This document shows, one piece after another, positions 1 to 64,000 of a DNA stretch of 64,000 nucleotides. The notes beneath the pieces were generated by a model. That model was given only the letters and a program-made list of their open reading frames with translations, did not search any database and was not told where the DNA came from. Within the stretch, counting starts at the first letter, position 1, and each line of letters opens with the position of its first letter. A program made the translations under genes and the position numbers. Origin of the DNA: Octopus sinensis (lineage: Eukaryota); contig NC_043014.1 of assembly GCF_006345805.1 (NCBI RefSeq), positions 13,082,001 to 13,146,000 of the forward strand. Reading direction: 5' to 3'.

Positions 1-239
1 AACACCTAAAGCTCCACGAGGCTCCGGCAGGGATGGTGGTGATCCCTGCTGTACTCTTTCACCACAACTTTCTCTCACTCTTACTTCCTGTTTCTGTTGT
101 ACCTGTGTTTCAAAGGGCCGGCCTTGTCACTCTCTGTGTCACGCTGAATATCCCCGAGAACTACGTTAAGGGTACACGTGTCTGTGGAGTGCTCAGCCAC
201 TTACACGTTAATTTCACGAGCAGGCTGTTCCGTTGATTC

Positions 240-500
240 GGATCAACCGGAACCCTCGTCGTCGTAACCGACGGAGTGAAAAAGAAGAAGGTAGAATTCA
301 AAAGGCAGAGTATGGAGTGGAAACATCCTGGCTCGACGGCGACGAAGAAATTCAAGACTCAGTCTTCTGCGGGAAAGGTAATGCTAACCCTCTTTTGGGA
401 CTCAAAGGGGCCTATACTGGAAGACTATCTGGAAAAGAGGTGTACCATCAGCAGTGCAAGATACAGTGCTTTGCTGGCCAACAAACTGAAGCCAACAATT
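240..500 (+). mobile_element. Mariner transposase fragment
   Basis: KRQSMEWKHPGS...KKFKTQSSAGKVMLTLFWDSKGPILEDYLEK matches the mariner DD34D region. Confidence 0.85.
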
Positions 501-1516
501 CGCACCAAACGCCGAAGCCCCAGAATCTTGCCCGTTAAAAGGGTCCTGTTTGAAAAAGAAACCTAGTTTACATGTATGAAGTAAGTACCTCAAAAGAACC
601 CAAGAAAATCTACATAGGAAGCACAATAGACCTTAAAACTAGATATGAGGGAGGGGGCATAAAAATTCATTTACAAACTCGAGCACGAAAAATTTGACAG
701 CACTAGCCAGACACATAATTTAAAAGCGCAAAATAAACAATTTAAACTAGATTGGTCAATAATTACTCAAACTATTCTATATAAGACACACACTAGAATG
801 TGTAGATTATGTACAAAGAATTCATTAGTATACTTCGTATGAGTAGAAAAATATCTATATATATAAAAGTGAAGTTGTGTGAGTGTCTGTCTCCTACGAT
901 TTAGATTCCTAACTACTCCCACATTTTGCGGTGCAGTTTAACCAAAAGCGGGTATCTTATAGTCGTGATTCATATCGAGCCCTTCTGGGTATTAGCGCGC
1001 GTCTACGATGAGTCTACGATTTTAAAAATAATTTACCATAATTTTTATCCATTTTAAAGCATATTTTTAAATAAAGGGAAGTAACTCTCTAAAAATGTCT
1101 ACGATGAGTCAACGATTTAAAAAAAAATTTACCATAATTTTTTTCCATTTTTAATGCGTTTTTTGCTGTTTTTTTTGGCTATAACTCTCTAAAAATGCTT
1201 TATAGTTATTTCCCTTACAAACCCGAGCAACGCCGGACGATACTGCTAGTTATTAAATAAGATAAACAGGTATTTTTCAACTTTAAAATTTTTTTCTCTA
1301 AAGTATAATTGAAACCTAAAATTCCGACCTTTCATCCCCAATATGTTTTAGGATAGCCGTAAATGCATTATTTTTCTGCAAGATTTGTAGTACATTTAAC
1401 CATCATTTTAGAATTTATTTTAGTTATCTGAGCAAATTTTTATCACAACATAGGATACCTGGTCCAAGTATGAAGTCTTTTAAAATCTCTTAAATAATTT
1501 TTAAACTTTTCAAATA

Positions 1517-1603
1517 ATCCCTGATGAAGGAAATGTCTATATTCGAGATGGGTATAAATAGTTCAAGCATTCTGAAATACCTTTCCAGAAACGGCCGTAG
1601 GAT
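1517..1603 (+). ncRNA. Hammerhead ribozyme candidate
   Basis: ATCC-CTGATGA-AGGAAA...TTTCCA-GAAA-CGGCCG-TA-GGAT. The base of stem II is an A.A mismatch and stem I is only 4 bp. Confidence 0.55.
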
Positions 1604-1922
1604 ATGTATGAATCTGATCTCTAGACTTAAATATTCGCTTTTTTGGGCTACCCATACATCTTTTTAATATTTTTGATTTTGCTATGCATTGACCGTGTAC
1701 ATTTAACCTTCAACCTTTTTTTATGTTTTAGATCAGATTTACAATTTTAGGCCATCTCATACGGATGTATATCTTATATTTATATATCTTATAGATATTT
1801 TTTGTATTTATATATTATATATTTTATATGATGAATTGTGTCTTTCGAAAAATATATTGAGAAAAATAATCTGTTTTTGGTTGTCAGTATCGCGAAAGTT
1901 GTCTTTTCATTGGAACCTACAT

Positions 1923-1970
<48 letters not shown>

Positions 1971-3240
1971 TTCAAATTTACAGAAAACAAGAGACGAAGA
2001 CAGGCGAGGAAACAACATGCATGTGTATTAATTTGACGCTCGGGAAGAATGGAAAGGTCTTTGATGTTTCGAGCCTACGCTCTTCGACGGAAAGAGTTGA
2101 ATGGAAACACGTGGATAGAACGAAAAAGAACAAACAGACAGAAAAATGTGTAGGGATTAACGGTTCAACATGATTAAATGACTGGAAGAAAGAAGCTGTA
2201 TAAAAGTAAGATGATAACAGTGACCCGGCTGAAATAGGGTGCGCAAGTGTGTGTATTATGTAAGAATGATGTGTGTGAGTGTGTATGTGTGAATGGGGGC
2301 GAGCGCGTGTGAATGTATGTGTCGATGAGGTGTGTGTGTATGGACGTGTGTATATGTGTGTGAGGCTGTGTATAGTCCGTGTGTGATGCTATCGTATGCG
2401 AGTATGTGTATGTGTGTGCGGGCGTGCGTGAGTGCAAAACGCTTGTGCGTAGGATTTAATGTGTGCTTGATGGAGTGGTATGCACGTGTATGTGTATGTG
2501 CGTTAGTGCATAGTGTGTGTGGGTGACTCTACAGTGTGAGTGTGTATTGTGTATGTTTATGCGAAAGTTGTGTGAGTTTATGCTTGCTGTGTGCGTGTGT
2601 ATATTGTCTGTGTTCAGGCGTGTTCGGTGCATGTTTACTGTGTGTGTATTTTAGGAGTGAATGCTGTGTGTTGTGGAGGAATGCATGGAGGTGCGAGGTG
2701 GGATAGGGTGACAGAAGTTAGTGGTTGGGAGATGTTGGGTGCTAGTGTGTGTATGTGTGTGGAGTGGTAAGGTGTGTGTGAACGCTTGTATACGTGAGTG
2801 TGTGGGGGAATGTGCATCATGGTGTGTTGTGTGGCTACTAAGTTGAATAGTGGGCAGAGGTGTTCGTATAAAGGTGTGTGTAGTAAGGGTACTGGTAAGT
2901 GTGTGTGGATGTGTGTATAATGATATGTGGTGTGGGTACTATGAAGTGCTGGATGCTAGTGAGTGTGGAGTGGGAAGGTATATGTGAATGTATGTTTGTG
3001 TGAGAGTGGGTGCGTGCGTAATGGTGTGTGGTGTGAGTACTGAGTTGAATAGTGTGTATGGCTGGATGTTTATATAATGGTGTGTGTGGTGAGGATACTG
3101 AGTTCGACGGTGTACAAGTGCTGGGGAGGGGACAGTTAAAGGTGGAAAGTTGTGGGAATATGCGTGGAGTTGATTTTAGGTGAAGGGAGATGGCGAATTA
3201 AGGCACTACGGCGCAAAGGAATGAAGTGAGAAGATCAATT

Positions 3241-3420
3241 TCAGTTCACGGCAGAGGCGACAATCCGAAACAGACAAATCCGAAATAGACAAATAGGCAA
3301 AGACAATCCGAATAGAGACAGATATTTTAGCGAATGACCGACTAAGCAGAAGTGGCGCGAGACCAGGCAGTCATTGCGGAGTCTGATATCTTGGAGGTGT
3401 TCGGTGAACCAGTCGGACAA
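3241..3420 (-). mobile_element. Second, more degraded Penelope GIY-YIG fragment with GT-rich tail (about 2200-3240)
   Basis: FTEHLQDIRLRNDCLVSRHFCLVGHSLKYLSLFGL is paralogous to the 6.6-kb copy. Confidence 0.75.
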
Positions 3421-3546
3421 TATATATGCATATGTATGTATATATGTATGCATGTATAAGCATGCGTGTACGTGTGTATATCTATATACGTATGTGTGTG
3501 TATACATATATATATGTGCATGTTGTATGTGTGTATATGTGTAGTA

Positions 3547-3602
<56 letters not shown>

Positions 3603-3757
3603 ATTCGGGTAGACACCTTGTAGTTTGCTGTAGATTTAATTGATAGAATTTATTCAATAAGATAGTTAATGTTTTTTATTTTAAGAAATATTGTCGAACT
3701 TTGTTTTCTTATTGTATAATTACGTACTTTTATTTAATTATTTTATTGTTATTATCT

Positions 3758-3872
3758 TAGACCTGATGAGTGGCTATATTTTTTACTGAATTTGTTTTTT
3801 TGATAAATTTTATACTGAATTGATTTTATTTTTATCAATTTGAAAATATAGCCACGAAACGTGCGTAGTCTA
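3758..3872 (+). ncRNA. Type I hammerhead ribozyme (Penelope-type)
   Basis: Stem I TAGAC/GTCTA, core CTGATGA, 13-bp stem II GTGGCTATATTTT/AAAATATAGCCAC, GAAA, short quasi-palindromic stem III CGTGCG, cleavage triplet GTA (after 3867). Confidence 0.8.
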
Positions 3873-4016
3873 TTTACTAATTATATACTATTTGTTATTA
3901 TTTAGTACTGTATTTATTTTAGGTAATTGCTTTATCGTATCTTTAATTTTTATCTATATGGTATGATTCAGTATATCATTGTTGAATGGCTTGTGAGTTT
4001 GGAATCATATTCCCTA

Positions 4017-4048
<32 letters not shown>

Positions 4049-4194
4049 AGAGAGAGAGAGATGAAAGGATGCTTATCTAAATTACTCTTATAGACACTCT
4101 ACACTGTGGGTTTGGCCCCAGTAAATGTTTCGGAGCCCTACTAAGTGTTTTCTATACGGAGAATCTCTGAATCTCATCTTCATTTATATATATA

Positions 4195-5070
4195 TACTAG
4201 CAGTATCGCCCGGCGTTGCTCGGGTTTGTAAGGGAAATAACTATATAAGCATTTTTAGAGAGTTACTTCCCTTATAGATGCCAATTCGGGCTTTCTTAGC
4301 CATTTCTGTTTTGGTGTCTTCAAGCCATGAAGTTGTTGTTCTAAAAGAACGCTGTCTCCTTGACAACGCTTTACGACGTTGATTTCCTTACACTCCCTTC
4401 CCCACTCATCGTAGACGCGCGCTAATAGCCAGACGGGCTCGATATGAATTACGACTATAAGATACCCGAATTTGGTTAAACTGCACCGCAAAATGTGGGA
4501 GTAGTTAGGAATCTAAATCGAAGGGGACAGACACTCACACAACTACAGTTTTATATATATACTAGCAGTATCGCCCGGCGTTGCTCGGGTTTGTAAGGGA
4601 AATAACTATATAAGCATTTTTAGAGAGTTACTTCCTTTATAGATGCCAATTCGGGCTTTCTTAGCCATTTCTGTTTTGGTGTCTTCAAGCCATGAAGTCG
4701 TTATTCTAAAAGAACGCTGGTCTCCTTGACAACGCATTACGACGTTGATTTCCTTAAACTCCCTTCCCCACAGCTTCACGAGGGAGGGAAGAAGGGGGAG
4801 AAGCAAACACAGGTGCAGGTGTTTGAGCATGGACGCCAACTCCGCCGCCATCGACACACGAAAAATTATGCATTAAAATGGAATAAAAATGATGTTAATT
4901 ATTTTTAAAATCGTAGACTCATCGTAGACGCGTGCTAATATCCAGACGGGCTCGATATTAATCACGACTATAAGATAGCCGAATTTGGTTAAACTGCAAC
5001 CGCAAAATGTGGGAGGAGTTAGGAATCTAAATCGTAGGAGACAGACACTCACACAACTACAGTTTTATAT
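4195..5070 (+). mobile_element. Two tandem copies of a non-autonomous Helitron/Helentron-like (DINE-1/Lep1-like) repeat; others at 858-1251(-) and 54258-54655(+)
   Basis: Shared start TACTAGCAGTATCGCCCGGCGTTGCTCGGG and end cagacactcacacaactacagttttatatata, inserted in TA runs. Family assignment is by resemblance only. Confidence 0.6.
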
Positions 5071-5071
5071 A

Positions 5072-5116
<45 letters not shown>

Positions 5117-5233
5117 ATATATATATATATATGCAAGAAGAAAATGGAGGGAAAATAAGAGGAAGAAGTTGGTCGTTTGCGCTAGTAAGCCATTAATATA
5201 ATTAATTAATAAAGAAAAGTGGCATTAATAGTA

Positions 5234-5285
5234 CATTTACGATCGTTTCTGTTTACCAGTTGTAGTGGTAGACATCATCAGAATG
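5234..5285 (-). ncRNA. Minimal type I hammerhead ribozyme
   Basis: Minus strand reads CATT-CTGATGA-TGTCTACCA/TGGTAAACA-GAAA-CGATCG-TA-AATG, with palindromic stem III and GTA triplet. Confidence 0.75.
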
Positions 5286-5906
5286 CAGGTTCATATGTAG
5301 AGATGAGAAGAACGAAAGATATAGGGACATACTGGTAACGAGAATAAAGACAAAGAATAGTGATTCTTGCATTATAGTGGATTTCTTAGTTGAAAATTCT
5401 GCTGCGAAGTGGATGTAGGATGGAGGTTATTTTGATCTGGAGTCCCAAGTTTAAGTAAGCGCATATTTTCCACGTGTATATTCTGGTTAGACTTTTCAGC
5501 GGCGGTGTAAAGGAAAGGGATTAACTCTAACTCGTGGTGAAAAGGGGGCTAACTCTATCCGGATTACTCAGTCCGGGGTGAGTAAGGAATTAATGTGTCT
5601 TTGGGACTTAAAGTTGTAGGAAGTTCGAAGTAATGGCTTATTAGCACAAACGACCAACTTCTTCCTGATATTTATCTTTCATTTTCTTCTTACCTATAAT
5701 TTTAACAACGGTTTACCCGCTGAATTACCTGCTACAGGTTTTAAACACCTCTAACTATACCTATATATTATATATATATATATATATATATCTATATATA
5801 TATATATATACGGGAAGGTTTACGAAAATAAACAAAAGACGAAGGCAGGTGGAGTACAAACAAACAAATGTATTAGTATGGCGCTCAGGAATAGAAATAG
5901 AACAAG

Positions 5907-5948
5907 TCTTTTACGTTTCGAGTTATACTACCCTCTTCGACAGAAAGA
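5907..5948 (-). ncRNA. Variant minimal hammerhead-like motif (core CTGTCGA) in a dispersed short repeat; related copies at 2058-2095(-), 8231-8266(+), 30073-30110(+), about 50185-50220(-)
   Basis: TCTTT-CTGTCGA-AGAG..CTC-GAAA-CGT-A-AAAGA. Position A6 of the core is U, so activity is uncertain. Confidence 0.4.
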
Positions 5949-6559
5949 TACACAGAAAAAAAAACAAGGAGAGAAAAAATGCGTGTAGGAGCTAACGATC
6001 TATCATGGCGTTCTGACTTTGGGGTCAGATGCTAGAGGGACAGTAGGGGAGATAACAGGGTCAAGTGACTTCCAAAACGAAGGTGTCCCCAACACAAAGG
6101 TGCGTGTGTGTATAAGAGAGTGTGAAAGAGGGCTGGTGGTCTAGACGTGTGTATGTATGTGTGGGTGTGGAGATGTGGGAATGGGTGTGTGGGTGGTGTG
6201 TTGTGATGTGATGTGTAATGTCGTATGGTGTAGTGTAGTGTGGTGTGATGTTGTGGGGAGGTGGGGGGCGAGAATGGGGAAAGCCCATGTGGGGTGTGGG
6301 TTCGGCTGGGGGTTGGGGTAGAGTGGGGGTTGTGGGGAGAGTGAGAGGGGGAAAGAATAGAGATGAGGGGAGAGGGGAGGGGGAGAGAAGGGGAGTGAGA
6401 TAGCAGAGAGAAAGAGAGCAGGGGAAGAGGGAAGAAGAAAGAAGAAAGAAGAGGGAAGAAGGGAAAGAAGGGAAGAGGAGGGAAAGAGAGTAGGGGTGAA
6501 AAGATGAAGGACTGAAGAGAAGTAGGAGTCGGGGGGAGGTTAGATGAAAAGGGGGGGAG

Positions 6560-6800
6560 TTGAGCCCAAATGGCGTAAAAGAGCGAAGAGAGAAGATTAA
6601 TCCCTGTTCACGGCGCAAGCGGGAATCCGGATGGCCTCTGTGCAAGGACAATCCGAACACAGACAGGTGTTGCAAGGAGTGACCGGTGGAGCGGAAATGG
6701 CGTGAGACTGGTGTGTCATTGGCGAGGCGGATGTCTCGGAGGTGTTCCGCGAACCGGTCAGCCAAGCGGCGTCCCGTTTGTCCGATGTACAGGGAATGGC
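6560..6800 (-). mobile_element. Penelope-like element, GIY-YIG endonuclease C-terminal fragment
   Basis: LYIGQTGRRLADRFAEHLRDIRLANDTPVSRHFRSTGHSLQHLSVFGL...RLRREQGLIFSLRSFTPFGLN, followed on the minus strand by long CT/CA-rich low-complexity sequence. Confidence 0.85.
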
Positions 6801-7725
6801 AGAGAGCAGGAGATGCAATAGATGATATTGCTGGAGGTGCAGGTAAAGGAGTCGATGATGGGTGCCGGTGAGGAGGGTATATATATATATATGCGTGTGA
6901 GTGTTCGTTCACTAGTTATACATTAGATAGAGAGGTGGAAGTGAAGTGAGTGAAGGAGAGGAAGAAGTATGAAAGGTGATTAATATTAATACACTTAGGT
7001 CAAATGGTCAAGTGATCATCTGAAGGTAGGGGCGAAAAACGAGAGAAAATTACTCCGAGAGAGAAAGAGGGAGAGATAAATGTTAAGGACGTGCGGTGGG
7101 GTAGAGAAGGAATACTTATTTACGTGATTGAAAAGTTAGCTGAAGGGAACAGTAGATAGAAAGAGAGGGACAGGGGAGGCAGTTGTGTTGAGAGAGGGGG
7201 AGGGAGGTAGAGAGGGGAGGGAGAGAGAGAGAGAGAGAGAGGTAGATTGCGGCAGCGGCGGTGGTGGTGGTGATACTGAAGAGTATTTTTTTTTTAACTA
7301 TTTTTTTCTTATAGTAACCATCGGGTACGCAAAAAAGCCATTATCTATCGTCTGCTCACTTAAGAATTGATATTTGTTTATAAGGGTTAATTTAGCCTAA
7401 ACTCTGGATTCGCAAGAAACATGGCTGAAACTGCCCAAGAAATAATGTGCAGATAGAGGGTACGGACCAGAGAGGAACAGCGAGAAGATATAATAAAAAG
7501 GGGGGAAAAACAATACCGGTGGAGACGTAAGGGAATGAATGTAGACGAACATCAAGAATATTTTTAAAAAGCTAAACTAGGAACGCTATAAAAATACAAA
7601 TCATCTTTCTTTCTTAAATAAACCTTCTTAATTTTTTCCATTCTGTGGAATTTACTCGAGTCTTATTAGTAGATATATATATATCTACTAATAAGGCGCA
7701 GGAGTTAATATTTAGTATTAATGAG

Positions 7726-7895
7726 GCATAGGAGTGGCTGTGTAGTAAGTAGCTTGCTTACCAACCACGTGGTTCCGGGTTCAGTCCCACTGCGTGGCAC
7801 CTTGGGCAAGTTTCTTCTACTATAGCCTCGGGCCGACCAAAGCCTTGTGAGTGGATTTGGTAGACGGAAACTGAAAGAAGCCCGTCGTATATATG

Positions 7896-7935
<40 letters not shown>

Positions 7936-8150
7936 CGTATATGTTTGTGTGTCTGTGTTTGTCCCCCTAGCATTGCTTGACAACCGATGCTGGTGTGTTT
8001 ATGTCCCCGTCACTTAGCGGTTCGGCAAAAGAGACCGATAGAATAAGTACTGGGCTTACAAAGAATAAGTCCCGGGGTCGAGTTGCTCGATTAAAGGCGG
8101 TGCTCCAGCATGGCTGCAGTCAAAATGATTGAAACAAGTAAAAAGAGAAA
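7726..8150 (+). mobile_element. tRNA-derived SINE family A (ggcgcaggagtggctgtgtggtaagtagc...); copies also at about 23948, 27253, 35052, 38902, 49140, 53336, 61192, 63440 (+) and partial copies at about 16070, 32205, 32745, 51250 (-)
   Basis: About 400-bp high-identity repeat with A/B-box-like head, central TA/TG microsatellite and gaaacaagtaaaaga tail. Resembles octopus OK/OR-type SINEs (name not verified). Confidence 0.85.
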
Positions 8151-8594
8151 AAAAAAGAGATCTATATATCGCCATGATAGATCGGTAGCCACTACACACA
8201 TTTTTTCTCTCCTTGTTTCTTTCTGTGTTCCTTTCTGTGGAAGAGCGTAGGCTCGAAACGTTAAAGACTTTTTTCAATTCCCGAGCGTTATACTAATGCA
8301 TCTGTTTGTTTTCTACATCACCTGTCTTCGTCTTTTGTTTTTTTTTTCGTGAATTTTTCCCCTAAATATATATCAAATAAAATCAAAAACAAAACTCTAA
8401 TGTTACGCTGACGACTTCGTTTACATCCATCGATGTAAGGCTAATTCTTTTGGGGCAATTGTATTCATTGTTTCAGACAGTGGGACTGGTTTTGTGAAAG
8501 GCCTTTCCTCGTTTTAAAAAGCTTCAGGGACAGGCATCTCTTGATTTTTAACTTCTCTGTAATGCGTTTGCCGTCGGCAAAACACACGGTGAAA

Positions 8595-8710
8595 AATCCT
8601 ATGGCGGAATGAAGATGTAGTGACGTCATTCTTCAGTGTGCGTGTGCGGGGCTGGAACCTTCTGGAAAGGCCTAAGGAAGTTCCCTAATGCACATGCGCT
8701 AAAAAACTGG
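8595..8710. promoter_or_regulatory. Promoter-like motif cluster
   Basis: ATGGCGG (YY1-like, 8601), TGACGTCA (CRE, 8621-8628), GGAAGT (ETS-like) and GCACATGCGC (NRF1-like) within ~110 bp of non-repeat, GC-richer DNA. No gene assigned. Confidence 0.3.
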
Positions 8711-9221
8711 GGAGAGAATTCTGTGGCGTTCGTGGAAGAGAGAAGACGTGTTATCAGCCTATTCTCCTGTCCCAGACGCTTGGGATTTGACCTGCTCTGT
8801 TGCTGCTGAATTTGTTGTGAGGTTTATCTTTACAAATGTCTAACTTCAGTCTTGCTGTACCTACACCAAGTGGTTACCAATTTACCAACGTGCCTTCTTT
8901 ATGTAAATAACAAAATAAAGAGTCATATTTTTTAAGGTTGCTTTCTTGTTCCTGACACCGGTAGTTTCTGGAAACAAAGAAGGAAATTGTGTTGCACCCA
9001 AACAGTGTAAAAGACACAACCTGTTCCAGACTGTTCCTTTACAAAGATATGTGTCAGCAAGGATGGCAAGCTCTCTAAACACCAGCTGCAAGAGGCGCCC
9101 GTTGTTGTAACATATGTGTAAAAGAGTGTAGGTCCCAAACAAAACTGGAAAACCACATCAGTGTTGCTTATATTTAGAACTCTCAAGCGATAATAATCTT
9201 CGAAATTAAATTGCAGTCATC

Positions 9222-9264
<43 letters not shown>

Positions 9265-9824
9265 TGTGTGTGTGTGTGTGTGTGCAACGTCCCCATTTGG
9301 CGGATGTTTTCATGGTTTATGGAAATAATACGTCTGGTGGAGGTATGATTATGCAGTTCAGAGGTTCGCTTCACAACTACAGAGCTTTGGGTTCGTTCCC
9401 ACAGCACGCCACATTGGGTATGTGTCTTTCAACATAACTTTGGGCAAAGTTTGGTAGACGGAGACTGTGCGAAAGCCCACCAAGAAGACAATTCCTCTTC
9501 CTCGTCCGTCACCCGGTTTAACCGCAGCATCTGGTATTGGGGCCATCTGATCGGCAGATAACCTCACCCCATCCTCCAACATATCTAAAAATGAAACGGG
9601 GATGTTATTCTCTCTTTTAGGAAATGTCTCCTGCGGAATGTCAAGTGTTGTGTGAGCAAGGACGGTTGACGCGTAGGTGTGTGTGTGTGTGTGTGTGTGC
9701 GTGTGTGTGTGTGTGTGTGTGCGTGTGTGTTTGTGTGTGCGTGCGTGCATGTGATGGTGAGGTGACACTTGTGAGTGAAACACTGTCAGAAAACGGAGTT
9801 TACAGTGACGTAACTCGGGTGTGA

Positions 9825-10465
9825 GATCTTTTCCTTTTGATAGACAGAATTCAACACAATTTCTAGTTAACTAAACAATTTGAAACTTCGTACTAACAAA
9901 CGAATTACAAATTTATCAAGAAAGCCAAGTGAAAATAATGTTTTTTGGCGAACTTTCGTCTCTAGTAGACCTTTCCGTCGATTTCCGTAAAAATTTTTTT
10001 TTTTTTACATATGGGCTTGCGGGAACTTTTGAAGTAATATACATACATATACACATACACCGAGTAAAAAATTTCAGTTATCTCTTTCTTTCACACATTA
10101 CTCTGTCTCTTCACACACACTAACAGAAGCACTTCACTTACACAACATACTGTCTGTTTCCCACACCCCATCAAACACACACACACACATGTACATCAAT
10201 GCTTCCCATGCACGGTAACTTCAAAAGAATTTCCCTCGTCATACAATCGCTTTCTCTTAGTCTCTTTCGCTCTCATTACTTCAAAAGCTACCGCAAGCCC
10301 AAATGTAAAAAAAAAAAAAAATTTTACGGAAATCGACGGAAAGGTCTACTAGAGACGAAAGATCGCCTGTTTTTTTTTTTGACACATTCTACCAGTATAC
10401 GAAGTTTCAAATTGTTTAGTTAACTAGAAATTGTGTTGAATTCTGTCTATCAAAAGGAAAAGATC
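9825..10465. mobile_element. MITE with ~70-bp TIRs related to the 39.8-kb palindrome
   Basis: gatcttttccttttgatagacagaattcaacacaatttctagttaactaaacaatttgaaacttcgta and its reverse complement at 10398-10465. Confidence 0.8.
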
Positions 10466-10963
10466 CCGGGTGTGCACTACCCGGAGCAGCCCTTGAGTTT
10501 TGTTGCATTCCCGCGCCTCCAACCCTATACAGCTGACCGAAAAGTTCCACCCAACGATAAAGGACTTGCTCAGGATGGATCGCCCCCCCCCCCTTAGCAT
10601 CTGCATTGAGACCGATCGATGTCGAGTCATCGTAGACTCTTCATGAGAAAACGTCCTTGTATCTATTGTTGTCGCCGTCACTGGTTTCATCTGCCCACCA
10701 TTAATTAGTATTTACAGTTTGCTAAACAATATTTTAACAGTTGGCCACGCAAAACACAAAAATCCATTTGCCGATAATTTATTTTGTTCTGTTGTTTATT
10801 TAGCCTTTTATAAATGGGAACAGATCAAAAAGAACTGATCAAGTTCGTACCTGAACAAGAAATTGTTTTGTAGTGGTTGCCGTGTATTTCAACCTCACAT
10901 TTAGATATGCATATGCGAGTGGGTGCATGAAAATACACATACATTATAATTACACATATACAG

Positions 10964-11011
<48 letters not shown>

Positions 11012-11079
11012 GTGTGTATGTGTGTACGAAATGTATAGAAATTTATAAGCATGCATATTAATTAACGTACATATATGCA

Positions 11080-11155
11080 TAGATATGTATATCTATAAAT
11101 ACAACACACACATATACATACAGATGCATGCATATATATATGTGCATATATGGGC

Positions 11156-11209
<54 letters not shown>

Positions 11210-11222
11210 GTATATATATATA

Positions 11223-11276
<54 letters not shown>

Positions 11277-11510
11277 TACATACAGATATACATACACATG
11301 CGTGTGTGTGTGTCTGTGTGCATGTACGGGTATATGTACATATATATATCAGTACATATAGCCATACGTATATATACATGCATATGTGAGTCTGTGTGTA
11401 TATATATATACACGCAAATATGCATATATACATGAATACATATACGTATATGTATATGTACGCATGTATATCGCTCTCCTTCTCTCTCTCTCTCTCTCTC
11501 TGTATACATA
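11080..11510. repeat. Compound (TA)n/(CA)n/(CT)n microsatellite block; similar degenerate block at 12240-12670
   Basis: Direct inspection. Explains the YI/HT/CV-rich ORFs. Confidence 0.95.
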
Positions 11511-13229
11511 TACAGGATGATTCAAAAGTGACCATACATAGGAACGATTTATCTTTTTATAAGAAACACTTTATAAGAACAGTTTTTTTTTATTTAACAA
11601 GCTCTATATGGTTACCATTGTTTTGAATACACATTGCAAAACGTCAACCCCACTCACTGTGAACTTGTAATAACACATCTGGTGATACTTGTGCAAAATA
11701 ATTGGTGATGCGTTCCTTCAAATGATTTATGTCTTTTATCTTTCTGCGATACACCTTTTAAATGCTCCGAAAGATAGAAATCAAGTGGGTCAGATAAGGG
11801 GATCAGGGGATCTGGGAGATCTTATAAACTGCTTTTATAAAAAAATTAATTTTTCCTATGTATGGAGCCTTTTGGATCACCCTGTATATATATCATCATC
11901 ATCATCATCATCACTGTTGTAATCATAACTGTTGTTGTTTACGTTGTCATCATTACTTCCTGAGTATAGGCTGGTGGAATTGGCTGAGATAGTTAAATTG
12001 CTTGGATAAATTTTGTCCTTCTCAGTCACGAGTTCTGAATCTGCTGGGTTTGCTTTTGCCTGGGGTATGGGTGGCAGGTTATAAAAAATATATACAATGG
12101 GAGTCAATGGAGTCTGATAAATCTCAAATTCTCTGAAGAGAGAGAGAAAGAGAGAGAAAAAAACATTGAATAAAACCAAAAGAATGCAAAAAAGGAAAAA
12201 ATGTCTTGCTGCTTGTTAAAAATGGGGACAAGCATAAACACAAAGATACACACACACACACACACATGCACACATACGTGCACATAATCAATCATGCACA
12301 CTTGCACATGCATACATGTACATGCACACATGCACATACACAAACATGCATGCACATACAGAAAGGCATGCACACATGTGCACACAGACATGTATGTACA
12401 TGCACACATACATGCACACATACATGCACATGCACACATGCATGCACATAATCAAACATGCATACTTGCACATGCACATACACAAACACATGCATGCACA
12501 TACACAAACATACACACATGCACATACACATGGGCATGCACACATGCATGTATGCACATACACAAATGCATGTGCACAAAAAACACACTTTCTCTCTCTC
12601 AAGACATACTGCTGCTTTTTCTCTCTTTCTCTCTATATATATTTGTGTGTGTGTGTGTGTGTGTGTGTATCTTTGGTAAAGACATTTAACGAACTCTCTG
12701 AATAGGTTATTGCTGTTGATTTTTTTTTTTACCTCCAAGTCAGCCTTGGTTGAGTTGAACTTTCCTAATGAAAGACATTCCAGCTGTGGCGATTCTGTCT
12801 AAAACAACATTGTCCAATGTGTACTTCCATTGTTTTTTACGACAGAATGATGCGAATAGGAGGAGGGGGAGATATATGAGATACGTTTGCTGGTCGAACC
12901 GTTCTGCATAGGTTCACTGATTGACTGCCAAGGGGATTCATGCAGAAATATTTCATTAACTTGTAACACTAAACACCATATTATTGTCTGTGGACACATC
13001 AGTATGCATGCTTCCTGATTGTGTCGGGTGAAAGGTTGGCTGTGTAAGCCAATATATAAGAAAGTATTAATGTGTCTATGTCAGCGAGTAGCCATACAGT
13101 ATAGGTTTGCGGTGGGGGAAATGGTGGTATATGTACGAGGGATAGGATTTAATGAGCGGATGTTGGGCGAAGGCTAGTTAAAAGTGAATGAGAGAACATA
13201 AAGCTGGAAGGAGAGAACAAAGGCAATAT

Positions 13230-13600
13230 TTATATGTCGTATACTAAAGGAGGTGGGTAGATCATGTTGTGAATGTATAAAAGCAGGACCACCAGAACGA
13301 TCACATGGAATACTTTGTAATGCTGTAGCCATCTAATAATTTGGTTCACGGTGCAGAAAAATGCATAAAAACCAATCAGAAAGAGCAGGTGAATAAAGAG
13401 CCAAACATCAAGATTAAGCAGTTGATACCATGGATGGTTTAAATAAGAACCCTTCGGGTGACGACGGCCGAACTGAAGCACCTCCTCCACACCGTCAGCA
13501 GCAACTTGCCTTGGATTCAAGCGGCGGCTGCGGAAAATCTCCGAGTATTTTTGTGCATTCTTCCGGTAGACGGGCTTCGTGGTAACATTCAGGGCAGCAA
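13230..13600 (-). pseudogene. UDP-glycosyltransferase (UGT)-like C-terminal exon fragment
   Basis: KPVYRKNAQKYSEIFRSRRLNPRQVAADGVEEVLQFG...HPWYQLLNLDV followed by a TM helix resembles the UGT C-terminus. No AG acceptor (it abuts (TA)n) and no upstream UGT exons recognised. Confidence 0.6.
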
Positions 13601-13626
13601 TATACAAAGTATGTATGTATATATAT

Positions 13627-13701
<75 letters not shown>

Positions 13702-16229
13702 TGAGTGTATTTTTACCTTGTTAACAATTAACATGGAAAAAAAAAATAAATATATATACCTGGCGTTGCCTGAGTTACATACAATTGAAGAATTAGACTT
13801 TTTTGTTATATTTTCAGTAATGAACTGGAATACCTATGTTTCGAATTTCATCAAAATTGCAGATGAGAGTTATTTCCCTCTTTACACACCCAAATAAAAT
13901 TGTTATCGTGCCACATGTATCCCATACTACTGATTTTTATGCGCATATTCCAAAATTCCAGTCTTATAGAACCTGTTAAAAGGATTTTGCTCCTGAAAAA
14001 TGCAGGTCATGGAGCTCTAAAATGTGAGAGTTAACGCCTCTATTGGGGGTGGGCATCTTAATGTCAACCAGAGAAGTTGAATTGTTGAGAATCTTTTTAA
14101 CTTGGGTCTTATATCAATTGTTTGAATTTCTTTGAAATAGGAAATATGTGTTCACTGGGTTTGTAAAAGAGAGCAAAGCTACAGGAAACCAAAAGACGAA
14201 TGATCACAATAAGCAGTCAGCTACAGTACCCTAGTCGTTACCACTCCCAATGTAATATTCCTCACCATCCAGGTGACAGGCACAGCCGTAAGATGCATTA
14301 TGAATCTATAGCAATTGGAAGGGCGTGACCCAACTGAAATAAACATGAACAACTGTGTGACGTGAGAGCTAAGGAGAAATGAAAGTTGGAGTTTGCAAAT
14401 GACCATTATACTGATACGTAACTGGACAGAATAAATACACAATCTATAAAAGTCACTCATCTGGGAAGGCCTTGAAATCAATGTTACCATGTAGGGACTA
14501 TGTGTGACCCCGTGATAATAAAAAGACTGAAAGGAGATCTGCAATAACTTTACTCAACACTTTGCAACTGAATCAGTGGAGGCAAAGATGCCTCTCATTT
14601 ACTTGACAATTTATGCAGCACATTGCAGAAATCACAATCTAAGTGTATGTCAAAGCAAACTCTTACACTGTTGTACCATTGCTCATCTTCTATGCTCGGA
14701 TGACCCCACAGCTTCCAAGAGTACAACTATTCATCTTTGCTTAGATGAAATGACAAAATTGTGGGTGTTAAGTCCCCATGAAGGGGTCTTTCTAACTTGT
14801 AAGATGAAATTTTATAAATATTACTTGATTTGTATCTAATATCTTTGGTTAAAATTTCATCAACGGCAAAATTATATGAATTGTCATGGGAGTTGTGGCC
14901 CTTATGCATAAAATATAATTTCCAAATTTTGTAAAGATCCATTCAGTACTTTTGACTTAGTTTTGGATCATAAAAGAAATGACTAAAATTTGGGAGTTAA
15001 GGCCCCCATTAGGGTGTCTTAGAATCCTCATGTGAAGTGGAAACTCACATGAGAATACTTCTTGATGTGTGTCAATTACGCATGGTTGAAATTTCATCAA
15101 CATCGAAAATTTATGAATTTTCATGGGGGGGTTCTAATATACCCGCCCTTATGCATTGAATCTAAGTTTCAAATATCATAAGGATCCATTCAGTGATTTG
15201 GGTACATGAAATTGTATGAAACACACAGCATTACCCTTCTCACTAGGCTCCGATTTTGTGTTCCAAATTTCATTATGATCAGTGCAGCAGTTGTCAAATT
15301 TTTAAGTAATACATGAACACATAAAGACATTAATTAGAAATATTGTATTTTAATAGGTATTTTAAAAGAAGTTTCTAGAAAACTAGTTTTTAAACATTGA
15401 ATGGCTATGGGAACCACCAGAATAAAATAACAATCAAAAGGATCTATTGATAAAAAATGGTTGAGAACCCCTTTCTTAAATCAATTGTGTACAATGTTAA
15501 ATGTTCAGATTTTGTAAAAGAGGTCAAGGCCATTTTCTAAATGAGCTGGTTCAACATGGTTATCAAATCAGGTCAGAGCTTCAGGAATCTGCAAAGCCTG
15601 CATCAACAACAGGTTTCCAATGTATGCAGGGGAAATAATTCTGCTGGTTATTGTTTACCCCCATCCCACCTAGCCAATCTTAACTAAGCAGAACTACAAT
15701 CATAAGATGGGATTGAGTATATCTTCGTTTTCATAAGCATGGCACATGCTGGACCACATTATCCAATGTCACTTTCTTTCCTAAGATGGTGGATGTGGTT
15801 TGAGGGAGATCTGGCAGCTATTTCTAGCATAGTGGCTCTTTTGTTGGTTCACCAATTATATTGGAGTGTACATGTGATGGGAACAGACTACACCTGCTGG
15901 AGTAAAATTATATTCTGCTGAAAATAATTAAAATGAACAAAAGAATAACTCTGCATGATTAAAAAGTTCACTTCATAACCATGCACTCTAGGTTCAATCC
16001 TTGGTAGCAGAAGTTTGTTGCATGCCTAATTTGTTTCTATGCCCACATGTGTATCTTTTGTATACTCTCTTTACTCTTTTACTTGTTTCAGTCATTTGAC
16101 TGCGGCCATGCTGGAGCACCGCCTTTAGTCGAGCAAATCGACCCCGGGACTTATTCTTTGTAAGCCCAGTACTTATTCTATCGGTCTCTTTTGCCGAACC
16201 ACTAAGTGACGGGGACGTAAACACACCTT

Positions 16230-17012
16230 GCTAACGCCAACCATTCTGAAAGTGTAGTGGATGCTTTAATGTGCCACCGGCACGAAGGCCAGTCAGGTGG
16301 TACTGGCAACGGCCACACTCAAATGGTGTTTTTTATGTGCCACCTGCACAGGAGCCAGTCCAGCGGCACTGGCAATGACCTCGCTCGAATGTTTTTTCAC
16401 ATGCCATCTGCACAAGTGCCAGTAAGGGGATGCTTTTCACATGCTACCGGTATGGAAGCCAATTAGCTGCTCTGGCAACGATCACATTCGGACAGTGCTC
16501 TTAGTGCTCCACTAGCACAGGTGCCAGTCATCGAATTTGATTTCGATTTCAATTCAATATACACACATTGTGAGCTTCTACACAATTTATGGTTCCAAAA
16601 TTCTGCTCACAAGACATTCTGAAGTAAGCAGATGGCAGCACCAGGCTCCAATCTGATCTGGCAGAGTTTCTACAGCTATATGCCCTTCTTAACGCCAACC
16701 ACTCTGAGAGCGTAGTGGGTGCTTTTACATGCCACCAGCACGAGGGCCAGTCAGGCTGTACTTGCAATGGCCACACTCAAATGGTGCTTTTTATGTGCCA
16801 CCTGCACAGGAGCCAGTCCAGCGACACTGGCAACGACCTTGCTTGAATGTTTTTTTCACGTGCCACCAGCACAAGTACCAGTAAGGCAACGCAGGTAACA
16901 ATCACACTCGAATGGTGTTTTTTACGTGCCACTGGCACAGAGGCCAGGTTGTTGCTCTGGCAACAGTCACGCTCGTATGGTACTCTTAGCGCTCCACTAG
17001 CACGGATGCCAG
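16230..17012. mobile_element. SINE family C with internal ~60-bp tandem subunits and RTE-like (CAT)n tail; copies also at about 32460-32620, 33745-34135, 55640-56110, 62870-63140
   Basis: Recurrent gccagt...tggca...tttttacgtgccacc units and the ggatgcccttcctaacgccaaccac motif. Confidence 0.65.
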
Positions 17013-17085
17013 TCATATATATATATATATATGTGTGTGTGTGGATAAATTTGGCATAATATACAGATATATAGGTTTGTGTCAA

Positions 17086-17129
<44 letters not shown>

Positions 17130-18907
17130 CATTTGTGTGTGTATATATATATATATGTGAGTGTGTGTATAAATATATGTATGTATTTATGCACAGTTTA
17201 TTTAAACTGAATGAATATTTATCTTGCAACTTCAGCCGATGTGTGTGTGTATATATGTACACATATGTATATCTGTTGACTGTAATAACAATCATATTAT
17301 TGAATAAACAATACTAAAACAACCTAAACCTAAATTTTGGCTGAATACGTTTGGCAACTCTTGGAATGTTGATTCTACATCCCATATGATGCCAACTTAA
17401 TCAGCTTGCATTTCCAGCCTTTCGATGTGAATTCTTACCAAGTTATATCTCCTGATCATTTTACACTTCACATCCAGACACACTCCCCATTCATTGTATG
17501 GATTATATGAAATGCTTTTGGTTTTTACAGTCAGTCTCACATTTGTTGAGTAAGCTTTAGTTTTATATGCATTCCAAGTTTATATTTATTGGTGAGGATT
17601 TTGGCATCAAACAGAAATAGTCTAAATTTCACACTGAACCAAACCACATGTGTGTATTCCTTGCAAGAAATCCATGTATGAAATGTTATATTTGTGCACA
17701 AAGGTGGCTGTGGTAAAAGAGGTTGTTGCTGAAGCAGACTTATGATCGAAGACAATCCAGATGTGACCATTCTATGCAGGCAAACCAAAACTTTCTTTAT
17801 TGCTTAGTCAAGAAGATTAATGGGAGATGGGGAGGAAGGTTTCCTCAACTTGGAGACCTGCTCTGAAAATTTGTACCAGAATAGATTCCACTAAAGGCAC
17901 CCAGGGTGTCAGATTATAATGTTAAACTGGGTAACAGATTAAGTCAACGACCCCAATGTAGGGTGTAAAGTGAAGGAAATTTAGCTGCAGTAGCTGCTCG
18001 TATTTTAAACAGCCACATAGAGCCTGTCTTGTTTGTTTGACATGGTGTTCGACAAAATTTGTAGAACATTAAAAGAAAATGGTCTGTGCTATTTATTTTA
18101 TTTATCTTAGCACTACTTTTTTGCATATCTCAACAACATCTAAGCCACTTCTCTGTTCAGTATCTTCCACCTCTCTCCTCTCTGTCATATGTTATATATC
18201 AGTTCTTGCTGCAATGCCTCCTTCTATCCTACTTCTCTGTATCTGGTGGACGCGTCTGAAAGGATTAGAGACAAACACTTTCCTCTCTGGTCAATCTCTC
18301 ATCAACTTTTTCAAGTATCACTTGAAAAGGAAGGTGAGAGTAGAGAGGCAAGTTTTGTCTAGCGACTGTTTCAAAAAAAGATGGGTAAATGTGGGAAGGA
18401 TGGCACGTATGAATGATGAAGCCACCTTGAGCATGATCCTATGAACCATAAAAATTTAAAACAGAGAGTTACTTATTTGTAAATAAATATGTTAATATGT
18501 GACATAATTGCTCGAGATTACTGTGGTCTTTTCGTAGGTTTTTTTTTCCACAGATAAACCTCCCCATTTCTTGGGAACGTTTTCTACTATTTCGAAATTT
18601 TTTGCATATATCCCCAATGATTTCGATCCATTTTGATCATTGTCCCTATTTTTTTTTACTTTGTTTTCACCCCCTACCCCTTGAAAAGAAAAACTCTACA
18701 TTGGAATTGTCCCCTCTGTGTCTAGCCCTGTGTGGTCAATAAAGATATCTATCCTACTTCTCTTTACAGCGCCCTTTACTTTACATATCTTAACAACATC
18801 TTCTGTAACCACTTCTCTCATCAGTATCTTTCTCAGTTTCTGCCTTACTTTACTCAGTAGTATTTTGTATATAACTATTCTCTGTTGTACATTTAATAAA
18901 GTAATCT

Positions 18908-19230
18908 CAGTGGTTAGAGCATCGAGCTTACGATCATGAGGTTGTGAGTTCGAATCCTGGACCGGGCTGCGTGTTGTGTTTTTGAGTAAGACACTTTATT
19001 TCATGTTGCTCCAGTTCACTCAGCTGCAGAAATGAGTTGCAACATCACAGGTGCCAAGCTGTATCTGCTGTTGCCTTTCCCTTTGATAACACTGGTGGCA
19101 TGGAGAGGGGAGGCCGGTATGCATGGGCGACTGCTGGTCTTTCATAAACAACCTTGCCCGGACTTGCGCCTGGGAGGGTAACTTTCTAAGTGCAATCCCA
19201 TGGTCAGTCATGACCGAAGGGGGTCTCAAT
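18908..19230 (+). mobile_element. tRNA-headed SINE (not a functional tRNA)
   Basis: A-box tggttagagc and B-box gttcgaatcc, continuing directly into repeat body. No acceptor stem. Confidence 0.6.
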
Positions 19231-19822
19231 ATTAACAAAACTGTTTTTCATTTAAAAGTAATCTTGAAGCTAAATAAACTCAATACTGCATGATGAGGCC
19301 AGGTTTTTGAATTACAAATACAATCTACAAAAAGGGAGACAGAAATAGGGAGAAGGATCAACCCCAGTCCTGGATATTTATCTTTTACTTGTTTCATTAT
19401 TGGACTGCAGCCATACTGATGTGGAGCATTGAAGGGTTTTAGTTGAACAAATCGACCCCTGTACTTTAACTGGCACTCATATCAGTTACAACAATGAGGG
19501 TTCATTGATCTGATCAACAGAACAGCCTGCTGGGGAAATTAAAATGCAAGTGACTGAGCACTCCGCAAACATGTGAACCCATTGTGAAGTTCTCAAAGAG
19601 ATTCTCCATGACACAGAATGTGACAAGGCTGATTCTTTGAATTTTAGTTACAACTCATTATTGCAAGCTAAGTGTGCTGGAGCAATGTGAAATAAAGCAT
19701 CTTGCTCATGGAAACAGTGCACCACCTTTACAATCATCTTTCATTTCATTTCATCTAGTTTCAGCTCACGAGCTGTGGCCATGCTGGGCAACTGCCATTT
19801 GGTGTTGCTACATGATTTCACT

Positions 19823-20125
19823 TCAAGACCACTTTTTAGCAATTGTCATTTGGTGCATGAGAGAGTTTGATGCAGCTGCCCTCATGTGTACTTCCTGCTG
19901 CGAAGTTGGTTCATATGGGACACCTGACAGGAAGAGGTCCAGCTTTATTTTGAAGACACCTACATCCACCCCATGCAGGTCTCTCAGGTCCTTTGGGAGG
20001 ATATTGAAGAGCTGTGGACCTCTGAAGCCCAGGCTATTGCAGTATCTTGTCCTACATCTTGATGGCAAATTTGGAGTCCTTGGCACTATGCAGTGGCACC
20101 CAGTTCTAGCATTTGTGTTCATGAG
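19823..20125 (-). mobile_element. CR1/L2-group LINE ORF2 3' end
   Basis: NSLGFRGPQLFNILPKDLRDLHGVDVGVFKIKLDLFLSGVPYEP...RAAASNSL. Confidence 0.7.
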
Positions 20126-20377
20126 CTGAATACTCTAAACACTAAGCCTTCACTGTTAAAAGAATTAATATTATTATGAAATTAAAAGAAAAAATAAGCA
20201 CCATTTAATAAAATAGAAAGAAATGGTTCAGGAATGGTTAGTTAATCCAAAAGAGCAAGACATCAAGTTCACAAATCTCTTGCAATACATTACGGAGATT
20301 TACTTGCATAGCAAGTGATTTGATCTGAGATCGTGTGCTTGAAACGAAAACAATTGCAGCGTGGAAGTTGTTTGTAA

Positions 20378-20634
20378 GCCATTTAAGAAACACACAAAAT
20401 CTGTTTGATTTACTTCAACATTTAAGTTTAATTTGTCAAAATATTTTCGTCACTTTAAGACCACAGCCTGTTCACTGACAAAAAGATGCAGCGTAGATTT
20501 TTGTCAGTGAACAGGTCGCGGTCTTAAAGTGACAAAAATATTTTGACAAATTAAACTTAAATGTTGAAGTGAATCGAACAGCTTTTGTGTGATTCATAAA
20601 TGGCTTACAAACACCTTCCATGCTGCAATTGTTT
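20378..20634. repeat. Palindromic element (arms ~120 bp) with unpaired 5' leader from about 20313; second copy at about 47443-47755
   Basis: aacaattgcagcgtggaag...cttccatgctgcaattgttt. It is absent at the paralogous site downstream of the proximal CHDH copy (about 41780). Confidence 0.85.
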
Positions 20635-20948
20635 GCAATTCAATATATTTTGATTACAGGGGAAGAGATGAGAGAGACAGGTGGGTGTAGAAATAAATGA
20701 ACATGAGTTTATGACTAAAATGCTTTGTAAAAATAAATACTTTAATACTCAGAAAAAGATGTCAGCCTTCATGTTAAAAAAAAAAGCAGTAAAAAGGTAT
20801 AATTGAATATTTATATAAGTAAATAAGAAAGCATGCATGCATGCATTTATCCATCAATCAATCAATCAATCAATCAAAGTACAGTAGCTGCAGCAAAGTT
20901 ATAATTTGAAAGGGAAACGGACAAGGTGAAAGGAGTGGATAGCATGAG

Positions 20949-22723
20949 TTATCTTTGGGTATCTAATGATTTGGGCTGCCAGACTGGGGCTGTTGATTTA
21001 GGAAGTGCTGGCCGATTCCGAATGATATCTGCTGCTTTTTCAGCGAGCATGCAAGTCGGACCGTTTAAGTTGCCACTGACTACACTGGGCATGATTGAGG
21101 CATCTACGACACGAAGATTCTCAATTCCATAGACTTTAGTGTCAGGGCCGACCACAGCCATATTATCTGATGGATCTCCCATCTTGCACGTACAACATGG
21201 GTGATAGTTACTGTCAGACTTCTGACGGATAAATGCATCGATTTGTTTATCACTTTGGACATTGGGACCAGGAGCTAGTTCCTCACCTCTATAAGGATCA
21301 AAAGCTTTCTGTGCAAATATCTCTCTTGAGAGTTTGACATTATCTCTCATATCTACTACATCTTGTTCAGTTGTAAGGTAGTTAGCAATTATAATTGGAT
21401 GAACCTTAGGGTCTTTAGACATCAATTTCAAATAGCCTTTACTTGTAGGTCTCATAGGACCCACATAAAACTGATAAGCATGACATGAGCCTGCTTTGCG
21501 ACCATGATCATCCAAAGCAGATGGCAGAAAGTGGAATTGAATATCTGGATGTTCTACACCAGGTCTACTACGAATGAAACCTCCTGTTTCAAAATGAGAT
21601 GTAGCACCATCACCTGTAGATGTCAGAAACCATTGAAGTCCAATTTTAATCATGACATGTGGAAACTTCCATTGCGCTTTGTACAATGTGATTGGTTTAA
21701 GACATTTCTGTTGTAAGCAGACTACAAGATGATCCTGAAGATTTGAGCCTACACCAGGTAAATGATTAACAATTGGAATGTCCAGTTTTTTAAGGTCATC
21801 AGCATTGCCAATACCAGAAAGCATGAGAAGTTGTGGGGAATTGATAGCACCACCACTTAGAATCACTTCCTTGTTGGCCCTTACTTGGTGAATAACACCT
21901 TTCTGTTCGTACTCAATGCCAACTGCTTTGTTACCTTCGAAAAGGATCCTCCTGGCAAATGCATTTACTTCAGTGTCTAGGTTTGGTCTTTTTAACGACT
22001 TCCTCAGGTAAGCACTAGCTGTACTCCACCTCTTACCCTTGTGAACAGTCATGTCCATCCAACCAAATCCTTCTTGCTGGTAGCCATTCATATCATCAGT
22101 GAATGGGTAACCAGCTTGAACACCAGCATCAATGAAAGCTTGGTGCAGCTCGTTATTAGATTTACCCTGAGATACATGCAAGGGCCCTTCTCCTCCCCGA
22201 TATTCATCAGGACCCAGTTCATGTGTCTGAGATTTACGGAAATAAGGTAAACAGTCTGCATATGACCAGTTCAAAGCCCCTTCCTTTTCCCATCGGTCAT
22301 AATCAAGAGCATGACCCCGAATATATACCATTGCATTTAGAGAAGATGACCCACCCCAAACACGGCCCCTTGGCCAATACATTACTCGGTTGTCCATGCC
22401 TCTCTCCGGTTCTGTCATGTAGTACCAATTATATTTATCATCACATAGGTTGTATATCAGAGCTGCGGGCATGTGGATCTTCCAAGTATAGTCCTTTGGA
22501 CCAGCTTCCAATAGAAGTACAGTATTGTCAACATCTTCTGTAAGGCGATTACTGAGGACACACCCTGCAGACCCGGCCCCAACAACAACGTAACTATATT
22601 CCTTGGTGGCTGTTACTGAGTCTTTTGAAGATGTACTAAAATAACGACCAGTCGATTGGCTGCCTGAGAAAGGAGGTCGATGATGGCAGTGGGCAGTCAA
22701 CATACCAGGGTTTATCGGCAGGG
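20949..22723 (-). CDS. CHDH: Choline dehydrogenase-like terminal exon, distal copy (altered active site)
   Basis: Intact, 1775 nt, same acceptor. 29 aa differences from the proximal copy by my count, including DHLEVYI>DHLVVCL and SAYHP>SNYHP. Confidence 0.92.
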
Positions 22724-24372
22724 CTAGAGGGTAAGAGAAAGATGAATACAAAGTAGGATATAGTAGTATAAATACAGCAGACAACAGTTATATATAAACT
22801 CACTATTAAAAGCAGACAAATAAGTAATTTGATAACTTCTTCCAGGCCCAAGATTAGAAATTTAAGAGAAAGGGACAGTTGGTTATATCAACCCCAGTAA
22901 TTTACTAGTACCTATTTTATGAACCACGCAAAGAATGAAAAAGGAAAAGCATATGATGTGAACTCAAAATATAAAGTGTCATGTTTAAAAATGAAGGAGC
23001 ATGGCCTTATGATTAGGGTGTTGTACTCCCGATTCTGAATACCTACTTCTTTACTAACCACAAGGGGCCAAACACAGAGGGGACAAACAAGGACAGACAA
23101 ATGGATTAAGTCGATTACATCAACGCCAGTGCATAACTGGTACTTAATTTATTGACCCCGAAAGGATGAAAGGCAAAGTCGACCTCGGCGGAATTTGAAC
23201 TCTGAACGTAACGGCAGACGAAATACCGGTAAGTATTTCGCCCGGCGTGCTAACATTTCTACTAGCTTGCCCGATTCTGAATACCAGTCAAATTATAGAG
23301 TTTACTGGGTACTTTTTACAAGGCACCAGCATTAGTGAGGTCACCAAGAGCATGCTTGTACATGGTTGTTTGTGTGAATGTGTTTGTATTTTCCTCATCT
23401 TCACATGTGTTCACTTGCTAATTTCTAAGCAATGGCTTTACTGATGTTATTATTTGCTTGTAGTTCACTGCGAAAGCATGTACAGGATGCTTTTTCAGTT
23501 CTATATTTAAGAGATGAGGAATTATGTACATTATTTACATTTGACGGATATTTGTCCTCATCTTGTTTGTTGTTAACACAACATTTCAGCTGGTATACCC
23601 TCCACCCTGCTTCAGGTGTCTTGGGGAAATTTCAAACCCGGGTTCTCATTCCTACGGTATTTTTTGATGTTATTTTTATTGTTATTGTTCAGGTCACTGT
23701 TTGGAATTGAACTCGGAAACTTGGGGTTAGTAGCCTGCGCTCTTAACCACAACGCCATATGCTTTTTGCTTGGTAGATTGGGTGATAATTGTCTCACATG
23801 GAAGCAAATGGAGGCTGGGCAACAGGAAGAGCATACAGCCATGAAAATCTCTGTCCCAACAATGACAACTGAGAGTGGTACAACATTCAGAGATAAGACT
23901 GAATGACTCTTAAAACTTTAAGGTCTCTGCACAAGAGACCTTGTTTATGGCACAGGAGTGGCTGTGTGGTAAGTAGCTTGTTTACCAACCACATGGTTCC
24001 GGGTTCAGTCCCACTGCGTGGCACCTTGGGCAAGTGTCTTCTACTATAGCCTCGGGCCAACCAAAGCCTTGTGAGTGGATTTGTTAGACAGAAACTGAAA
24101 GAAGCCTGTCGTATATATGTATATATATATAAGCGTGTGTGTATTTGTGTGTCTGTGTTTGTCCCACTAGCATTGCTTGACAACCGATGCTGCTGTGTTT
24201 ATGTCCCCGTTACTTAGCAGTTCGGCAAAAGAGACCGATAGAATAAGTACTGGGCTTACAAAAGAATAATTCCTGGGGTCGAGTTGCTCGACTAAAGGCG
24301 GTGCTCCAGCATGGCCACAGTCAAATGACTGAAACAAGTAAAAGAGTAAAAGAGTGTATACACACATATATA

Positions 24373-24430
<58 letters not shown>

Positions 24431-27413
24431 TAGAATACATTGGTTGCTGCATAGCAGCAAAGTTATAATCCTTTAGACAAGAGAAAAGGAAACATAACAT
24501 GAAAGGGAGTGAAAGGAGTGGGGATAGCATGAGTTATCGTTGGGTATCTAATGATTTGGGCTGCCAGACTGGGGCTGTTGATTTAGGAAGTGCTGGCCAA
24601 TTCCGAATGATATCTGCTGCTTTTTCAGCAAGCATGCAAGTTGGACCGTTTAAGTTGCCACTGACTACACTGGGCATGATTGAGGCATCTACGACACGAA
24701 GATTCTCAATTCCATAGACTTTAGTGTCAGGGCCGACCACAGCCATATTATCTGATGGATCTCCCATCTTGCACGTACAACATGGGTGATAGGCACTATC
24801 AGACATCTGACGGATAAATGCATCGATTTGTTTATCACTTTGGACATTGGGACCAGGAGCTAGTTCCTCGCCTCTATAAGGATCAAATGCTTTCTGTGCA
24901 AATATCTCTCTTGAGAGTTTGACATTATCTCTCATATCTACTACATCTTGTTCAGTTGTAAGGTAGTTAGCAACTATAATTGGATGAACCTTAGGGTCTT
25001 TAGACTTCAATTTCATATAGCCTTTACTTGTAGGTCTCATAGGACCCACATGAACTTGATAAGCATGATATGGGCCTACTTTGCGTCCATGATCATTAAC
25101 AGTAGATGGTAGAAAGTGGAACTGAATATCTGGATGTTCTACACCAGGTCTACTGCGAATGAAACCTCCAGATTCTAAATGAGATGTAGCACCATCACCT
25201 GTAAAAGTCAGAAACCATTGAAGTCCAGTTTTGATCATGACATGTGGAAACTTCCATTGTGCTTTGTACAATGTGATTGGTTTAAGACATTTCTGTTGAA
25301 TATAGACTTCAAGATGATCCTGAAGATTTGAGCCTACACCAGGTAAATGATTAACAATTGGAATGTCCAGTTTTTTAAGGTCATCAGCATTGCCAATACC
25401 AGAAAGCATGAGAAGTTGTGGGGAATTGATAGCACCACCACTTAGAATCACTTCCTTGTTGGCCCTTACTTGGTGAATAACACCTTTCTGTTCGTACTCA
25501 ATGCCAACTGCTTTGTTACCTTCGAAAAGGATCCTCCTGGCAAATGCATTTACTTCAGTGTCTAGGTTTGGTCTTTTTAACGACTTCCTCAGGTAAGCAC
25601 TAGCTGTACTCCACCTCTTACCCTTGTGGACAGTCATGTCCATCCAACCAAATCCTTCTTGCTGGTAGCCATTCATATCATCAGTGAATGGGTAACCAGC
25701 TTGAACACCAGCATCAATGAAAGCTTGGTGCAGCTCGTTATTAGTCTTACCCCGAGATACATGCAAGGGCCCTTTTCCTCCCCGATATTCATCAGGACCC
25801 AGTTCATGTGTTTGAGATTTACGGAAATAAGGTAAACAGTCTGCATATGACCAGTTCAAAGCCCCTTCCTTTTCCCATCGGTCATAATCAAGAGCATGAC
25901 CCCGAATATACACCATTGCATTTAGAGAAGATGACCCACCCCAAACACGGCCCCTTGGCCAATACATTACTCGGTTGTCCATGCCTCTCTCCGGTTCTGT
26001 CATGTAGTACCAATTATATTTATCATCACGTAGGTTGTACTTCAGAGCTGCGGGCATGTGGATCTTCCAAGTATAGTCCTTTGGACCAGCTTCCAATAGA
26101 AGTACAGTATTGTCAGTATCTTCTGTAAGACGATTACTGAGGACACACCCCGCAGACCCGGCCCCAACAACAACGTAACTATATTCCTTGGTGGCTGTCA
26201 CTGAGTCTTTTGAAGATGTACTAAAATAACGACCATTCGATTGGCTGCCTGAGAAAGGAGGTTGATGATGGCAGTGGGCAGTCAACATACCAGGGTTTAT
26301 CGGCAGGGCTAGAGGGTAAGAGAAAGATGAATACAAAGTAGGATATAGTAGTATAAATACAGCAGACAACATTCATAAATAAGCTCACTATTAAAAGCAG
26401 ACAAATAGGTAATTAAGGGAAAGGGACAGTTGGTTATACCAACCCCAGTAATTTACTAGTACCTATTTTATGAACCACGCAAAGAATGAAAAAGGAAAAG
26501 CGTATGATGTGAACTCAAAATATAAAGTGTCATATTTAAAAATGAAGGGTCATGGCCTTGTGATTAGGGTGTTGTACTCCCGATTCTGAATACCAGTCAA
26601 ATTATAGAGTTTACTGGGTACTTTTTACAAGGCACCAGCATTAGTGAGGTCACCAAGAGCTTGCTTGTACATGGTTGTTTGTGTGAATGTGTTTGTATTT
26701 TCCTCATCTTCACATGTGTCCATTTGCTAGTTTCTAAGCAATGCCTTCACTGATGGTATCATTTGCTTGTAGTTCACTGCGAAAGCATGTACAGGATGCT
26801 TTTTCAATTCTATATTTAAGAGATGAGGAATTATGTACATTATTTACATTTGACGGATATTTGTCCTCATCTTGTTTGTCATTAACACAACGTTTTGGCT
26901 GATATACCCTCCAGCTTTCATCAGGTGTCTTGGGGAAATTTCAAACCTGGGTTCTCATTCCTACGGTATTTTTCGATGTTATTATTATTATTATTGTTCA
27001 CTGCTTGGAATCGAACTCGGAATCTTGGGGTTAGTAGCCTGTGCTCTTAACCACTATGCCACATGCTTTTTTTTTGGTAGATTGGGTGATAATTGTCTCA
27101 CATGGAAGCAAATGGAGGTTGGCAACAGGAAGAGCATCTAGCCATGAAAATCTCAGTCCCAACAACAACAACTGAGAGTGGTGCAACATTCAGAGATAAG
27201 ACTGAATGACTCTTAAAACTTTAAGGTCTCTGCACAAGAGACCTTGTTTATGGCGCAGGAGTGGCTGTGTGGTAAGTAGCTTGTTTACCAACCACATGGT
27301 TCCGGGTTCAGTCCCACTGCGTGGCATCTTGGGCAAGTGTCTTCTACTATAGCCTCAGGCCGACCAAAGCCTTGAGAGTGGATTTGTTAGACGGAAACTG
27401 AAAGAAGCCCATC

Positions 27414-27458
<45 letters not shown>

Positions 27459-30400
27459 TGTGTGCGTTTGTGTGTCTGTGTTTGTCCCCCTATCATTGCT
27501 TGACAACCAATGCTGGTGTGTTTATGTCCCTGTTACTTAGCGGTTCAGCAAAAGAGACCGATAGAATAAGTACTGGGCTTACAAAAGAATAAGTCCAGGG
27601 GTCGAGTAGCTCGATTAAAGGCGGTGCTCCAGTAGAAGACACTTGCCCAAGGTGCCACACAGTGGGACTGAACCCAGAACTTACCACACAGCCACTCCTA
27701 TGCCTCATTAACATTAAATATTAATTAACCTGAAGATTGACTGTTTTTGTCTCATATCTCATTGCTGATAATAAAACAAGTAACAATATGATTCAGGATT
27801 CAAAGGCAGTGAGCTGGCAGAATCGTTAGCATGCCAGGCAAAATGCTCCACAGCATTTTATCTTTATGTACATTCTGAGTTCAAATCCTGCTGAGGTCGA
27901 CTTTACCTTTCATCCTTTCAAGGTCAATAAAATCAATACCAGTTGAGCACTGAGGTTGATCTAACTGACTTACCCTCTTCCCCGAAATTGCTGGCCTTGT
28001 GTCAAAATTTGAAACCAATATGGTTTTGAGTTCAAATGAATGCACCATCTACCACCCAATAGATGACAACCTTGTGCCTGCTGAAAAAATATGCAATTCA
28101 TAAAGCAGTAAAAACCACTCAAACATGCTTAGTTGAACACAAAAAAAAAAAATAAGGAAAAAAAATGATTAATATTTTGGTTGCAACAAAATTTGAAGAG
28201 GGAAAGTTTGCTGTAAACAGGATTTAAAATGGAAAAACAAGCAATAATAATTAATAAATTGGATAACATGTGGAATGCATTTATGGCCATTATAAAACTG
28301 TTTAACCCTTTAGTGTTTAAACGGGCCATATCTGGCCCAGATATTCTACATGTTTTATATTCAAACTGGCCATATCTAGCCTCTCACACCTAACCTACAG
28401 TGACATTAAAAAAATAAACAATCACATCATTGAAACCTCAAAGCTATAACATAATGCATGATTAATTCAAAACAATTTGAGTGAAAAAGTATTACATTTA
28501 ACAGAGTAATCTGAACACTGAAGGGTTAATCTTTTAGCATTTAATCTGGTCATATCCAGCCCAAATATTCTACTGGTTTTAAGTTAAAACTGACTAGATC
28601 CAAACCCTCATACCTACGCTACAATATCATTCTAAATATATACAAACACACCATTGGGATCTTAAAGCTACAAAACAAAGTGTGATTAATTTAAAACAAT
28701 GTGAATAAATAAGCAATACATTTGACAAAGAAATTTAAATGCTTATGGTTTATATTTGAGATACATTAAATAATACAAGGAGCCAACCAAATGTTTATTA
28801 TTATTATTTTATTGTTGGTATTATTACAGTGCTGAGCTGGCAGAATTGTTACCGCGCTGGACGAAATGCTGCGTGGTATTTTGCCTGTCACTATATTCTG
28901 AGTTCAAATTCTGCCGAGGTTGATTTTGCCTTTCTTCCTTTCAGGGTAAAAAAAATTGAGTACCAGTAAGATATTAGGGTCAATGTTATCAACCAGTCCC
29001 CTTCCCCAAAATTTCAGGCCTTGTGCCTATAGTAGAAAGGGTTATTATTAAGGCAGCAAGCTAGCAGAATCATTAGCATGCTGGACAAAATGCTTAGCAG
29101 TATTTTGCCTGTTGCTATGTTCTGAGTTCAAATTCAGCCAAGGTCGACTTTGCCTTTCATCTTTTCACGGCTGATAAATTAAGTACTAGTCAAGTACTGG
29201 GGTTGACATGATCAATCCCCCCCGTCTCCCCCCCCCACAAAAATCCAGGCCTTGTGCCTATAGTAGGAAGGATTATTGATATTTTGGAATAAAATGCCTT
29301 TTACATATTTCAAAAGTAAAATACAAATCAGTTTAAACGACAAAAACCATTGAAGTTTTGAACTGAAAACATCAAAGGTTTCATCATTTAATTTAATTTG
29401 TTATTCTCTTTCAAATATTGAGGAAAGGTATTTTATACAGAAATATCAGAATTATATTGAAACCCTCCACTACACACAGACACATATATTATTAAACAAA
29501 GATTTTATTGTAATAATTTTTCATTTAATCACAAAAATAAAAAGATAATACCTCACCATGAAAAAATATGTATTGCAGAGCAAAGACTCTGATATGAATC
29601 TGAACATTTTGTGTTAGATTCTCTCAAGGACCAAATCATACAAATAAAAACAGAAAATATTAAAAAACGTTTTGGAAGGAAGTTTATAGTTTTCCTGACA
29701 CGCGCAGAAGAGACTTGTAGCTTAATCATCATCTGTGATGGGTAAAACATAATTCTGAAAGAATTTTCGTAAAAAGGTAAAAAGGAAAAAGTTACTTTGT
29801 TGTGTCTAGGGAGGGTCATTATGCCACTATAATTAATACATGCACTGGTTCAGTTCCACTTCTTTATTATTAGTGAATTGGTTAAATATCCAACTAACCA
29901 ATCAATTGTTTGTTAACTTGGTTAATTAGTAACTCATTTGCAAGTAGCAACAAAAGAGCTTTGACAAACAAAAACAAAACAAATGATTTACTGTTTAACC
30001 AAATTAAATAAACAATCAATTTGCTTCACTATGATAGATCGCAATACACATTCTATATTTTCTCTCCTTGTTTCTTTCTGTGGAAGAGCATAGGCTCGAA
30101 ACATTAAAGATTTTTTCACTTCCCGAGCATTATACTAATACATCTGTTTGTTGTCTACACCACCTGTCTTCGTCTTTTATTTTTTTTGTGAATTCTCTCC
30201 ATATATTACACACTCACGTGGCTGCACCAGTTGATCCTGTCTCCTCTCATCATCCACGAATTCTACACTTCTACGGATTCTACCTGTCTTCTCTCATCAC
30301 CCACCAACTTCTACTGGACTTTCTACACTTCAGCTGCACCTCTCCTGCCTATGGATTACACTGAACTCCTCTGTTGACGAAGAATCCATTAGTTAGTTGG

Positions 30401-32413
30401 ATATTCAACCAATAGACTAATAATAAGGGAGAGGAACTGAACCAGTGTGAGTGTTAATAATACTGGCATAATGACTCTCTAGACACAGCAAAATTTGTAT
30501 CAACACATGAATTCACATAAAGAATCTTGTACACCAACTACAAAAATGAAAAAGAAAAAGTTACTGCCAGTTGCGAACTCTGAAACGAAGATGGGAGGAA
30601 GAAGAGAAGAGAAAGATAAAGAAGGGGAGGCTCTGGAAAATAGAAGTTTTGAAAAACTCTTTAATTGATTTTTAATTAATATTTAAAACATAAATTCAGA
30701 GCTGGAAAAAATTACAGTAATATGCTTATTTCAAAATTCCACCTTAGAATTATTGCAAACCAGAGTGCCCACCCAGTATGTTCTGAAGTTGCCCTCTCCC
30801 TACCTGAAAGCATCAAAGACTGCTGATTGGCCTGTATAAAAATGTGTGAATTGGTATTTCTACAGAACAATGACAATAGCAGTGAACATAGCAATTTCAG
30901 TGAGGAATTCTCTACATCAGTGGTTCCCAAACTTTTTAGAGTCTCAACCCACTATTTATCACACCAGTTTATGACGACCCACTTAACTCTACTGAACTAT
31001 CTCAATAGACAGCAGTTAATCAAAGCTAATGCGTAATTTTATAACTTTTTGCGACCCACTAAGATTCCGTTTGCGACTCATAGTTTGGGAACCACTGCTC
31101 TACATGGTTACTCAACATGCTAGAAATAGCAACCAAATCACCTCCACACTACACTGTCATCTGCAATAATTCTTTGAATGTGTATTTCACCTGTCGCTAA
31201 GTTCTGAGTTTAAATTCCGCCAAGGTCGTCTTTGCCTTTCATCTGTTCAGGGTCGATAAATCAAGTACCAGTGAAACACTGGGGTTGATGTAATCGACTC
31301 ATCCCCTCCCCCAAAATGTCTGCCCTTGTGGCAAAACTTGAAACCATTATTATTGCTGTTGTTGTTGAAAGCTACCAGAATTGTTAGCTTGGTGGCATTT
31401 TGTGCATCTTTACGTTCTGGGTTCAAATTCTGTTGAGGTTGACTTTGCCTTTTGTCCTTTCAGGGTCGATAAATTAAGTACCAGTGAAACACTGGGGTCA
31501 ATGTTATTGACTATCCCCTCCTCCAAATTTCAGGCCTTGTGCCTATAGTAGAAAGGATTATTATTATTGTGGTAAGCTAGCAGAATCATTTGCTTAGCAG
31601 CATTTCGTCCATCTTTAAGTTCTGGGTTCAAATTCCGCTGAGGTCGACTTTCCCTTTCATCCTTCCAGGGTCAATAAGATAAGTGCCACTTGAGAATTGG
31701 GGTTGATGAAATCAACTTACCCCTTTCCCCCAGACTTTCTGGCTTTGTGCCAAAATTTGAAATCACTACCACCATTACCATTTAATGCTCGCGATACCAG
31801 AGGGCGCAAACTCTCCTATCCTGATGTAATCTCCAGGGATACAGGCATCCAGCAACAGGACCTCCGTAATGCTATGATGGACTGGGAAGTCTGGCGTAAC
31901 ATAGTAAATTCCATTGTCTCGACCACAGTCAAACAATGATGATGATTTAAAACTGTTTGATTTGGCTGTATGCAGCTTAAAGTCTTACAGGCTCCTTGCA
32001 GAAACCTGGGTCGTCGGGCTCAGGGAATCAATTCAGCTATACAAGCCTCACTAGGTAGGTTATTGTAAGGAGCCTACAAAATTCTAAGTTGCATGGGGAT
32101 GAATCAAACTGCTGCAAACAATGATAGACGTAACTCCAACTAAATGTGGTGAGTGGCTGCTTTCATTTGTCCACTCACTCCTAGGTATGTAAGTATGTAT
32201 GTAAATATTCTTTTACTTGTTTCAGTCATTTTGACTGTGGCCATGCTGGAGCACCGCCTTTAGTCGAGCAAATCGACCCCAGGACTTATTCTTTGTAAGC
32301 CTAGTACTTATTCTATCAGTCTCTTTTGTCGAACTGCTAAGTTACGGGGATGTAAACACACCAGCATCGGTTGTCAAGTGATGTTGGGGGGACAAACACA
32401 GACATATACGCAC

Positions 32414-32459
<46 letters not shown>

Positions 32460-32706
32460 CACCCACTACACTCACGGAGTGGTTGGCGTTAGGAAGGGCA
32501 TCCAGCCGTAGAAACACTGCCAGATTTGACTGGGCCTGATGAAGCCTTCTGGCTTCACAGACCCCAGTAGAACCGTCCAACCCATGCTAGCATGGAAAAC
32601 GGACGCTAAATGATGATGATGATGATATATATGTTATCCCATGGTGGGTTGAATTTTCAACCCCTATCTCATTTTATAACCTATATATAAATATATATAT
32701 ATATAC

Positions 32707-32745
<39 letters not shown>

Positions 32746-35700
32746 CAACGGGCTTCTTTCAGTTTCCGTCCACCAAATCCACTCCCAAGGCTTTGGTCGG
32801 CCCAAGGCTATAGTAGAAGACACTTGCCCAAGGTGCCACGCAGTGGGACTGAACCTGGAACCATGTGGTTGATAAGCAAGCTACTTACCACACAGCCACT
32901 CCTATGCCTATATGTATACAAAATATGTATATATTTTGTTTGTGTTTGTATTGCGAGATTCTTCATGTGACCTTTTTTTAAAAAATTTTGTTGCATGTTA
33001 GGAGGGTCATCAGGCCAACAATAAACACATGTACTGGTTTTATTTCACTTCTTCATTTTTGAAGAAGCCTGAAGTAGAGTATGTCACTGATGAGATCACA
33101 AATGAAAAGAACTTTGACAAAACTAGGCGATTTATTGATGATTAAACAATTGATAATTTAATTGGTTAAATGATTAACCAATCGACTAATGAATATAAAA
33201 AAGTGAACAAGAACCAGTGTGTGTGTTTGCTTTTATATGTATGTATATGTGCATTCCTGCATTTATTTATTATGCTTGAAGCTCAACAACACACAATTTT
33301 CACCGGTAAGAGTAAAGATCCTAAAATAGGGAAATTTGAAGGATTGTTCTGATACAAGAGATGTAGGTTCAAGTTCCATGGGCAGTATTCAACTTTTTCT
33401 ATCCAAAGGTTTGTTTTTTTTTTTAAGCCAATATTTAGATGCTACTATTTATAGCTTATCTGCTTCAAGATTCAATGTTCCATAAAAGCACTATTTCAGG
33501 TTCTGCTGAAGTTCGTAAAATTCCTATCCTGTCAATGACAAATATCATATTTAATATTACATAATTGTTTTTATATCTTGGGAAATTTTTAGTTTTATAA
33601 GGTTATTCATTGAGTTAGATGTTTCATTTAATTGAAGAATTGTACGTTTAGAAGATTAGCTTAACTTCTTGTTCAGTGAGTACTTTTAGGATGAGCTATA
33701 TAAAAGATGTTAATAGAAATGGTATATATATATATATATATTGTTGCCAGAGCAGCTAACTGGCTTCTGTGCCGGTGGCAGGTAAAAAGCACCATTCGAG
33801 CGTGATCATTACCAGCGTTGCCTTACTGACACTTGTGCTGATGGCACGTGAAAAAACATTCCAGCAAGGTCGTTGCCAGTGTCGCTGGACTGGCTCCTGT
33901 GCAGGTGGCACATAAACACCATTTGAGCATGGCTGTTGCCAGTACTGCCTGACTGGCCCGTAAAAGCACCCACTACACTCTCGGAGTGGTTGGCATTAGG
34001 AAGGGCATCCAGCTGTAGAAACTCTACCAGATCAAGATTGGAGCCTGGTACAGCCATCCGGTTTGCCAGTCCTCAGTCAAATCATCCAACCCATGCTAGC
34101 ATGGAAAGCGGACGTTAAACGATGAAGATGATGATGATATAGGATAAAATTAAAGTTTAAATTTAAAATTTACATGTTGGGTGTGTCCCTAGTAGTATGA
34201 TGATGATAAAGCACATTCACTGCTTATGGCTACCTGGCATCATCCACAGTAATAGCACAATCATTGTTGGATCGGTGTTAGGAATTCCTTAATGCACGTT
34301 GAGTATAGTAGAAACAATGGATGGAGTATACTGGAAACTTTGTTTATCACAACGATCATTTTGACACATCCTGCATCGCTCTCTTGCGGGTGGGAAACTA
34401 TACCATGACTTACGGTGCAGAAGCATCCCATCAGGTGTAGATGTACTTTTATAACATTTTGACTCAGCTCCATAAGACTTAATGTTACATGGGTGCACAG
34501 GACATACCCATCTCATCAAATATGGTGACAGACTTCACGAAATGACTGAAAAATCCAATAACCTGGAAGATACTAATGCATCTACCAAGCAGGTAATAAC
34601 TGTAGATTATTGTCTCAAACAATGTGATCTTGTTATGATCTAAAGTTGTAATAAAATTAGTAAAGATGTTCCACAAGGATCTGAAGTTTTTATATATTGA
34701 GGCCTACTCACCATTCTTTCAGGTGAAAGACTCATAGGGCTGGCTCCCAGGCTTCTGTGGCACATATATTTTCCCTTCCTGGATAGAACACCAGTCCATC
34801 ACAGGATTACTCGCTTTTGTCAGCTGAGTGAACTGAAGCAATATGAAATGAAGTGTTTTGCTCAAGAACACACTGCATCACCAGGGCCAGGAATCGAAAC
34901 CACAATATTACAATCACGAGTCCAATACCCTAACCCCTCAGCAAATCACCTCCACATCAACTGAAATGCAGGAGGGAACAGGTTATATCTCGGATGAAAC
35001 CAAGGTTGCTTCAAAAAACAACCATTGTCTGCAGTTTGAGTTTTTTTCATAGGCGCAGGGGTGGCTGTGTGGTAAGTAGATTGCTTACCAACAACATGGT
35101 TCTCGGTTCAGTCTCACTACGTGGCACCTTGGGCAAGTGTCTTCTACTATAGCTTCGGGCCGACCAATGCTTTGAGTGGAATTGGTAGACAGAAACTGAA
35201 AGAAGCCCGTCGTATGAATGTATATATATATATATGTGTGCGCGTGTGTGTTTGTGTGTCTAGCATTGCTTGACAACCGATGCTGGTGTGTTTATGTCCC
35301 CGTCACTTAGCGGTTCGGCAGAAGAGACTGATAGGATAAGTACTGGGCTTACAAAGAATAAGTCCCAGGGTCGATTTGCTCGACTAAAAGCGATGCTCCA
35401 GCATGGCTGCAGTCAAATGACTGAAACACGTAAAAGAGAGTATTGTCTGCAGTTTCTTGAGTGTATCTCATGAAGCACTCCATATTCAACACGATACTCT
35501 TTGTCTTACTGTTGCATCCCTGGGGTGGTTCCATAAAGTTGCCAATATTGTTACTGAAGAATTCAATTATAAGCATTATTTCCAGTGGTTACTCCAGCAA
35601 GTCTTCAATAGATGAACTCGAGTCTAACTTCTCCAAATCCGTATTTCACTTTCATTGGCAAGCACAAGGGTACATTTGAAGAATTCCACCAGTATCATTC

Positions 35701-38700
35701 TTCTTTAAATTCTAAGAAATCATCGCAGAAGTCTTCGAGACATAGTTTCTTCCAAATTTTGTCCTAGATTATTTTGATATACATGACCTTCGTGATATCA
35801 GATTTTTTTTTTATCTTGGTCATTTGTCCTCTCAACAAGTTCTTTGAGAGTGTAAGAGACAGCAGGTCATTATGCCAAAAATTACAACCCTATCCATGGA
35901 CTTGAGTAAAGTAGTGGCATTTGGTGATAGGCAAACTAATTCAACAAGAATACATGTCTTGAGGGTGTCAAGATTCTGGAGTTTATCAAACACAAATGTT
36001 ACCTTATGGAAAAGGTTGTGTTCTTCAAACTGATTTTTTTTTTCACTGTTGGGTAAAAATATGAAACACCACAGTATGAAATTTTCTATAATAACCCAGG
36101 CTTTTTAGTTTGATTTTCCAATCACATGTACATCAGTACATCTGAATGATAAATGAACAATTGCTTACATCTGAAGTCTTCTAAAGCAATACCACCAAGC
36201 AGTAGGGTTAAATGGTCTTTTCCAGCCTTGACACAAAAAGCATTTAAAAAATTTTTCCTAAAGACTAAAAATGCAGGATGACATTCATTTTTAGATAATG
36301 TTTTTCATTTATATAGAATAAAAGTCAGGGAGGGTATTTACCACACTCAAAAATAACCTTAAGAACCAAAAGAAATTCCTTGGTTCCCTGGGGTTTACAC
36401 TTTCAGCTTTACCATACATACAGAGGTTTTGCAGTGTTGGACTCTTTGAAACCAACCTCTGCTAGTAGTAAATGTTTCTGATTTATTTCATTCTTCTAGT
36501 AAGTGATTAAAGATGCTCCTTGGTTTTGCATTGTATGTTGACTTGATGGCATGCTGCATTCCTTCTTCAGCTACCTCCATAGGAAATATAGTTGATATTT
36601 TCCCAAAAGTTTACTCTTTGAACAAATCACTTCAATGATATTGAGATTTTCAAAGCATTTTTCACAATTGTTCTAACCATTCATTCACTGGTAGAATGTA
36701 TCATATAAAACATGTTTTACTCTTAGCATTTTTAAGAAAAGCTTATATTTAGGAAGTTATTTCACGTTAAAGTTCTTGTATTTCAGTAATTTCAACCAAT
36801 CAATGACGTGTATTCAGCTGAATGAAATTACTGAATACACGTCATTGATTGGTTGAAATTACCGAAATAGGCCTACTTTGACGTGAAATTAGCTGCATAC
36901 ATCAAATACTTGCAAACTTTTCAAGTTCTTGAACACATACAATTTTATATCCACCATGATGCTTATCCATTATTTAGATGGATTTTTCAGCACTTGGGAG
37001 TTAGAGGTTGCTTTTCATGCAAGATATGCATAGCAAAACGACATGAGCATACTATCGTGTACAACAGAATTGTTCAAGTGTGAATCAGTTTCTAATATGA
37101 TAGCACACAACTATAACAATAATCATGTCTGCTGTAGGCATGAAACCTGAAATTTTGCAGGTGGTGGTGGGTGTCAGTTAATTACAGAGACCCCAGAGCT
37201 CAACTGGTATTTATTGCATCAAATGCAAAAGGACGAAAAGCAAAGCCAACCTTGGTGGAATTTGAACTCAGAACTTAAAGATCAATGAAATGCTACTAAG
37301 CATTTAGTGTTAGTGGGCGTATTACTGTGTGTTTATACCGTATATATTGTGAAACCTTTTTGAGAACAGAATTTTCACTAAAAAAATGTCACCAAAGGAA
37401 AATTATTAAATTAAAAATCTACCTAAGTATTCTCGCATGATAATTTCTCAGTAATTGGTTAAATTTACAGTCTATGTTCTAAAGCAATTATTAAATCAAT
37501 TTCTTTTTTCTGAAATTGTTAAATGCAAAGTCTATTGTGACATGTATATATATATATATTTAAAAATACAGTTTTCTGTATATTAACAGTTTTATTATTA
37601 TATTCAATACTTTTACATAAGATAAAAATATTTTCTGTGTTCATCAGGTTATGGGCACACTAGTACCCATTTTCTATATACAAATCAGCCTTGTGTTTCC
37701 TCAAAAAGAAACAATAGTTTACTTCTGTTTTGACTTGACTGGTTCACTCTTTTGTTGGCCTGTTTATTTTAATATCCTGCAGTAGGTACCCTTAAAATAA
37801 GGACCCCACAGACTGGAGGAGGGGGATAACTAAATACACTTAATATTTTGGTAGTTTTACAGCACTGGTTCTTAACCCGAGTGGTAATGCCCTCATAGAA
37901 GTTGCTAATGTGAAGGAGGAACCATAGCGGAGACAGGAACATTGGGTGTTTAGAGGGCTTGCAATATTTTCAGAGAAAAATATTTCACCCTTTAGCATTT
38001 AAACTGGCCACATCTATGCCAAATTTTCTACCAGTCTCATGTTGAAATTGACTAGATCCTGTCTCTCACACCTACTGTACAATGCCACTCTACAAATGAA
38101 CAGTCACATCATTAAAGTCTCAAAACTACAAGATAATATATGATTAATTCACAACAATGTGAATAAACAAGCATTACATTTCACTGATTAATCTGAAAGC
38201 TAAAGGGTTATACCTAGTACAGTTCTTATATTAGGAAATTAGAAACACATTTCCAAAATGTCTTTGTTAAGATTAAAGTATGAATGGACATGAAGTTATC
38301 AGTGAGCAAGAATACAACTGATTTTTTCTTTTATTGCATCAAGGTCCAATATAATTTCATTAAGTCTTCACCTTTATTAGTTATTTCCATAAAAAAAATT
38401 AACACAGTAACACTAAAAACAAATATATGATGGATGTGACAGAAGAAAACTAACTTTCGTTTGATTAAAATAAGCCTTGAGCGAATTTGGTAGATGGAAA
38501 CTGAAAGAAGCCCATCATGTGTATACGTCTGTGTCTCTTTGAATTAACATCTCATGATTGTTGTAAAAGAGTGTTATTCATTTCAAATATTCTCCAAAGG
38601 CATATCTAGCTCTGGGGAAATAAACCTTACTTGGAAACAACTAAGGATTAGCAATGAGAAGGGCATCCAGCAGCAGAAATCTATCTCAAATTCTGTGCAA

Positions 38701-41700
38701 GTCATGCAAGCACAGAAAAGTGGACCTTAAACTGATGATGATAGGGTTTCATCAAAATACTGGGAGTGCATCTTTTGAACACCATTCCATGAATGGAAGA
38801 CACTGAGCTACGAAAGGTTAAGAAGCGCCATTTTACAATGAATTATCTTTTTTTTTTGTTGTTCTTGTTTCTAATAAAATAATCTATTTTATTAACATAA
38901 GTGCAGGAGTGGCTGTGTGGTAAGTAGCTTGCTTACCAACCACATGGTTCCAGGTTCAGTCCCACTGCGTGGCACCTTGCGCAAGTGTCTTCTACTATAG
39001 CCTCGGGCCGACCAAAGCCCTGAGTGGATTTGGAAGACGGAAAGCGAAAGAAGCATATATATATATATATGCATGTGTGTGTATATGTTTGTGCGTCTGT
39101 GTTTGTCCCCCCAACATCACTTGACAACCGATGCTGGTGTGTTTACATCCCCGTAACTTAGTGGTTCGGCAAAAGAGACTGATAGAATAAGTACTAGGCT
39201 AACAGAGAATAAGTCCTGGGGTCTATTTGCTTGACTAAAGGCAGTGCTCCAGCATGGCCACAGTCAAATGACTGAAACAAGTAAAAGAATATTTAATCTA
39301 GAATAATCTAAAACAGACCCCGTCTCTGCAAACAAATACCTTTTTGGTTAACAATCAGAACTTTTACTGGTTTATCTGTGAAGAAAAACAAGCTTTTGAA
39401 TATAATGAATGATTTGTGAGATGAAAATGAAGATGATATTTAAGTAAAGGAATGTTAGCTGAAAGAACAGAGAGAGAGAGAAATAGCTTCCACAGAACTC
39501 AAGACAAACTGTTGTTACGAGGTTTGTCAATTGAAATAGATCCCAGCATATTTTAAGTATTAAGTGTATTTTATCAGAAATCAGAAAGAAGCCAAGTAAA
39601 AATTAAGGGAACTACATAGGCATAGGTATGATTGTGATTAAGGTCACTTTGCAACCACATAGTTTTGGGTTCAGTCCCACTGCACAGCACCTTGAACAAG
39701 TGTCTTTTACTATAAGCCTTGGGTTGATCAATGCCTTGTGAGTGACTGCAGTAGAGGCAAGCCATTTGGAAGCTTCCCATATTAAAATCGGTGGACTCAT
39801 TTGTTGAGGACAGCAGATAATTTTTTGTAACTAAACACTTTCAAATTTCGGACACTGGTAGAATGTCTCATATAAAACATATTCTACTCTTAACATTTTT
39901 TAGAAAAGCTTATATTTAGGAAGTTATTTCATGTTAAAGTTCTTGGATTTCAGTAATTTCAACCAATCAATGACGTGTATTCAGCTGAATAAAATTACTG
40001 AATACATGTCATTGATTGGTTGAAATTACCGAAATAGGCCTACTTTGACGTGAAATTACTTCGTAAATATAAGCTTTTCTCAAAAATGCTAAGAGTAAAA
40101 CATATTTTATGACACATTCTACCAGTGTCCGAAATTTGAAAGTGTTTAGTTACAAAAAATTATTTTTAAAATCTGTACGTCAAAAGGTAAAGATCCCAGA
40201 TGAATGTTCCACAGCTTCCTGCTGAACAACCTGCACAGGTAATTTGTTTATATCAATCAAACGTCAGGTGCCAGCGATTGCAGAGCAACATAAAAATGAA
40301 GTGTTTTGCTCAAGAACTCAATACACTGCCTGGCCCTGATCTTGCGGTTTTGAATGCTACATGCCTTCTCTATCTCACACACACTTACTTGTACTTGTGG
40401 CGACATTCACCCTGGGCGGGTTGAGTCAGCTTCTACTACTCTCGAGGCATCTTGAACCATGGCAGCCCACGCATGATGGTCCTGCGTCAGTTCACTGGAG
40501 ATAGCGAGCCAGTCACAGTTCCATCGGCGCAGACTGACCACCTGCGGTCCCGTGAGCATGGAGAGGTCCTCCTTGATCATTGTAACCCAGGTCTTCAGCT
40601 GCCCGCCCGCGCGTTTCTGCCAGTTGGGAAGTGGAGTTGGGAGAAGGACATCATGGCTCAGTTCACCCACCGGACGCCTACATGCATGGCCAAACCACCG
40701 CAAGTGCCGTTGCAGAAGGACAGATGGAAGGGGCCACAGAGACAGGCGAAGTCGGAGATAGGCAGTGGGAACTCGATCCACCCGATGGCAGCGAAGAATG
40801 CACTGGAACCAGTCATTGTCGAAGACTTCCAGCCTTCATTGATCGACCACCCGCATAGGCCACGTTTCACAGCCATAGAGAAGTACTGTAAGAACAGTAC
40901 ACACATGTAATTGTGTGCATATGTAACTGGTATTGGTTTGTTTACATGCCCCTAATTTGGCAGTTCAGCAAAAGAGCCAGTAAAATAAGTACAAACTCAA
41001 GAAATAAGTACTTGGGTCAATTTTCAACACTAAAACACTTTAAAGCAGGCAGTGGCCAAGCATGCCGATGCCCAATGACCGAAAGAATTATAAAAGGTGA
41101 AAGATATACAGAATTTAGTTGAATGTTTTGTCCTCAGCCCTCAGCATCTGCACAGGTCAAAAGTTTTAAAATATTACCTGTTCAATAAATGTGCCAGGTA
41201 CTGCTGCACTCAACTGATTGTCTTAAAAATAAGATTTATTCTTCTTCATTACAGACTCACCTCCACCTCCACCACCATCACACAAAAACTGTTTTAGTTC
41301 ATGAAAATACAAAAACCTAGAAGAAAACAGGTGCAACCAGTTTATTCTATATCACAGTGCAACAGATAAGGTGAGGTTAACTATTTGAATGATTAATTAG
41401 TGAAAGTGTAAATGAAGCAAACTAGAAGCAGGTGACAGGTAAATGCAATTTATTAATTTTCTTTTGCAAATGAATCAAATTTCAATACAAACTTTTACAA
41501 TTTTTTGCTGTTATCTAATTCATGTAAACTTTTTGTTCCTTTGAAAAATTTGGAAATTGGTCTAAACTGTTGGAATTGTTAAAGAAGGGCAGTTAGAATC
41601 TCTGAAGTAAATGAAGAATTTTAATATGGTTTTCTTTAAAAAGAATGTTAAAATAATTAATACTGCTAAGAAATTTTAAAAAAAAGGGAATCATTTAATA

Positions 41701-44700
41701 AAATAGGAAGAAAGAAATGGTTGAGGAATGGATGGTTAAACTAAAAGAGCAAGACATCAAATTCCCAAATTTCTCACAACAGATTTGTTCTTTTTCATTA
41801 CAGGGGAAGAGAATAGAGAGACAGGTGGGTGTAGAAATAAAATGAACATGAGTTTATAACTAACAAGCTTTGTAAAGGTGAATACTTTAATACACAGAAA
41901 AAGATGACAGTCTTCTTGTAAAAAAAACAATTAAAAAATGCAAAACAGAATATTTATATATACACACATATATATGTATATATATATATATTATATATAT
42001 TTACAATTAGAATACATTGGTTGCTGCATAGCAGCAAAGTTATAATCCTTTAGACAAGAGAAAAGGAAACATAACATGAAAGGGAGTGAAAGGAGTGGGG
42101 ATAGCATGAGTTATCGTTGGGTATCTAATGATTTGGGCTGCCAGACTGGGGCTGTTGATTTAGGAAGTGCTGGCCGATTCCGAATGATATCTGCTGCTTT
42201 TTCAGCAAGCATGCAAGTTGGACCGTTTAAGTTGCCACTGACTACACTGGGCATGATTGAGGCATCTACGACACGAAGATTCTCAATTCCATAGACTTTA
42301 GTGTCAGGGCCGACCACAGCCATATTATCTGATGGATCTCCCATCTTGCACGTACAAGATGGGTGATAGGCACTGTCAGACATCTGACGGATATATGCAT
42401 CGATTTGTTTATCACTTTGGACATTGGGACCAGGAGCTAGTTCCTCACCTCTATAAGGATCAAATGCTTTCTGTGCAAATATCTCTCTTGAGAGTTTGAC
42501 ATTATCTCTCATATCTACTACATCTTGTTCAGTTGTAAGGTAGTTAGCAACTATAACTGGATGAACCTTAGGGTCTTTAGACTTCAATTTCATATAGCCC
42601 CTACTTGTAGGTCTCATAGGACCCACATGAACTTGATAAGCATGGCATGGGCCTACTTTGCGTCCATGATCATTAACAGTAGATGGCAGAAAGTGGAATT
42701 GAATATCTGGATGTTCTAAACCAGGTCTACTGCGAATGAAACCTCCAGATTCTAAATGAGATGTAGCACCATCACCTGTAAAAGTCAGAAACCATTGAAG
42801 TCCAGTTTTGATCATGACATGTGGAAATTTCCATTGTGCTTTGTACAATGTGATTGGTTTAAGACATTTCTGTTGAATATAGACTTCAAGATGATCCTGA
42901 AGATTTGAGCCTACGCCAGGTAAATGATTAACAATTGGAATGTCCAGTTTTTTAAGGTCATCAGCATTGCCAATACCAGAAAGCATGAGAAGTTGTGGGG
43001 AATTGATAGCACCACCACTTAGAATCACTTCCTTGTTGGCCCTTACTTGGTGAATGACACCTTTCTGTTCGTACTCAATGCCAACTGCTTTGTTACCTTC
43101 GAAAAGGATCCTCTTGGCAAATGCATTTACTTCAGTGTCTAGGTTTGGTCTTTTTAACGACTTCCTCAGGTAAGCACTAGCTGTACTCCACCTCTTACCC
43201 TTGTGAACAGTCATGTCCATCCAACCAAATCCTTCTTGCTGGTAGCCATTCATATCATCAGTGAAGGGGTAACCAGCTTGAACACCAGCATCAATGAAAG
43301 CCTGGTGCAGCTCATTATTAGTCTTACCCCGAGATACATGCAAGGGCCCTTCTCCTCCCCGATATTCATCAGGACCCAGTTCATGTGTCTGAGATTTGCG
43401 GAAATAAGGTAAACAGTCTGCATATGACCAGTTTAAAGCCCCTTCCTTTTCCCATCGGTCATAATCAAGAGCATGACCCCGAATATACACCATTGCATTT
43501 AGAGAAGATGACCCACCCCAAACACGGCCCCTTGGCCAATACATTACTCGGTTGTCCATGCCTCTTTCCGGTTCTGTCATGTAGTACCAATTATATTTAT
43601 CATCACATAGGTTGTACATCAGAGCTGCGGGCATGTGGATCTTCCAAGTATAGTCCTTTGGACCAGCTTCCAATAGAAGTACAGTATTGTCAGCATCTTC
43701 TGTAAGGCGATTACTGAGGACACACCCTGCAGACCCGGCCCCAACAACAACGTAACTATATTCCTTGGTGGCTGTCACTGAGTCTTTTGAAGATGTACTA
43801 AAATAACGACCAGTCGATTGGCTGCCTGAGAAAGGAGGTCGATGATGGCAGTGGGCAGTCAACATACCAGGGTTTATCGGCAGGGCTAGAGGGTAAGAGA
43901 AAGATGAATGATAAGAAGTTTGTACAATAGATAACAATTATATATAAGTTCACTTTAAAATCCAGACAGAACAAAACTAATACCTGAAGCAAGTGACTAA
44001 TAATATTATAAAATAAGTTAATAATGATTAAATTAATTAAAGAACAAAATAAATAAAAATGACATAAATGCTGCGGTAATTAAGGTGACAAGGGTAAAGC
44101 AAACGAAGCATATCACAAAGGTAAAGGATTACAATACATTCATAATAATAATAATAATAATTCTTTGCCCTAGGTGTCGGGAAGACACCCAGCAAGAAAT
44201 GGAAACATAACTGAAAGAAAAAAAAAATAATAGTAATAAGATCTCTTGCCTGGGCAGTGTTGTAGGAGAAGGCAGCAGAAGTACTCTTTAGAAAGGTACT
44301 TATGATCAACCACTCCAAAACAAACAAACAAATAATAGATAAATAAAAATAAATAAAGTGAAATAAAGAAAAACACCAACAAATCAAACTTTCGAAGCTA
44401 TCAAATCTTCAACATTTTTCTGATTTCTAATATTAGTGTGTCTAGCTAAAAAAATTTCTAACGGTAAGGTACAACCAACTGATTCAACTTTGGTATATTG
44501 CTGGTAGTTATTTTATCAATAATTTGATAAATAGATGAAAGGTTGATAACCATTAAAGACTGCACAGTACTGTTGTTCTCCTGATTCTGCCATCCGACTG
44601 CCCTGGACATACTAATGGCAGCATTAAGACTATTCTGTAGAGACCTGAATAAGTGGAAATCCGAAGGAGCAATATTTGGTGAATATGGAGGGTGGAGTAA

Positions 44701-45898
44701 CATATCCCAGCCGAGCTGCAGCAATTTTTGTCTGGTTCCCAAAGCATCAAGTGCTGAAAATGAACTTTCTTATCTTCGATTTTAAAGGGTTACAGAATTA
44801 ACACAGGTTATAAGAACATAAACCTTCTTCCACAAAAAGATAGCTTAAACTGTGCTCTAAATGGAGGTGTAGTCAAATCCTATTTTATGGACTCAACCAT
44901 GTTCTAAAATAAGTCGAAAGGTAAGCTACTATAAATTGGCACGAACTTTCCAGACAGCCCAATAAATAAGCATCATACTTGACAGAGTAATCTGAATGCT
45001 GAAGAACTAATTAAAACAAAGGCAGTGTATTTCAACAGAAATATGGTAACAAAAGGGTTAAAGACCCTCTAGAAGAGGGAGTTTTACATTTTTCAAAGCT
45101 TGTGTAACTGCTACTAAAAGATTTCTTCATATTCTTCGTTTAACATTTATATTCTTTCTTCAAGAACAGATATCTGAAATAATCTATTGACTATTGTGTT
45201 TCCCTATTGATCATAAGTAACAAAGTATAACAATATGATACTGTGACTGGTTCAGTTGATTGTACCATCTACCCTGCAACAAATAATAACCTAGTGCCTG
45301 CAAATATATATAAATCAAAATAAGCAACAAGGATATCCAGAGATAATGCAGTACAATCGTTTCATGCAGCTCCATTTAATTGAACAATGCAATCATTACA
45401 TCAATTTAAAATGAAGAGCAATCCTCAGCTGTACAAAGACATAGAATTTAATTAAATTAGAACAGATGGACACATTAGTATAATTATACCTAAAATCTTC
45501 AAGAAGTTAAGGAGATAGACAAAGAACATGCTGGCAGAGTCTGTAACAATGTATATCTTCTTGATAACTTCTATGCTGGAGTGAAGCCAGCATGTTCTTT
45601 GTCTATCTCCTTAACTTCTTGGAGATTTTAGGTATAATTATACTGTGTCCATCAGTTCTAATTTAATTAAATTCTATGTCTTTGTACAGCTGAGGATTGC
45701 TCTGCATTTTAAATTGATGTAATGATTGCATTGTGCAATTAAATGGTGTTGCTTGAAACAATCATACTGCATTCCCTATGGATATCCTTGTTGCTTATTT
45801 TGATTTTAATCACCTTACTTTGAAATTGTATGGCTAATACCATACTAAATTCTGGTTCCTCAACTTTAGTACCATATTCATCTGAATCTAAATTTTTG

Positions 45899-45945
<47 letters not shown>

Positions 45946-48900
45946 GATGTAGTAAAAGTTACATAAATATTTTTGACAGAAAAGGAAAACACATTTTATA
46001 TAATATTATGGGATGTAACAAATCTTTAAATTTGAAATGAGAAATTAACTGTAAACAGCACAAAGACCATTGTGGAGCAGAGATGTGTGGGTAATAGTCA
46101 TTGTTTCAACATCCACTTTTCCATGGTTGCATAGATTGTGGAGGCAGATTTTCTACAGCTGGATGCTCTTCCTGTCACCAACCATTACCTGCTTCCAAAC
46201 AAAGCAATATATCTCCCCATGGCCAGACATGTTTGCACAGAAAATTAGAAATGAATGACATCCATTTACAACAATTACATAATGTCAACACAATTATACA
46301 CAAACTTACATAAACACACATATACATAGAACAGGCTTCTTTCAGTTTCCATCTACCAAATCCACTCATAAGGTTTTGGTCAGTGTGAGGATATTAGTAG
46401 AAGAGATTTGCAATAGTCAATAGATATTCAAATTAAACCATAAAACTGTTAACAGTAGAGAAGTTTGAGGGATTATCTATGAAGGTCTTTGAGAGAAAGG
46501 ACATCAGTAAATTATAAAAAAAAAAAAAAAATATCTGTACTATAGTGGGACAGTAATGATGGGCTACTTTCTCTCCATTGGTTGCTGCATAATTTGAATG
46601 TAAACAGTTTGAGGCTGTGCGGTAGGAAGCTTGTTGACAACCACCTTGTTTTGGGTTCAGTCCCACAGCGTGGCAACTTGGACAAATGTCTTCTACTATA
46701 GCCTCAATCCGAACAAAGCCTTGTGAGTGGATCTGGTGGACAGAAACTGAAATGAAGCTGGTCATGTGTGTGTGTGTGTATTACTGTCTCTTTGCTCCCC
46801 CCCCCACATTGTGTGACAGAGCTGTAAACGAGCGTCACTGTCATGCATGTGGTGTCCATCATTTCCAATCATCTGATACTTGCCTGGACATAGAAATATT
46901 ACTTAGCTTTTCTGTCTTTTTTTTATATATTTGTTTTTCTGTATAGAACTAGGAATGTGATAAAAAGCAGATGCAAATATGAAGTAAATCTAATATTATA
47001 GCCATTGAAATGAGGAGTAACCAGTAAACCACATAAAAAGTTCCACTATGCCCAGACACACAAGCTGTGACAGATGCTATGATGAATATATCATCATCAT
47101 TTTAACATCCACTTTTCCATACTGGCATTGGTCTCTTGGTATTTGTTAAGGCAAGCTGCCAGAAACGTTAGCACGCCGGGCGAAATGCTTAGCGGTATTT
47201 CGTCTGCGTTACGTTGTGAGTTCAAATTCCGCCGAGGTCGACTTTGCCTTTCATCCTTTCGGGGTCGGTAAATTAAAGTACCAGTTACGCACTGGGGTCG
47301 ATGTAATCGACTTAATACCTATGTCTGTCCTTGTTTGTCCCCTCTATGTTTAGCCCCTTGTGGGTAATAAAGAAATAGGTATTTCATTTCACAGTCAAAA
47401 AGTGAAGCACATCAAAGATTTTAGATGAAGAAAGATGAATTCCGGAGATGCACTTGCATAGCAAGTGACCTGATCTGAGATTGTGTGCTGGAACGAAAAC
47501 AATTGCAGTGCGGAAGGTGTTTATAAGCCATTTAAGAAACACACAAAAACGATTAGATCACCTTTAACATTTAAGTTTAATTTGTCAAAATATTTTCGTC
47601 GCTTTGAGACCGCAACCTGTTCACAGCACGGAATTTTGTCAGTGAACAGGTCGTGGTCTCAAAGCGACAAAAATATTTTGGCAAATTAAATTTCAATGAA
47701 TCTAACGGTTTTTGTGTGTTTCTTAAATGGCTTATAAACACCTTCCACGCTGCAAAGATGAATTTATTTGGTGTAAAATCTTTGTTTTTAACCCTTTAGC
47801 ATTCAGATTACAGTTTAATGTGATGTTTATTTATTCACATTGTTTTGAATTAATTATGCATTGTTTTGTAGCATTGAGATTTTAACGAGGTAACTGTTAA
47901 TGTTTAGAATGATATTGCAATGTTGGTGTGAGGGGCCAGATGCAGCGAGTTTGAACATAAAAACAGGTAGAATATTTTGGATGGACATGGCTGGTTTAAG
48001 TGCTAAAGAGTTAAGACATCAAAATCCTGAAATTCATACCATTTTTTCTTGGCCTTCTCTAACAGACATTTTAAAGTATTCTAATATATTTTTGGTTTTA
48101 ATAAAACAACATTTAGAATTTAATGTATTTTTTTAAAATATATTTTTCATTTTTATTATTTATTATCAACACATACAAAGTGAAGATAAAACAACAAAAT
48201 AAAAAACATGTTTTTAACATAACTCTCTAATTTTTTAAATTAAAAAGAAAAAAATTGTTTATTTAAAAGAGGACAGCAGAACCCTTTTCAAGCAGCCAAC
48301 AGAACCAAGAAACGTTATATACACACACATACACATATATCAAAGACACACACACTCCCTGATACATATATATATTCACTTATATACTTATACATGCATG
48401 TAAACCTACATACATACAGATGTACTTATACCTACATACATACACACACACACAGATGCACACATACATTCATGCATACACACATATATAAAATAGCAAT
48501 TAAGAGAGGAAGAAAGGTAAAACAAGGAAAGGGTAAAGAAGTAAGGTAAGGGCATAGAAATAGTTGATTGATTATTTATTAGAATTAAGAGAGCAACAGC
48601 AACAAAGAAAAACAGCAAAAATTGCTTACCTGCCTTTCAGAATATTGCAAATAACGGACAGATTTATTCCTTCACCCACAATATACAGTTTCATTCTCAG
48701 ACATACAAGACCCCGACCCTTAACTAACACACAGGCATAGTCTTTCCAGATATCAACAAGAACAATCCAGAAAATATACAAGACGTGGTATAAAAAGTGG
48801 AGAGGGATAAAAAATTTTTTTTAAGATGTCAGATAGAGAGAATGAAATATATTTTGATAAATGTAGTAACAATAAAGATGAAAAAGAAATATGGAGCGGA

Positions 48901-50854
48901 ATAAAGTGAAAAGAAAAATTATTTTAGCACAGATATAAATAAGTGAATATTTCCTCCAATATGGATTAAGATTAATAGAATAAGAAAGACAGGAAAAAGA
49001 TATATATAGAAAGATATTAAGAATGGAATAACAAGTATGAGATCAGATATTATTATTATTGGTCTTAAATTATCATAGCTTCTAAATAATTATTAATTAA
49101 TTTATCAAACTGATCAAATTAAATAACTGTTAAAAGGAATAGCTTTGGGGCTATGTGGTAAGAAGTTTGCTTCCCAACCACATGGTTTCAGGTTCAGTCC
49201 TGCTGCATGGCACCTTGGGCAAGTGTCTTCTACCATAGCCTCAGGCCGATCAAAGCCTTGTGAGTGCATCTGGCCGACAGAAACAGAAAGAACCTTGTTG
49301 TATGTGTATTTGTACCAGTGCCTTAACACTGCTTGACAACTGGTGTTGGTTTGTTTACATTCCTGTAACTTAATGGTTCAGTAAAAAGCCTGACAGAATA
49401 AGTACCAGGTTTAAAAAAAAACAGGTTATGAAGTACAGAAGCTGAGAACACAATAATTAAGACCAAACTTTAAAAAGTCACCAAATAGATTATATAGCTG
49501 ATTTCATAAAGAATTGAAGTTAAGCTAAAAAAGCTTTACTTAGCTTAGAAACACTTCTAAGACTTAATCCAAGGAAAATATATGAATAATATATGTACAT
49601 ATGAAATATAAGAATAAATTTATATCAGATCAATATCCATTCAAGAGAAGACCTCTGTCTAAATTAAACATGGCAAAATATTGATTTTGTAATTTATATA
49701 TATTTTGTATAATTATTTGTCTATATCACTTTTTACTTTTTAAACATTTTATTTTTAACTTAATATGGTATAATGTAACAATCTGTTAAAATAAATTTAT
49801 TATTTTAAGATATTGAAAAATAGTAATCAACTTTGCAACAAACAAAACAAGGAAAAAGTTTAACAAAGCCATTGAAGTTACTATTCACTAATTCCTTGTA
49901 AATATAACACACACCCATATATATACATGTATATATATTCATCAACGCATACAGTATAATAGATCTATTTTAGATCTTCCCATTTGGTTTCACACTGGAT
50001 ATTAGATAACTGAATATTAGATAATAGTGTGGGTAATCACTACCCCCATGTGCTTTTCAGAGATGGAATATGTATGTGTATATATATATAAAGTTAATCC
50101 AAACATGAAAGCACTAAAAAAACACAACAACGCGAGGATGTGGAACAAATATAGAATTATTGGATGCTCAGGAAAGAAGGAGGGTTTAACGTTTCGAGCA
50201 GAGCTCTTTGTCGGAAACATAGAAGGAAAGATCCAGACAAGGGAAGACAGAGGAAAAAAAAAAAAAAGATCGCCAACGGTACACATGCGGTCATATTATA
50301 TATATATACACACACACACACACCCGTGTGTGTGATACTCTACTTAAAGGTATAATGATTCTTCACCCGACATTTGCGTTGTGTATGTATGCATATAACT
50401 GCATACAGATATACATACATATATACATTGTATTAGCCTTCTCAATTTCTTAATTTAACAATGCTTCAAATGAACTGAACTCACACACATATATACACAC
50501 ATACACACGCATATATACACACATACACACACACACATTTGCATATGTGTGCATACACACAGTAGAAGCATAAGAAATAAACTGGCATAGATTTGAAAGG
50601 AGACAAGAAAAATAAGCTCAAGAAGAACAGAGGTGGGTGACAAAAAAGAAAAGAAAAAAAAAAAAGGTTATCATTCCTCTGTTCAGGCAGTAATTAACTA
50701 AGAAATCGGAAGTGAATATGTAGCAAGAGCTAGCTGATTAAAATAATTAGAGATCATTTGCCAAGTTCTGCTCAACACACTGATATTATATAACAAAAAA
50801 ATAATGTATGTTTTGAAGTAAATATTTGTGCAAAGATATTAGAAAATTAGAATG

Positions 50855-50911
<57 letters not shown>

Positions 50912-51195
50912 AATAACACCATCATCAATGAATGGAATTAAAAAGAGTCATGGTGCAGAATAGCATTCTATGTTCACACACACACACACACACAATGTTC
51001 ATTTCCAATTTTCCTTGAAAAACATGTCTGGCTTTGAAGATTTTTTTTTTACATTGCTTGGAAACAGGTGAGAGTGAAGGTTGGTGACAGGAAGGGCATC
51101 CAGTCATAGAAAATCTGCCTTGACAAATTCTGTCAAACCCTGGGAAGCATGGGAAGGCTGACATTAAATGAGGAGGATCTAAAACAACACACACA

Positions 51196-51241
<46 letters not shown>

Positions 51242-54200
51242 TCTTTACTCTTTTACAGTTATTTGACTGCAGCCATGCTGGAGCACCGCCTTTAGCTGAG
51301 CAAATTGACTCCAGGACTTATTCTTTGTAAGCCTAGTACTTATTCTATCGTTCTCTTTTGCCAAACTGCTAAGTTATGGGTATGTAAACACACCAGTATC
51401 GGTTGTCAAGCGATGTTGGGGAGATAAATACAGACACACAAACAAACATAATATATATATATATAGGTGTACGTTAGTTTAACAGTAGCACGCTTGCCAC
51501 GAATACATAGACATGTGGGTTTGCATTCCATAAATACGGCAACCCCTACTTTTTTCTGTTGAGGGCCTATATGCACCAACATTAGACTATTTGCCTTAGT
51601 CAATGCACAGTGATCACTTATAAAAAATATTATCATTATTCACACACACACACACACGTATGTATATATAGGTATATTTATGCATATATTCTTGTCATTT
51701 AATGTCCAGGTTCCATGCTTGTATGGGTTGGACCGTTTGACAGGATCCGATATATCCAAGGACTGCATTATGCTTCAATGTCTGCTTTAGCATGGTTTCT
51801 AAGGTTGGATGCCCTTCCTAATGCCAACCACTATAAAACTTGGACTGCATGCTTTTTTTTTATGAGCCACCTGCACTATAAATACACATATACGCGCATG
51901 CACACACACATGTATTATGTTTCTTTGCGTGTAATTATGTAATAGTCATATGGAATTAGGAGATCACACAACTGTTGATTTAACGCAAGTAAAGTCCTGT
52001 GGTCATCAAATATGTCCCTTCAGATCTCAAACACTCAAATTACGTACGTACATATATATATATATATAAAAGCAAATATATGTTACATCTATAAACAAAT
52101 GTTACATGTTTCTTTATATATGTGTATGACTTATTTGTTTATATGTACAGGTAACATATAAAAGAATGTTATATATATACACAAGAATATAGATATATGT
52201 AACAAATACATAATAAAAAGAAATATATAAAGAAATATGTTACATATAGAGAGAGAAAAAGGGGGAGAGAGAGAAAATGGGAGGGAAAGCGAGAGCGAGA
52301 ATGAATTTCATTATTCAACGACATAGTAAATGCATCGTCAGGTTATTCAATCATTACCTTTTTTGTTGGAGGGCTGAGGAGATTTGATAATTTTAATGTC
52401 AGAGACTGGATCAAGAAGGTCCCAGGCAGTGGGTAGTATGTGATCAGCGTGGGGTGCAAGCTCAGCTTTCGAACCAGTGCCACTAAGAACCCCAATGCTT
52501 GCCTGTACATGGGCCTTTTTTCCAGAGTTGAGGTTTTTAGCACAGTCACTCACCACTATTGCCTCTGAAGGGGTGACACCCAGTTCATTACAGATCAAGG
52601 ATGTTGCGTTGACTTCGGAGTTGCTGTCGTCTCCACACACCATCATATCCACATACTTCATTAAGCTGAATCGGTCGAGTATCTTGAAGGTTTCCTCGCG
52701 TGCATCTTGTGACATGATAGCAATCTTGATTTTATTTCGCTTCAAAGTTTTGAAAAGATGCTGAAGGTCTCCCAGAACTTTCAGATCTCCATACAATGAG
52801 TTCTTACAGTCTTTCCATGCCTGATTAACAGTCACTAATGATTCTTCATAACCAAGACCTTGTTCTCGAAGAAGTGACTTTAGAGCATCTTTAATCTCGG
52901 CTTTGGGACGTTCCGCAAGGATACCATGCTTCACCTTAAGAGATATTTTACAAATTCCAAGGCGTGAATAAACCTCTTCCATTAGTTCCATGTGTGTTAG
53001 TTCTTCGAGCCTGCAATGAAAAAACAAAGAAATCTTGTATTGTAATTAATAGTTTCAAATTTTGGCACAAGGCCAGCAAATTTCAAGGAAGGGGCAAATT
53101 AATTACATCAATCCCAGTGTTCAACTGGTAATTTATCGACCCCGAAAAGATGAAAGGCAAAGTCGACCTTGGTGGAATTTGAACTCAGATCGTAAAGACA
53201 GACAAAATACCACTAAGCATTTTACCCGGTGTGCTGACAATTCTGCCAGCTCGCTGCCCTAATGTTGCATATAATTAATGTTAACAAATATATAACAGAA
53301 GAAAATAGTTTGAAAGCAACCTTCTTATAGTTAAAGCAGGAGTGGCTGTGTGGTAAGTAGCTTGCTTACCAACCACATGGTTCCGGGTTCATTCCCACTG
53401 CATGGCACCTTGGACAAGTGTCTTTTACTATAGCCTCGGGCCGACCAAAGCCTTGTGAGTGGATTTGGTAGATAGAAACTGAAAGAAGCCTGTCGTATAT
53501 ATGTACATGTGTGTGTGTATGTATGTATATATATGTGTGTGTGTGTGTGTGTGTTTGTCTCCACAACATCGCTTGACAAATGATGCTGGTATGTTTACAT
53601 CCCTGTAACATAGCGGTTAAGCAAAAGAGACCGATAGAATAAGTACTAGGCTTACAAAGAATAAGTCCTGGGGTCGATTTGCTTGACTAAAGGCGGTGCT
53701 CCAGCATGGCCGCAGTCAAATGACTGAAACAAGTAAAAGAGTAAATCTAACTTCATACCAGTCTTATTTCACAGTTAAGGAAAAGTTCTTAGATGTTTTT
53801 GTCTTAGATTTCATTATAATTTTCTCTAGGTATTTTTTGTTTTGTTTTCTTTGTTTTCTTTTATCACATTGCTAATACACATGCTAATCTGTTGCATATT
53901 ACTAACACAGATATGTAGCACATATACGCAAAAAAAAAAAATCGAAAAAGAAAAACCCAAACAACTTCGTATGTAAATTGGTTCTCATATTTCTGTTTCT
54001 GCTGTTAGTCAAGCAAATATCTAAATAGTTTGGATTTTTGTGAAACAGTGTTTCACTTACATAGAAAAGTTCAGCAGCACTTTATGGGTGAAAAGAAAGG
54101 AAAAAATACAGTAATTGGATTGGTTTAGAGAAATGCTTGCTGAAAACTGTACAGCTAAGATAAGATCAAAAATGCTAGTTGCCGTAAGTGACAGAGGTAG

Positions 54201-57200
54201 AATAAGGAGAGGTTGGGAGAAGTAGGGTACGAACAAACCAGTATAGAAATATAGGAATACTAGCAGTATAGCCCGGCGTTGCTCGGGTTTGTTTTCTTTT
54301 CGACCCTTTAGAATTGGAATTTTTGAAAAGTAAAACTTTTGCATTATGTAGCTTGTTATTCTCTTTAAGTGAATATTTTTCTGGTTGAAATACACCAAAA
54401 AATGGTGACACACCAGTAAAAATATCGTAAAAAATAGGGATTTTTCATAGAAAAAAAGCACCTTTTTGATGTCAATAATTTTTGGTCTTAACATGGTCCG
54501 ATTTGAATATTTTCTTCTACGGAATGAAGAGTAAGCCTTCTATCATACTCTCAATTTTAGTCAACTTGCGCCGCAGGGTCTCAGAAGAGATAGTGTTAGT
54601 TGAAGGCTACCAAACCTGCCACACACAGACAGACAACTTTAGCTTTATATATAAAGATTATCAGACTTAAATTATTATTACTCTGTAAAAAGTGACACAC
54701 TATTGAGTTGCCTGTTGGTATTAGCAGATCCAAACAAGCAATATTTGTATGAAAGAGTTGCAGGATTAAGATACCTACAGAGTGTGGTTTCTTGTGCAAT
54801 CATGTAGTTCAATAATGACTTGTGTGGGAATTCGGAAGATGGAAGCAGTGTGGAAGACAATTGTATTTATGTGTGCATATATGGGATTTGGACAAAATAA
54901 TGGAAACACCTTAAGAATTCAACCAAATTTATTTTAATATGGGGCAGGACTGCCTTTGGCAGTAATTACAGCTTGAATTCTACAAGGTATGGACTAGTAT
55001 AAAGTTTGAATTGTTTCTAAAGGAATTTTTGATTAACACCAGTATAATAGTATAATACAGAATGCTGTGTGACTTTTACCTGAGAATGTACCTTAAGAAT
55101 ATAAAAATATAAAACAAAGCTATGTAGCTCTACAGGCCGACTTATGACCAGTCAGTCAGAACACCATTTGTGGTCATAAGTTGATGACGACCTGTATGTG
55201 TGTAAATACAAATAAGGTGGTGAGCTGGCAGAATCGTTAGCATGATGATGATATATCTGTCTTGCATACTATATCAAATGTGTTGTGCAAGAGAGACGAC
55301 TGTGTTGGTATGGTCATTTGTTACTTATGGATGAGGACAGCTGTGTGAGGAAGTGCCACACCTTAACTGTGGAAGGAACCTGTGGAAGAGGTAGACCCAG
55401 GAAGACATGAGATGAGGTGTTTAAGCATGACCTTTGAACATTGGGCCTCTCAGAGGCAATGACAGAAGACTGAGACCTTAGGAGATATGCTGTGATTGAG
55501 AAGACACAGCAACTAAAGTGAGATCACAGCCATGGCTGATGCCAGTGTTACCTGTCCAGCACATTTAAGAGTACCCTTGATGTTTGGGCGATATGATATG
55601 CTTGAGAAGACCTGTTGAGTCACTTAAAACCAAAATCGTAGCTGTGACCAGTACCCACTGACTGGATCCTGCTCTGGTGGCACATAAAATGCATCATCTG
55701 AATGTGATCGACACAAGTGTTCCTTGACTGCCGGTGGCATGTAAAAAACACCATTCGAACGTGGCTGATGCCAGTACTCGCTGACTGGCTCCTGTGCCTT
55801 TGGCACGTAAAAACCACTATCTGAACGTGGATGACGCCAGTGCCCCGTGACTGGCTCCCATGACGTTGGCATGTAAAAAAGTACCATCTGAACGCGATCA
55901 ATGCCAGGCCCGCCTGACTGGCTCCTGTGCAGGTGGCACATAAAAAGCACCCACTACATTCTCAGAGTGGTCGGCATTTGGAAGGGCATCCAGCTGTAGA
56001 AACATTGCCAGATCAGAGTGTGGTTCAGCCGCTGGCTCTCTAGACCTCAGTCAAACTGTCCAACCCATGCCAGCATGGAAAACAGATGTTAAATGATGAT
56101 GATGATGATGATGCCAACCCTTTTACAGAGTGTACTGGGTGCTTTTACACAGTACATTCTTTTGATACCGGCCTATCCAAGACTGCCTCTGCTTCTATGA
56201 CAAACTTCCTGTCATAAAGTGATCCAAATCAAAACACTCAACCAAAATTTCATGTAAGTTTATGTTACAAGCACCAGCTTAATTAAAGACAGTTATTTTA
56301 CTAAATTCTTCATTATTTTCCTAAATTAACTGAAACAAAAGCAGTGCATTTCAACAGAAATATGATAACAAAACGGTGGAAATATGTCCAATAACAAAAC
56401 AAATTGACAATTTAAATAAAAGAATAAGAAATTAAAAAATACCTTTTAGCAATTTGTTTTGTCCAATTTAACCAAACAGCTTCGGAACAGACTAAGGTAC
56501 CATGCAAATCAATAATGGCTAACGAAACCTTCTGCTCAGGTAAATTTTCTCCAAGACTTTCCTCTTCCCCAAAATGACGTTCGATTAGGATGCGTTCAGT
56601 CGAATATACGTAACAGTCTTTCCATTCCTCTGTCGGCATTATCAATGGTAGCAAGTCCTGAACATTTTGAATGATATGGTCAGCATTAGGCTGCAAATCA
56701 GTCTTACCGCCCACACCACTCAATACCCCAACACTTAAGCCAAGATTGGCTGCCCTCCCCATCATGACATCTACTTTAGTGTCTCCAACCATGACAGCCT
56801 CAGATGGATCCACTCTCAACTTCTTGCAAATCATCAAAGCATTATGTGGAGATGGTTTGGGTTCTGACAAAGCATCGTCTCCACATACGATGAGATCGAC
56901 GTTTTTGGACAGGTTTAAGATTTCAAGAAGTTCTTCAGTAGGTTTTCTAGAATCTGCCGTGCAAATAGCAACTTTCACTTGCTTTTGTTTAAGAACTTTG
57001 AAAAGGATTTGCAAATCAGCCAAAGATCGCATTGTTTCTGGGTTCTTGTTGTCGCCATGATCTAAATTCTCATCAACTAGCTCTTCAGCTCGTTGCAATG
57101 AAAACCCTTCTTTTATCAATAACTTTATTAACTCTTCCTTAATTATTGGACCAGTTGCCTCTGCCAACAGCCCAGGTACTACTTTATTGGAGAGTGTGCA

Positions 57201-60200
57201 GTAGCCCAACATATCATAGACTTTCTTCTGGAGCGGAAGACCAGTAGCATTTGATAACCTGTAAGGATAAAGGAATTATGTTCAAGTTCTTGATACAGTA
57301 TGCTAACTACCCTCAAAAGGAACATAGCATTTAAAATATACAAGTGCTAGTTAATCTTTATTAGTAAGTAAAAAAAATAGCATCCACCCAAACATTTGCT
57401 TTGGAAATATGGAAAAAAATTTTTTTTTTTAATTTTTAGAAAAAATTAATTGGTTGTGGGGAGGATGTGATGTCTTCACATACTGTTACATTAAAAACTT
57501 TATGCACTCAAGCAATTGGTTAGGAGTAAAAACTAGTCACAGATAGCAATCAAAATATTTATTTAACCCTTTAGCATTCAGATATCTTTGTCAAATGTAT
57601 TGCTTATTTATTCACATTGTTTTGAATTAGTCATGCATTATTTTGTAGCTTCAAGATTTCAATGTTGTGTTTGTATATTTTTAGAATGACATTGTAGGTT
57701 AAGTGTGAGAGATTATATCTAGTTAGTTTTAACATAAAACAGGTAGAATATTTGGGCCAGAATGGCAAGATTAAATGCTAAAGGGTTAAAATTTCAATGA
57801 AAACAAAACATTTGCCAGTTTTTGGTGTTGTAGTATGACACAACAGAAATATGCATACACTATATGGAGAGTGATTACAGTTTCCCCCCATTGCTACCAT
57901 AGCCATCTAAGGTTAACCCTTTCGTTACTATATTTCTGACCAAAATACACCCCTCATGAGTTTCAATTAAGTTCTAAAATAATCATGAATCTAGGCTTGT
58001 TTCATTAAATAACTGTAACTTTTTTACTTATCAACATATTAATGTGATATTTGGAACATAATTAAAGAAAGGGTTCTTAATCAATTCTATTGCATAACTT
58101 TTGTCTCAAAGTGACTTTAATTACAGGTAAATCCAGGTAAATTGAGCAAAAGGTAAAAATATTAAAATTTTAAAATGAGCAAAAGGTAAAAATATTAAAA
58201 TTTTGTTTAAACATCACCATAGAAAACGAATCATCAGCTAATATTAAAATGGGTATGCAACAAAATTTTGATAAAGAAGAATTGTGCACATCACTATATC
58301 CTCAGTTGAATTTAATGCACAACAGGTGTACCATAAAGGTGGAATAAACTGAAATATTGGAATCCACCGTAAGTTTGACCGAACTAAAGAAATCGGTCAA
58401 AAAATAATATACGGCCCTGGTTATGGTATGGAAGTGATAAATTCCAGACCACATCGTTCCCTAGGCCATGCTGACTAACATTATTTTCCCTGTAAAAAAA
58501 CTAAATCCACGCAGTACCCAGTATTTGCTTCACAAATTTTCCGAAATTTGAACCCCCATTTTGTGTTTGTTTACGTTCTGCGTAAGTTTGTTTCCGCATT
58601 GATTGCTTCAAACAATAACTTCCAAACCACATTGTACCCTAAGCCATGCTGACTAACATTAGTTTCCCTGTATAAAAACTAAATCCACAACAGTACCCAG
58701 TATTTGTTTCACAAATTTTCCAATTCAGAATCAATGCTTGATAACATGAAACTCCTATCTATTTTCAAAGTTGAAGAAAAATCGATGCCGAAAAAAATGT
58801 TGAAAAAAATCTCCCAAAATTCAGGGAATTAAAATTACACGTCGATCTTTGTATGAAACTGTAGATTAACTGTTTACGAAGTATAATCACGTTTTCACGA
58901 ATGTACTAAAGAGATTTGCTCTGATATTCTCATTTAAATATGAATTCGGGCGGCTTTGGGCGGTTTGGTAACGAAAGGGTTAAAATTATTATTATGTTAA
59001 CTTAAATAGACTTGTACAAACTGAATGTTCCATTAACACAACAGAATTGGTTACTTCTTACACAACTGACAAATGCATCAACTAGAAGTTGATGAACAGG
59101 TTAAAATCAAACTAACTTATAATGATTAATTTTTTTTTTTTTAGGTTAGTTTATTGGAGACAGGAATGTATAGAATCGCACAGCTATTTAGGAATGGAAG
59201 ATCCTCTTGAATTATTATCAAATACTACCAATAGTTTTGAGAAGTGCATCGTAAATTTGGTAAAGTCTTAAAAAGAAAAGAAAATGTAATTTTTTTTTTA
59301 TGACAAAATAATGTTTTCCATTCCCTAACTGGCACCAATAAATTATTCCATATTTAATCCTCCAAAAAATTATCAGATATATCAGAGTACTTCTGAACCA
59401 TGGGCATGGTTTTTAAACGGATTTTCCAAGTAGCAGACAACCATACATTCTCACATCCACACGAGACATGATACATACTTACTTTTCAGCCAAATTCTTA
59501 GCCCAAGGTACCCACATCGACTGGAAGCAGATTAAGGTACCATCTTTGTCAAATATCACCAAAGACATCTTCTTCCGCTTGCTGGAGTCTTGTTTAGTGT
59601 TTGAAGTTTTGTCATCATTACGCTGCTTCTTTAGATTGGCTTGTGCAGCCGAACTGTAGAGCACCCTCTGACCTTGGTCTGCAACACACCAACCCACATA
59701 ACAACAACGACCCAAGGTGCATGAAGACACCAATCACTAACTAAACACCCTAAAATTATTATCTACAACATCTAGCTGGGAGGGGAACAATGCGCTTTAA
59801 ATATTAACACTACAAGTGTATTGTTTATGTTTTTTATAGTTAGACCTCTTTTTCTCTCTCTTCAACAATATTTAACTGAAAATTACCAGTTTTTTTAATA
59901 TATAAACATTTTAGGAAAAAACACAGTTGACAAGATAGAAGAAAAGTCTTAGAATGAACAACAAAAATAGCAAAACTTATTCTCAAAACTACACCAATAC
60001 AAAGCATTCAATATTGTAGTTTGCCTACTTAAACATTTACATTTTAAAATCTGCTCATGGTGGAAACATGTCACCATGACTTTTATGTTAGCAATAAATA
60101 ATAGATATTCATGCCATTGAATAAGAATTCAATAAAATGAATGGACAATTGAAATTCTAGAAGTATAAAACAACTAGAAAATTAAGCTTTATTACTCAGA

Positions 60201-61019
60201 CTTGTCATGAGTTTAAAGCAAGTTTGTCACATTTTAGCGGATAAACTGCTAACTTGAAAAAATCTGTTACATGACTTTAACAATTACAGAAATACAAAGT
60301 TTGAGAGAGAAAAAAAGTAGGAAACAAGGTGTAAATTATTATAGAAATAATTTTTGTAAGAATTTGTCATTGCAAAGTTATTTCATAATCAAACAATCTT
60401 TTTCATTTAGATTTAAAACTGACCAAAAGAAAATAAATTTTTCTTTTTTTTTTTTTACAGAAATTCCAAAGATTTTCCTAAGTAAATTAATAGCTAAATG
60501 TTGTAGATACATTTATTTAAATATGGATGCTAACATAACTACATAAAAAAACTGAGCTGTTCATCCATGATCTGTTCACTATTTAATCCCAAAACACAGC
60601 AATTTATTGCCCAGACATAGCTATTCTTTCTCACCATACTGTCTCTACATAGGTGAGAGAACAGCAATGGAGGAAGAAGCAAAGAACAATATTGAAGCAT
60701 CATAATTTTAATATTTTATAATGCACAGCAAAATATTGCATTTCAATAATTGCTCATACTAATACACATACACACATACATATGCAAAAAACATATGTTC
60801 AAAGATTGGGTAAACCATACGGTAGCAAGTACATACCTGTAGAGGAAATCCTGCAGGCGCTTAAGACAGAGGCATCGGCCACAGCAGAACAGGAGCTGAG
60901 TCTTGACAAACTTTTGCTACGGCAACGAGATGTCAGCCTCAGAGCCTTAGGTAGATGCAACATATTGCAAACTCTATCAGAGATTTCAAAAACCAGATAT
61001 CAGCCAATTGTGATGTTTT
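20949..61019 (-). CDS. CHDH: Predicted multi-exon HAD phosphatase x2 / choline dehydrogenase fusion gene (1188 aa) with three alternative CHDH terminal exons
   Basis: Hand-assembled coding exons of 127+196+816+653+1775 = 3567 nt (1188 aa + stop). All introns are GT-AG with matching phases (1,2,2,1) and there are no internal stops. The exon containing the ATG has an acceptor at 61020, so a further non-coding 5' exon probably lies upstream. No transcript data seen. Confidence 0.8.
22724..24350. repeat. Duplicated intron segment, paralogous to about 26309-27640
   Basis: Shared unique sequence (agggacagttggttata..., caacattcagagataagactgaatgactc...) and the same SINE at the same position in both copies. 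Confidence 0.9.
23044..23270 (-). mobile_element. SINE family B insertion with 15-16-bp TSD; other family-B copies near 27820, 28830, 29050, 31200, 31400, 31600, 37150, 47160, 53070, 62650
   Basis: Flanked by ccgattctgaatacc at 23029-23043 and 23271-23285. The paralogous site near 26580 is empty. Confidence 0.9.
24534..26308 (-). CDS. CHDH: Choline dehydrogenase terminal exon, middle copy
   Basis: Intact, same 1775-nt length and same acceptor. 14 aa differences from the proximal copy by my count. Confidence 0.92.
31790..31950 (+). mobile_element. RTE LINE extreme 3' end with (GAT)n tail
   Basis: [34 protein letters not shown], then stop and gatgatgat. Confidence 0.6.
35550..36700 (-). mobile_element. 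Degraded pogo/Tigger-type transposase remnant
   Basis: Hand translation gives [29 protein letters not shown] and [17 protein letters not shown], resembling Tigger DDE_1 motifs. Many stops; boundaries approximate. Confidence 0.6.
39817..40163. repeat. About 345-bp near-palindromic (foldback) element; partial second copy at 36686-36890
   Basis: ataattttttgtaactaaacactttcaaatttcggacactggtagaatgt is reverse-complementary to the right end, and the inner arms also pair. Confidence 0.85.
40400..40860 (-). mobile_element. RTE-clade LINE 3' end
   Basis: [15 protein letters not shown]...[18 protein letters not shown]...WAAMVQD. Confidence 0.8.
42111..43885 (-). CDS. CHDH: Choline dehydrogenase terminal exon, proximal copy (canonical active site)
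   Basis: GAGSAG FAD motif, [49 protein letters not shown]. Preceded by CATTCATCTTTCTCTTACCCTCTAG|CC (phase-1 acceptor). The ORF-track start upstream of this runs through intron sequence. Confidence 0.95.
44620..44760 (-). mobile_element. Mariner transposase C-terminal fragment
   Basis: [31 protein letters not shown] (YSPDLAPSD motif). Confidence 0.85.
45312..45806. repeat. Long inverted repeat (arms ~225 bp, spacer ~50 bp) in the HAD-CHDH intron
   Basis: aaatcaaaataagcaacaaggatatcc...aagaacatgctggc / gccagcatgttctt...ggatatccttgttgcttattttgattt. Confidence 0.85.
52358..53010 (-). CDS. Coding exon 4: degenerate HAD domain 2
   Basis: Acceptor TTTTTTCATTGCAG|G (phase 2), 653-nt open frame paralogous to exon 3 ([33 protein letters not shown]). 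It ends in donor AAG|GTAATG (phase 1). Confidence 0.88.
55270..55520 (+). mobile_element. RTE LINE 3' fragment
   Basis: LCWYGHL...[26 protein letters not shown]. Confidence 0.7.
56443..57258 (-). CDS. Coding exon 3: rest of HAD domain 1 (motifs [27 protein letters not shown]) and start of HAD domain 2 (IIDLHGTL)
   Basis: Acceptor TTATCCTTACAG|G (phase 2), 816-nt open frame, donor AG|GTATTT (phase 2). Motifs are typical of phosphoglycolate-phosphatase-like HAD hydrolases. Confidence 0.9.
57567..57785. mobile_element. About 220-bp piggyBac-type MITE; other copies at 28306-28525, 47792-48010, about 37988-38208
   Basis: TTAA|CCCTTTAGCA...TGCTAAAGGG|TTAA termini and shared internal sequence. Confidence 0.75.
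57917..58979. mobile_element. Non-autonomous piggyBac-type element in the HAD intron
   Basis: TTAA|CCCTTTCGTTAC...GTAACGAAAGGG|TTAA (12-bp perfect TIR, TTAA TSD). Internal direct repeat of about 80 bp near 58460 and 58620. Confidence 0.85.
59483..59678 (-). CDS. Coding exon 2: linker and HAD motif I ([11 protein letters not shown])
   Basis: DxDGT motif and strong donor AA|GTAAGT (phase 2). The 5' boundary uses GTTGCAG|AC (phase 1, matching exon 1), but its pyrimidine tract is weak, so the start is less certain. Confidence 0.8.
60837..60963 (-). CDS. First coding exon: mitochondrial-presequence-like peptide [42 protein letters not shown]
   Basis: Not in the ORF track. Acceptor TTTTTGTTCTGCAG ends at 61020, ATG at 60963, donor CAG|GTATGT at 60836 (phase 1). 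The peptide is R/S/L/K-rich with no acidic residue in the first 29 aa. Confidence 0.7.
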
Positions 61020-61849
61020 CTGCAGAACAAAAACAAAAATAAAATATTAGTGGAATGCAGATGAGGGTTTTATATATTAATTTTGTAAACAGGATAATAA
61101 AAAAAAAATTAAAAAATTAAAAGCAGGAAGTGAGATAAGTTTGTGTGCCAGAAAGGAAAGTAACAAGCAACATTTCAAAAATGGAGCAACGGGCGTGGCT
61201 GTGTGGTAAGTAGCTTGTTTACAAACCACATGGTTCCGGGTTCAGTCCCACTGCGTGGCACCTTGGGCAAGTTTCTTCTACTATAGCCTCGGGCCGACCA
61301 AAGCCTTGTGAGTGGATTTGGTAGACGGAAACTGAAAGAAGCCCGTCGTATATATGTATGCGTGTCTATGTTTGTGTGTCTGTGTTTGTCCCCCTAGCAT
61401 TGCTTGACAGCCAATGCTGGTGTGTTTATGTCCCCGTTACTTAGCGGTTCGGCAAAAGAGACCGATAGAATAAGTACTGGGCTTACAAAGAATAAGTCCC
61501 GGGGTCGATTTGCTCGACTAAAGGCGGTGCTCCAGCATGGCCGCAGTCAAATGACTGAAACAAGTAAAAGAGTATGGGGAAATCACCGCACAAATGTCTT
61601 TGAACACAGGTCTGTTTGATTAAATCTAACCTGGAACTAAATATCAATAACATCACATTTCTTTTTATTGAATTCACTAGGTACAAGCATGGCTGTGGTT
61701 CAAAGAAGTTTGTTTTCCAACTGTGCGATTTCAGGTTCAATCCCATTACATGGTACCTTAGGTAAGTGTCTTCTATAACTTGAGTGAAATCAACAGATGG
61801 AAACTATGCACAAGCACATCATTCATATAGAGAGAGCACTTTCCATATA

Positions 61850-62580
61850 TGTAGGCAGCCCTTTATCAAACAAGCGCACCTCAGAAAAAGATGTGGAACA
61901 CAGAATTGGAGCTGCACACAAGGTATTTGGAAAGTTAGCTAAATGCATCTTCAACAACAAAAATCTTAGCTAAACAATGAAAATTATGGTTTATAATACT
62001 GTTGTTGTCTCAACTTTGCTATATGGCTGTAAAACCTGGACTCTGTACCATCACAACACCCAAAAATTAGAACATTTTCATCAACAAAAGCTTCGCTCAA
62101 TCTTGAGCATCAAACGGGAACACCATGGGACCAACAACAAAGTCGTGGAAAGAGCCAACAAAATATTGAATCGCAGATCATGAAACATCGTCCTCGGTGG
62201 TCAGGACATGGAGCAAGAATGGAAGAGTCGAGGTTCCCATGTCAAGTCTTATTCAGTGAGTTAATTTCAGGTGAAAGACCACAGGATTATCCTCTTCAAA
62301 GATACCAGGACCAACTCAAAGCAATAGTGAAAGCCACAGGAATTGAGCTTAAATCATTTGAAACACAAGCCAAAAACCGTACCAAGTGGCAGTGGTCCAG
62401 CACTATTGGAACCGAAAACATCAAAACCACCAGAGAAAAGGAAGAAATCAAACAGTAGGAGAGAAAGGCTCAACAAAATCAACCACATCCTCCACCAACA
62501 TAGTCATGCAGTCAATGCCATTGGCTCTTCTATGCAAGAATTGGTCTACAGACTCATCGACGGCATTACCATTCAGCAAG
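61850..62580 (+). mobile_element. RTE-clade LINE remnant (frameshifted)
   Basis: VYNTVVVSTLLYGCKTWTL; RPRWSGHGARMEESRFPCQVLFSEL; degenerate C-terminal zinc finger. Confidence 0.8.
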
Positions 62581-63140
62581 AAACATTCAGCAAAGAAGAA
62601 AATAAATTTTCGGGTACAAGACAAAAGCCGCTGCCGATATATAAGGCAAGCTGGCAGAAACATTAGCATGCCGGGTGAAATGTTTAGTGGTATTTGGTCT
62701 GTCTTTATGTTCTGAGTTGAAATTCTGCCAAGGTCGACTTTGCCTTTCGTCCTTTCAGGGTCGATAAATTAAGTACCAGTTGCGTACTGGAGTCGATCTA
62801 ATCAACTGGCCCCCTCCCCCAAAATTTCGGGTCTCGTGCCTAGAGTAGAAAAGAAAGGATATATATAGCCAGTGCCGCCTCGACTGGCTTCCGTGCAGGT
62901 GGCACGTAAAATGCACCAATCCGACCGTGGCCGATGCCAGCCTCGCCTGGCACCTGTGCAGGTGGCATGTAAAAAGCACCCACTACACTCACGGAGTGGT
63001 TGGCGTTAGGAAGGGCATCCAGCTGTAGAAACATTGCCAGATAAGACCGGAGCCTGGTGCAGCCTTCTGGCTTCTCAGATCCCCGGTCGAACCGTCCAAC
63101 CCATGCTAGCATGGAGAACGGACGTTAAACGATGATGATG

Positions 63141-63179
<39 letters not shown>

Positions 63180-64000
63180 TACATAGAGAGAGAGACAAGA
63201 GACAGGGATACAATATCCAGGTGGGTACCATTCAAGTACTTAGTTGTAATCCAGGCCAAGGCCAACCACATCAAGCTGAAATGAGCACCTAGAATTACGA
63301 GAGATAAGCAATCCAACTGTATTTTATCCCATAGGTAAATCCAGAGTTCACTTATCTGGATTATGAATATTTAACCAAGTGTATATCCAATTCAGTAACA
63401 AAGAATATGGAGATTAGTACAACTGCATAATTCTTGGTAAGTATCTTGCTTACCAACCACATGGTTCTAGGTTCTAGCCCCCCTGCATGGTTCTAGGTTC
63501 AGTCCCACTGCATAGCACCTTGGGCAAGTGTCTTCTACTATAACCTCGGGCTGACCAAAGCCTTGTGAGTGGATTTGGTAGACGGAAACTGAAAGAAGCC
63601 TGTCGTATATATGTATATATGTTTGTGTGTCTGTGTTTGTCCCCCCAACATCACTTGATAACCGATGCTGGTGTGTTTACGTCCCCATAACTTAGCGGTT
63701 CGACAAAAGGGACCAATAGAATAAGTACTAGGCTTACAAAGAATAAGTCCTGGGGTCGATTTGCTCGACTAAAGGCAGTGCTCCAGCATGGCCAAAGTCA
63801 AATGACTGAAACAAGTAAAAGAGTAAAAGAGTATCCCTCTGGAGCCACCAGCAGCTAAGTGACCTCACTTGTGCTGGCACCATGAAACAAAAAAAAAATG
63901 CACCCATACATGCTGTAAGGTAAATGGAATTAAGGAGAGTATGAAGCCATAGAAACCATGCCAACGCAGACACTGGATAACACAGTGTAACACAATCTTT

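Follow-up and report, generated by a model that had tools for sequence, protein, structure and literature searches.

A triplicated CHDH terminal exon at a HAD-HAD'-CHDH fusion gene of Octopus sinensis: one normal gene ending and two putative stand-alone paralogues

The last exon of an ancient fusion gene appears to have been duplicated at the DNA level in the Octopus lineage, with the proximal copy serving as the normal ending of the gene and the distal copies most likely acting as stand-alone paralogues; we give this reading a probability of roughly 0.55. The locus belongs to Octopus sinensis and comprises a HAD-HAD'-choline dehydrogenase (CHDH) fusion gene plus two extra CHDH exons further downstream. 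All features described here lie on the minus strand, and coordinates refer to the window, the whole stretch of 64,000 nucleotides that was analyzed.

Exon 1 of the fusion gene (60837 to 60963, with the ATG at 60963) encodes a presequence-like segment whose N terminus agrees with P0002 and P0046, and it ends at a phase-1 donor, CTACAG↓gtatgt. HAD domain 1 begins in exon 2 (59483 to 59678; motif I, FDKDGT), exon 3 (56443 to 57258) holds its remainder and the onset of HAD' (motif I variant, IDLHGT), and exon 4 (52358 to 53010) completes HAD' and closes with a phase-1 donor, AAAAAG↓gtaatg, at 52358. The canonical CHDH terminal exon of this gene, LOC115221581, is the proximal, A-type copy, referred to as copy 3 (42111 to 43885), which retains the ancestral residues. 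RefSeq protein XP_029647642.1 is identical to exons 1 to 4 plus copy 3, confirming the junction 52358>43885. The architecture is not new: HAD-HAD'-CHDH proteins of ~1190 amino acids are annotated in molluscs, nemerteans, and one annelid, and the fusion is conserved across these phyla, as are the R-x-F/Y-S-T motifs of the linker. HAD domain 1 carries all four HAD motifs (DKDGT, CTAD, PKP, and GDTKVD, each conserved in 32 to 36 of 36 homologues), and its profile scores fall under every equivalog cutoff. HAD' does not carry the motif I to IV set. Its motif I reads D-L-H-G-T, with His in place of the second Asp in 26 of 32 homologues; it lacks the motif III Lys, and motif IV is SDCAKN in Octopus versus GD..D elsewhere.

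Downstream of this gene lie a middle copy, copy 2 (24534 to 26308), and a distal, B-type copy, copy 1 (20949 to 22723), both intact CHDH exons. They are carried by two tandem units with a period of 3585 nt (20926 to 24309 and 24509 to 27632, spanning 20926 to 27632 together), and copy 1 follows copy 2 at a distance of 1.8 kb. As a preliminary description of this DNA had claimed, each copy measures exactly 1775 nt, counted from the base that follows ...CTCTAG through the last base of the stop codon, and, given the G from the upstream exon, all three frames are intact, with 0 frameshifts and 0 internal stops. The tract TTCATCTTTCTCTTACCCTCTAG precedes every copy, the phase-1 acceptor is common to all three and fits the phase-1 donor of exon 4, and we confirm the introns given earlier as 8.5, 26.0, and 29.6 kb. 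The same description had reported that upstream the proximal copy soon ceases to resemble the other two and that the 3' flank of copy 1 is more diverged than its coding sequence; we place the upstream limit 83 nt before the acceptor, at 43968, and find 79% identity to the proximal flank versus 96.7% in the coding sequence. Between copies 1 and 3, the 3' flank shows a K2P distance of 0.25 and seven indel events in about 330 columns. Identity at the acceptors extends over at least 23 nt, and the copies differ from one another by 2 to 3%, as well as in their flanks.

A B-type upstream block of ~320 nt (22724 to 23043) is common to copy 1, copy 2 (26309 to 26594), and copy B of Octopus bimaculoides, and its homology to the copy 3 intron is limited to its last 83 nt. 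Downstream of copy 3, a candidate poly(A) signal, ATTAAA (41886 to 41891), lies 220 nt past the stop; the block around it is conserved in the copy 1 flank, where the homologous ATTAAA (20741 to 20746) stands 203 nt past the stop. Copy 2 is without this block; it runs into a SINE-like repeat 160 nt past its stop, and AATAAA first occurs 854 nt downstream.

The triplication is real. All three copies recur, with matching copy-specific substitutions and residues, in an independent assembly of Octopus vulgaris, and we rejected an assembly or haplotype artefact on that basis. The region is evidently hard to assemble, both copies in the short-read assembly of O. bimaculoides being interrupted by runs of N, but the recurrence in O. 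vulgaris, the 2 to 3% divergence, and the distinct flanks leave an artefact with next to no probability. The copies are direct repeats with definable unit boundaries that recur in related genomes, as expected of tandem duplication: O. bimaculoides has at least two copies (A and B), and Argonauta has one, with the next gene 2.4 kb downstream. The first duplication would have occurred after the Argonauta split and before the O. bimaculoides split, giving rise to the B-type copy (copy 1), and it may have carried the exon, along with ~85 nt of intron sequence and ~0.5 kb of the 3' flank, 10 to 15 kb downstream. Copy 2 would have been added beside copy 1 later, in the lineage of O. sinensis and O. 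vulgaris.

Gene conversion has acted on the copies. Synonymous divergence (dS) between them is 0.04 to 0.05 outside one core region, far under the K2P distance of the flanks, and 0.18 within that core. Over the first 354 nt at the 5' end, O. bimaculoides copies A and B differ from each other at 3 positions and from the O. sinensis copies at 7 to 14, so that paralogues are closer than orthologues. In copy 2, a mosaic, the 5' flank is of B type, whereas the coding part and 160 nt of the 3' flank are of A type. Taken together, these patterns indicate that the coding likeness among the copies is maintained mainly by gene conversion, which keeps most of the coding sequence, plus the adjoining acceptor, nearly identical. 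The earlier step from a diverged flank to selection on the open reading frame (ORF) is therefore confounded, since a dS outside the core five times below flank divergence is itself the signature of conversion. Likewise, the identical acceptors follow from the recent common origin of the copies and from conversion reaching the 5' end of the exon and need not reflect use. Copy B of O. bimaculoides already has two substitutions within the acceptor tract.

By family, the encoded module resembles choline dehydrogenase (BetA/CHDH) and choline oxidase in its GMC domains, FAD motif, and catalytic residues. GMC_oxred_N and GMC_oxred_C are found in copy 3 with Pfam E values of 1.6e-57 and 2.6e-37, and all three copies have the N-terminal GxGxxG motif (GAGSAG) and the equivalents of His466 (YHP) and Asn510 (SGNLN), which were placed by numbering at choline oxidase chain positions 465 to 467 and 508 to 512. 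Scored for copies 3 and 1 against the NCBIfam betA equivalog TIGR01810, with its cutoff of 732.1 bits, both pass, at 763.3 and 752.1 bits, respectively. The nearest solved structure is 9lq0. Unlike both enzymes, the octopus CHDH is the C-terminal module of a ~1190-amino-acid fusion with two HAD-type domains.

Copy 1 departs from this family picture in its substrate-binding core, at exon nt about 990 to 1340, which has not been converted. Its E327V aligns with Glu312 of choline oxidase and its A499N with Val464, so copy 1 has Val and Asn where choline oxidase has Glu and Val. Glu312 of choline oxidase binds the trimethylammonium group of choline. At the equivalent position, copies 3 and 2 have E (QDHLE), as do 34 of 36 homologues, whereas copy 1 and its O. 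vulgaris orthologue have V (QDHLV). The part played by Glu312 in substrate binding and positioning is the stated subject of Quaye et al. (2008). Positions replaced in the copy 1 core are conserved in 33 to 35 of 36 homologues, and the ratio of nonsynonymous to synonymous lineage changes there is 20:6 in copy 1 versus 5:7 in copy 3. The derived Asn is also present in copy B of O. bimaculoides. Having escaped conversion in the core, copy 1 would have undergone a burst of replacements at near-invariant positions while keeping its frame ever since. Lacking the choline-binding Glu, copy 1 should not be classed functionally as a choline dehydrogenase; the enzyme that it encodes has probably changed its substrate.

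The core also bears on whether the distal copies are silent, or nearly silent, duplicates whose frames stay open only through overwriting by conversion from the proximal copy. The strong conversion signal agrees with such a reading, as do the missing poly(A) block and the SINE-like repeat close behind copy 2, an unconvincing annotated 5' exon for that copy (below), and the loss from copy 1 of residues that are near-invariant elsewhere. Nevertheless, the unconverted 348 nt of the copy 1 core (dS 0.18) contain 0 indels and 0 stops next to an indel-rich flank, and we estimate the chance of an indel-free core under neutrality at about 5e-4. The B-type copy has moreover persisted, with its derived Asn, from before the O. 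bimaculoides split, and copy 1 remains above the betA cutoff. For copy 1, omega between O. sinensis and its O. vulgaris orthologue is 0.11; within the core, the same comparison yields 3 nonsynonymous and 0 synonymous differences, which counts against our main reading, and outside the core, the low omega could partly stem from conversion by the selected proximal copy. On balance, we consider silent duplicates improbable.

Copies 2 and 1 most likely work as stand-alone CHDH paralogues, if gene models are taken as a guide to transcription. Each is annotated as a CHDH gene in its own right, both in RefSeq for O. sinensis and in the annotation of O. vulgaris. Copy 1 is annotated as a single-exon coding sequence of 584 amino acids that begins at an internal Met (22703), 20 nt past the acceptor, and the 584-amino-acid protein with that start is on record at NCBI; no promoter was identified for copy 1. 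The internal Met is found in every Octopus copy (GML) and is missing from the single-copy Argonauta gene (ALL). Copy 2 is annotated as a separate gene, XP_036366616.1, with its own 5' exon at 33.3 kb. This first coding exon (33379 to 33266) falls within a segment that we call exon X (33266 to 33528). Three Octopus species share the conserved exon X acceptor, ttgacag↓G, and an O. bimaculoides isoform uses it with exon 4. The exon X ORF is not conserved, the RefSeq ATG being CTG in O. vulgaris and the interior being frame-shifted in O. bimaculoides, and there is no GT or GC donor after 33266 in the O. sinensis assembly. The RefSeq 5' exon of copy 2 thus looks doubtful. The fusion gene still normally ends in the proximal copy, and we propose that the distal copies are transcribed alone or from exon X as a noncoding upstream exon. 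Translation from the internal, in-frame Met would then give a 584-amino-acid protein whose N terminus (...↓STSS) still resembles a mitochondrial presequence and includes the cleavage motif R-x-F↓S.

The preliminary description had instead proposed one presequence-HAD-HAD' module spliced to any of three CHDH exons. For the proximal copy, this holds, since the product equals the RefSeq protein; use of copies 2 and 1 as alternative endings finds no support so far, as these have separate gene models and no fused protein on record. The proposal would have a single upstream promoter and, after read-through of the proximal poly(A) site, in-frame splicing of exon 4 to copy 3, 2, or 1, yielding three HAD-HAD'-CHDH isoenzymes. 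Splice phase and intact acceptors are as such an array needs, and the fused ORF is open at 1188 amino acids with each of the three copies. The different substrate pocket of copy 1 would give such a bank a purpose. Skipping and read-through are even annotated: O. bimaculoides isoform X3, which ends in ...NKKG and a stop, links exon 4 to an acceptor 6.8 kb past copy A. The retained acceptor and phase, together with this skipping isoform, also fit read-through splicing. The frame of that isoform, however, stops at the first exon X codons, so no fusion arises by that route, and the identity of the acceptors is accounted for by conversion, has already eroded in O. bimaculoides copy B, and would let the first transcribed acceptor win.

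Transcripts or proteins joining the constant part to each exon are represented, by protein lookup and RefSeq isoforms, for the proximal junction only. Exact lookup in a collection of 15 billion proteins retrieved no fused protein with copy 2 or copy 1 as its ending, and RefSeq isoforms X1 and X2 both end in copy 3. The first differences among the copies fall at exon nt 45 and 109 (copy 2 is first recognizable at nt 45 and 72, copy 1 at nt 109), so junction reads with less than 45 to 109 nt on the CHDH side cannot separate them, and the silence of the annotation is therefore weak evidence. No conserved docking or selector complementarity was found; when the initial 1.5 kb of intron 4 was compared with the 500 nt before each acceptor, the longest complement was 11 nt, within the range of shuffled controls. 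Alternative endings are unlikely in our estimation, if more probable than silent duplicates. Were they used, one HAD-HAD' module would reach mitochondria attached to either a canonical choline dehydrogenase or a Glu-to-Val module, and the 3' end of this enzyme gene would act as an exchangeable catalytic cassette.

Several known systems resemble parts of this locus or of the layouts proposed for it. Gene fission by duplication and partial degeneration has reportedly occurred in the Drosophila monkey-king family. There too, a partial duplicate of a multidomain gene carries only one module and may turn into a gene with one domain, the parent gene remaining complete. In the octopus, only the last exon was copied, bringing an internal Met and a presequence-like linker with it, and a putative stand-alone gene could arise from it without any degeneration. 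In Drosophila lola and mod(mdg4), many diverged 3' exons stand behind constant 5' exons with direct transcript evidence, including trans-splicing in mod(mdg4). The alternative-ending layout would be alike in having a constant 5' part and several same-phase 3' terminal exons, but the octopus exons are three in number, nearly identical, and, for the distal two, covered by separate gene models. UGT1A and the clustered protocadherins share with the octopus a tandem bank of duplicated large exons beside shared exons, although their variable exons are 5', each with its own promoter, and selection among them takes place where transcription begins; a mirror-image layout would call for regulated bypass of poly(A) sites, to which nothing here points. 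Concerted evolution of tandem duplicates by gene conversion, as in globin and opsin duplicates, offers a further parallel, with coding sequences much more alike than flanks, paralogues closer than orthologues, mosaic copies, and one unconverted block. In this respect, the octopus CHDH exons are one more example, with no difference in kind.

By exact protein look-up, the window belongs to Octopus sinensis chromosome record CM016876.1. The fusion gene LOC115221581 occupies five exons of the minus strand. Its presequence-like N-terminus is encoded by exon 1 (60963-60837) and HAD motif I (DKDGT) by exon 2 (59678-59483); exon 3 (57258-56443) contains the end of HAD domain 1 and the beginning of a second, divergent HAD domain (HAD'), and exon 4 (53010-52358) completes HAD' and ends in a phase-1 donor (AAAAAG/gtaatg). 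The CHDH part is a single exon of 1775 nt, present three times on the same strand: the proximal copy 3 (43885-42111), the middle copy 2 (26308-24534), and the distal copy 1 (22723-20949). All three are open in the phase-1 junction frame and directly preceded by TTCATCTTTCTCTTACCCTCTAG. Of the 1775 positions, 33 distinguish copies 3 and 2, 58 distinguish copies 1 and 3, and 57 distinguish copies 1 and 2. The preliminary description of three intact exons with a shared phase-1 acceptor, intron lengths included, is right in all details.

Exons 1 to 4 joined to copy 3 encode exactly RefSeq XP_029647642.1 ("uncharacterized protein LOC115221581 isoform X1"), so the proximal junction is canonical; the single-copy gene of Argonauta hians has an identical acceptor tract. 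The fusion itself is old, and annotation already includes it. Querying with the fused protein returned full-length HAD and GMC matches of ~1160 to 1235 aa in gastropods, bivalves, nemerteans, and an annelid, and shorter HAD and GMC matches in amphioxus and a copepod (880 and 924 aa, ~76% of the query). The ~1190-aa fusion (homologues P0003-P0035) is also found in cephalopods, mostly under the name "uncharacterized protein." One fused O. vulgaris model (P0054, CAI9737432.1) has another 64-residue N-terminus (MDFIAPGSMHT...) and a CDS spanning 70 kb; it probably takes in exons of an upstream gene and not the presequence exon. HAD domain 1 retains all four catalytic motifs. HAD' (53010-52358 and 56560-56443, minus strand) has a variant motif I, D-L-H-G-T, with the second Asp replaced by His in 26 of 32 homologues; motif III lacks its Lys, and the Octopus motif IV (SDCAKN) is degenerate. 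HAD' is probably noncatalytic or of different chemistry. Our guess is that a phosphatase step is coupled to choline oxidation en route to glycine betaine. A literature search returned no paper covering this locus or a HAD-CHDH fusion; one paper mentions only that a choline dehydrogenase gene is highly expressed in one type of brain cell in a different octopus. A fusion this widely conserved and still uncharacterized merits biochemical study.

Comparison across species excludes an assembly artefact as the source of the additional CHDH exons. O. vulgaris has three copies with the same copy-specific residues, and O. bimaculoides has two, copy A (proximal) and copy B (distal), each broken by runs of N, the interval between them being collinear with that between copies 3 and 2 of O. 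sinensis. Copy A has a stop five codons early (...VWQPKT; O. bimaculoides sequences L003:26896-26910 and L006), and the end of copy B is full. Argonauta has a single CHDH exon and a neighboring gene 2.4 kb downstream on the opposite strand. An oxoprolinase-like neighbor seen in Argonauta has no clear match within positions 1-20900 of the window. Retroposition was rejected as the origin of the intronless exon: the copies have intron sequence and acceptor in common, and the CHDH part of the single-copy Argonauta gene is also one exon.

Homology of copy 3 to the other copies begins 83 nt upstream of the acceptor and on the 3' side reaches 160 nt in copy 2 and ~460 nt, with many indels, in copy 1. 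Copies 2 and 1 form a tandem repeat of 3585 nt with ~1.3 kb of upstream sequence in common. Copy 2 is a chimera: its 5' flank is 94 to 96% identical to that of copy 1, whereas from the coding part through the adjoining 160 nt of 3' flank it is 96 to 98% identical to copy 3. Between the flanks of the A type (copy 3) and the B type (copy 1), the K2P distance is ~0.25, which exceeds O. sinensis-O. bimaculoides intergenic divergence (86 to 91% identity) and fits a first duplication before the O. bimaculoides split, with copy 2 arising later. Microsatellites of (TA)n/(CA)n type at 24374-24430, 27415-27455, 41950-42005, and 45900-45942 mark the 3' boundary of the homology between copies 3 and 2 and recur nearby; they may be duplication or conversion breakpoints. 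Dispersed SINE-like repeats (e.g., ...ttcggggtcgataaattaccagttg...) flank the copies and exon 4 at 24130-24350, 39000-39290, 46290-46780, 53060-53200, and 23060-23150, one of them starting directly past the microsatellite downstream of copy 2. Elsewhere in the window, the ORFs at 6061-6912 (minus strand) and 61800-62460 (plus strand) look transposon-derived: ...YIGQTGRRLADRFAEHLRDI... recalls a GIY-YIG nuclease, and the other resembles a reverse transcriptase tail. This reading is one of resemblance alone, since Pfam gave no match for the ORFs tested (6061-6912, 61977-62183, and 62180-62458).

Synonymous divergence between copies 1 and 3 is 0.04 to 0.05 over the 5' 990 nt and the 3' 430 nt of the exon, 0.18 at nt 990 to 1338, and 0.25 in the flanks. 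Over the first 354 nt, copies A and B of O. bimaculoides differ at 3 sites and either differs from the O. sinensis copies at 7 to 14. The O. sinensis and O. vulgaris orthologues of copy 2 are as far from each other (39 sites) as copy 2 is from copy 3 (33 to 44 sites), and their patches are not the same. The likeness of the coding sequences is the result of concerted evolution by gene conversion. The earlier argument from a diverged 3' flank to selection on the ORF fails as it was stated, because conversion explains the likeness. The acceptor is identical among copies because it lies at the edge of the conversion-covered 5' part, and the acceptor tract of O. bimaculoides copy B already has two substitutions.

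Constraint on copy 1 is nevertheless real: its unconverted 348-nt core has no indels and no stops, and its 3' flank has seven indel events in ~330 columns. By our own estimate, the chance of an indel-free core at the flank rate is ~5e-4. Omega between O. sinensis and O. vulgaris orthologues is 0.09 for copy 3, 0.23 for copy 2, and 0.11 for copy 1, values that could be lowered by conversion from a selected copy. Such conversion might even maintain silent copies, an explanation that we regard as improbable given the intact state of the unconverted core.

The three copies are already RefSeq genes. Copy 1 is annotated by NCBI as a single-exon CDS of 584 aa starting at an in-frame Met 20 nt into the exon, and copy 2 as XP_036366616.1 (629 aa), whose first 38 residues come from 33379-33266, 7 kb upstream, within what we call exon X (33266-33528, minus strand). 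The O. vulgaris annotation is alike, with one fused protein and two 584-aa proteins. This annotation of the distal copies is weak evidence, because junction reads that reach <45 nt (copy 2) or <109 nt (copy 1) into the CHDH exon fit more than one copy, and because exon X makes a poor candidate for coding sequence. The copy-diagnostic bases lie at exon nt 45 and 72 for copy 2 and, for copy 1, at nt 109 and in a cluster at nt 999-1334. As for exon X, O. vulgaris has CTG in place of its ATG, and in O. bimaculoides its interior is frameshifted; it was accordingly rejected as a conserved coding exon. In the model XP_036366616.1, ...FKHNK (up to 33266) is spliced to the copy 2 acceptor. After 33266, however, the genome reads TAAATG: there is neither a GT or GC donor nor a G for completing the Ala codon, the O. 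bimaculoides donor (AAAG/GCAAGT) having been removed by a deletion of 16 nt that O. sinensis shares with O. vulgaris.

The preliminary description had proposed that exon 4 is joined in frame to copy 3, 2, or 1 as alternative terminal exons, an arrangement with which phase and acceptors are compatible but which we consider unlikely. In O. bimaculoides, the CDS of isoform X3 (...NKKG, then stop) ends at L003:33732, just past an acceptor, ttgacag/GGTAA, that is orthologous to the start of exon X in O. sinensis (ttgacag/GATAG at 33528). In that model, exon 4 therefore bypasses copy A and is joined to a site 6.8 kb farther on. That route yields no fusion protein because the frame stops at once, whereas a direct junction of exon 4 to copy B would make one. 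With identical acceptors, moreover, the first one transcribed would be expected to dominate, and an exact-complement search for docking/selector pairing between intron 4 and the three acceptor regions, which might favor one acceptor over another, found nothing above shuffled sequences. An exact look-up in a collection of 15 billion sequences found no fused protein with copy 2 or copy 1 as its end; octopus fragments assembled from reads are very few in this collection, and its 90%-identity clusters merge the three copies. Isoform X1 of O. bimaculoides (...NKKEILTALL, then stop) joins exon 4 to an acceptor, ttttag/AA, 505 nt past the copy A stop (L003:27415-27438), skipping the CHDH ORF. The orthologous O. 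sinensis site (41602-41582) lacks the AG (ccagtg/AA), and the X1 model may be affected by the N gap within copy A.

Rather than serving as alternative ends, the distal copies are probably expressed as stand-alone proteins. All Octopus copies have the in-frame Met, with a purine at -3, and Argonauta is without it (ALL where Octopus has GML). The N-terminal 36 residues are basic and Ser/Thr-rich and end in GRYF/STSS. The R-x-F/Y-S-T motif lies in the HAD'-CHDH linker (43885-43760, minus strand, with its counterparts in copies 2 and 1), is kept across phyla, often twice, and resembles a mitochondrial processing-peptidase site. This suggests either that the ancestral CHDH left a relic presequence or that the fusion protein is cleaved internally. 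An ATTAAA block 220 nt past the copy 3 stop is retained by copy 1.

Copy 1 has a rebuilt substrate pocket. In alignment with Arthrobacter choline oxidase (chain numbering), the Glu of QDHLE corresponds to Glu312, the A, Y, and H of SAYHP to Val464, Tyr465, and His466, and the N of SGNLN to Asn510. Quaye et al. (2008) reportedly studied Glu312 for its part in binding choline and positioning it. At the Glu312 position, copy 1 and its O. vulgaris orthologue carry Val, and at the Val464 position they carry Asn, which O. bimaculoides copy B shares; they additionally have Y329C, L371F, V397L, and H413Y. The altered positions are conserved in 33 to 35 of 36 non-Octopus homologues. With Argonauta as the outgroup, the copy 1 lineage fixed 20 nonsynonymous and 6 synonymous changes (13 and 2 in the core), and the copy 3 lineage 5 and 7. 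Copy 1 retains the catalytic His and Asn and scores above the betA cutoff. We read copy 1 as a putative substrate-changed paralogue and not a decaying copy; rebuilt at near-invariant positions yet intact, its pocket is a candidate for a new cephalopod GMC oxidoreductase activity.

Overall, we give a probability of about 0.55 to the reading that tandem duplicates of the terminal exon are separate CHDH-type paralogues, homogenized by conversion, of which copy 1 is neofunctionalized. The parts worth following are the copy 1 pocket and the HAD-HAD'-CHDH fusion. With its internal Met and relic presequence, the last exon of a fusion gene can, once duplicated, become a single-domain enzyme gene again in a single step. 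As a whole, the finding is genuine but for the most part an ordinary, if tidy, example of partial gene duplication accompanied by concerted evolution.

Follow-up and report, generated by a model that had tools for sequence, protein, structure and literature searches.

A divergence island with altered predicted pocket residues in the distal of three choline dehydrogenase copies at an Octopus sinensis locus

Three CHDH exons behind one HAD-HAD' module

The window, meaning the whole stretch of 64,000 nucleotides of Octopus sinensis DNA that was analyzed, carries three copies of a choline dehydrogenase (CHDH) reading frame, here called c1, c2, and c3, which are about 95-97% identical to one another. 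All three frames are intact and lie on the minus strand; their coordinates and residue numbers take the Met of MLTAHCHH as 1 and end at the stop. Exons for a HAD domain and for a degenerate second one (HAD') are found only upstream of c1, and all three copies, of which c3 is the last, are duplicated single-exon CHDH catalytic modules downstream of this one HAD-HAD' module. The features of the locus are as follows.

59483-59574, minus strand: exon A (3' part), with HAD motif I VIFDKDGT and the donor AA/GTAAGT
56443-57258, minus strand: exon B, the first HAD core followed by a degenerate HAD' motif I, IIDLHGT
52358-53010, minus strand: exon C, the core of the degenerate domain HAD', including a degenerate motif IV
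42111-43865, minus strand: c1, the proximal CHDH copy and the terminal exon that comes first after the HAD-HAD' exons
24534-26288, minus strand: c2, the middle CHDH copy, tandem neighbor of c3, the repeat unit being about 3.6 kb long
22724-22740, minus strand: splice acceptor, a polypyrimidine tract plus AG (TTTCTCTTACCCTCTAG), 20 bases upstream of the c3 ATG
20949-22703, minus strand: c3, the distal CHDH copy, 584 codons plus TAA, from the open reading frame list and translation

The units holding c2 and c3 are arranged head to tail (20926-24309 against 24509-27632), placing c3 1.75 kb behind the c2 stop codon. A repeat-element insertion at 23038-23271 and several indels distinguish the two units from each other, and the flanks of c1 are different. 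The window as a whole has few long open reading frames, many microsatellites, and a SINE-like repeat in more than 10 copies.

The acceptor TTTCTCTTACCCTCTAG is the same in all three copies, whose exons start at 22723 (c3), 26308 (c2), and 43885 (c1), and it stands each time 20 bases ahead of the ATG. The acceptor and donor of exon B are in frame with exons A and C, and the donor of exon C (AAG/GTAATG at 52357) is in phase 1 and, together with the CC that opens each CHDH exon, gives GCC (Ala). The junctions predicted from the sequence are in frame throughout, from A to B, from B to C, and from exon C to the CHDH exon, and the Octopus bimaculoides RefSeq model shows the junction K/A/LPINPG. From these signals the three CHDH copies appear to be duplicated terminal exons, each with the same phase-1 acceptor. 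The second and third may serve as alternative last exons, may start from their own Met, or may be unused. A first exon predicted for XP_014788184.1 (P0156), falling at 33266-33388, is probably not a real exon at this locus, having a broken frame, no GT donor, and a tRNA-like or SINE-like character.

Many of the lancelet, hemichordate, and mollusc homologues are themselves HAD-CHDH fusions of about 800-900 residues, and the octopus locus has predicted junctions that would join HAD exons to CHDH in frame. Animal mitochondrial CHDHs and invertebrate HAD-CHDH fusions, such as those from Branchiostoma belcheri (Bbelb_010790), Mytilus californianus, and Ptychodera flava (“CHDH-like”), are 65-76% identical over the whole catalytic module. 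These known proteins differ from the octopus locus, where the HAD unit is present twice, with the second unit degenerate, and the CHDH exon three times.

Each copy passes the NCBIfam betA equivalog cut-off of 732.1 bits (TIGR01810), with 763.3 bits for c1, 760.4 for c2, and 752.1 for c3. The dinucleotide-binding motif of GMC flavoenzymes is present in c3 as GAGSAG (residues 42-47), as are the Pfam domains PF00732 (GMC_oxred_N; E=7.6e-58, residues 36-327) and PF05199 (GMC_oxred_C; E=5.9e-37, residues 419-554). The AlphaFold2 (AF2) model of c3 (pLDDT 80, pTM 0.85) has the two-domain GMC fold, with target-normalized TM scores of 0.82-0.93 to the best 30 GMC structure matches found with Foldseek. 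Both His501 and Asn545 are invariant in the 120 closest homologues. The sole close relative in the protein collections is XP_014788184.1 from O. bimaculoides, a 283-residue fragment that is 96% identical over the covered parts and does not include residues 120-477; the next best protein match has 76% identity.

Differences between the copies and the choline pocket

Of 584 residues, 29 are not the same in c1 and c3. The original prediction had placed 24 of 29 differences between the DHL and YHP motifs; on our recount the figure is 23, or 24 if Cys503, just past YHP, is included. Every one of the replacements that it quoted (DHLEVYI>DHLVVCL, HLES>HFET, PSTVND>PSALDD, YQVHV>YQFYV, and SAYHP>SNYHP) was found at the codon given, and the catalytic residues His501 (YHP) and Asn545 (NLNGPT) are retained in c3, as it had said. 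At the nucleotide level, 41 base positions are specific to c3, in that c1 and c2 agree and c3 differs. The best window of a likelihood scan, hereafter the island, covers codons 327-428 and holds 26 of these 41 changes in 306 of 1752 bases, a score reached by none of 300 permutations (P<1/300). Three strands (DHLE, that of His391, and YQVHV), a helix specific to CHDH, and two loops (HLES and 396-398) are encoded there. Inside the island the changes are further micro-clustered (P of about 0.03), a pattern that could reflect multi-base mutation events.

21420-21725, minus strand: divergence island, codons 327-428, from the likelihood scan and permutation test
21723-21725, minus strand: codon 327, GAA>GTA, Glu>Val, equivalent of choline oxidase Glu312
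21465-21467, minus strand: codon 413, CAT>TAT, His>Tyr, in strand 409-416 and aligned with choline oxidase Thr376
21207-21209, minus strand: codon 499, GCC>AAC, Ala>Asn, equivalent of choline oxidase Val464, two residues before His501

The sequence of choline oxidase in 2JBV (residues 1-529) was verified against the PDB and aligned with the family profile, and the pocket was mapped from this alignment combined with published contact lists. Two facts on which the original prediction had relied, that Glu312 lies in DHPE and that Val464 stands two residues before His466, are borne out by the 2JBV sequence. Fold comparison of c3 with choline oxidase, as the same prediction had proposed, gives a Foldseek TM of 0.90 between the AF2 model and 2jbv. 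Six equivalences are secure: E327 with Glu312, H391 with His351, A499 with Val464, Y500 with Tyr465, H501 with His466, and N545 with Asn510. That of L371 with Trp331 is probable. The C-terminal profile alignment favors it, as do the offset that phmmer gives between choline oxidase and 9LQ0 and the location of the residue immediately ahead of strand 373-377 in the model; a full-length profile alignment offers an alternative in which Trp331 falls on the invariant Trp358 and not on Leu371. Residues 396-398 probably correspond to the Asp358-Met359-Asn360 stretch of the gate loop, H413 probably to Thr376, two residues before Asn378, and position 83 (M in c1, K in c2, I in c3) probably to Trp61.

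In choline oxidase, glycine betaine contacts W61, S101, I103, W331, H351, V464, Y465, H466, and N510, while E312 stabilizes the positive charge of the trimethylammonium group and a gate is formed by M62, L65, V355, F357, and M359 (PMC10980864). N378 and H351 lie on a beta-sheet beneath the substrate (PMC10991250). The distal copy alters 3 of the 10 contact or anchor equivalents, an enrichment (hypergeometric P=0.004) that is post hoc and contingent on the equivalence of L371 with W331. Among the changed residues are counterparts of choline oxidase positions that contact or anchor the ligand (Glu312, Val464, and probably Trp331) and of the 355-359 gate loop, in line with the prediction.

The residue at position 327 in the 120 closest homologues is E in 111, D in 8, N in 1, and V in none; it is Glu323 in 9lq0 and Glu in c1 and c2, so that Val327 sets c3 apart from an acidic residue held by 119 of the 120. 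At position 413, 118 homologues have H and the other 2 have Q; BetA has His407 there, and the Tyr413 of c3 is found in none of the 120. Asn499 occurs in 6 of the 120, mostly with D327, C329, and F371, and also in XP_014788184.1. In the wider GMC family, 54 of 137 representatives have an acidic residue at 327 (D 30, E 24) and 83 do not, the commoner non-acidic residues being A (16), Q (11), G (10), S (9), L (6), and V (6), and several of the non-acidic representatives carry DHLV or DHVV motifs. Set against animal mitochondrial CHDHs and the HAD-CHDH fusions, c3 alone appears to lack an acidic residue at 327, a loss of Glu that is unusual for a CHDH.

Choline oxidase CodA of Arthrobacter globiformis (PDB 2JBV, 4MJW) has an identity of about 30% to c3, and its DHxE and xYHP motifs align with those of c3 without gaps. 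Its His466/Asn510 pair corresponds to His501/Asn545 and its His351 to His391, whereas c3 has Val for Glu312 and Asn for Val464, c1 and c2 keeping the Glu. The two proteins also differ in a 25-residue helical insertion (342-366) that is present in c3 and absent from CodA, and at Leu122 of c3, which aligns with His99 of CodA, the residue to which the flavin is covalently attached. Among solved structures the best relative is BetA of Pseudomonas denitrificans (PDB 9LQ0; sequence E 5.5e-180, fold TM 0.91), with Phe at position 371 and Ala at 499, and in which Glu323 and His407 stand where c3 has Val327 and Tyr413; our literature search found no published account of the 9LQ0 structure or of His407.

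Bivalve CHDH-like paralogues provide a further comparison. Those of Mercenaria mercenaria (P0030) and Ruditapes philippinarum (P0038) have D327, C329, F371, and N499, and thus have Cys329, Phe371, and Asn499 in common with c3, while that of Argopecten irradians (P0119) has N327, F371, and D499, with Gln at 413. All three keep an acid at 327 or 499, whereas c3 has one at neither, and P0030 and P0038 keep His413, whereas the Tyr413 of c3 appears in no homologue. Overall, these paralogues are no nearer to c3 than are canonical CHDHs. The joint variation of 327, 329, 371, and 499 in these bivalve proteins, with the acid shifting from 327 to 499, argues that these positions would line one pocket.

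Silent divergence and the history of the tract

The original prediction described the replacements as focused on the active site. Changes on the c3 branch were counted by the Nei-Gojobori method, with the majority of the three copies taken as the ancestor. The island holds 9 synonymous and 17 nonsynonymous changes (pS 0.137, pN 0.071, pN/pS 0.52), as against pS 0.022, pN 0.007, and pN/pS 0.33 in the rest of the gene, figures to be read in light of the small number of changes and of an outgroup that is only 76% identical, so that silent sites are not reliably polarized. Silent divergence is 6-fold higher in the island than in the rest (Fisher P=3e-4; P=0.013 with purely synonymous codons only). 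The ratio of nonsynonymous to synonymous changes does not differ between the two (P=0.52), and omega above 1 for the c3 branch in the island was not supported by a one-sided test (P=0.96). On the other branches the same island has pN/pS of 0.18 (c1) and 0.14 (c2).

An excess of silent changes alongside the excess of replacements implies a different history of the tract rather than selection on the protein. With synonymous changes clustered in the same tract and pN/pS not raised over the rest of the gene, the apparent focus on the active site does not hold as a sign of selection; it is no evidence for selection because a gene-conversion mosaic with raised silent divergence explains the clustering. 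The N-terminal half was said to be almost unchanged; silent sites there are equally unchanged, which speaks for homogenization by gene conversion and not for stronger constraint.

Some selective constraint nonetheless seems to operate on the island. Conservation at the positions of c3-derived island changes averages 0.69, against 0.78 at random positions (P=0.07), and the island is free of indels, although neutrality would predict about 2-3 of them at the ratio seen in the flanks (P 0.05-0.12). These sequence comparisons suggest relaxed but real purifying selection, not free decay; of positive selection on c3 they give no signal. When the outgroup and the majority state of the family were used to polarize the 16 island replacements, 13 proved to be derived in c3 and the other 3 (I354T, L425M, and probably A404V) in c1/c2 (P=0.02). 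This 13:3 asymmetry and the enrichment of contact sites exceed what a purely passive mosaic predicts, and they leave room for selection.

Relationships among the copies change along the gene. In a topology rooted on P0001 (L001), derived states are common to c2 and c3 at codons 156, 184, 200, and 251 and to c1 and c2 at codons 354, 425, and 495, so that c3 groups with c2 in the N-terminal half and c1 with c2 in the island (a switch of 4:0 versus 2:8, P=0.015). Divergence is only about 1.8% among the three copies in the N-terminal coding part but greater in non-coding DNA, at 5.6% between c3 and c2 in the shared upstream intron sequence and about 21% between c3 and c1 in the 3' flank. The 3' ends of c1 and c2 are nearly identical. 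In O. bimaculoides, XP_014788184.1 mixes the c3 states V58 and N499 with the c1 states M83, M495, and S503, and CHDH mosaics thus appear to occur in this related species too.

We sought a source for the divergent tract. Within the 64-kb window, tblastn and blastn searches for an island donor matched only c1, c2, and c3, and a search of 5.8 billion proteins with the island only returned no match above 71% identity. Derivation of the island from a known older paralogue clade was rejected: within the island 110 of the 120 homologues are nearer to c1, and the best “c3-like” homologue gains 5 of 102 positions.

The best explanation for the c3 island, and one that we consider somewhat probable, is a mosaic produced by gene conversion together with relaxed constraint. 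The copies would evolve in concert, with gene conversion holding most of the coding sequence within about 2%, and one tract of c3, codons 327-428 with a tail to 499, would have an older or foreign history, having either escaped homogenization or been copied from a more diverged paralogue outside the window. Silent and replacement changes would have gathered in this tract under constraint that was relaxed but still present. By chance this stretch codes for the first half of the domain that binds the substrate, so pocket residues would be among the accumulated changes, which include E327V, A499N, L371F (at the probable Trp331 equivalent), the gate loop change TVN>ALD, and H413Y.

Two other histories seem unlikely to us, though each accounts for part of the record. 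Positive selection may have remodeled the c3 pocket for a non-choline, possibly uncharged alcohol, with selection against conversion keeping the tract distinct. E327V removes the sole acidic anchor and no acid appears at 499, the non-acidic state is widespread in the wider family (83 of 137, DHLV and DHVV among them), and the covariation of 327, 329, 371, and 499 (D-C-F-N in P0030 and P0038, N-F-D in P0119) suggests a shared pocket; to these can be added the 13:3 asymmetry (P=0.02), the enrichment of ligand-contact equivalents (P=0.004), the intact frame and catalytic pair, and the presence of N499 in a copy from O. bimaculoides. Such adaptation is, however, at odds with an island pN/pS of 0.52, with the omega test (P=0.96), and with synonymous divergence that is raised equally. 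The c3-derived changes show no preference for conserved positions, several of the residues that distinguish c3 (I354, L425, K495, and probably A404) are ancestral ones retained there and lost in c1 and c2, and L371F yields the residue of bacterial BetA 9lq0.

Nor do we give much credence to a decay under way, in which c3 would be redundant and poorly expressed or unexpressed, its 5' two-thirds being repaired by conversion from c2 or c1 while the rest drifts. The loss of the near-invariant E327 and H413 fits this history, as do the contrast between an island pN/pS of 0.52 in c3 and 0.18 and 0.14 in c1 and c2, the strongly diverged 3' flank, the position of c3 behind the c2 stop without HAD exons of its own, and the lack of residues 120-477 in the only related octopus gene model with N499. 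Yet there is no stop or frameshift across 584 codons, pN/pS is below 1, the changes tend away from conserved positions (P=0.07), the betA cut-off is still passed, and the splice acceptor is intact. At positions at least 95% conserved, c3 is off-family at 4 of 230, the same number as in c1 and in c2. Uniform pseudogene decay as the sole explanation is ruled out by the intact frame and pN/pS below 1. An artefact of assembly, with c2 and c3 as uncollapsed haplotypes or the tract as a chimeric mis-join, might be suspected of copies so similar and so close together; we regard it as very improbable, since a head-to-tail 3.6-kb repeat with its own insertion (23038-23271) and indels is unlike haplotig duplication, the flanks of c1 differ, and a related species also has an N499 copy.

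Predicted function of c3 and its implications

Whatever the route by which they were acquired, the pocket changes bear on what c3 might do. If expressed, c3 is inferred to be a competent flavoprotein with much weaker choline binding: E327V, combined with the lack of an acid at 499, would leave no acidic anchor, and weaker binding of choline is to be expected as a result. Among Glu312 variants of choline oxidase studied by Quaye et al. in 2008, E312Q reportedly had a Kd raised at least 500-fold and E312A was reportedly inactive. Loss of choline specificity is a fair prediction from the residues that have changed, and c3, whose flavin domain and catalytic pair remain intact, could still oxidize an alcohol. 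As L371F yields a residue already found in BetA, not every change would seem to point away from choline.

The observation from which this analysis started is real, and its interpretation is partly supported. The proposal of a non-choline substrate agrees with the loss of the Glu equivalent, the retention of the catalytic pair, and the alteration of the pocket, but selection for a new substrate is without support. A role for c3 in oxidizing another, non-choline alcohol is possible on these residue changes. The fuller proposal, that the three CHDH exons are alternative terminal exons of a single HAD-HAD'-CHDH gene and that the c3 isoform is a neofunctionalized dehydrogenase of an alcohol other than a quaternary ammonium one, with its island shielded from conversion by selection, strikes us as decidedly doubtful.

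The locus is a compact example of concerted evolution in which a divergence island can mimic “active-site-focused” selection. In paralogues that exchange sequence, clusters of replacements need a check of silent-site divergence before selection is inferred from them. With c1 and c2 about 29 residues away from it, c3 comes with natural controls, and residues 327, 371, 396-398, 413, and 499 are the candidate determinants of specificity. If c3 is active on another substrate, it would represent a young, datable change of specificity in an animal GMC flavoenzyme.

Gene structure and repeats around the CHDH copies

The three CHDH copies, c1 (42111-43865), c2 (24534-26288) and c3 (20949-22703), all on the minus strand, would belong to a predicted fusion gene in which every splice junction is in frame. 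Its second HAD domain, HAD', has degenerate catalytic motifs, DxD being replaced by DLH and GDxxxD by SDCAKN, and the window contains three copies of its CHDH terminal exon, all preceded by an identical phase-1 acceptor. Many of the invertebrate homologues are HAD-CHDH fusions, and a single literature search returned no description of such fusions.

52358-59574, minus strand, with CHDH exon starts at 43885 (c1), 26308 (c2) and 22723 (c3): predicted HAD-HAD'-CHDH fusion gene

More than 10 copies of a SINE-like repeat, each about 400 bases long, are spread over the window (80-92% identity). One of these copies sits upstream of c3, within the shared intron, and another sits upstream of c2. A separate repeat is inserted at 23038-23271, only between c2 and c3. 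An open reading frame elsewhere in the window may be similar to the endonuclease-encoding end of a Penelope-like retroelement.

7730-8150, 23949-24350, 27257-27632, 35051-35440, 38905-39290, 53338-53745, 61192-61575 and 63488-63830: SINE-like repeat copies, among others
6061-6912, minus strand: open reading frame in which low-complexity sequence follows a GIY-YIG-like motif (YIGQTGRRLADRFAEHLRDI)

The Octopus bimaculoides relative

The sole close relative in the protein collections searched, which yielded no further octopus CHDH proteins, was XP_014788184.1 of Octopus bimaculoides, a model of 283 residues from which residues 120-477 are missing. It resembles c3 at SNYHP (N499) and V58 and c1 at M83, M495 and S503 (codons numbered from the Met of MLTAHCHH). 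Because the window counterpart of its first exon has tRNA-like/SINE-like sequence, that exon is probably an exonised repeat; in the window, the counterpart has a shifted frame and is not followed by a GT donor.

33266-33388, minus strand: sequence homologous to exon 1 of XP_014788184.1

Divergence in the island and the lid

Within the c3 divergence tract (the island, codons 327-428, 21420-21725), the c3 changes are micro-clustered (P about 0.03), a pattern compatible with conversion over short tracts or with mutation events that hit several bases at once. The "reference" copies c1 and c2 also deviate from the family here, since they share Thr at position 354, which is Ile in 117 of the 120 closest CHDH homologues and likewise in c3.

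21714-21725: codons 327-330, 5 changes in 11 bases
21510-21518: codons 396-398, 4 changes in 7 bases
21465-21473: codons 411-413, 3 changes in 5 bases
42804-42806 (c1) and 25227-25229 (c2): codon 354, the shared Thr

Two unusual changes belonging to c2 alone align with residues of Arthrobacter globiformis choline oxidase (2JBV).

26040-26042: c2 M83K, aligned with the ligand contact Trp61
26028-26030: c2 C87R, aligned with the gate residue Leu65

As no two copies agree at residue 83 (M in c1, K in c2 and I in c3) and c2 carries both M83K and C87R, the lid region too is diverging among the CHDH copies.

Follow-up and report, generated by a model that had tools for sequence, protein, structure and literature searches.

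The window analysed here, 64,000 nucleotides of Octopus sinensis DNA, carries on its minus strand a five-exon gene model in which HAD phosphatase-like modules are joined to a choline dehydrogenase (CHDH), together with two further copies of the CHDH exon (Table 1). The HAD exons were located by tblastn with fusion proteins from the database, and reading of the splice sites gave the model. All sites are GT-AG and the model is in frame throughout, giving a protein of 1188 amino acids and 132 kDa composed, in order, of a presequence, a first HAD module (HAD-A), a degenerate second one (HAD-B), a linker and CHDH. A HAD-CHDH fusion had been proposed in the initial annotation, and as a gene architecture it is borne out by canonical, phase-compatible splice sites and by one-exon orthologues. 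Searches of the protein databases returned no spliced HAD-CHDH product from Octopus, an Rfam scan of the window gave 0 matches, and Pfam gave 0 matches on seven other open reading frames (ORFs).

Table 1. Coordinates, within the window, of the HAD and CHDH exons and of the features at their joint.
Feature	Positions	Strand	Description
Candidate exon 1	60837..60963	(-)	ORF, phase-1 donor gtatgt and phase; homology support none
Exon 2	59483..59678	(-)	End of N-terminal presequence region and HAD motif I (FDKDGT)
HAD-A exon (exon 3)	56443..57258	(-)	3' end encodes the degenerate motif I of HAD-B (IIDLHGT)
HAD-B exon (exon 4)	52358..53010	(-)	Ends in phase-1 donor (AAAAAAG, then gtaatg), compatible with the CHDH acceptor
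Donor gtaatg, then immediate in-frame stop (GND*)	52347..52357	(-)	18-nt block AAAAAAGGTAATGATTGA conserved in relative L008
Polypyrimidine tract and AG acceptor of CHDH exon	43886..43909	(-)	Identical in all 3 copies
CHDH exon copy 3 (exon 5 of fusion model)	42111..43885	(-)	Linker and whole GMC oxidoreductase, stop included
Internal Met (residue 605 of 1188-aa model) and 26-codon presequence-like stretch	43788..43865	(-)	No D/E
R-Y-F-S-T-S (R624-S629 of model)	43791..43808	(-)	MPP R-2 type motif, found at residue 624
CHDH exon copy 2	24534..26308	(-)	Same acceptor as copy 3; ATG 26288; presequence R9Q, T18N
CHDH exon copy 1	20949..22723	(-)	Same acceptor as copy 3; ATG 22703

Pfam recognises two HAD stretches in the 1188-aa model, GMC_oxred_N at residues 640-930 and GMC_oxred_C. 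The catalytic motifs I-IV of HAD-A are intact (FDKDGT, CTAD, PKPS and GDTKVD), and the generic HAD-IA model is the only one that it passes. HAD-B is 41% identical to HAD-A; its motif I reads DLHGT (the DLH also occurs in relative L007), the Lys of motif III is deleted, motif IV reads SDCAKN, and the HAD-IA motif set is incomplete. HAD-B is probably non-catalytic. At the N-terminus, the first 28 residues of exon 1, an exon proposed from its ORF, donor and phase only, contain 6 R/K and 0 acidic residues and form a separate, basic presequence candidate, distinct from the stretch at the joint; the fusions of Mytilus, Ptychodera and Branchiostoma likewise have basic N-termini. At the other end of the HAD part, reading on through the HAD-B donor meets an in-frame stop after 3 codons, conserved in L008, so that a HAD-only product through read-through of this donor is possible. 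With fusion proteins as tblastn queries, HAD exons were found upstream of copy 3 only, and tblastn of 22.8 to 42 kb found none beside copies 1 and 2.

The three CHDH exons begin in the same manner. On the minus strand, copy 3 reads from 43909 to 43863 as tcatctttctcttaccctctag, ending at the acceptor, followed by CC CTG CCG ATA AAC CCT GGT ATG, and in each copy 20 nt, made up of a split codon and six codons (A-L-P-I-N-P-G), separate acceptor and ATG. An ATG seven codons past the acceptor had been reported for every copy (43865, 26288 and 22703); these coordinates and the 584-aa ORF starting at each of them were confirmed, the ORF of copy 3 reaching its stop at 42111. The agreement of the copies on this ATG is trivial, because they are 96.6-97.9% identical (copies 3 and 2, 97.9%; copy 1 against either, 96.6-96.7%). 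Across the copies the N-terminus of the ORF reads MLTAHCHH(R/Q)PPFSGSQS(T/N)GRYFSTSS, with an exact match between copies 3 and 1 and the two exchanges R9Q and T18N in copy 2. The sequence also confirmed the description of a stretch free of acidic residues that ends in R-Y-F-S-T-S before the GMC domain, D/E being absent before residue 28 of the ORF.

Judged by its profile matches, the ORF from each ATG is a choline dehydrogenase (BetA/CHDH, a GMC oxidoreductase). The NCBIfam BetA equivalog TIGR01810 is matched with 763 bits, above its cut-off of 732, the Pfam domains PF00732 and PF05199 (GMC N and C domains) are both present, and GAGSAGC is invariant in the alignment. The BetA match begins only at residue 33-38 of the ORF, with the presequence-like stretch lying upstream of it. 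A partial model from Octopus bimaculoides (XP_014788184.1), 96% identical, carries the identical stretch and uses the same acceptor.

Among the copies dN/dS is 0.20-0.36, and all three therefore appear to be under constraint (purifying selection). Strong homology between them extends from 24 nt upstream of the acceptor, with weaker homology to ~90 nt upstream; copies 1 and 2 have a further 1.3 kb of upstream sequence in common, and the 3' flanks of copies 3 and 1 match over ~330 nt, where copy 2 contains a repeat insertion. Because intron sequence and 3' flank are shared, the copies are, on this evidence, products of DNA-level duplication and not of retroposition, and no poly(A) remnant of a retrocopy was seen in them. 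The initial annotation had suggested the capture of a complete intronless CHDH, possibly a retrocopy. This did not hold: Mytilus and Ptychodera share the fusion with an intronless CHDH part, and a stand-alone bivalve CHDH is intronless too, as is the CHDH part in all invertebrate loci examined. A processed retrocopy was rejected on the shared intronic polypyrimidine tract, the weaker upstream sequence, the ~330 nt of 3' flank and the ancient fusion. Copies 1 and 2 may each serve the HAD gene as an alternative last exon, be independent genes, or be spliced to other upstream exons. In XP_014788184.1 a non-HAD upstream exon is joined to the CHDH acceptor; this upstream exon, which maps to 33388-33266, was dropped from consideration, since ATG and GT donor are both missing from it in this window and it looks repeat-derived.

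The fusion itself extends well beyond the octopuses. HAD-CHDH proteins of 800-907 aa occur in Branchiostoma belcheri, Glandiceps, Ptychodera, Mytilus and many further assemblies, the HAD-phosphatase-CHDH gene thus being common to at least hemichordates, amphioxus and molluscs. The gene of Mytilus californianus and Ptychodera flava consists of three exons, of which the last takes in the remainder of HAD, the linker and the entire CHDH, while in relative L007 a HAD-A exon (ending DLHGT) precedes a single ORF with HAD-B, linker and CHDH. Because Mytilus, Ptychodera and L007 share this architecture, the fusion and the intronless CHDH part are ancient and not an octopus capture. Two further relatives look like cDNA-derived sequences and point to genuine fused mRNAs: P0122, which comes from a 1741-nt JGI contig, covers the end of HAD-A, HAD-B and the linker and continues into CHDH, lacking the intron of the genomic loci, and P0125 is a transcriptome-derived HAD-CHDH. 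Relative L001 was also considered as a transcript and rejected, since it looks genomic, its upstream 1.3 kb being non-coding and the same acceptor being present. A literature search for the HAD-CHDH fusion found no paper describing it.

By the same comparison, the novelty of the octopus lineage is an 8.5-kb intron within the linker. Its donor block, AAAAAAG followed by GTAATGATTGA, is kept in L008 though the adjoining upstream coding sequence has diverged, and its acceptor block (a 24-nt polypyrimidine tract with AG) is identical at 23/24 nt between octopus and L001. Upstream of the acceptor block, the comparison of octopus with L001 gave no conservation beyond polypyrimidine tract and AG, and no conserved promoter.

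The linker was characterised in 25 fusion proteins, which are phylogenetically non-independent, and expectations were taken from linkers shuffled 500 times. Acidic residues (D+E) make up 3.2% of the fusion linker, compared with 12% of the rest of the protein and 2.6% of the N-terminal presequences of stand-alone CHDH; the corresponding values for S+T are 32%, 11% and 22%, and R+K accounts for 13% of fusion linkers and 13% of stand-alone presequences. The motif [RK]x[FY]S[TS] is present in 21 of the 25 linkers, against an expectation of 0.8 and a maximum of 4 in the 500 shuffles, and at least two strict copies are found in 11 of the fusion proteins. A looser form occurs in 24 linkers, in 15 of which its first residue stands 25 residues ahead of the first Rossmann glycine. 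In the alignment before GAGSAG, R-x-F-S-T-S is the only conserved island of the fusion linkers and occupies one aligned column, and the presequence region of stand-alone CHDH aligns with the fusion linker. All three octopus copies have the motif intact, copy 2 having lost an upstream Arg; the octopus linker is only weakly basic and no longer has the second motif copy that many relatives carry upstream. These last two features, and the non-independence of the 25 fusions, are points against fusion and cleavage.

One alternative reading is a chance resemblance, with a low-complexity joint and an incidental ATG. The acid-free run of 47 residues, the longest in the protein, is reached by 29% of shuffles and is not significant alone, for which reason it was rejected as single-sequence evidence; nor is an in-frame ATG within ~25 codons unusual. 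Chance is nevertheless highly improbable as an explanation, the motif and the composition being conserved across phyla far beyond the shuffle expectation. Conservation of the motif in orthologues, which the initial annotation had named as a check, was found in hemichordate, amphioxus, bivalve and many further fusion proteins, and the comparison thus indicates that conservation of motif and linker composition across species does exceed chance. The proposal of a presequence-like stretch at the joint, ending in a R-x-[F/Y]-S-T motif of the type cut by the matrix processing peptidase (MPP), is supported by both. With high confidence, the linker can be read from the alignments as the ancestral N-terminal CHDH presequence, retained at the joint of an ancient fusion.

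The position of the motif relative to the fold was addressed with AlphaFold2 on the CHDH exon product (38 aligned sequences). Residues 1-36 have a pLDDT of about 30 (<50) and no secondary structure, and the first strand begins at residue 40; for these reasons the motif is predicted to lie outside the fold, in a disordered stretch. According to the R-2 rule, an Arg stands at -2 and an aromatic residue at +1 of the cut, and internal MPP cleavage of Arg5,6 takes place at RSY, RGY, with subsequent trimming of one residue (PMC8734313). Animal ACAD10 is split by two MPP-consensus cuts (PMC11342911), and the linker motif agrees with these too. The octopus sequence RYF/STS fits the R-2 rule, with a predicted cut between Y625 and F626 and possible one-residue trimming of F626.

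We give about an even chance to a model in which the ancestral CHDH presequence was kept as a linker and the precursor, once imported, is cut by MPP into a HAD module and CHDH. One of the three CHDH exons would be spliced to the HAD exons. The precursor would then be imported by means of the strongly basic exon-1 presequence, MPP would cut at the conserved R-x-[F/Y]-S-T of the unfolded linker (here R624-Y625/F626-S-T-S), and F626 may be removed after the cut. The predicted products are a HAD-HAD module of ~66-68 kDa and a CHDH of ~63 kDa. By analogy with the known cases, cleavage at R624-Y625/F626 is the best-supported mechanism, although we regard it as evenly poised between right and wrong.

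The same precursor could instead remain whole, much as phosphatase and dehydrogenase stay joined in bacterial MtlD, which makes osmolytes; it would then be a bifunctional HAD-CHDH enzyme in which the linker serves as a flexible Ser/Thr-rich tether and the motif is kept for phosphorylation, membrane contact or another reason. The fusion has been kept very long, often within one exon, which suggests a benefit of linkage, a HAD-dehydrogenase bifunctional enzyme is among the PDB and NCBIfam matches, and the predicted disorder of the linker would suit a tether. A simple tether leaves unexplained, however, why an Arg at -2 and an aromatic residue at +1 should keep a fixed distance from the fold, why the motif is repeated, and why the composition is identical to that of true CHDH presequences; moreover, cleavage occurs in the animal and fungal cases known to carry this signature. 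As a rival, the uncleaved bifunctional enzyme is weaker and distinctly improbable.

The more substantial challenge to cleavage of a fused precursor concerns the internal Met. HAD-HAD may be one gene in this lineage, ending at GND*, and each CHDH exon a gene of its own, intronless or preceded only by an exon that is non-coding. Translation of these CHDH genes would start at the ATG at 43865, 26288 or 22703, which would make the stretch a presequence of the usual N-terminal kind. Such an arrangement could coexist with the fusion as dual use. In its favour, L008 has kept the stop past the HAD-B donor, both octopus and L001 have a Met close behind the acceptor (within 2-7 codons), copies 1 and 2 have no HAD exons yet show dN/dS of 0.20-0.36, and the O. 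bimaculoides model attaches a non-HAD exon to the CHDH acceptor. The bivalve Mercenaria has an intronless CHDH (P0040) that stands alone and has a presequence of its own, and in copies 3 and 1 a TATA-like box precedes the acceptor by ~60-75 nt.

Other points speak against it. The Met is conserved within Octopus but stands 7 codons past the acceptor there and 2 codons past it in L001, and elsewhere its position is not fixed, some Met being present in the linker of 12 of the 25 fusions. The peptide from the internal Met contains 2 Arg (1 in copy 2), whereas the Mercenaria presequence has 8 R/K and exon 1 has 6. The conserved block upstream is polypyrimidine tract and AG, that is, a splice acceptor; the phases of HAD-B donor and CHDH acceptor match; the O. 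bimaculoides upstream exon lacks an ATG or GT donor in this window; and the TATA-like box is not conserved in L001. Separate genes are on balance unlikely. With an unfixed Met, a weakly basic peptide and a motif intact in 3 copies, the stretch is a better fit, on sequence grounds, to an internal processing site than to a self-sufficient targeting signal. Dual use from the internal ATG, also raised in the initial annotation, fared unevenly: the variable Met outside Octopus and the 2 Arg weaken it, while, with purifying selection on the HAD-less copies 1 and 2, stand-alone or alternative-last-exon use may occur. Dual or stand-alone use of the CHDH exons is less likely than not. It may be added that the GND* stop 3 codons past the donor and the Met past the acceptor make two separate genes formally possible, and that both, like the lack of HAD exons near copies 1 and 2, are points against fusion and cleavage.

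Internal cleavage of a fused precursor by MPP has precedents. Yeast Arg5,6 and Atp25, on which MPP has a 'tailor' activity (PMC8734313, PMC5063612), resemble HAD-CHDH in placing two modules in one ORF, in combining an N-terminal presequence with an internal presequence-like junction that carries an R-2 motif, and in the conservation of the junction motif among fusion homologues. HAD-CHDH differs from them in being of animal lineage, in uniting a HAD phosphatase-like part with a GMC flavoenzyme, in a junction traceable to what was once the downstream enzyme's N-terminal presequence and split by an intron in octopus, and in that its cleavage is a prediction. Mammalian ACAD10 is likewise an animal mitochondrial multidomain precursor of ~130 kDa, with an N-terminal HAD without the full DxD and a C-terminal flavoenzyme freed by internal MPP-consensus cuts (PMC11342911). 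It has two cut sites (PMC11342911), and many HAD-CHDH linkers also have two motif copies. ACAD10 differs from HAD-CHDH, however, in that the catalytic partners of the two are unrelated and its cut falls between kinase and ACAD domains (PMC11342911), and comparison of the two linkers gave no evidence of homology.

Among stand-alone enzymes (vertebrate CHDH, Mercenaria P0040 and bacterial BetA), the octopus CHDH part is 66-78% identical to the animal CHDHs compared; their presequence is N-terminal and more basic, whereas that of octopus is internal, behind ~600 residues of HAD modules. Bacterial MtlD is similar to HAD-CHDH in that a HAD-IA phosphatase is fused to a dehydrogenase (mannitol-1-phosphate) in a compatible-solute pathway, but it belongs to prokaryotes, is not cleaved, lacks a targeting signal and has an unrelated dehydrogenase fold.

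Drawing these lines together, we tentatively propose, at somewhat less than an even chance, that the ancient HAD-phosphatase-CHDH gene encodes a composite mitochondrial precursor which MPP splits at the former CHDH presequence. In octopus, a linker intron and triplication of the CHDH exon would then pair one HAD module with three CHDH paralogues, or the CHDH exons may in addition serve as genes in their own right, with the peptide used again as their N-terminal signal. Internal cutting by MPP is well documented in fungi, while among animals ACAD10 was the sole case found in the literature. If the proposal is true, HAD-CHDH would be a second, widely conserved animal case of a composite mitochondrial precursor and, with a junction traceable to an earlier N-terminal presequence, would show how fusions of mitochondrial enzymes stay workable. 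Its natural junction variants, with 1, 2 or 3 motif copies and with or without the intron, would also be available for studying what makes an internal site cleavable. The fusion furthermore connects a mitochondrial HAD phosphatase that is so far uncharacterised with glycine betaine synthesis in marine invertebrates, at its first step, and thereby suggests a candidate substrate for it, for example phosphocholine.

The second HAD domain of the fusion (HAD-B), judged from its motifs, is catalytically degenerate. Motif I reads DLHGT instead of DxDGT, a deletion has removed the lysine of motif III, and SD..N stands at motif IV, with the DLH change common to the relatives L007 (a locus) and P0122 (a homologous protein). 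In this the octopus domain resembles the non-catalytic HAD domain of ACAD10.

The entire choline dehydrogenase (CHDH) exon is present three times, with 96.6–97.9% identity between copies and dN/dS among the three of 0.20–0.36. Copy 1 carries substitutions where the sequence is otherwise conserved: HLEVYIQQ has become HLVVCLQQ, and QVHVGP has become QFYVGP. The 3′ flank of copy 2 holds one inserted copy of a dispersed repeat of ca. 400 nt with the core ...GTCATTTGACTGTGGCCATGCTGGAGCACCGCC...; the copies of this family are 82–93% identical to one another.

Features on the 64,000-nt stretch
Feature	Position	Strand	Note
HAD-B coding parts	56443-56530 + 52358-53010	-	second HAD domain, catalytically degenerate by sequence
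Stop codon directly 3′ of HAD-B donor (KK/GND-stop)	52347-52357	-	conserved; L008 counterpart 10690-10710
CHDH exon copies (triplication)	20949-26308 + 42111-43885	-	pairwise identity
Homologue of N-terminal exon of XP_014788184.1 (O. bimaculoides)	33266-33388	-	homology
Dispersed repeat copies, ~400 nt	7725-8152, 24120-24350, 27257-27632, 35042-35438		
Dispersed repeat copies, further	38904-39288, 53337-53745, 61189-61574, 63486-63832		

The counterpart of the partial O. bimaculoides model's N-terminal exon has neither an ATG nor a GT donor in the window, and that annotated exon may be repeat-derived. Within the linker intron, ca. 500 nt (45312-45806) are 88% identical to their own reverse complement and form a palindromic or inverted repeat. 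GC skew is strongly positive at 2001-4000 (0.53) and 6001-8000 (0.49) versus approximately 0 elsewhere; no long tandem repeat was found, and Pfam gave no hit for the 283-aa ORF at 6061-6912 (-).

In the linker between HAD-B and CHDH, many HAD-B-type fusions (P0003-P0036, alignment A2) carry an extra motif copy, [AST]-R-[ST]-[YF]-S-T, ca. 25–40 residues upstream of the main R-x-[F/Y]-S-T motif; in octopus this upstream position has decayed to TAHCHHR. At the HAD-B donor, the distant relative L008 keeps both the donor and the adjoining stop, through which an unspliced intron could, on the reading frame, permit a HAD-only isoform.
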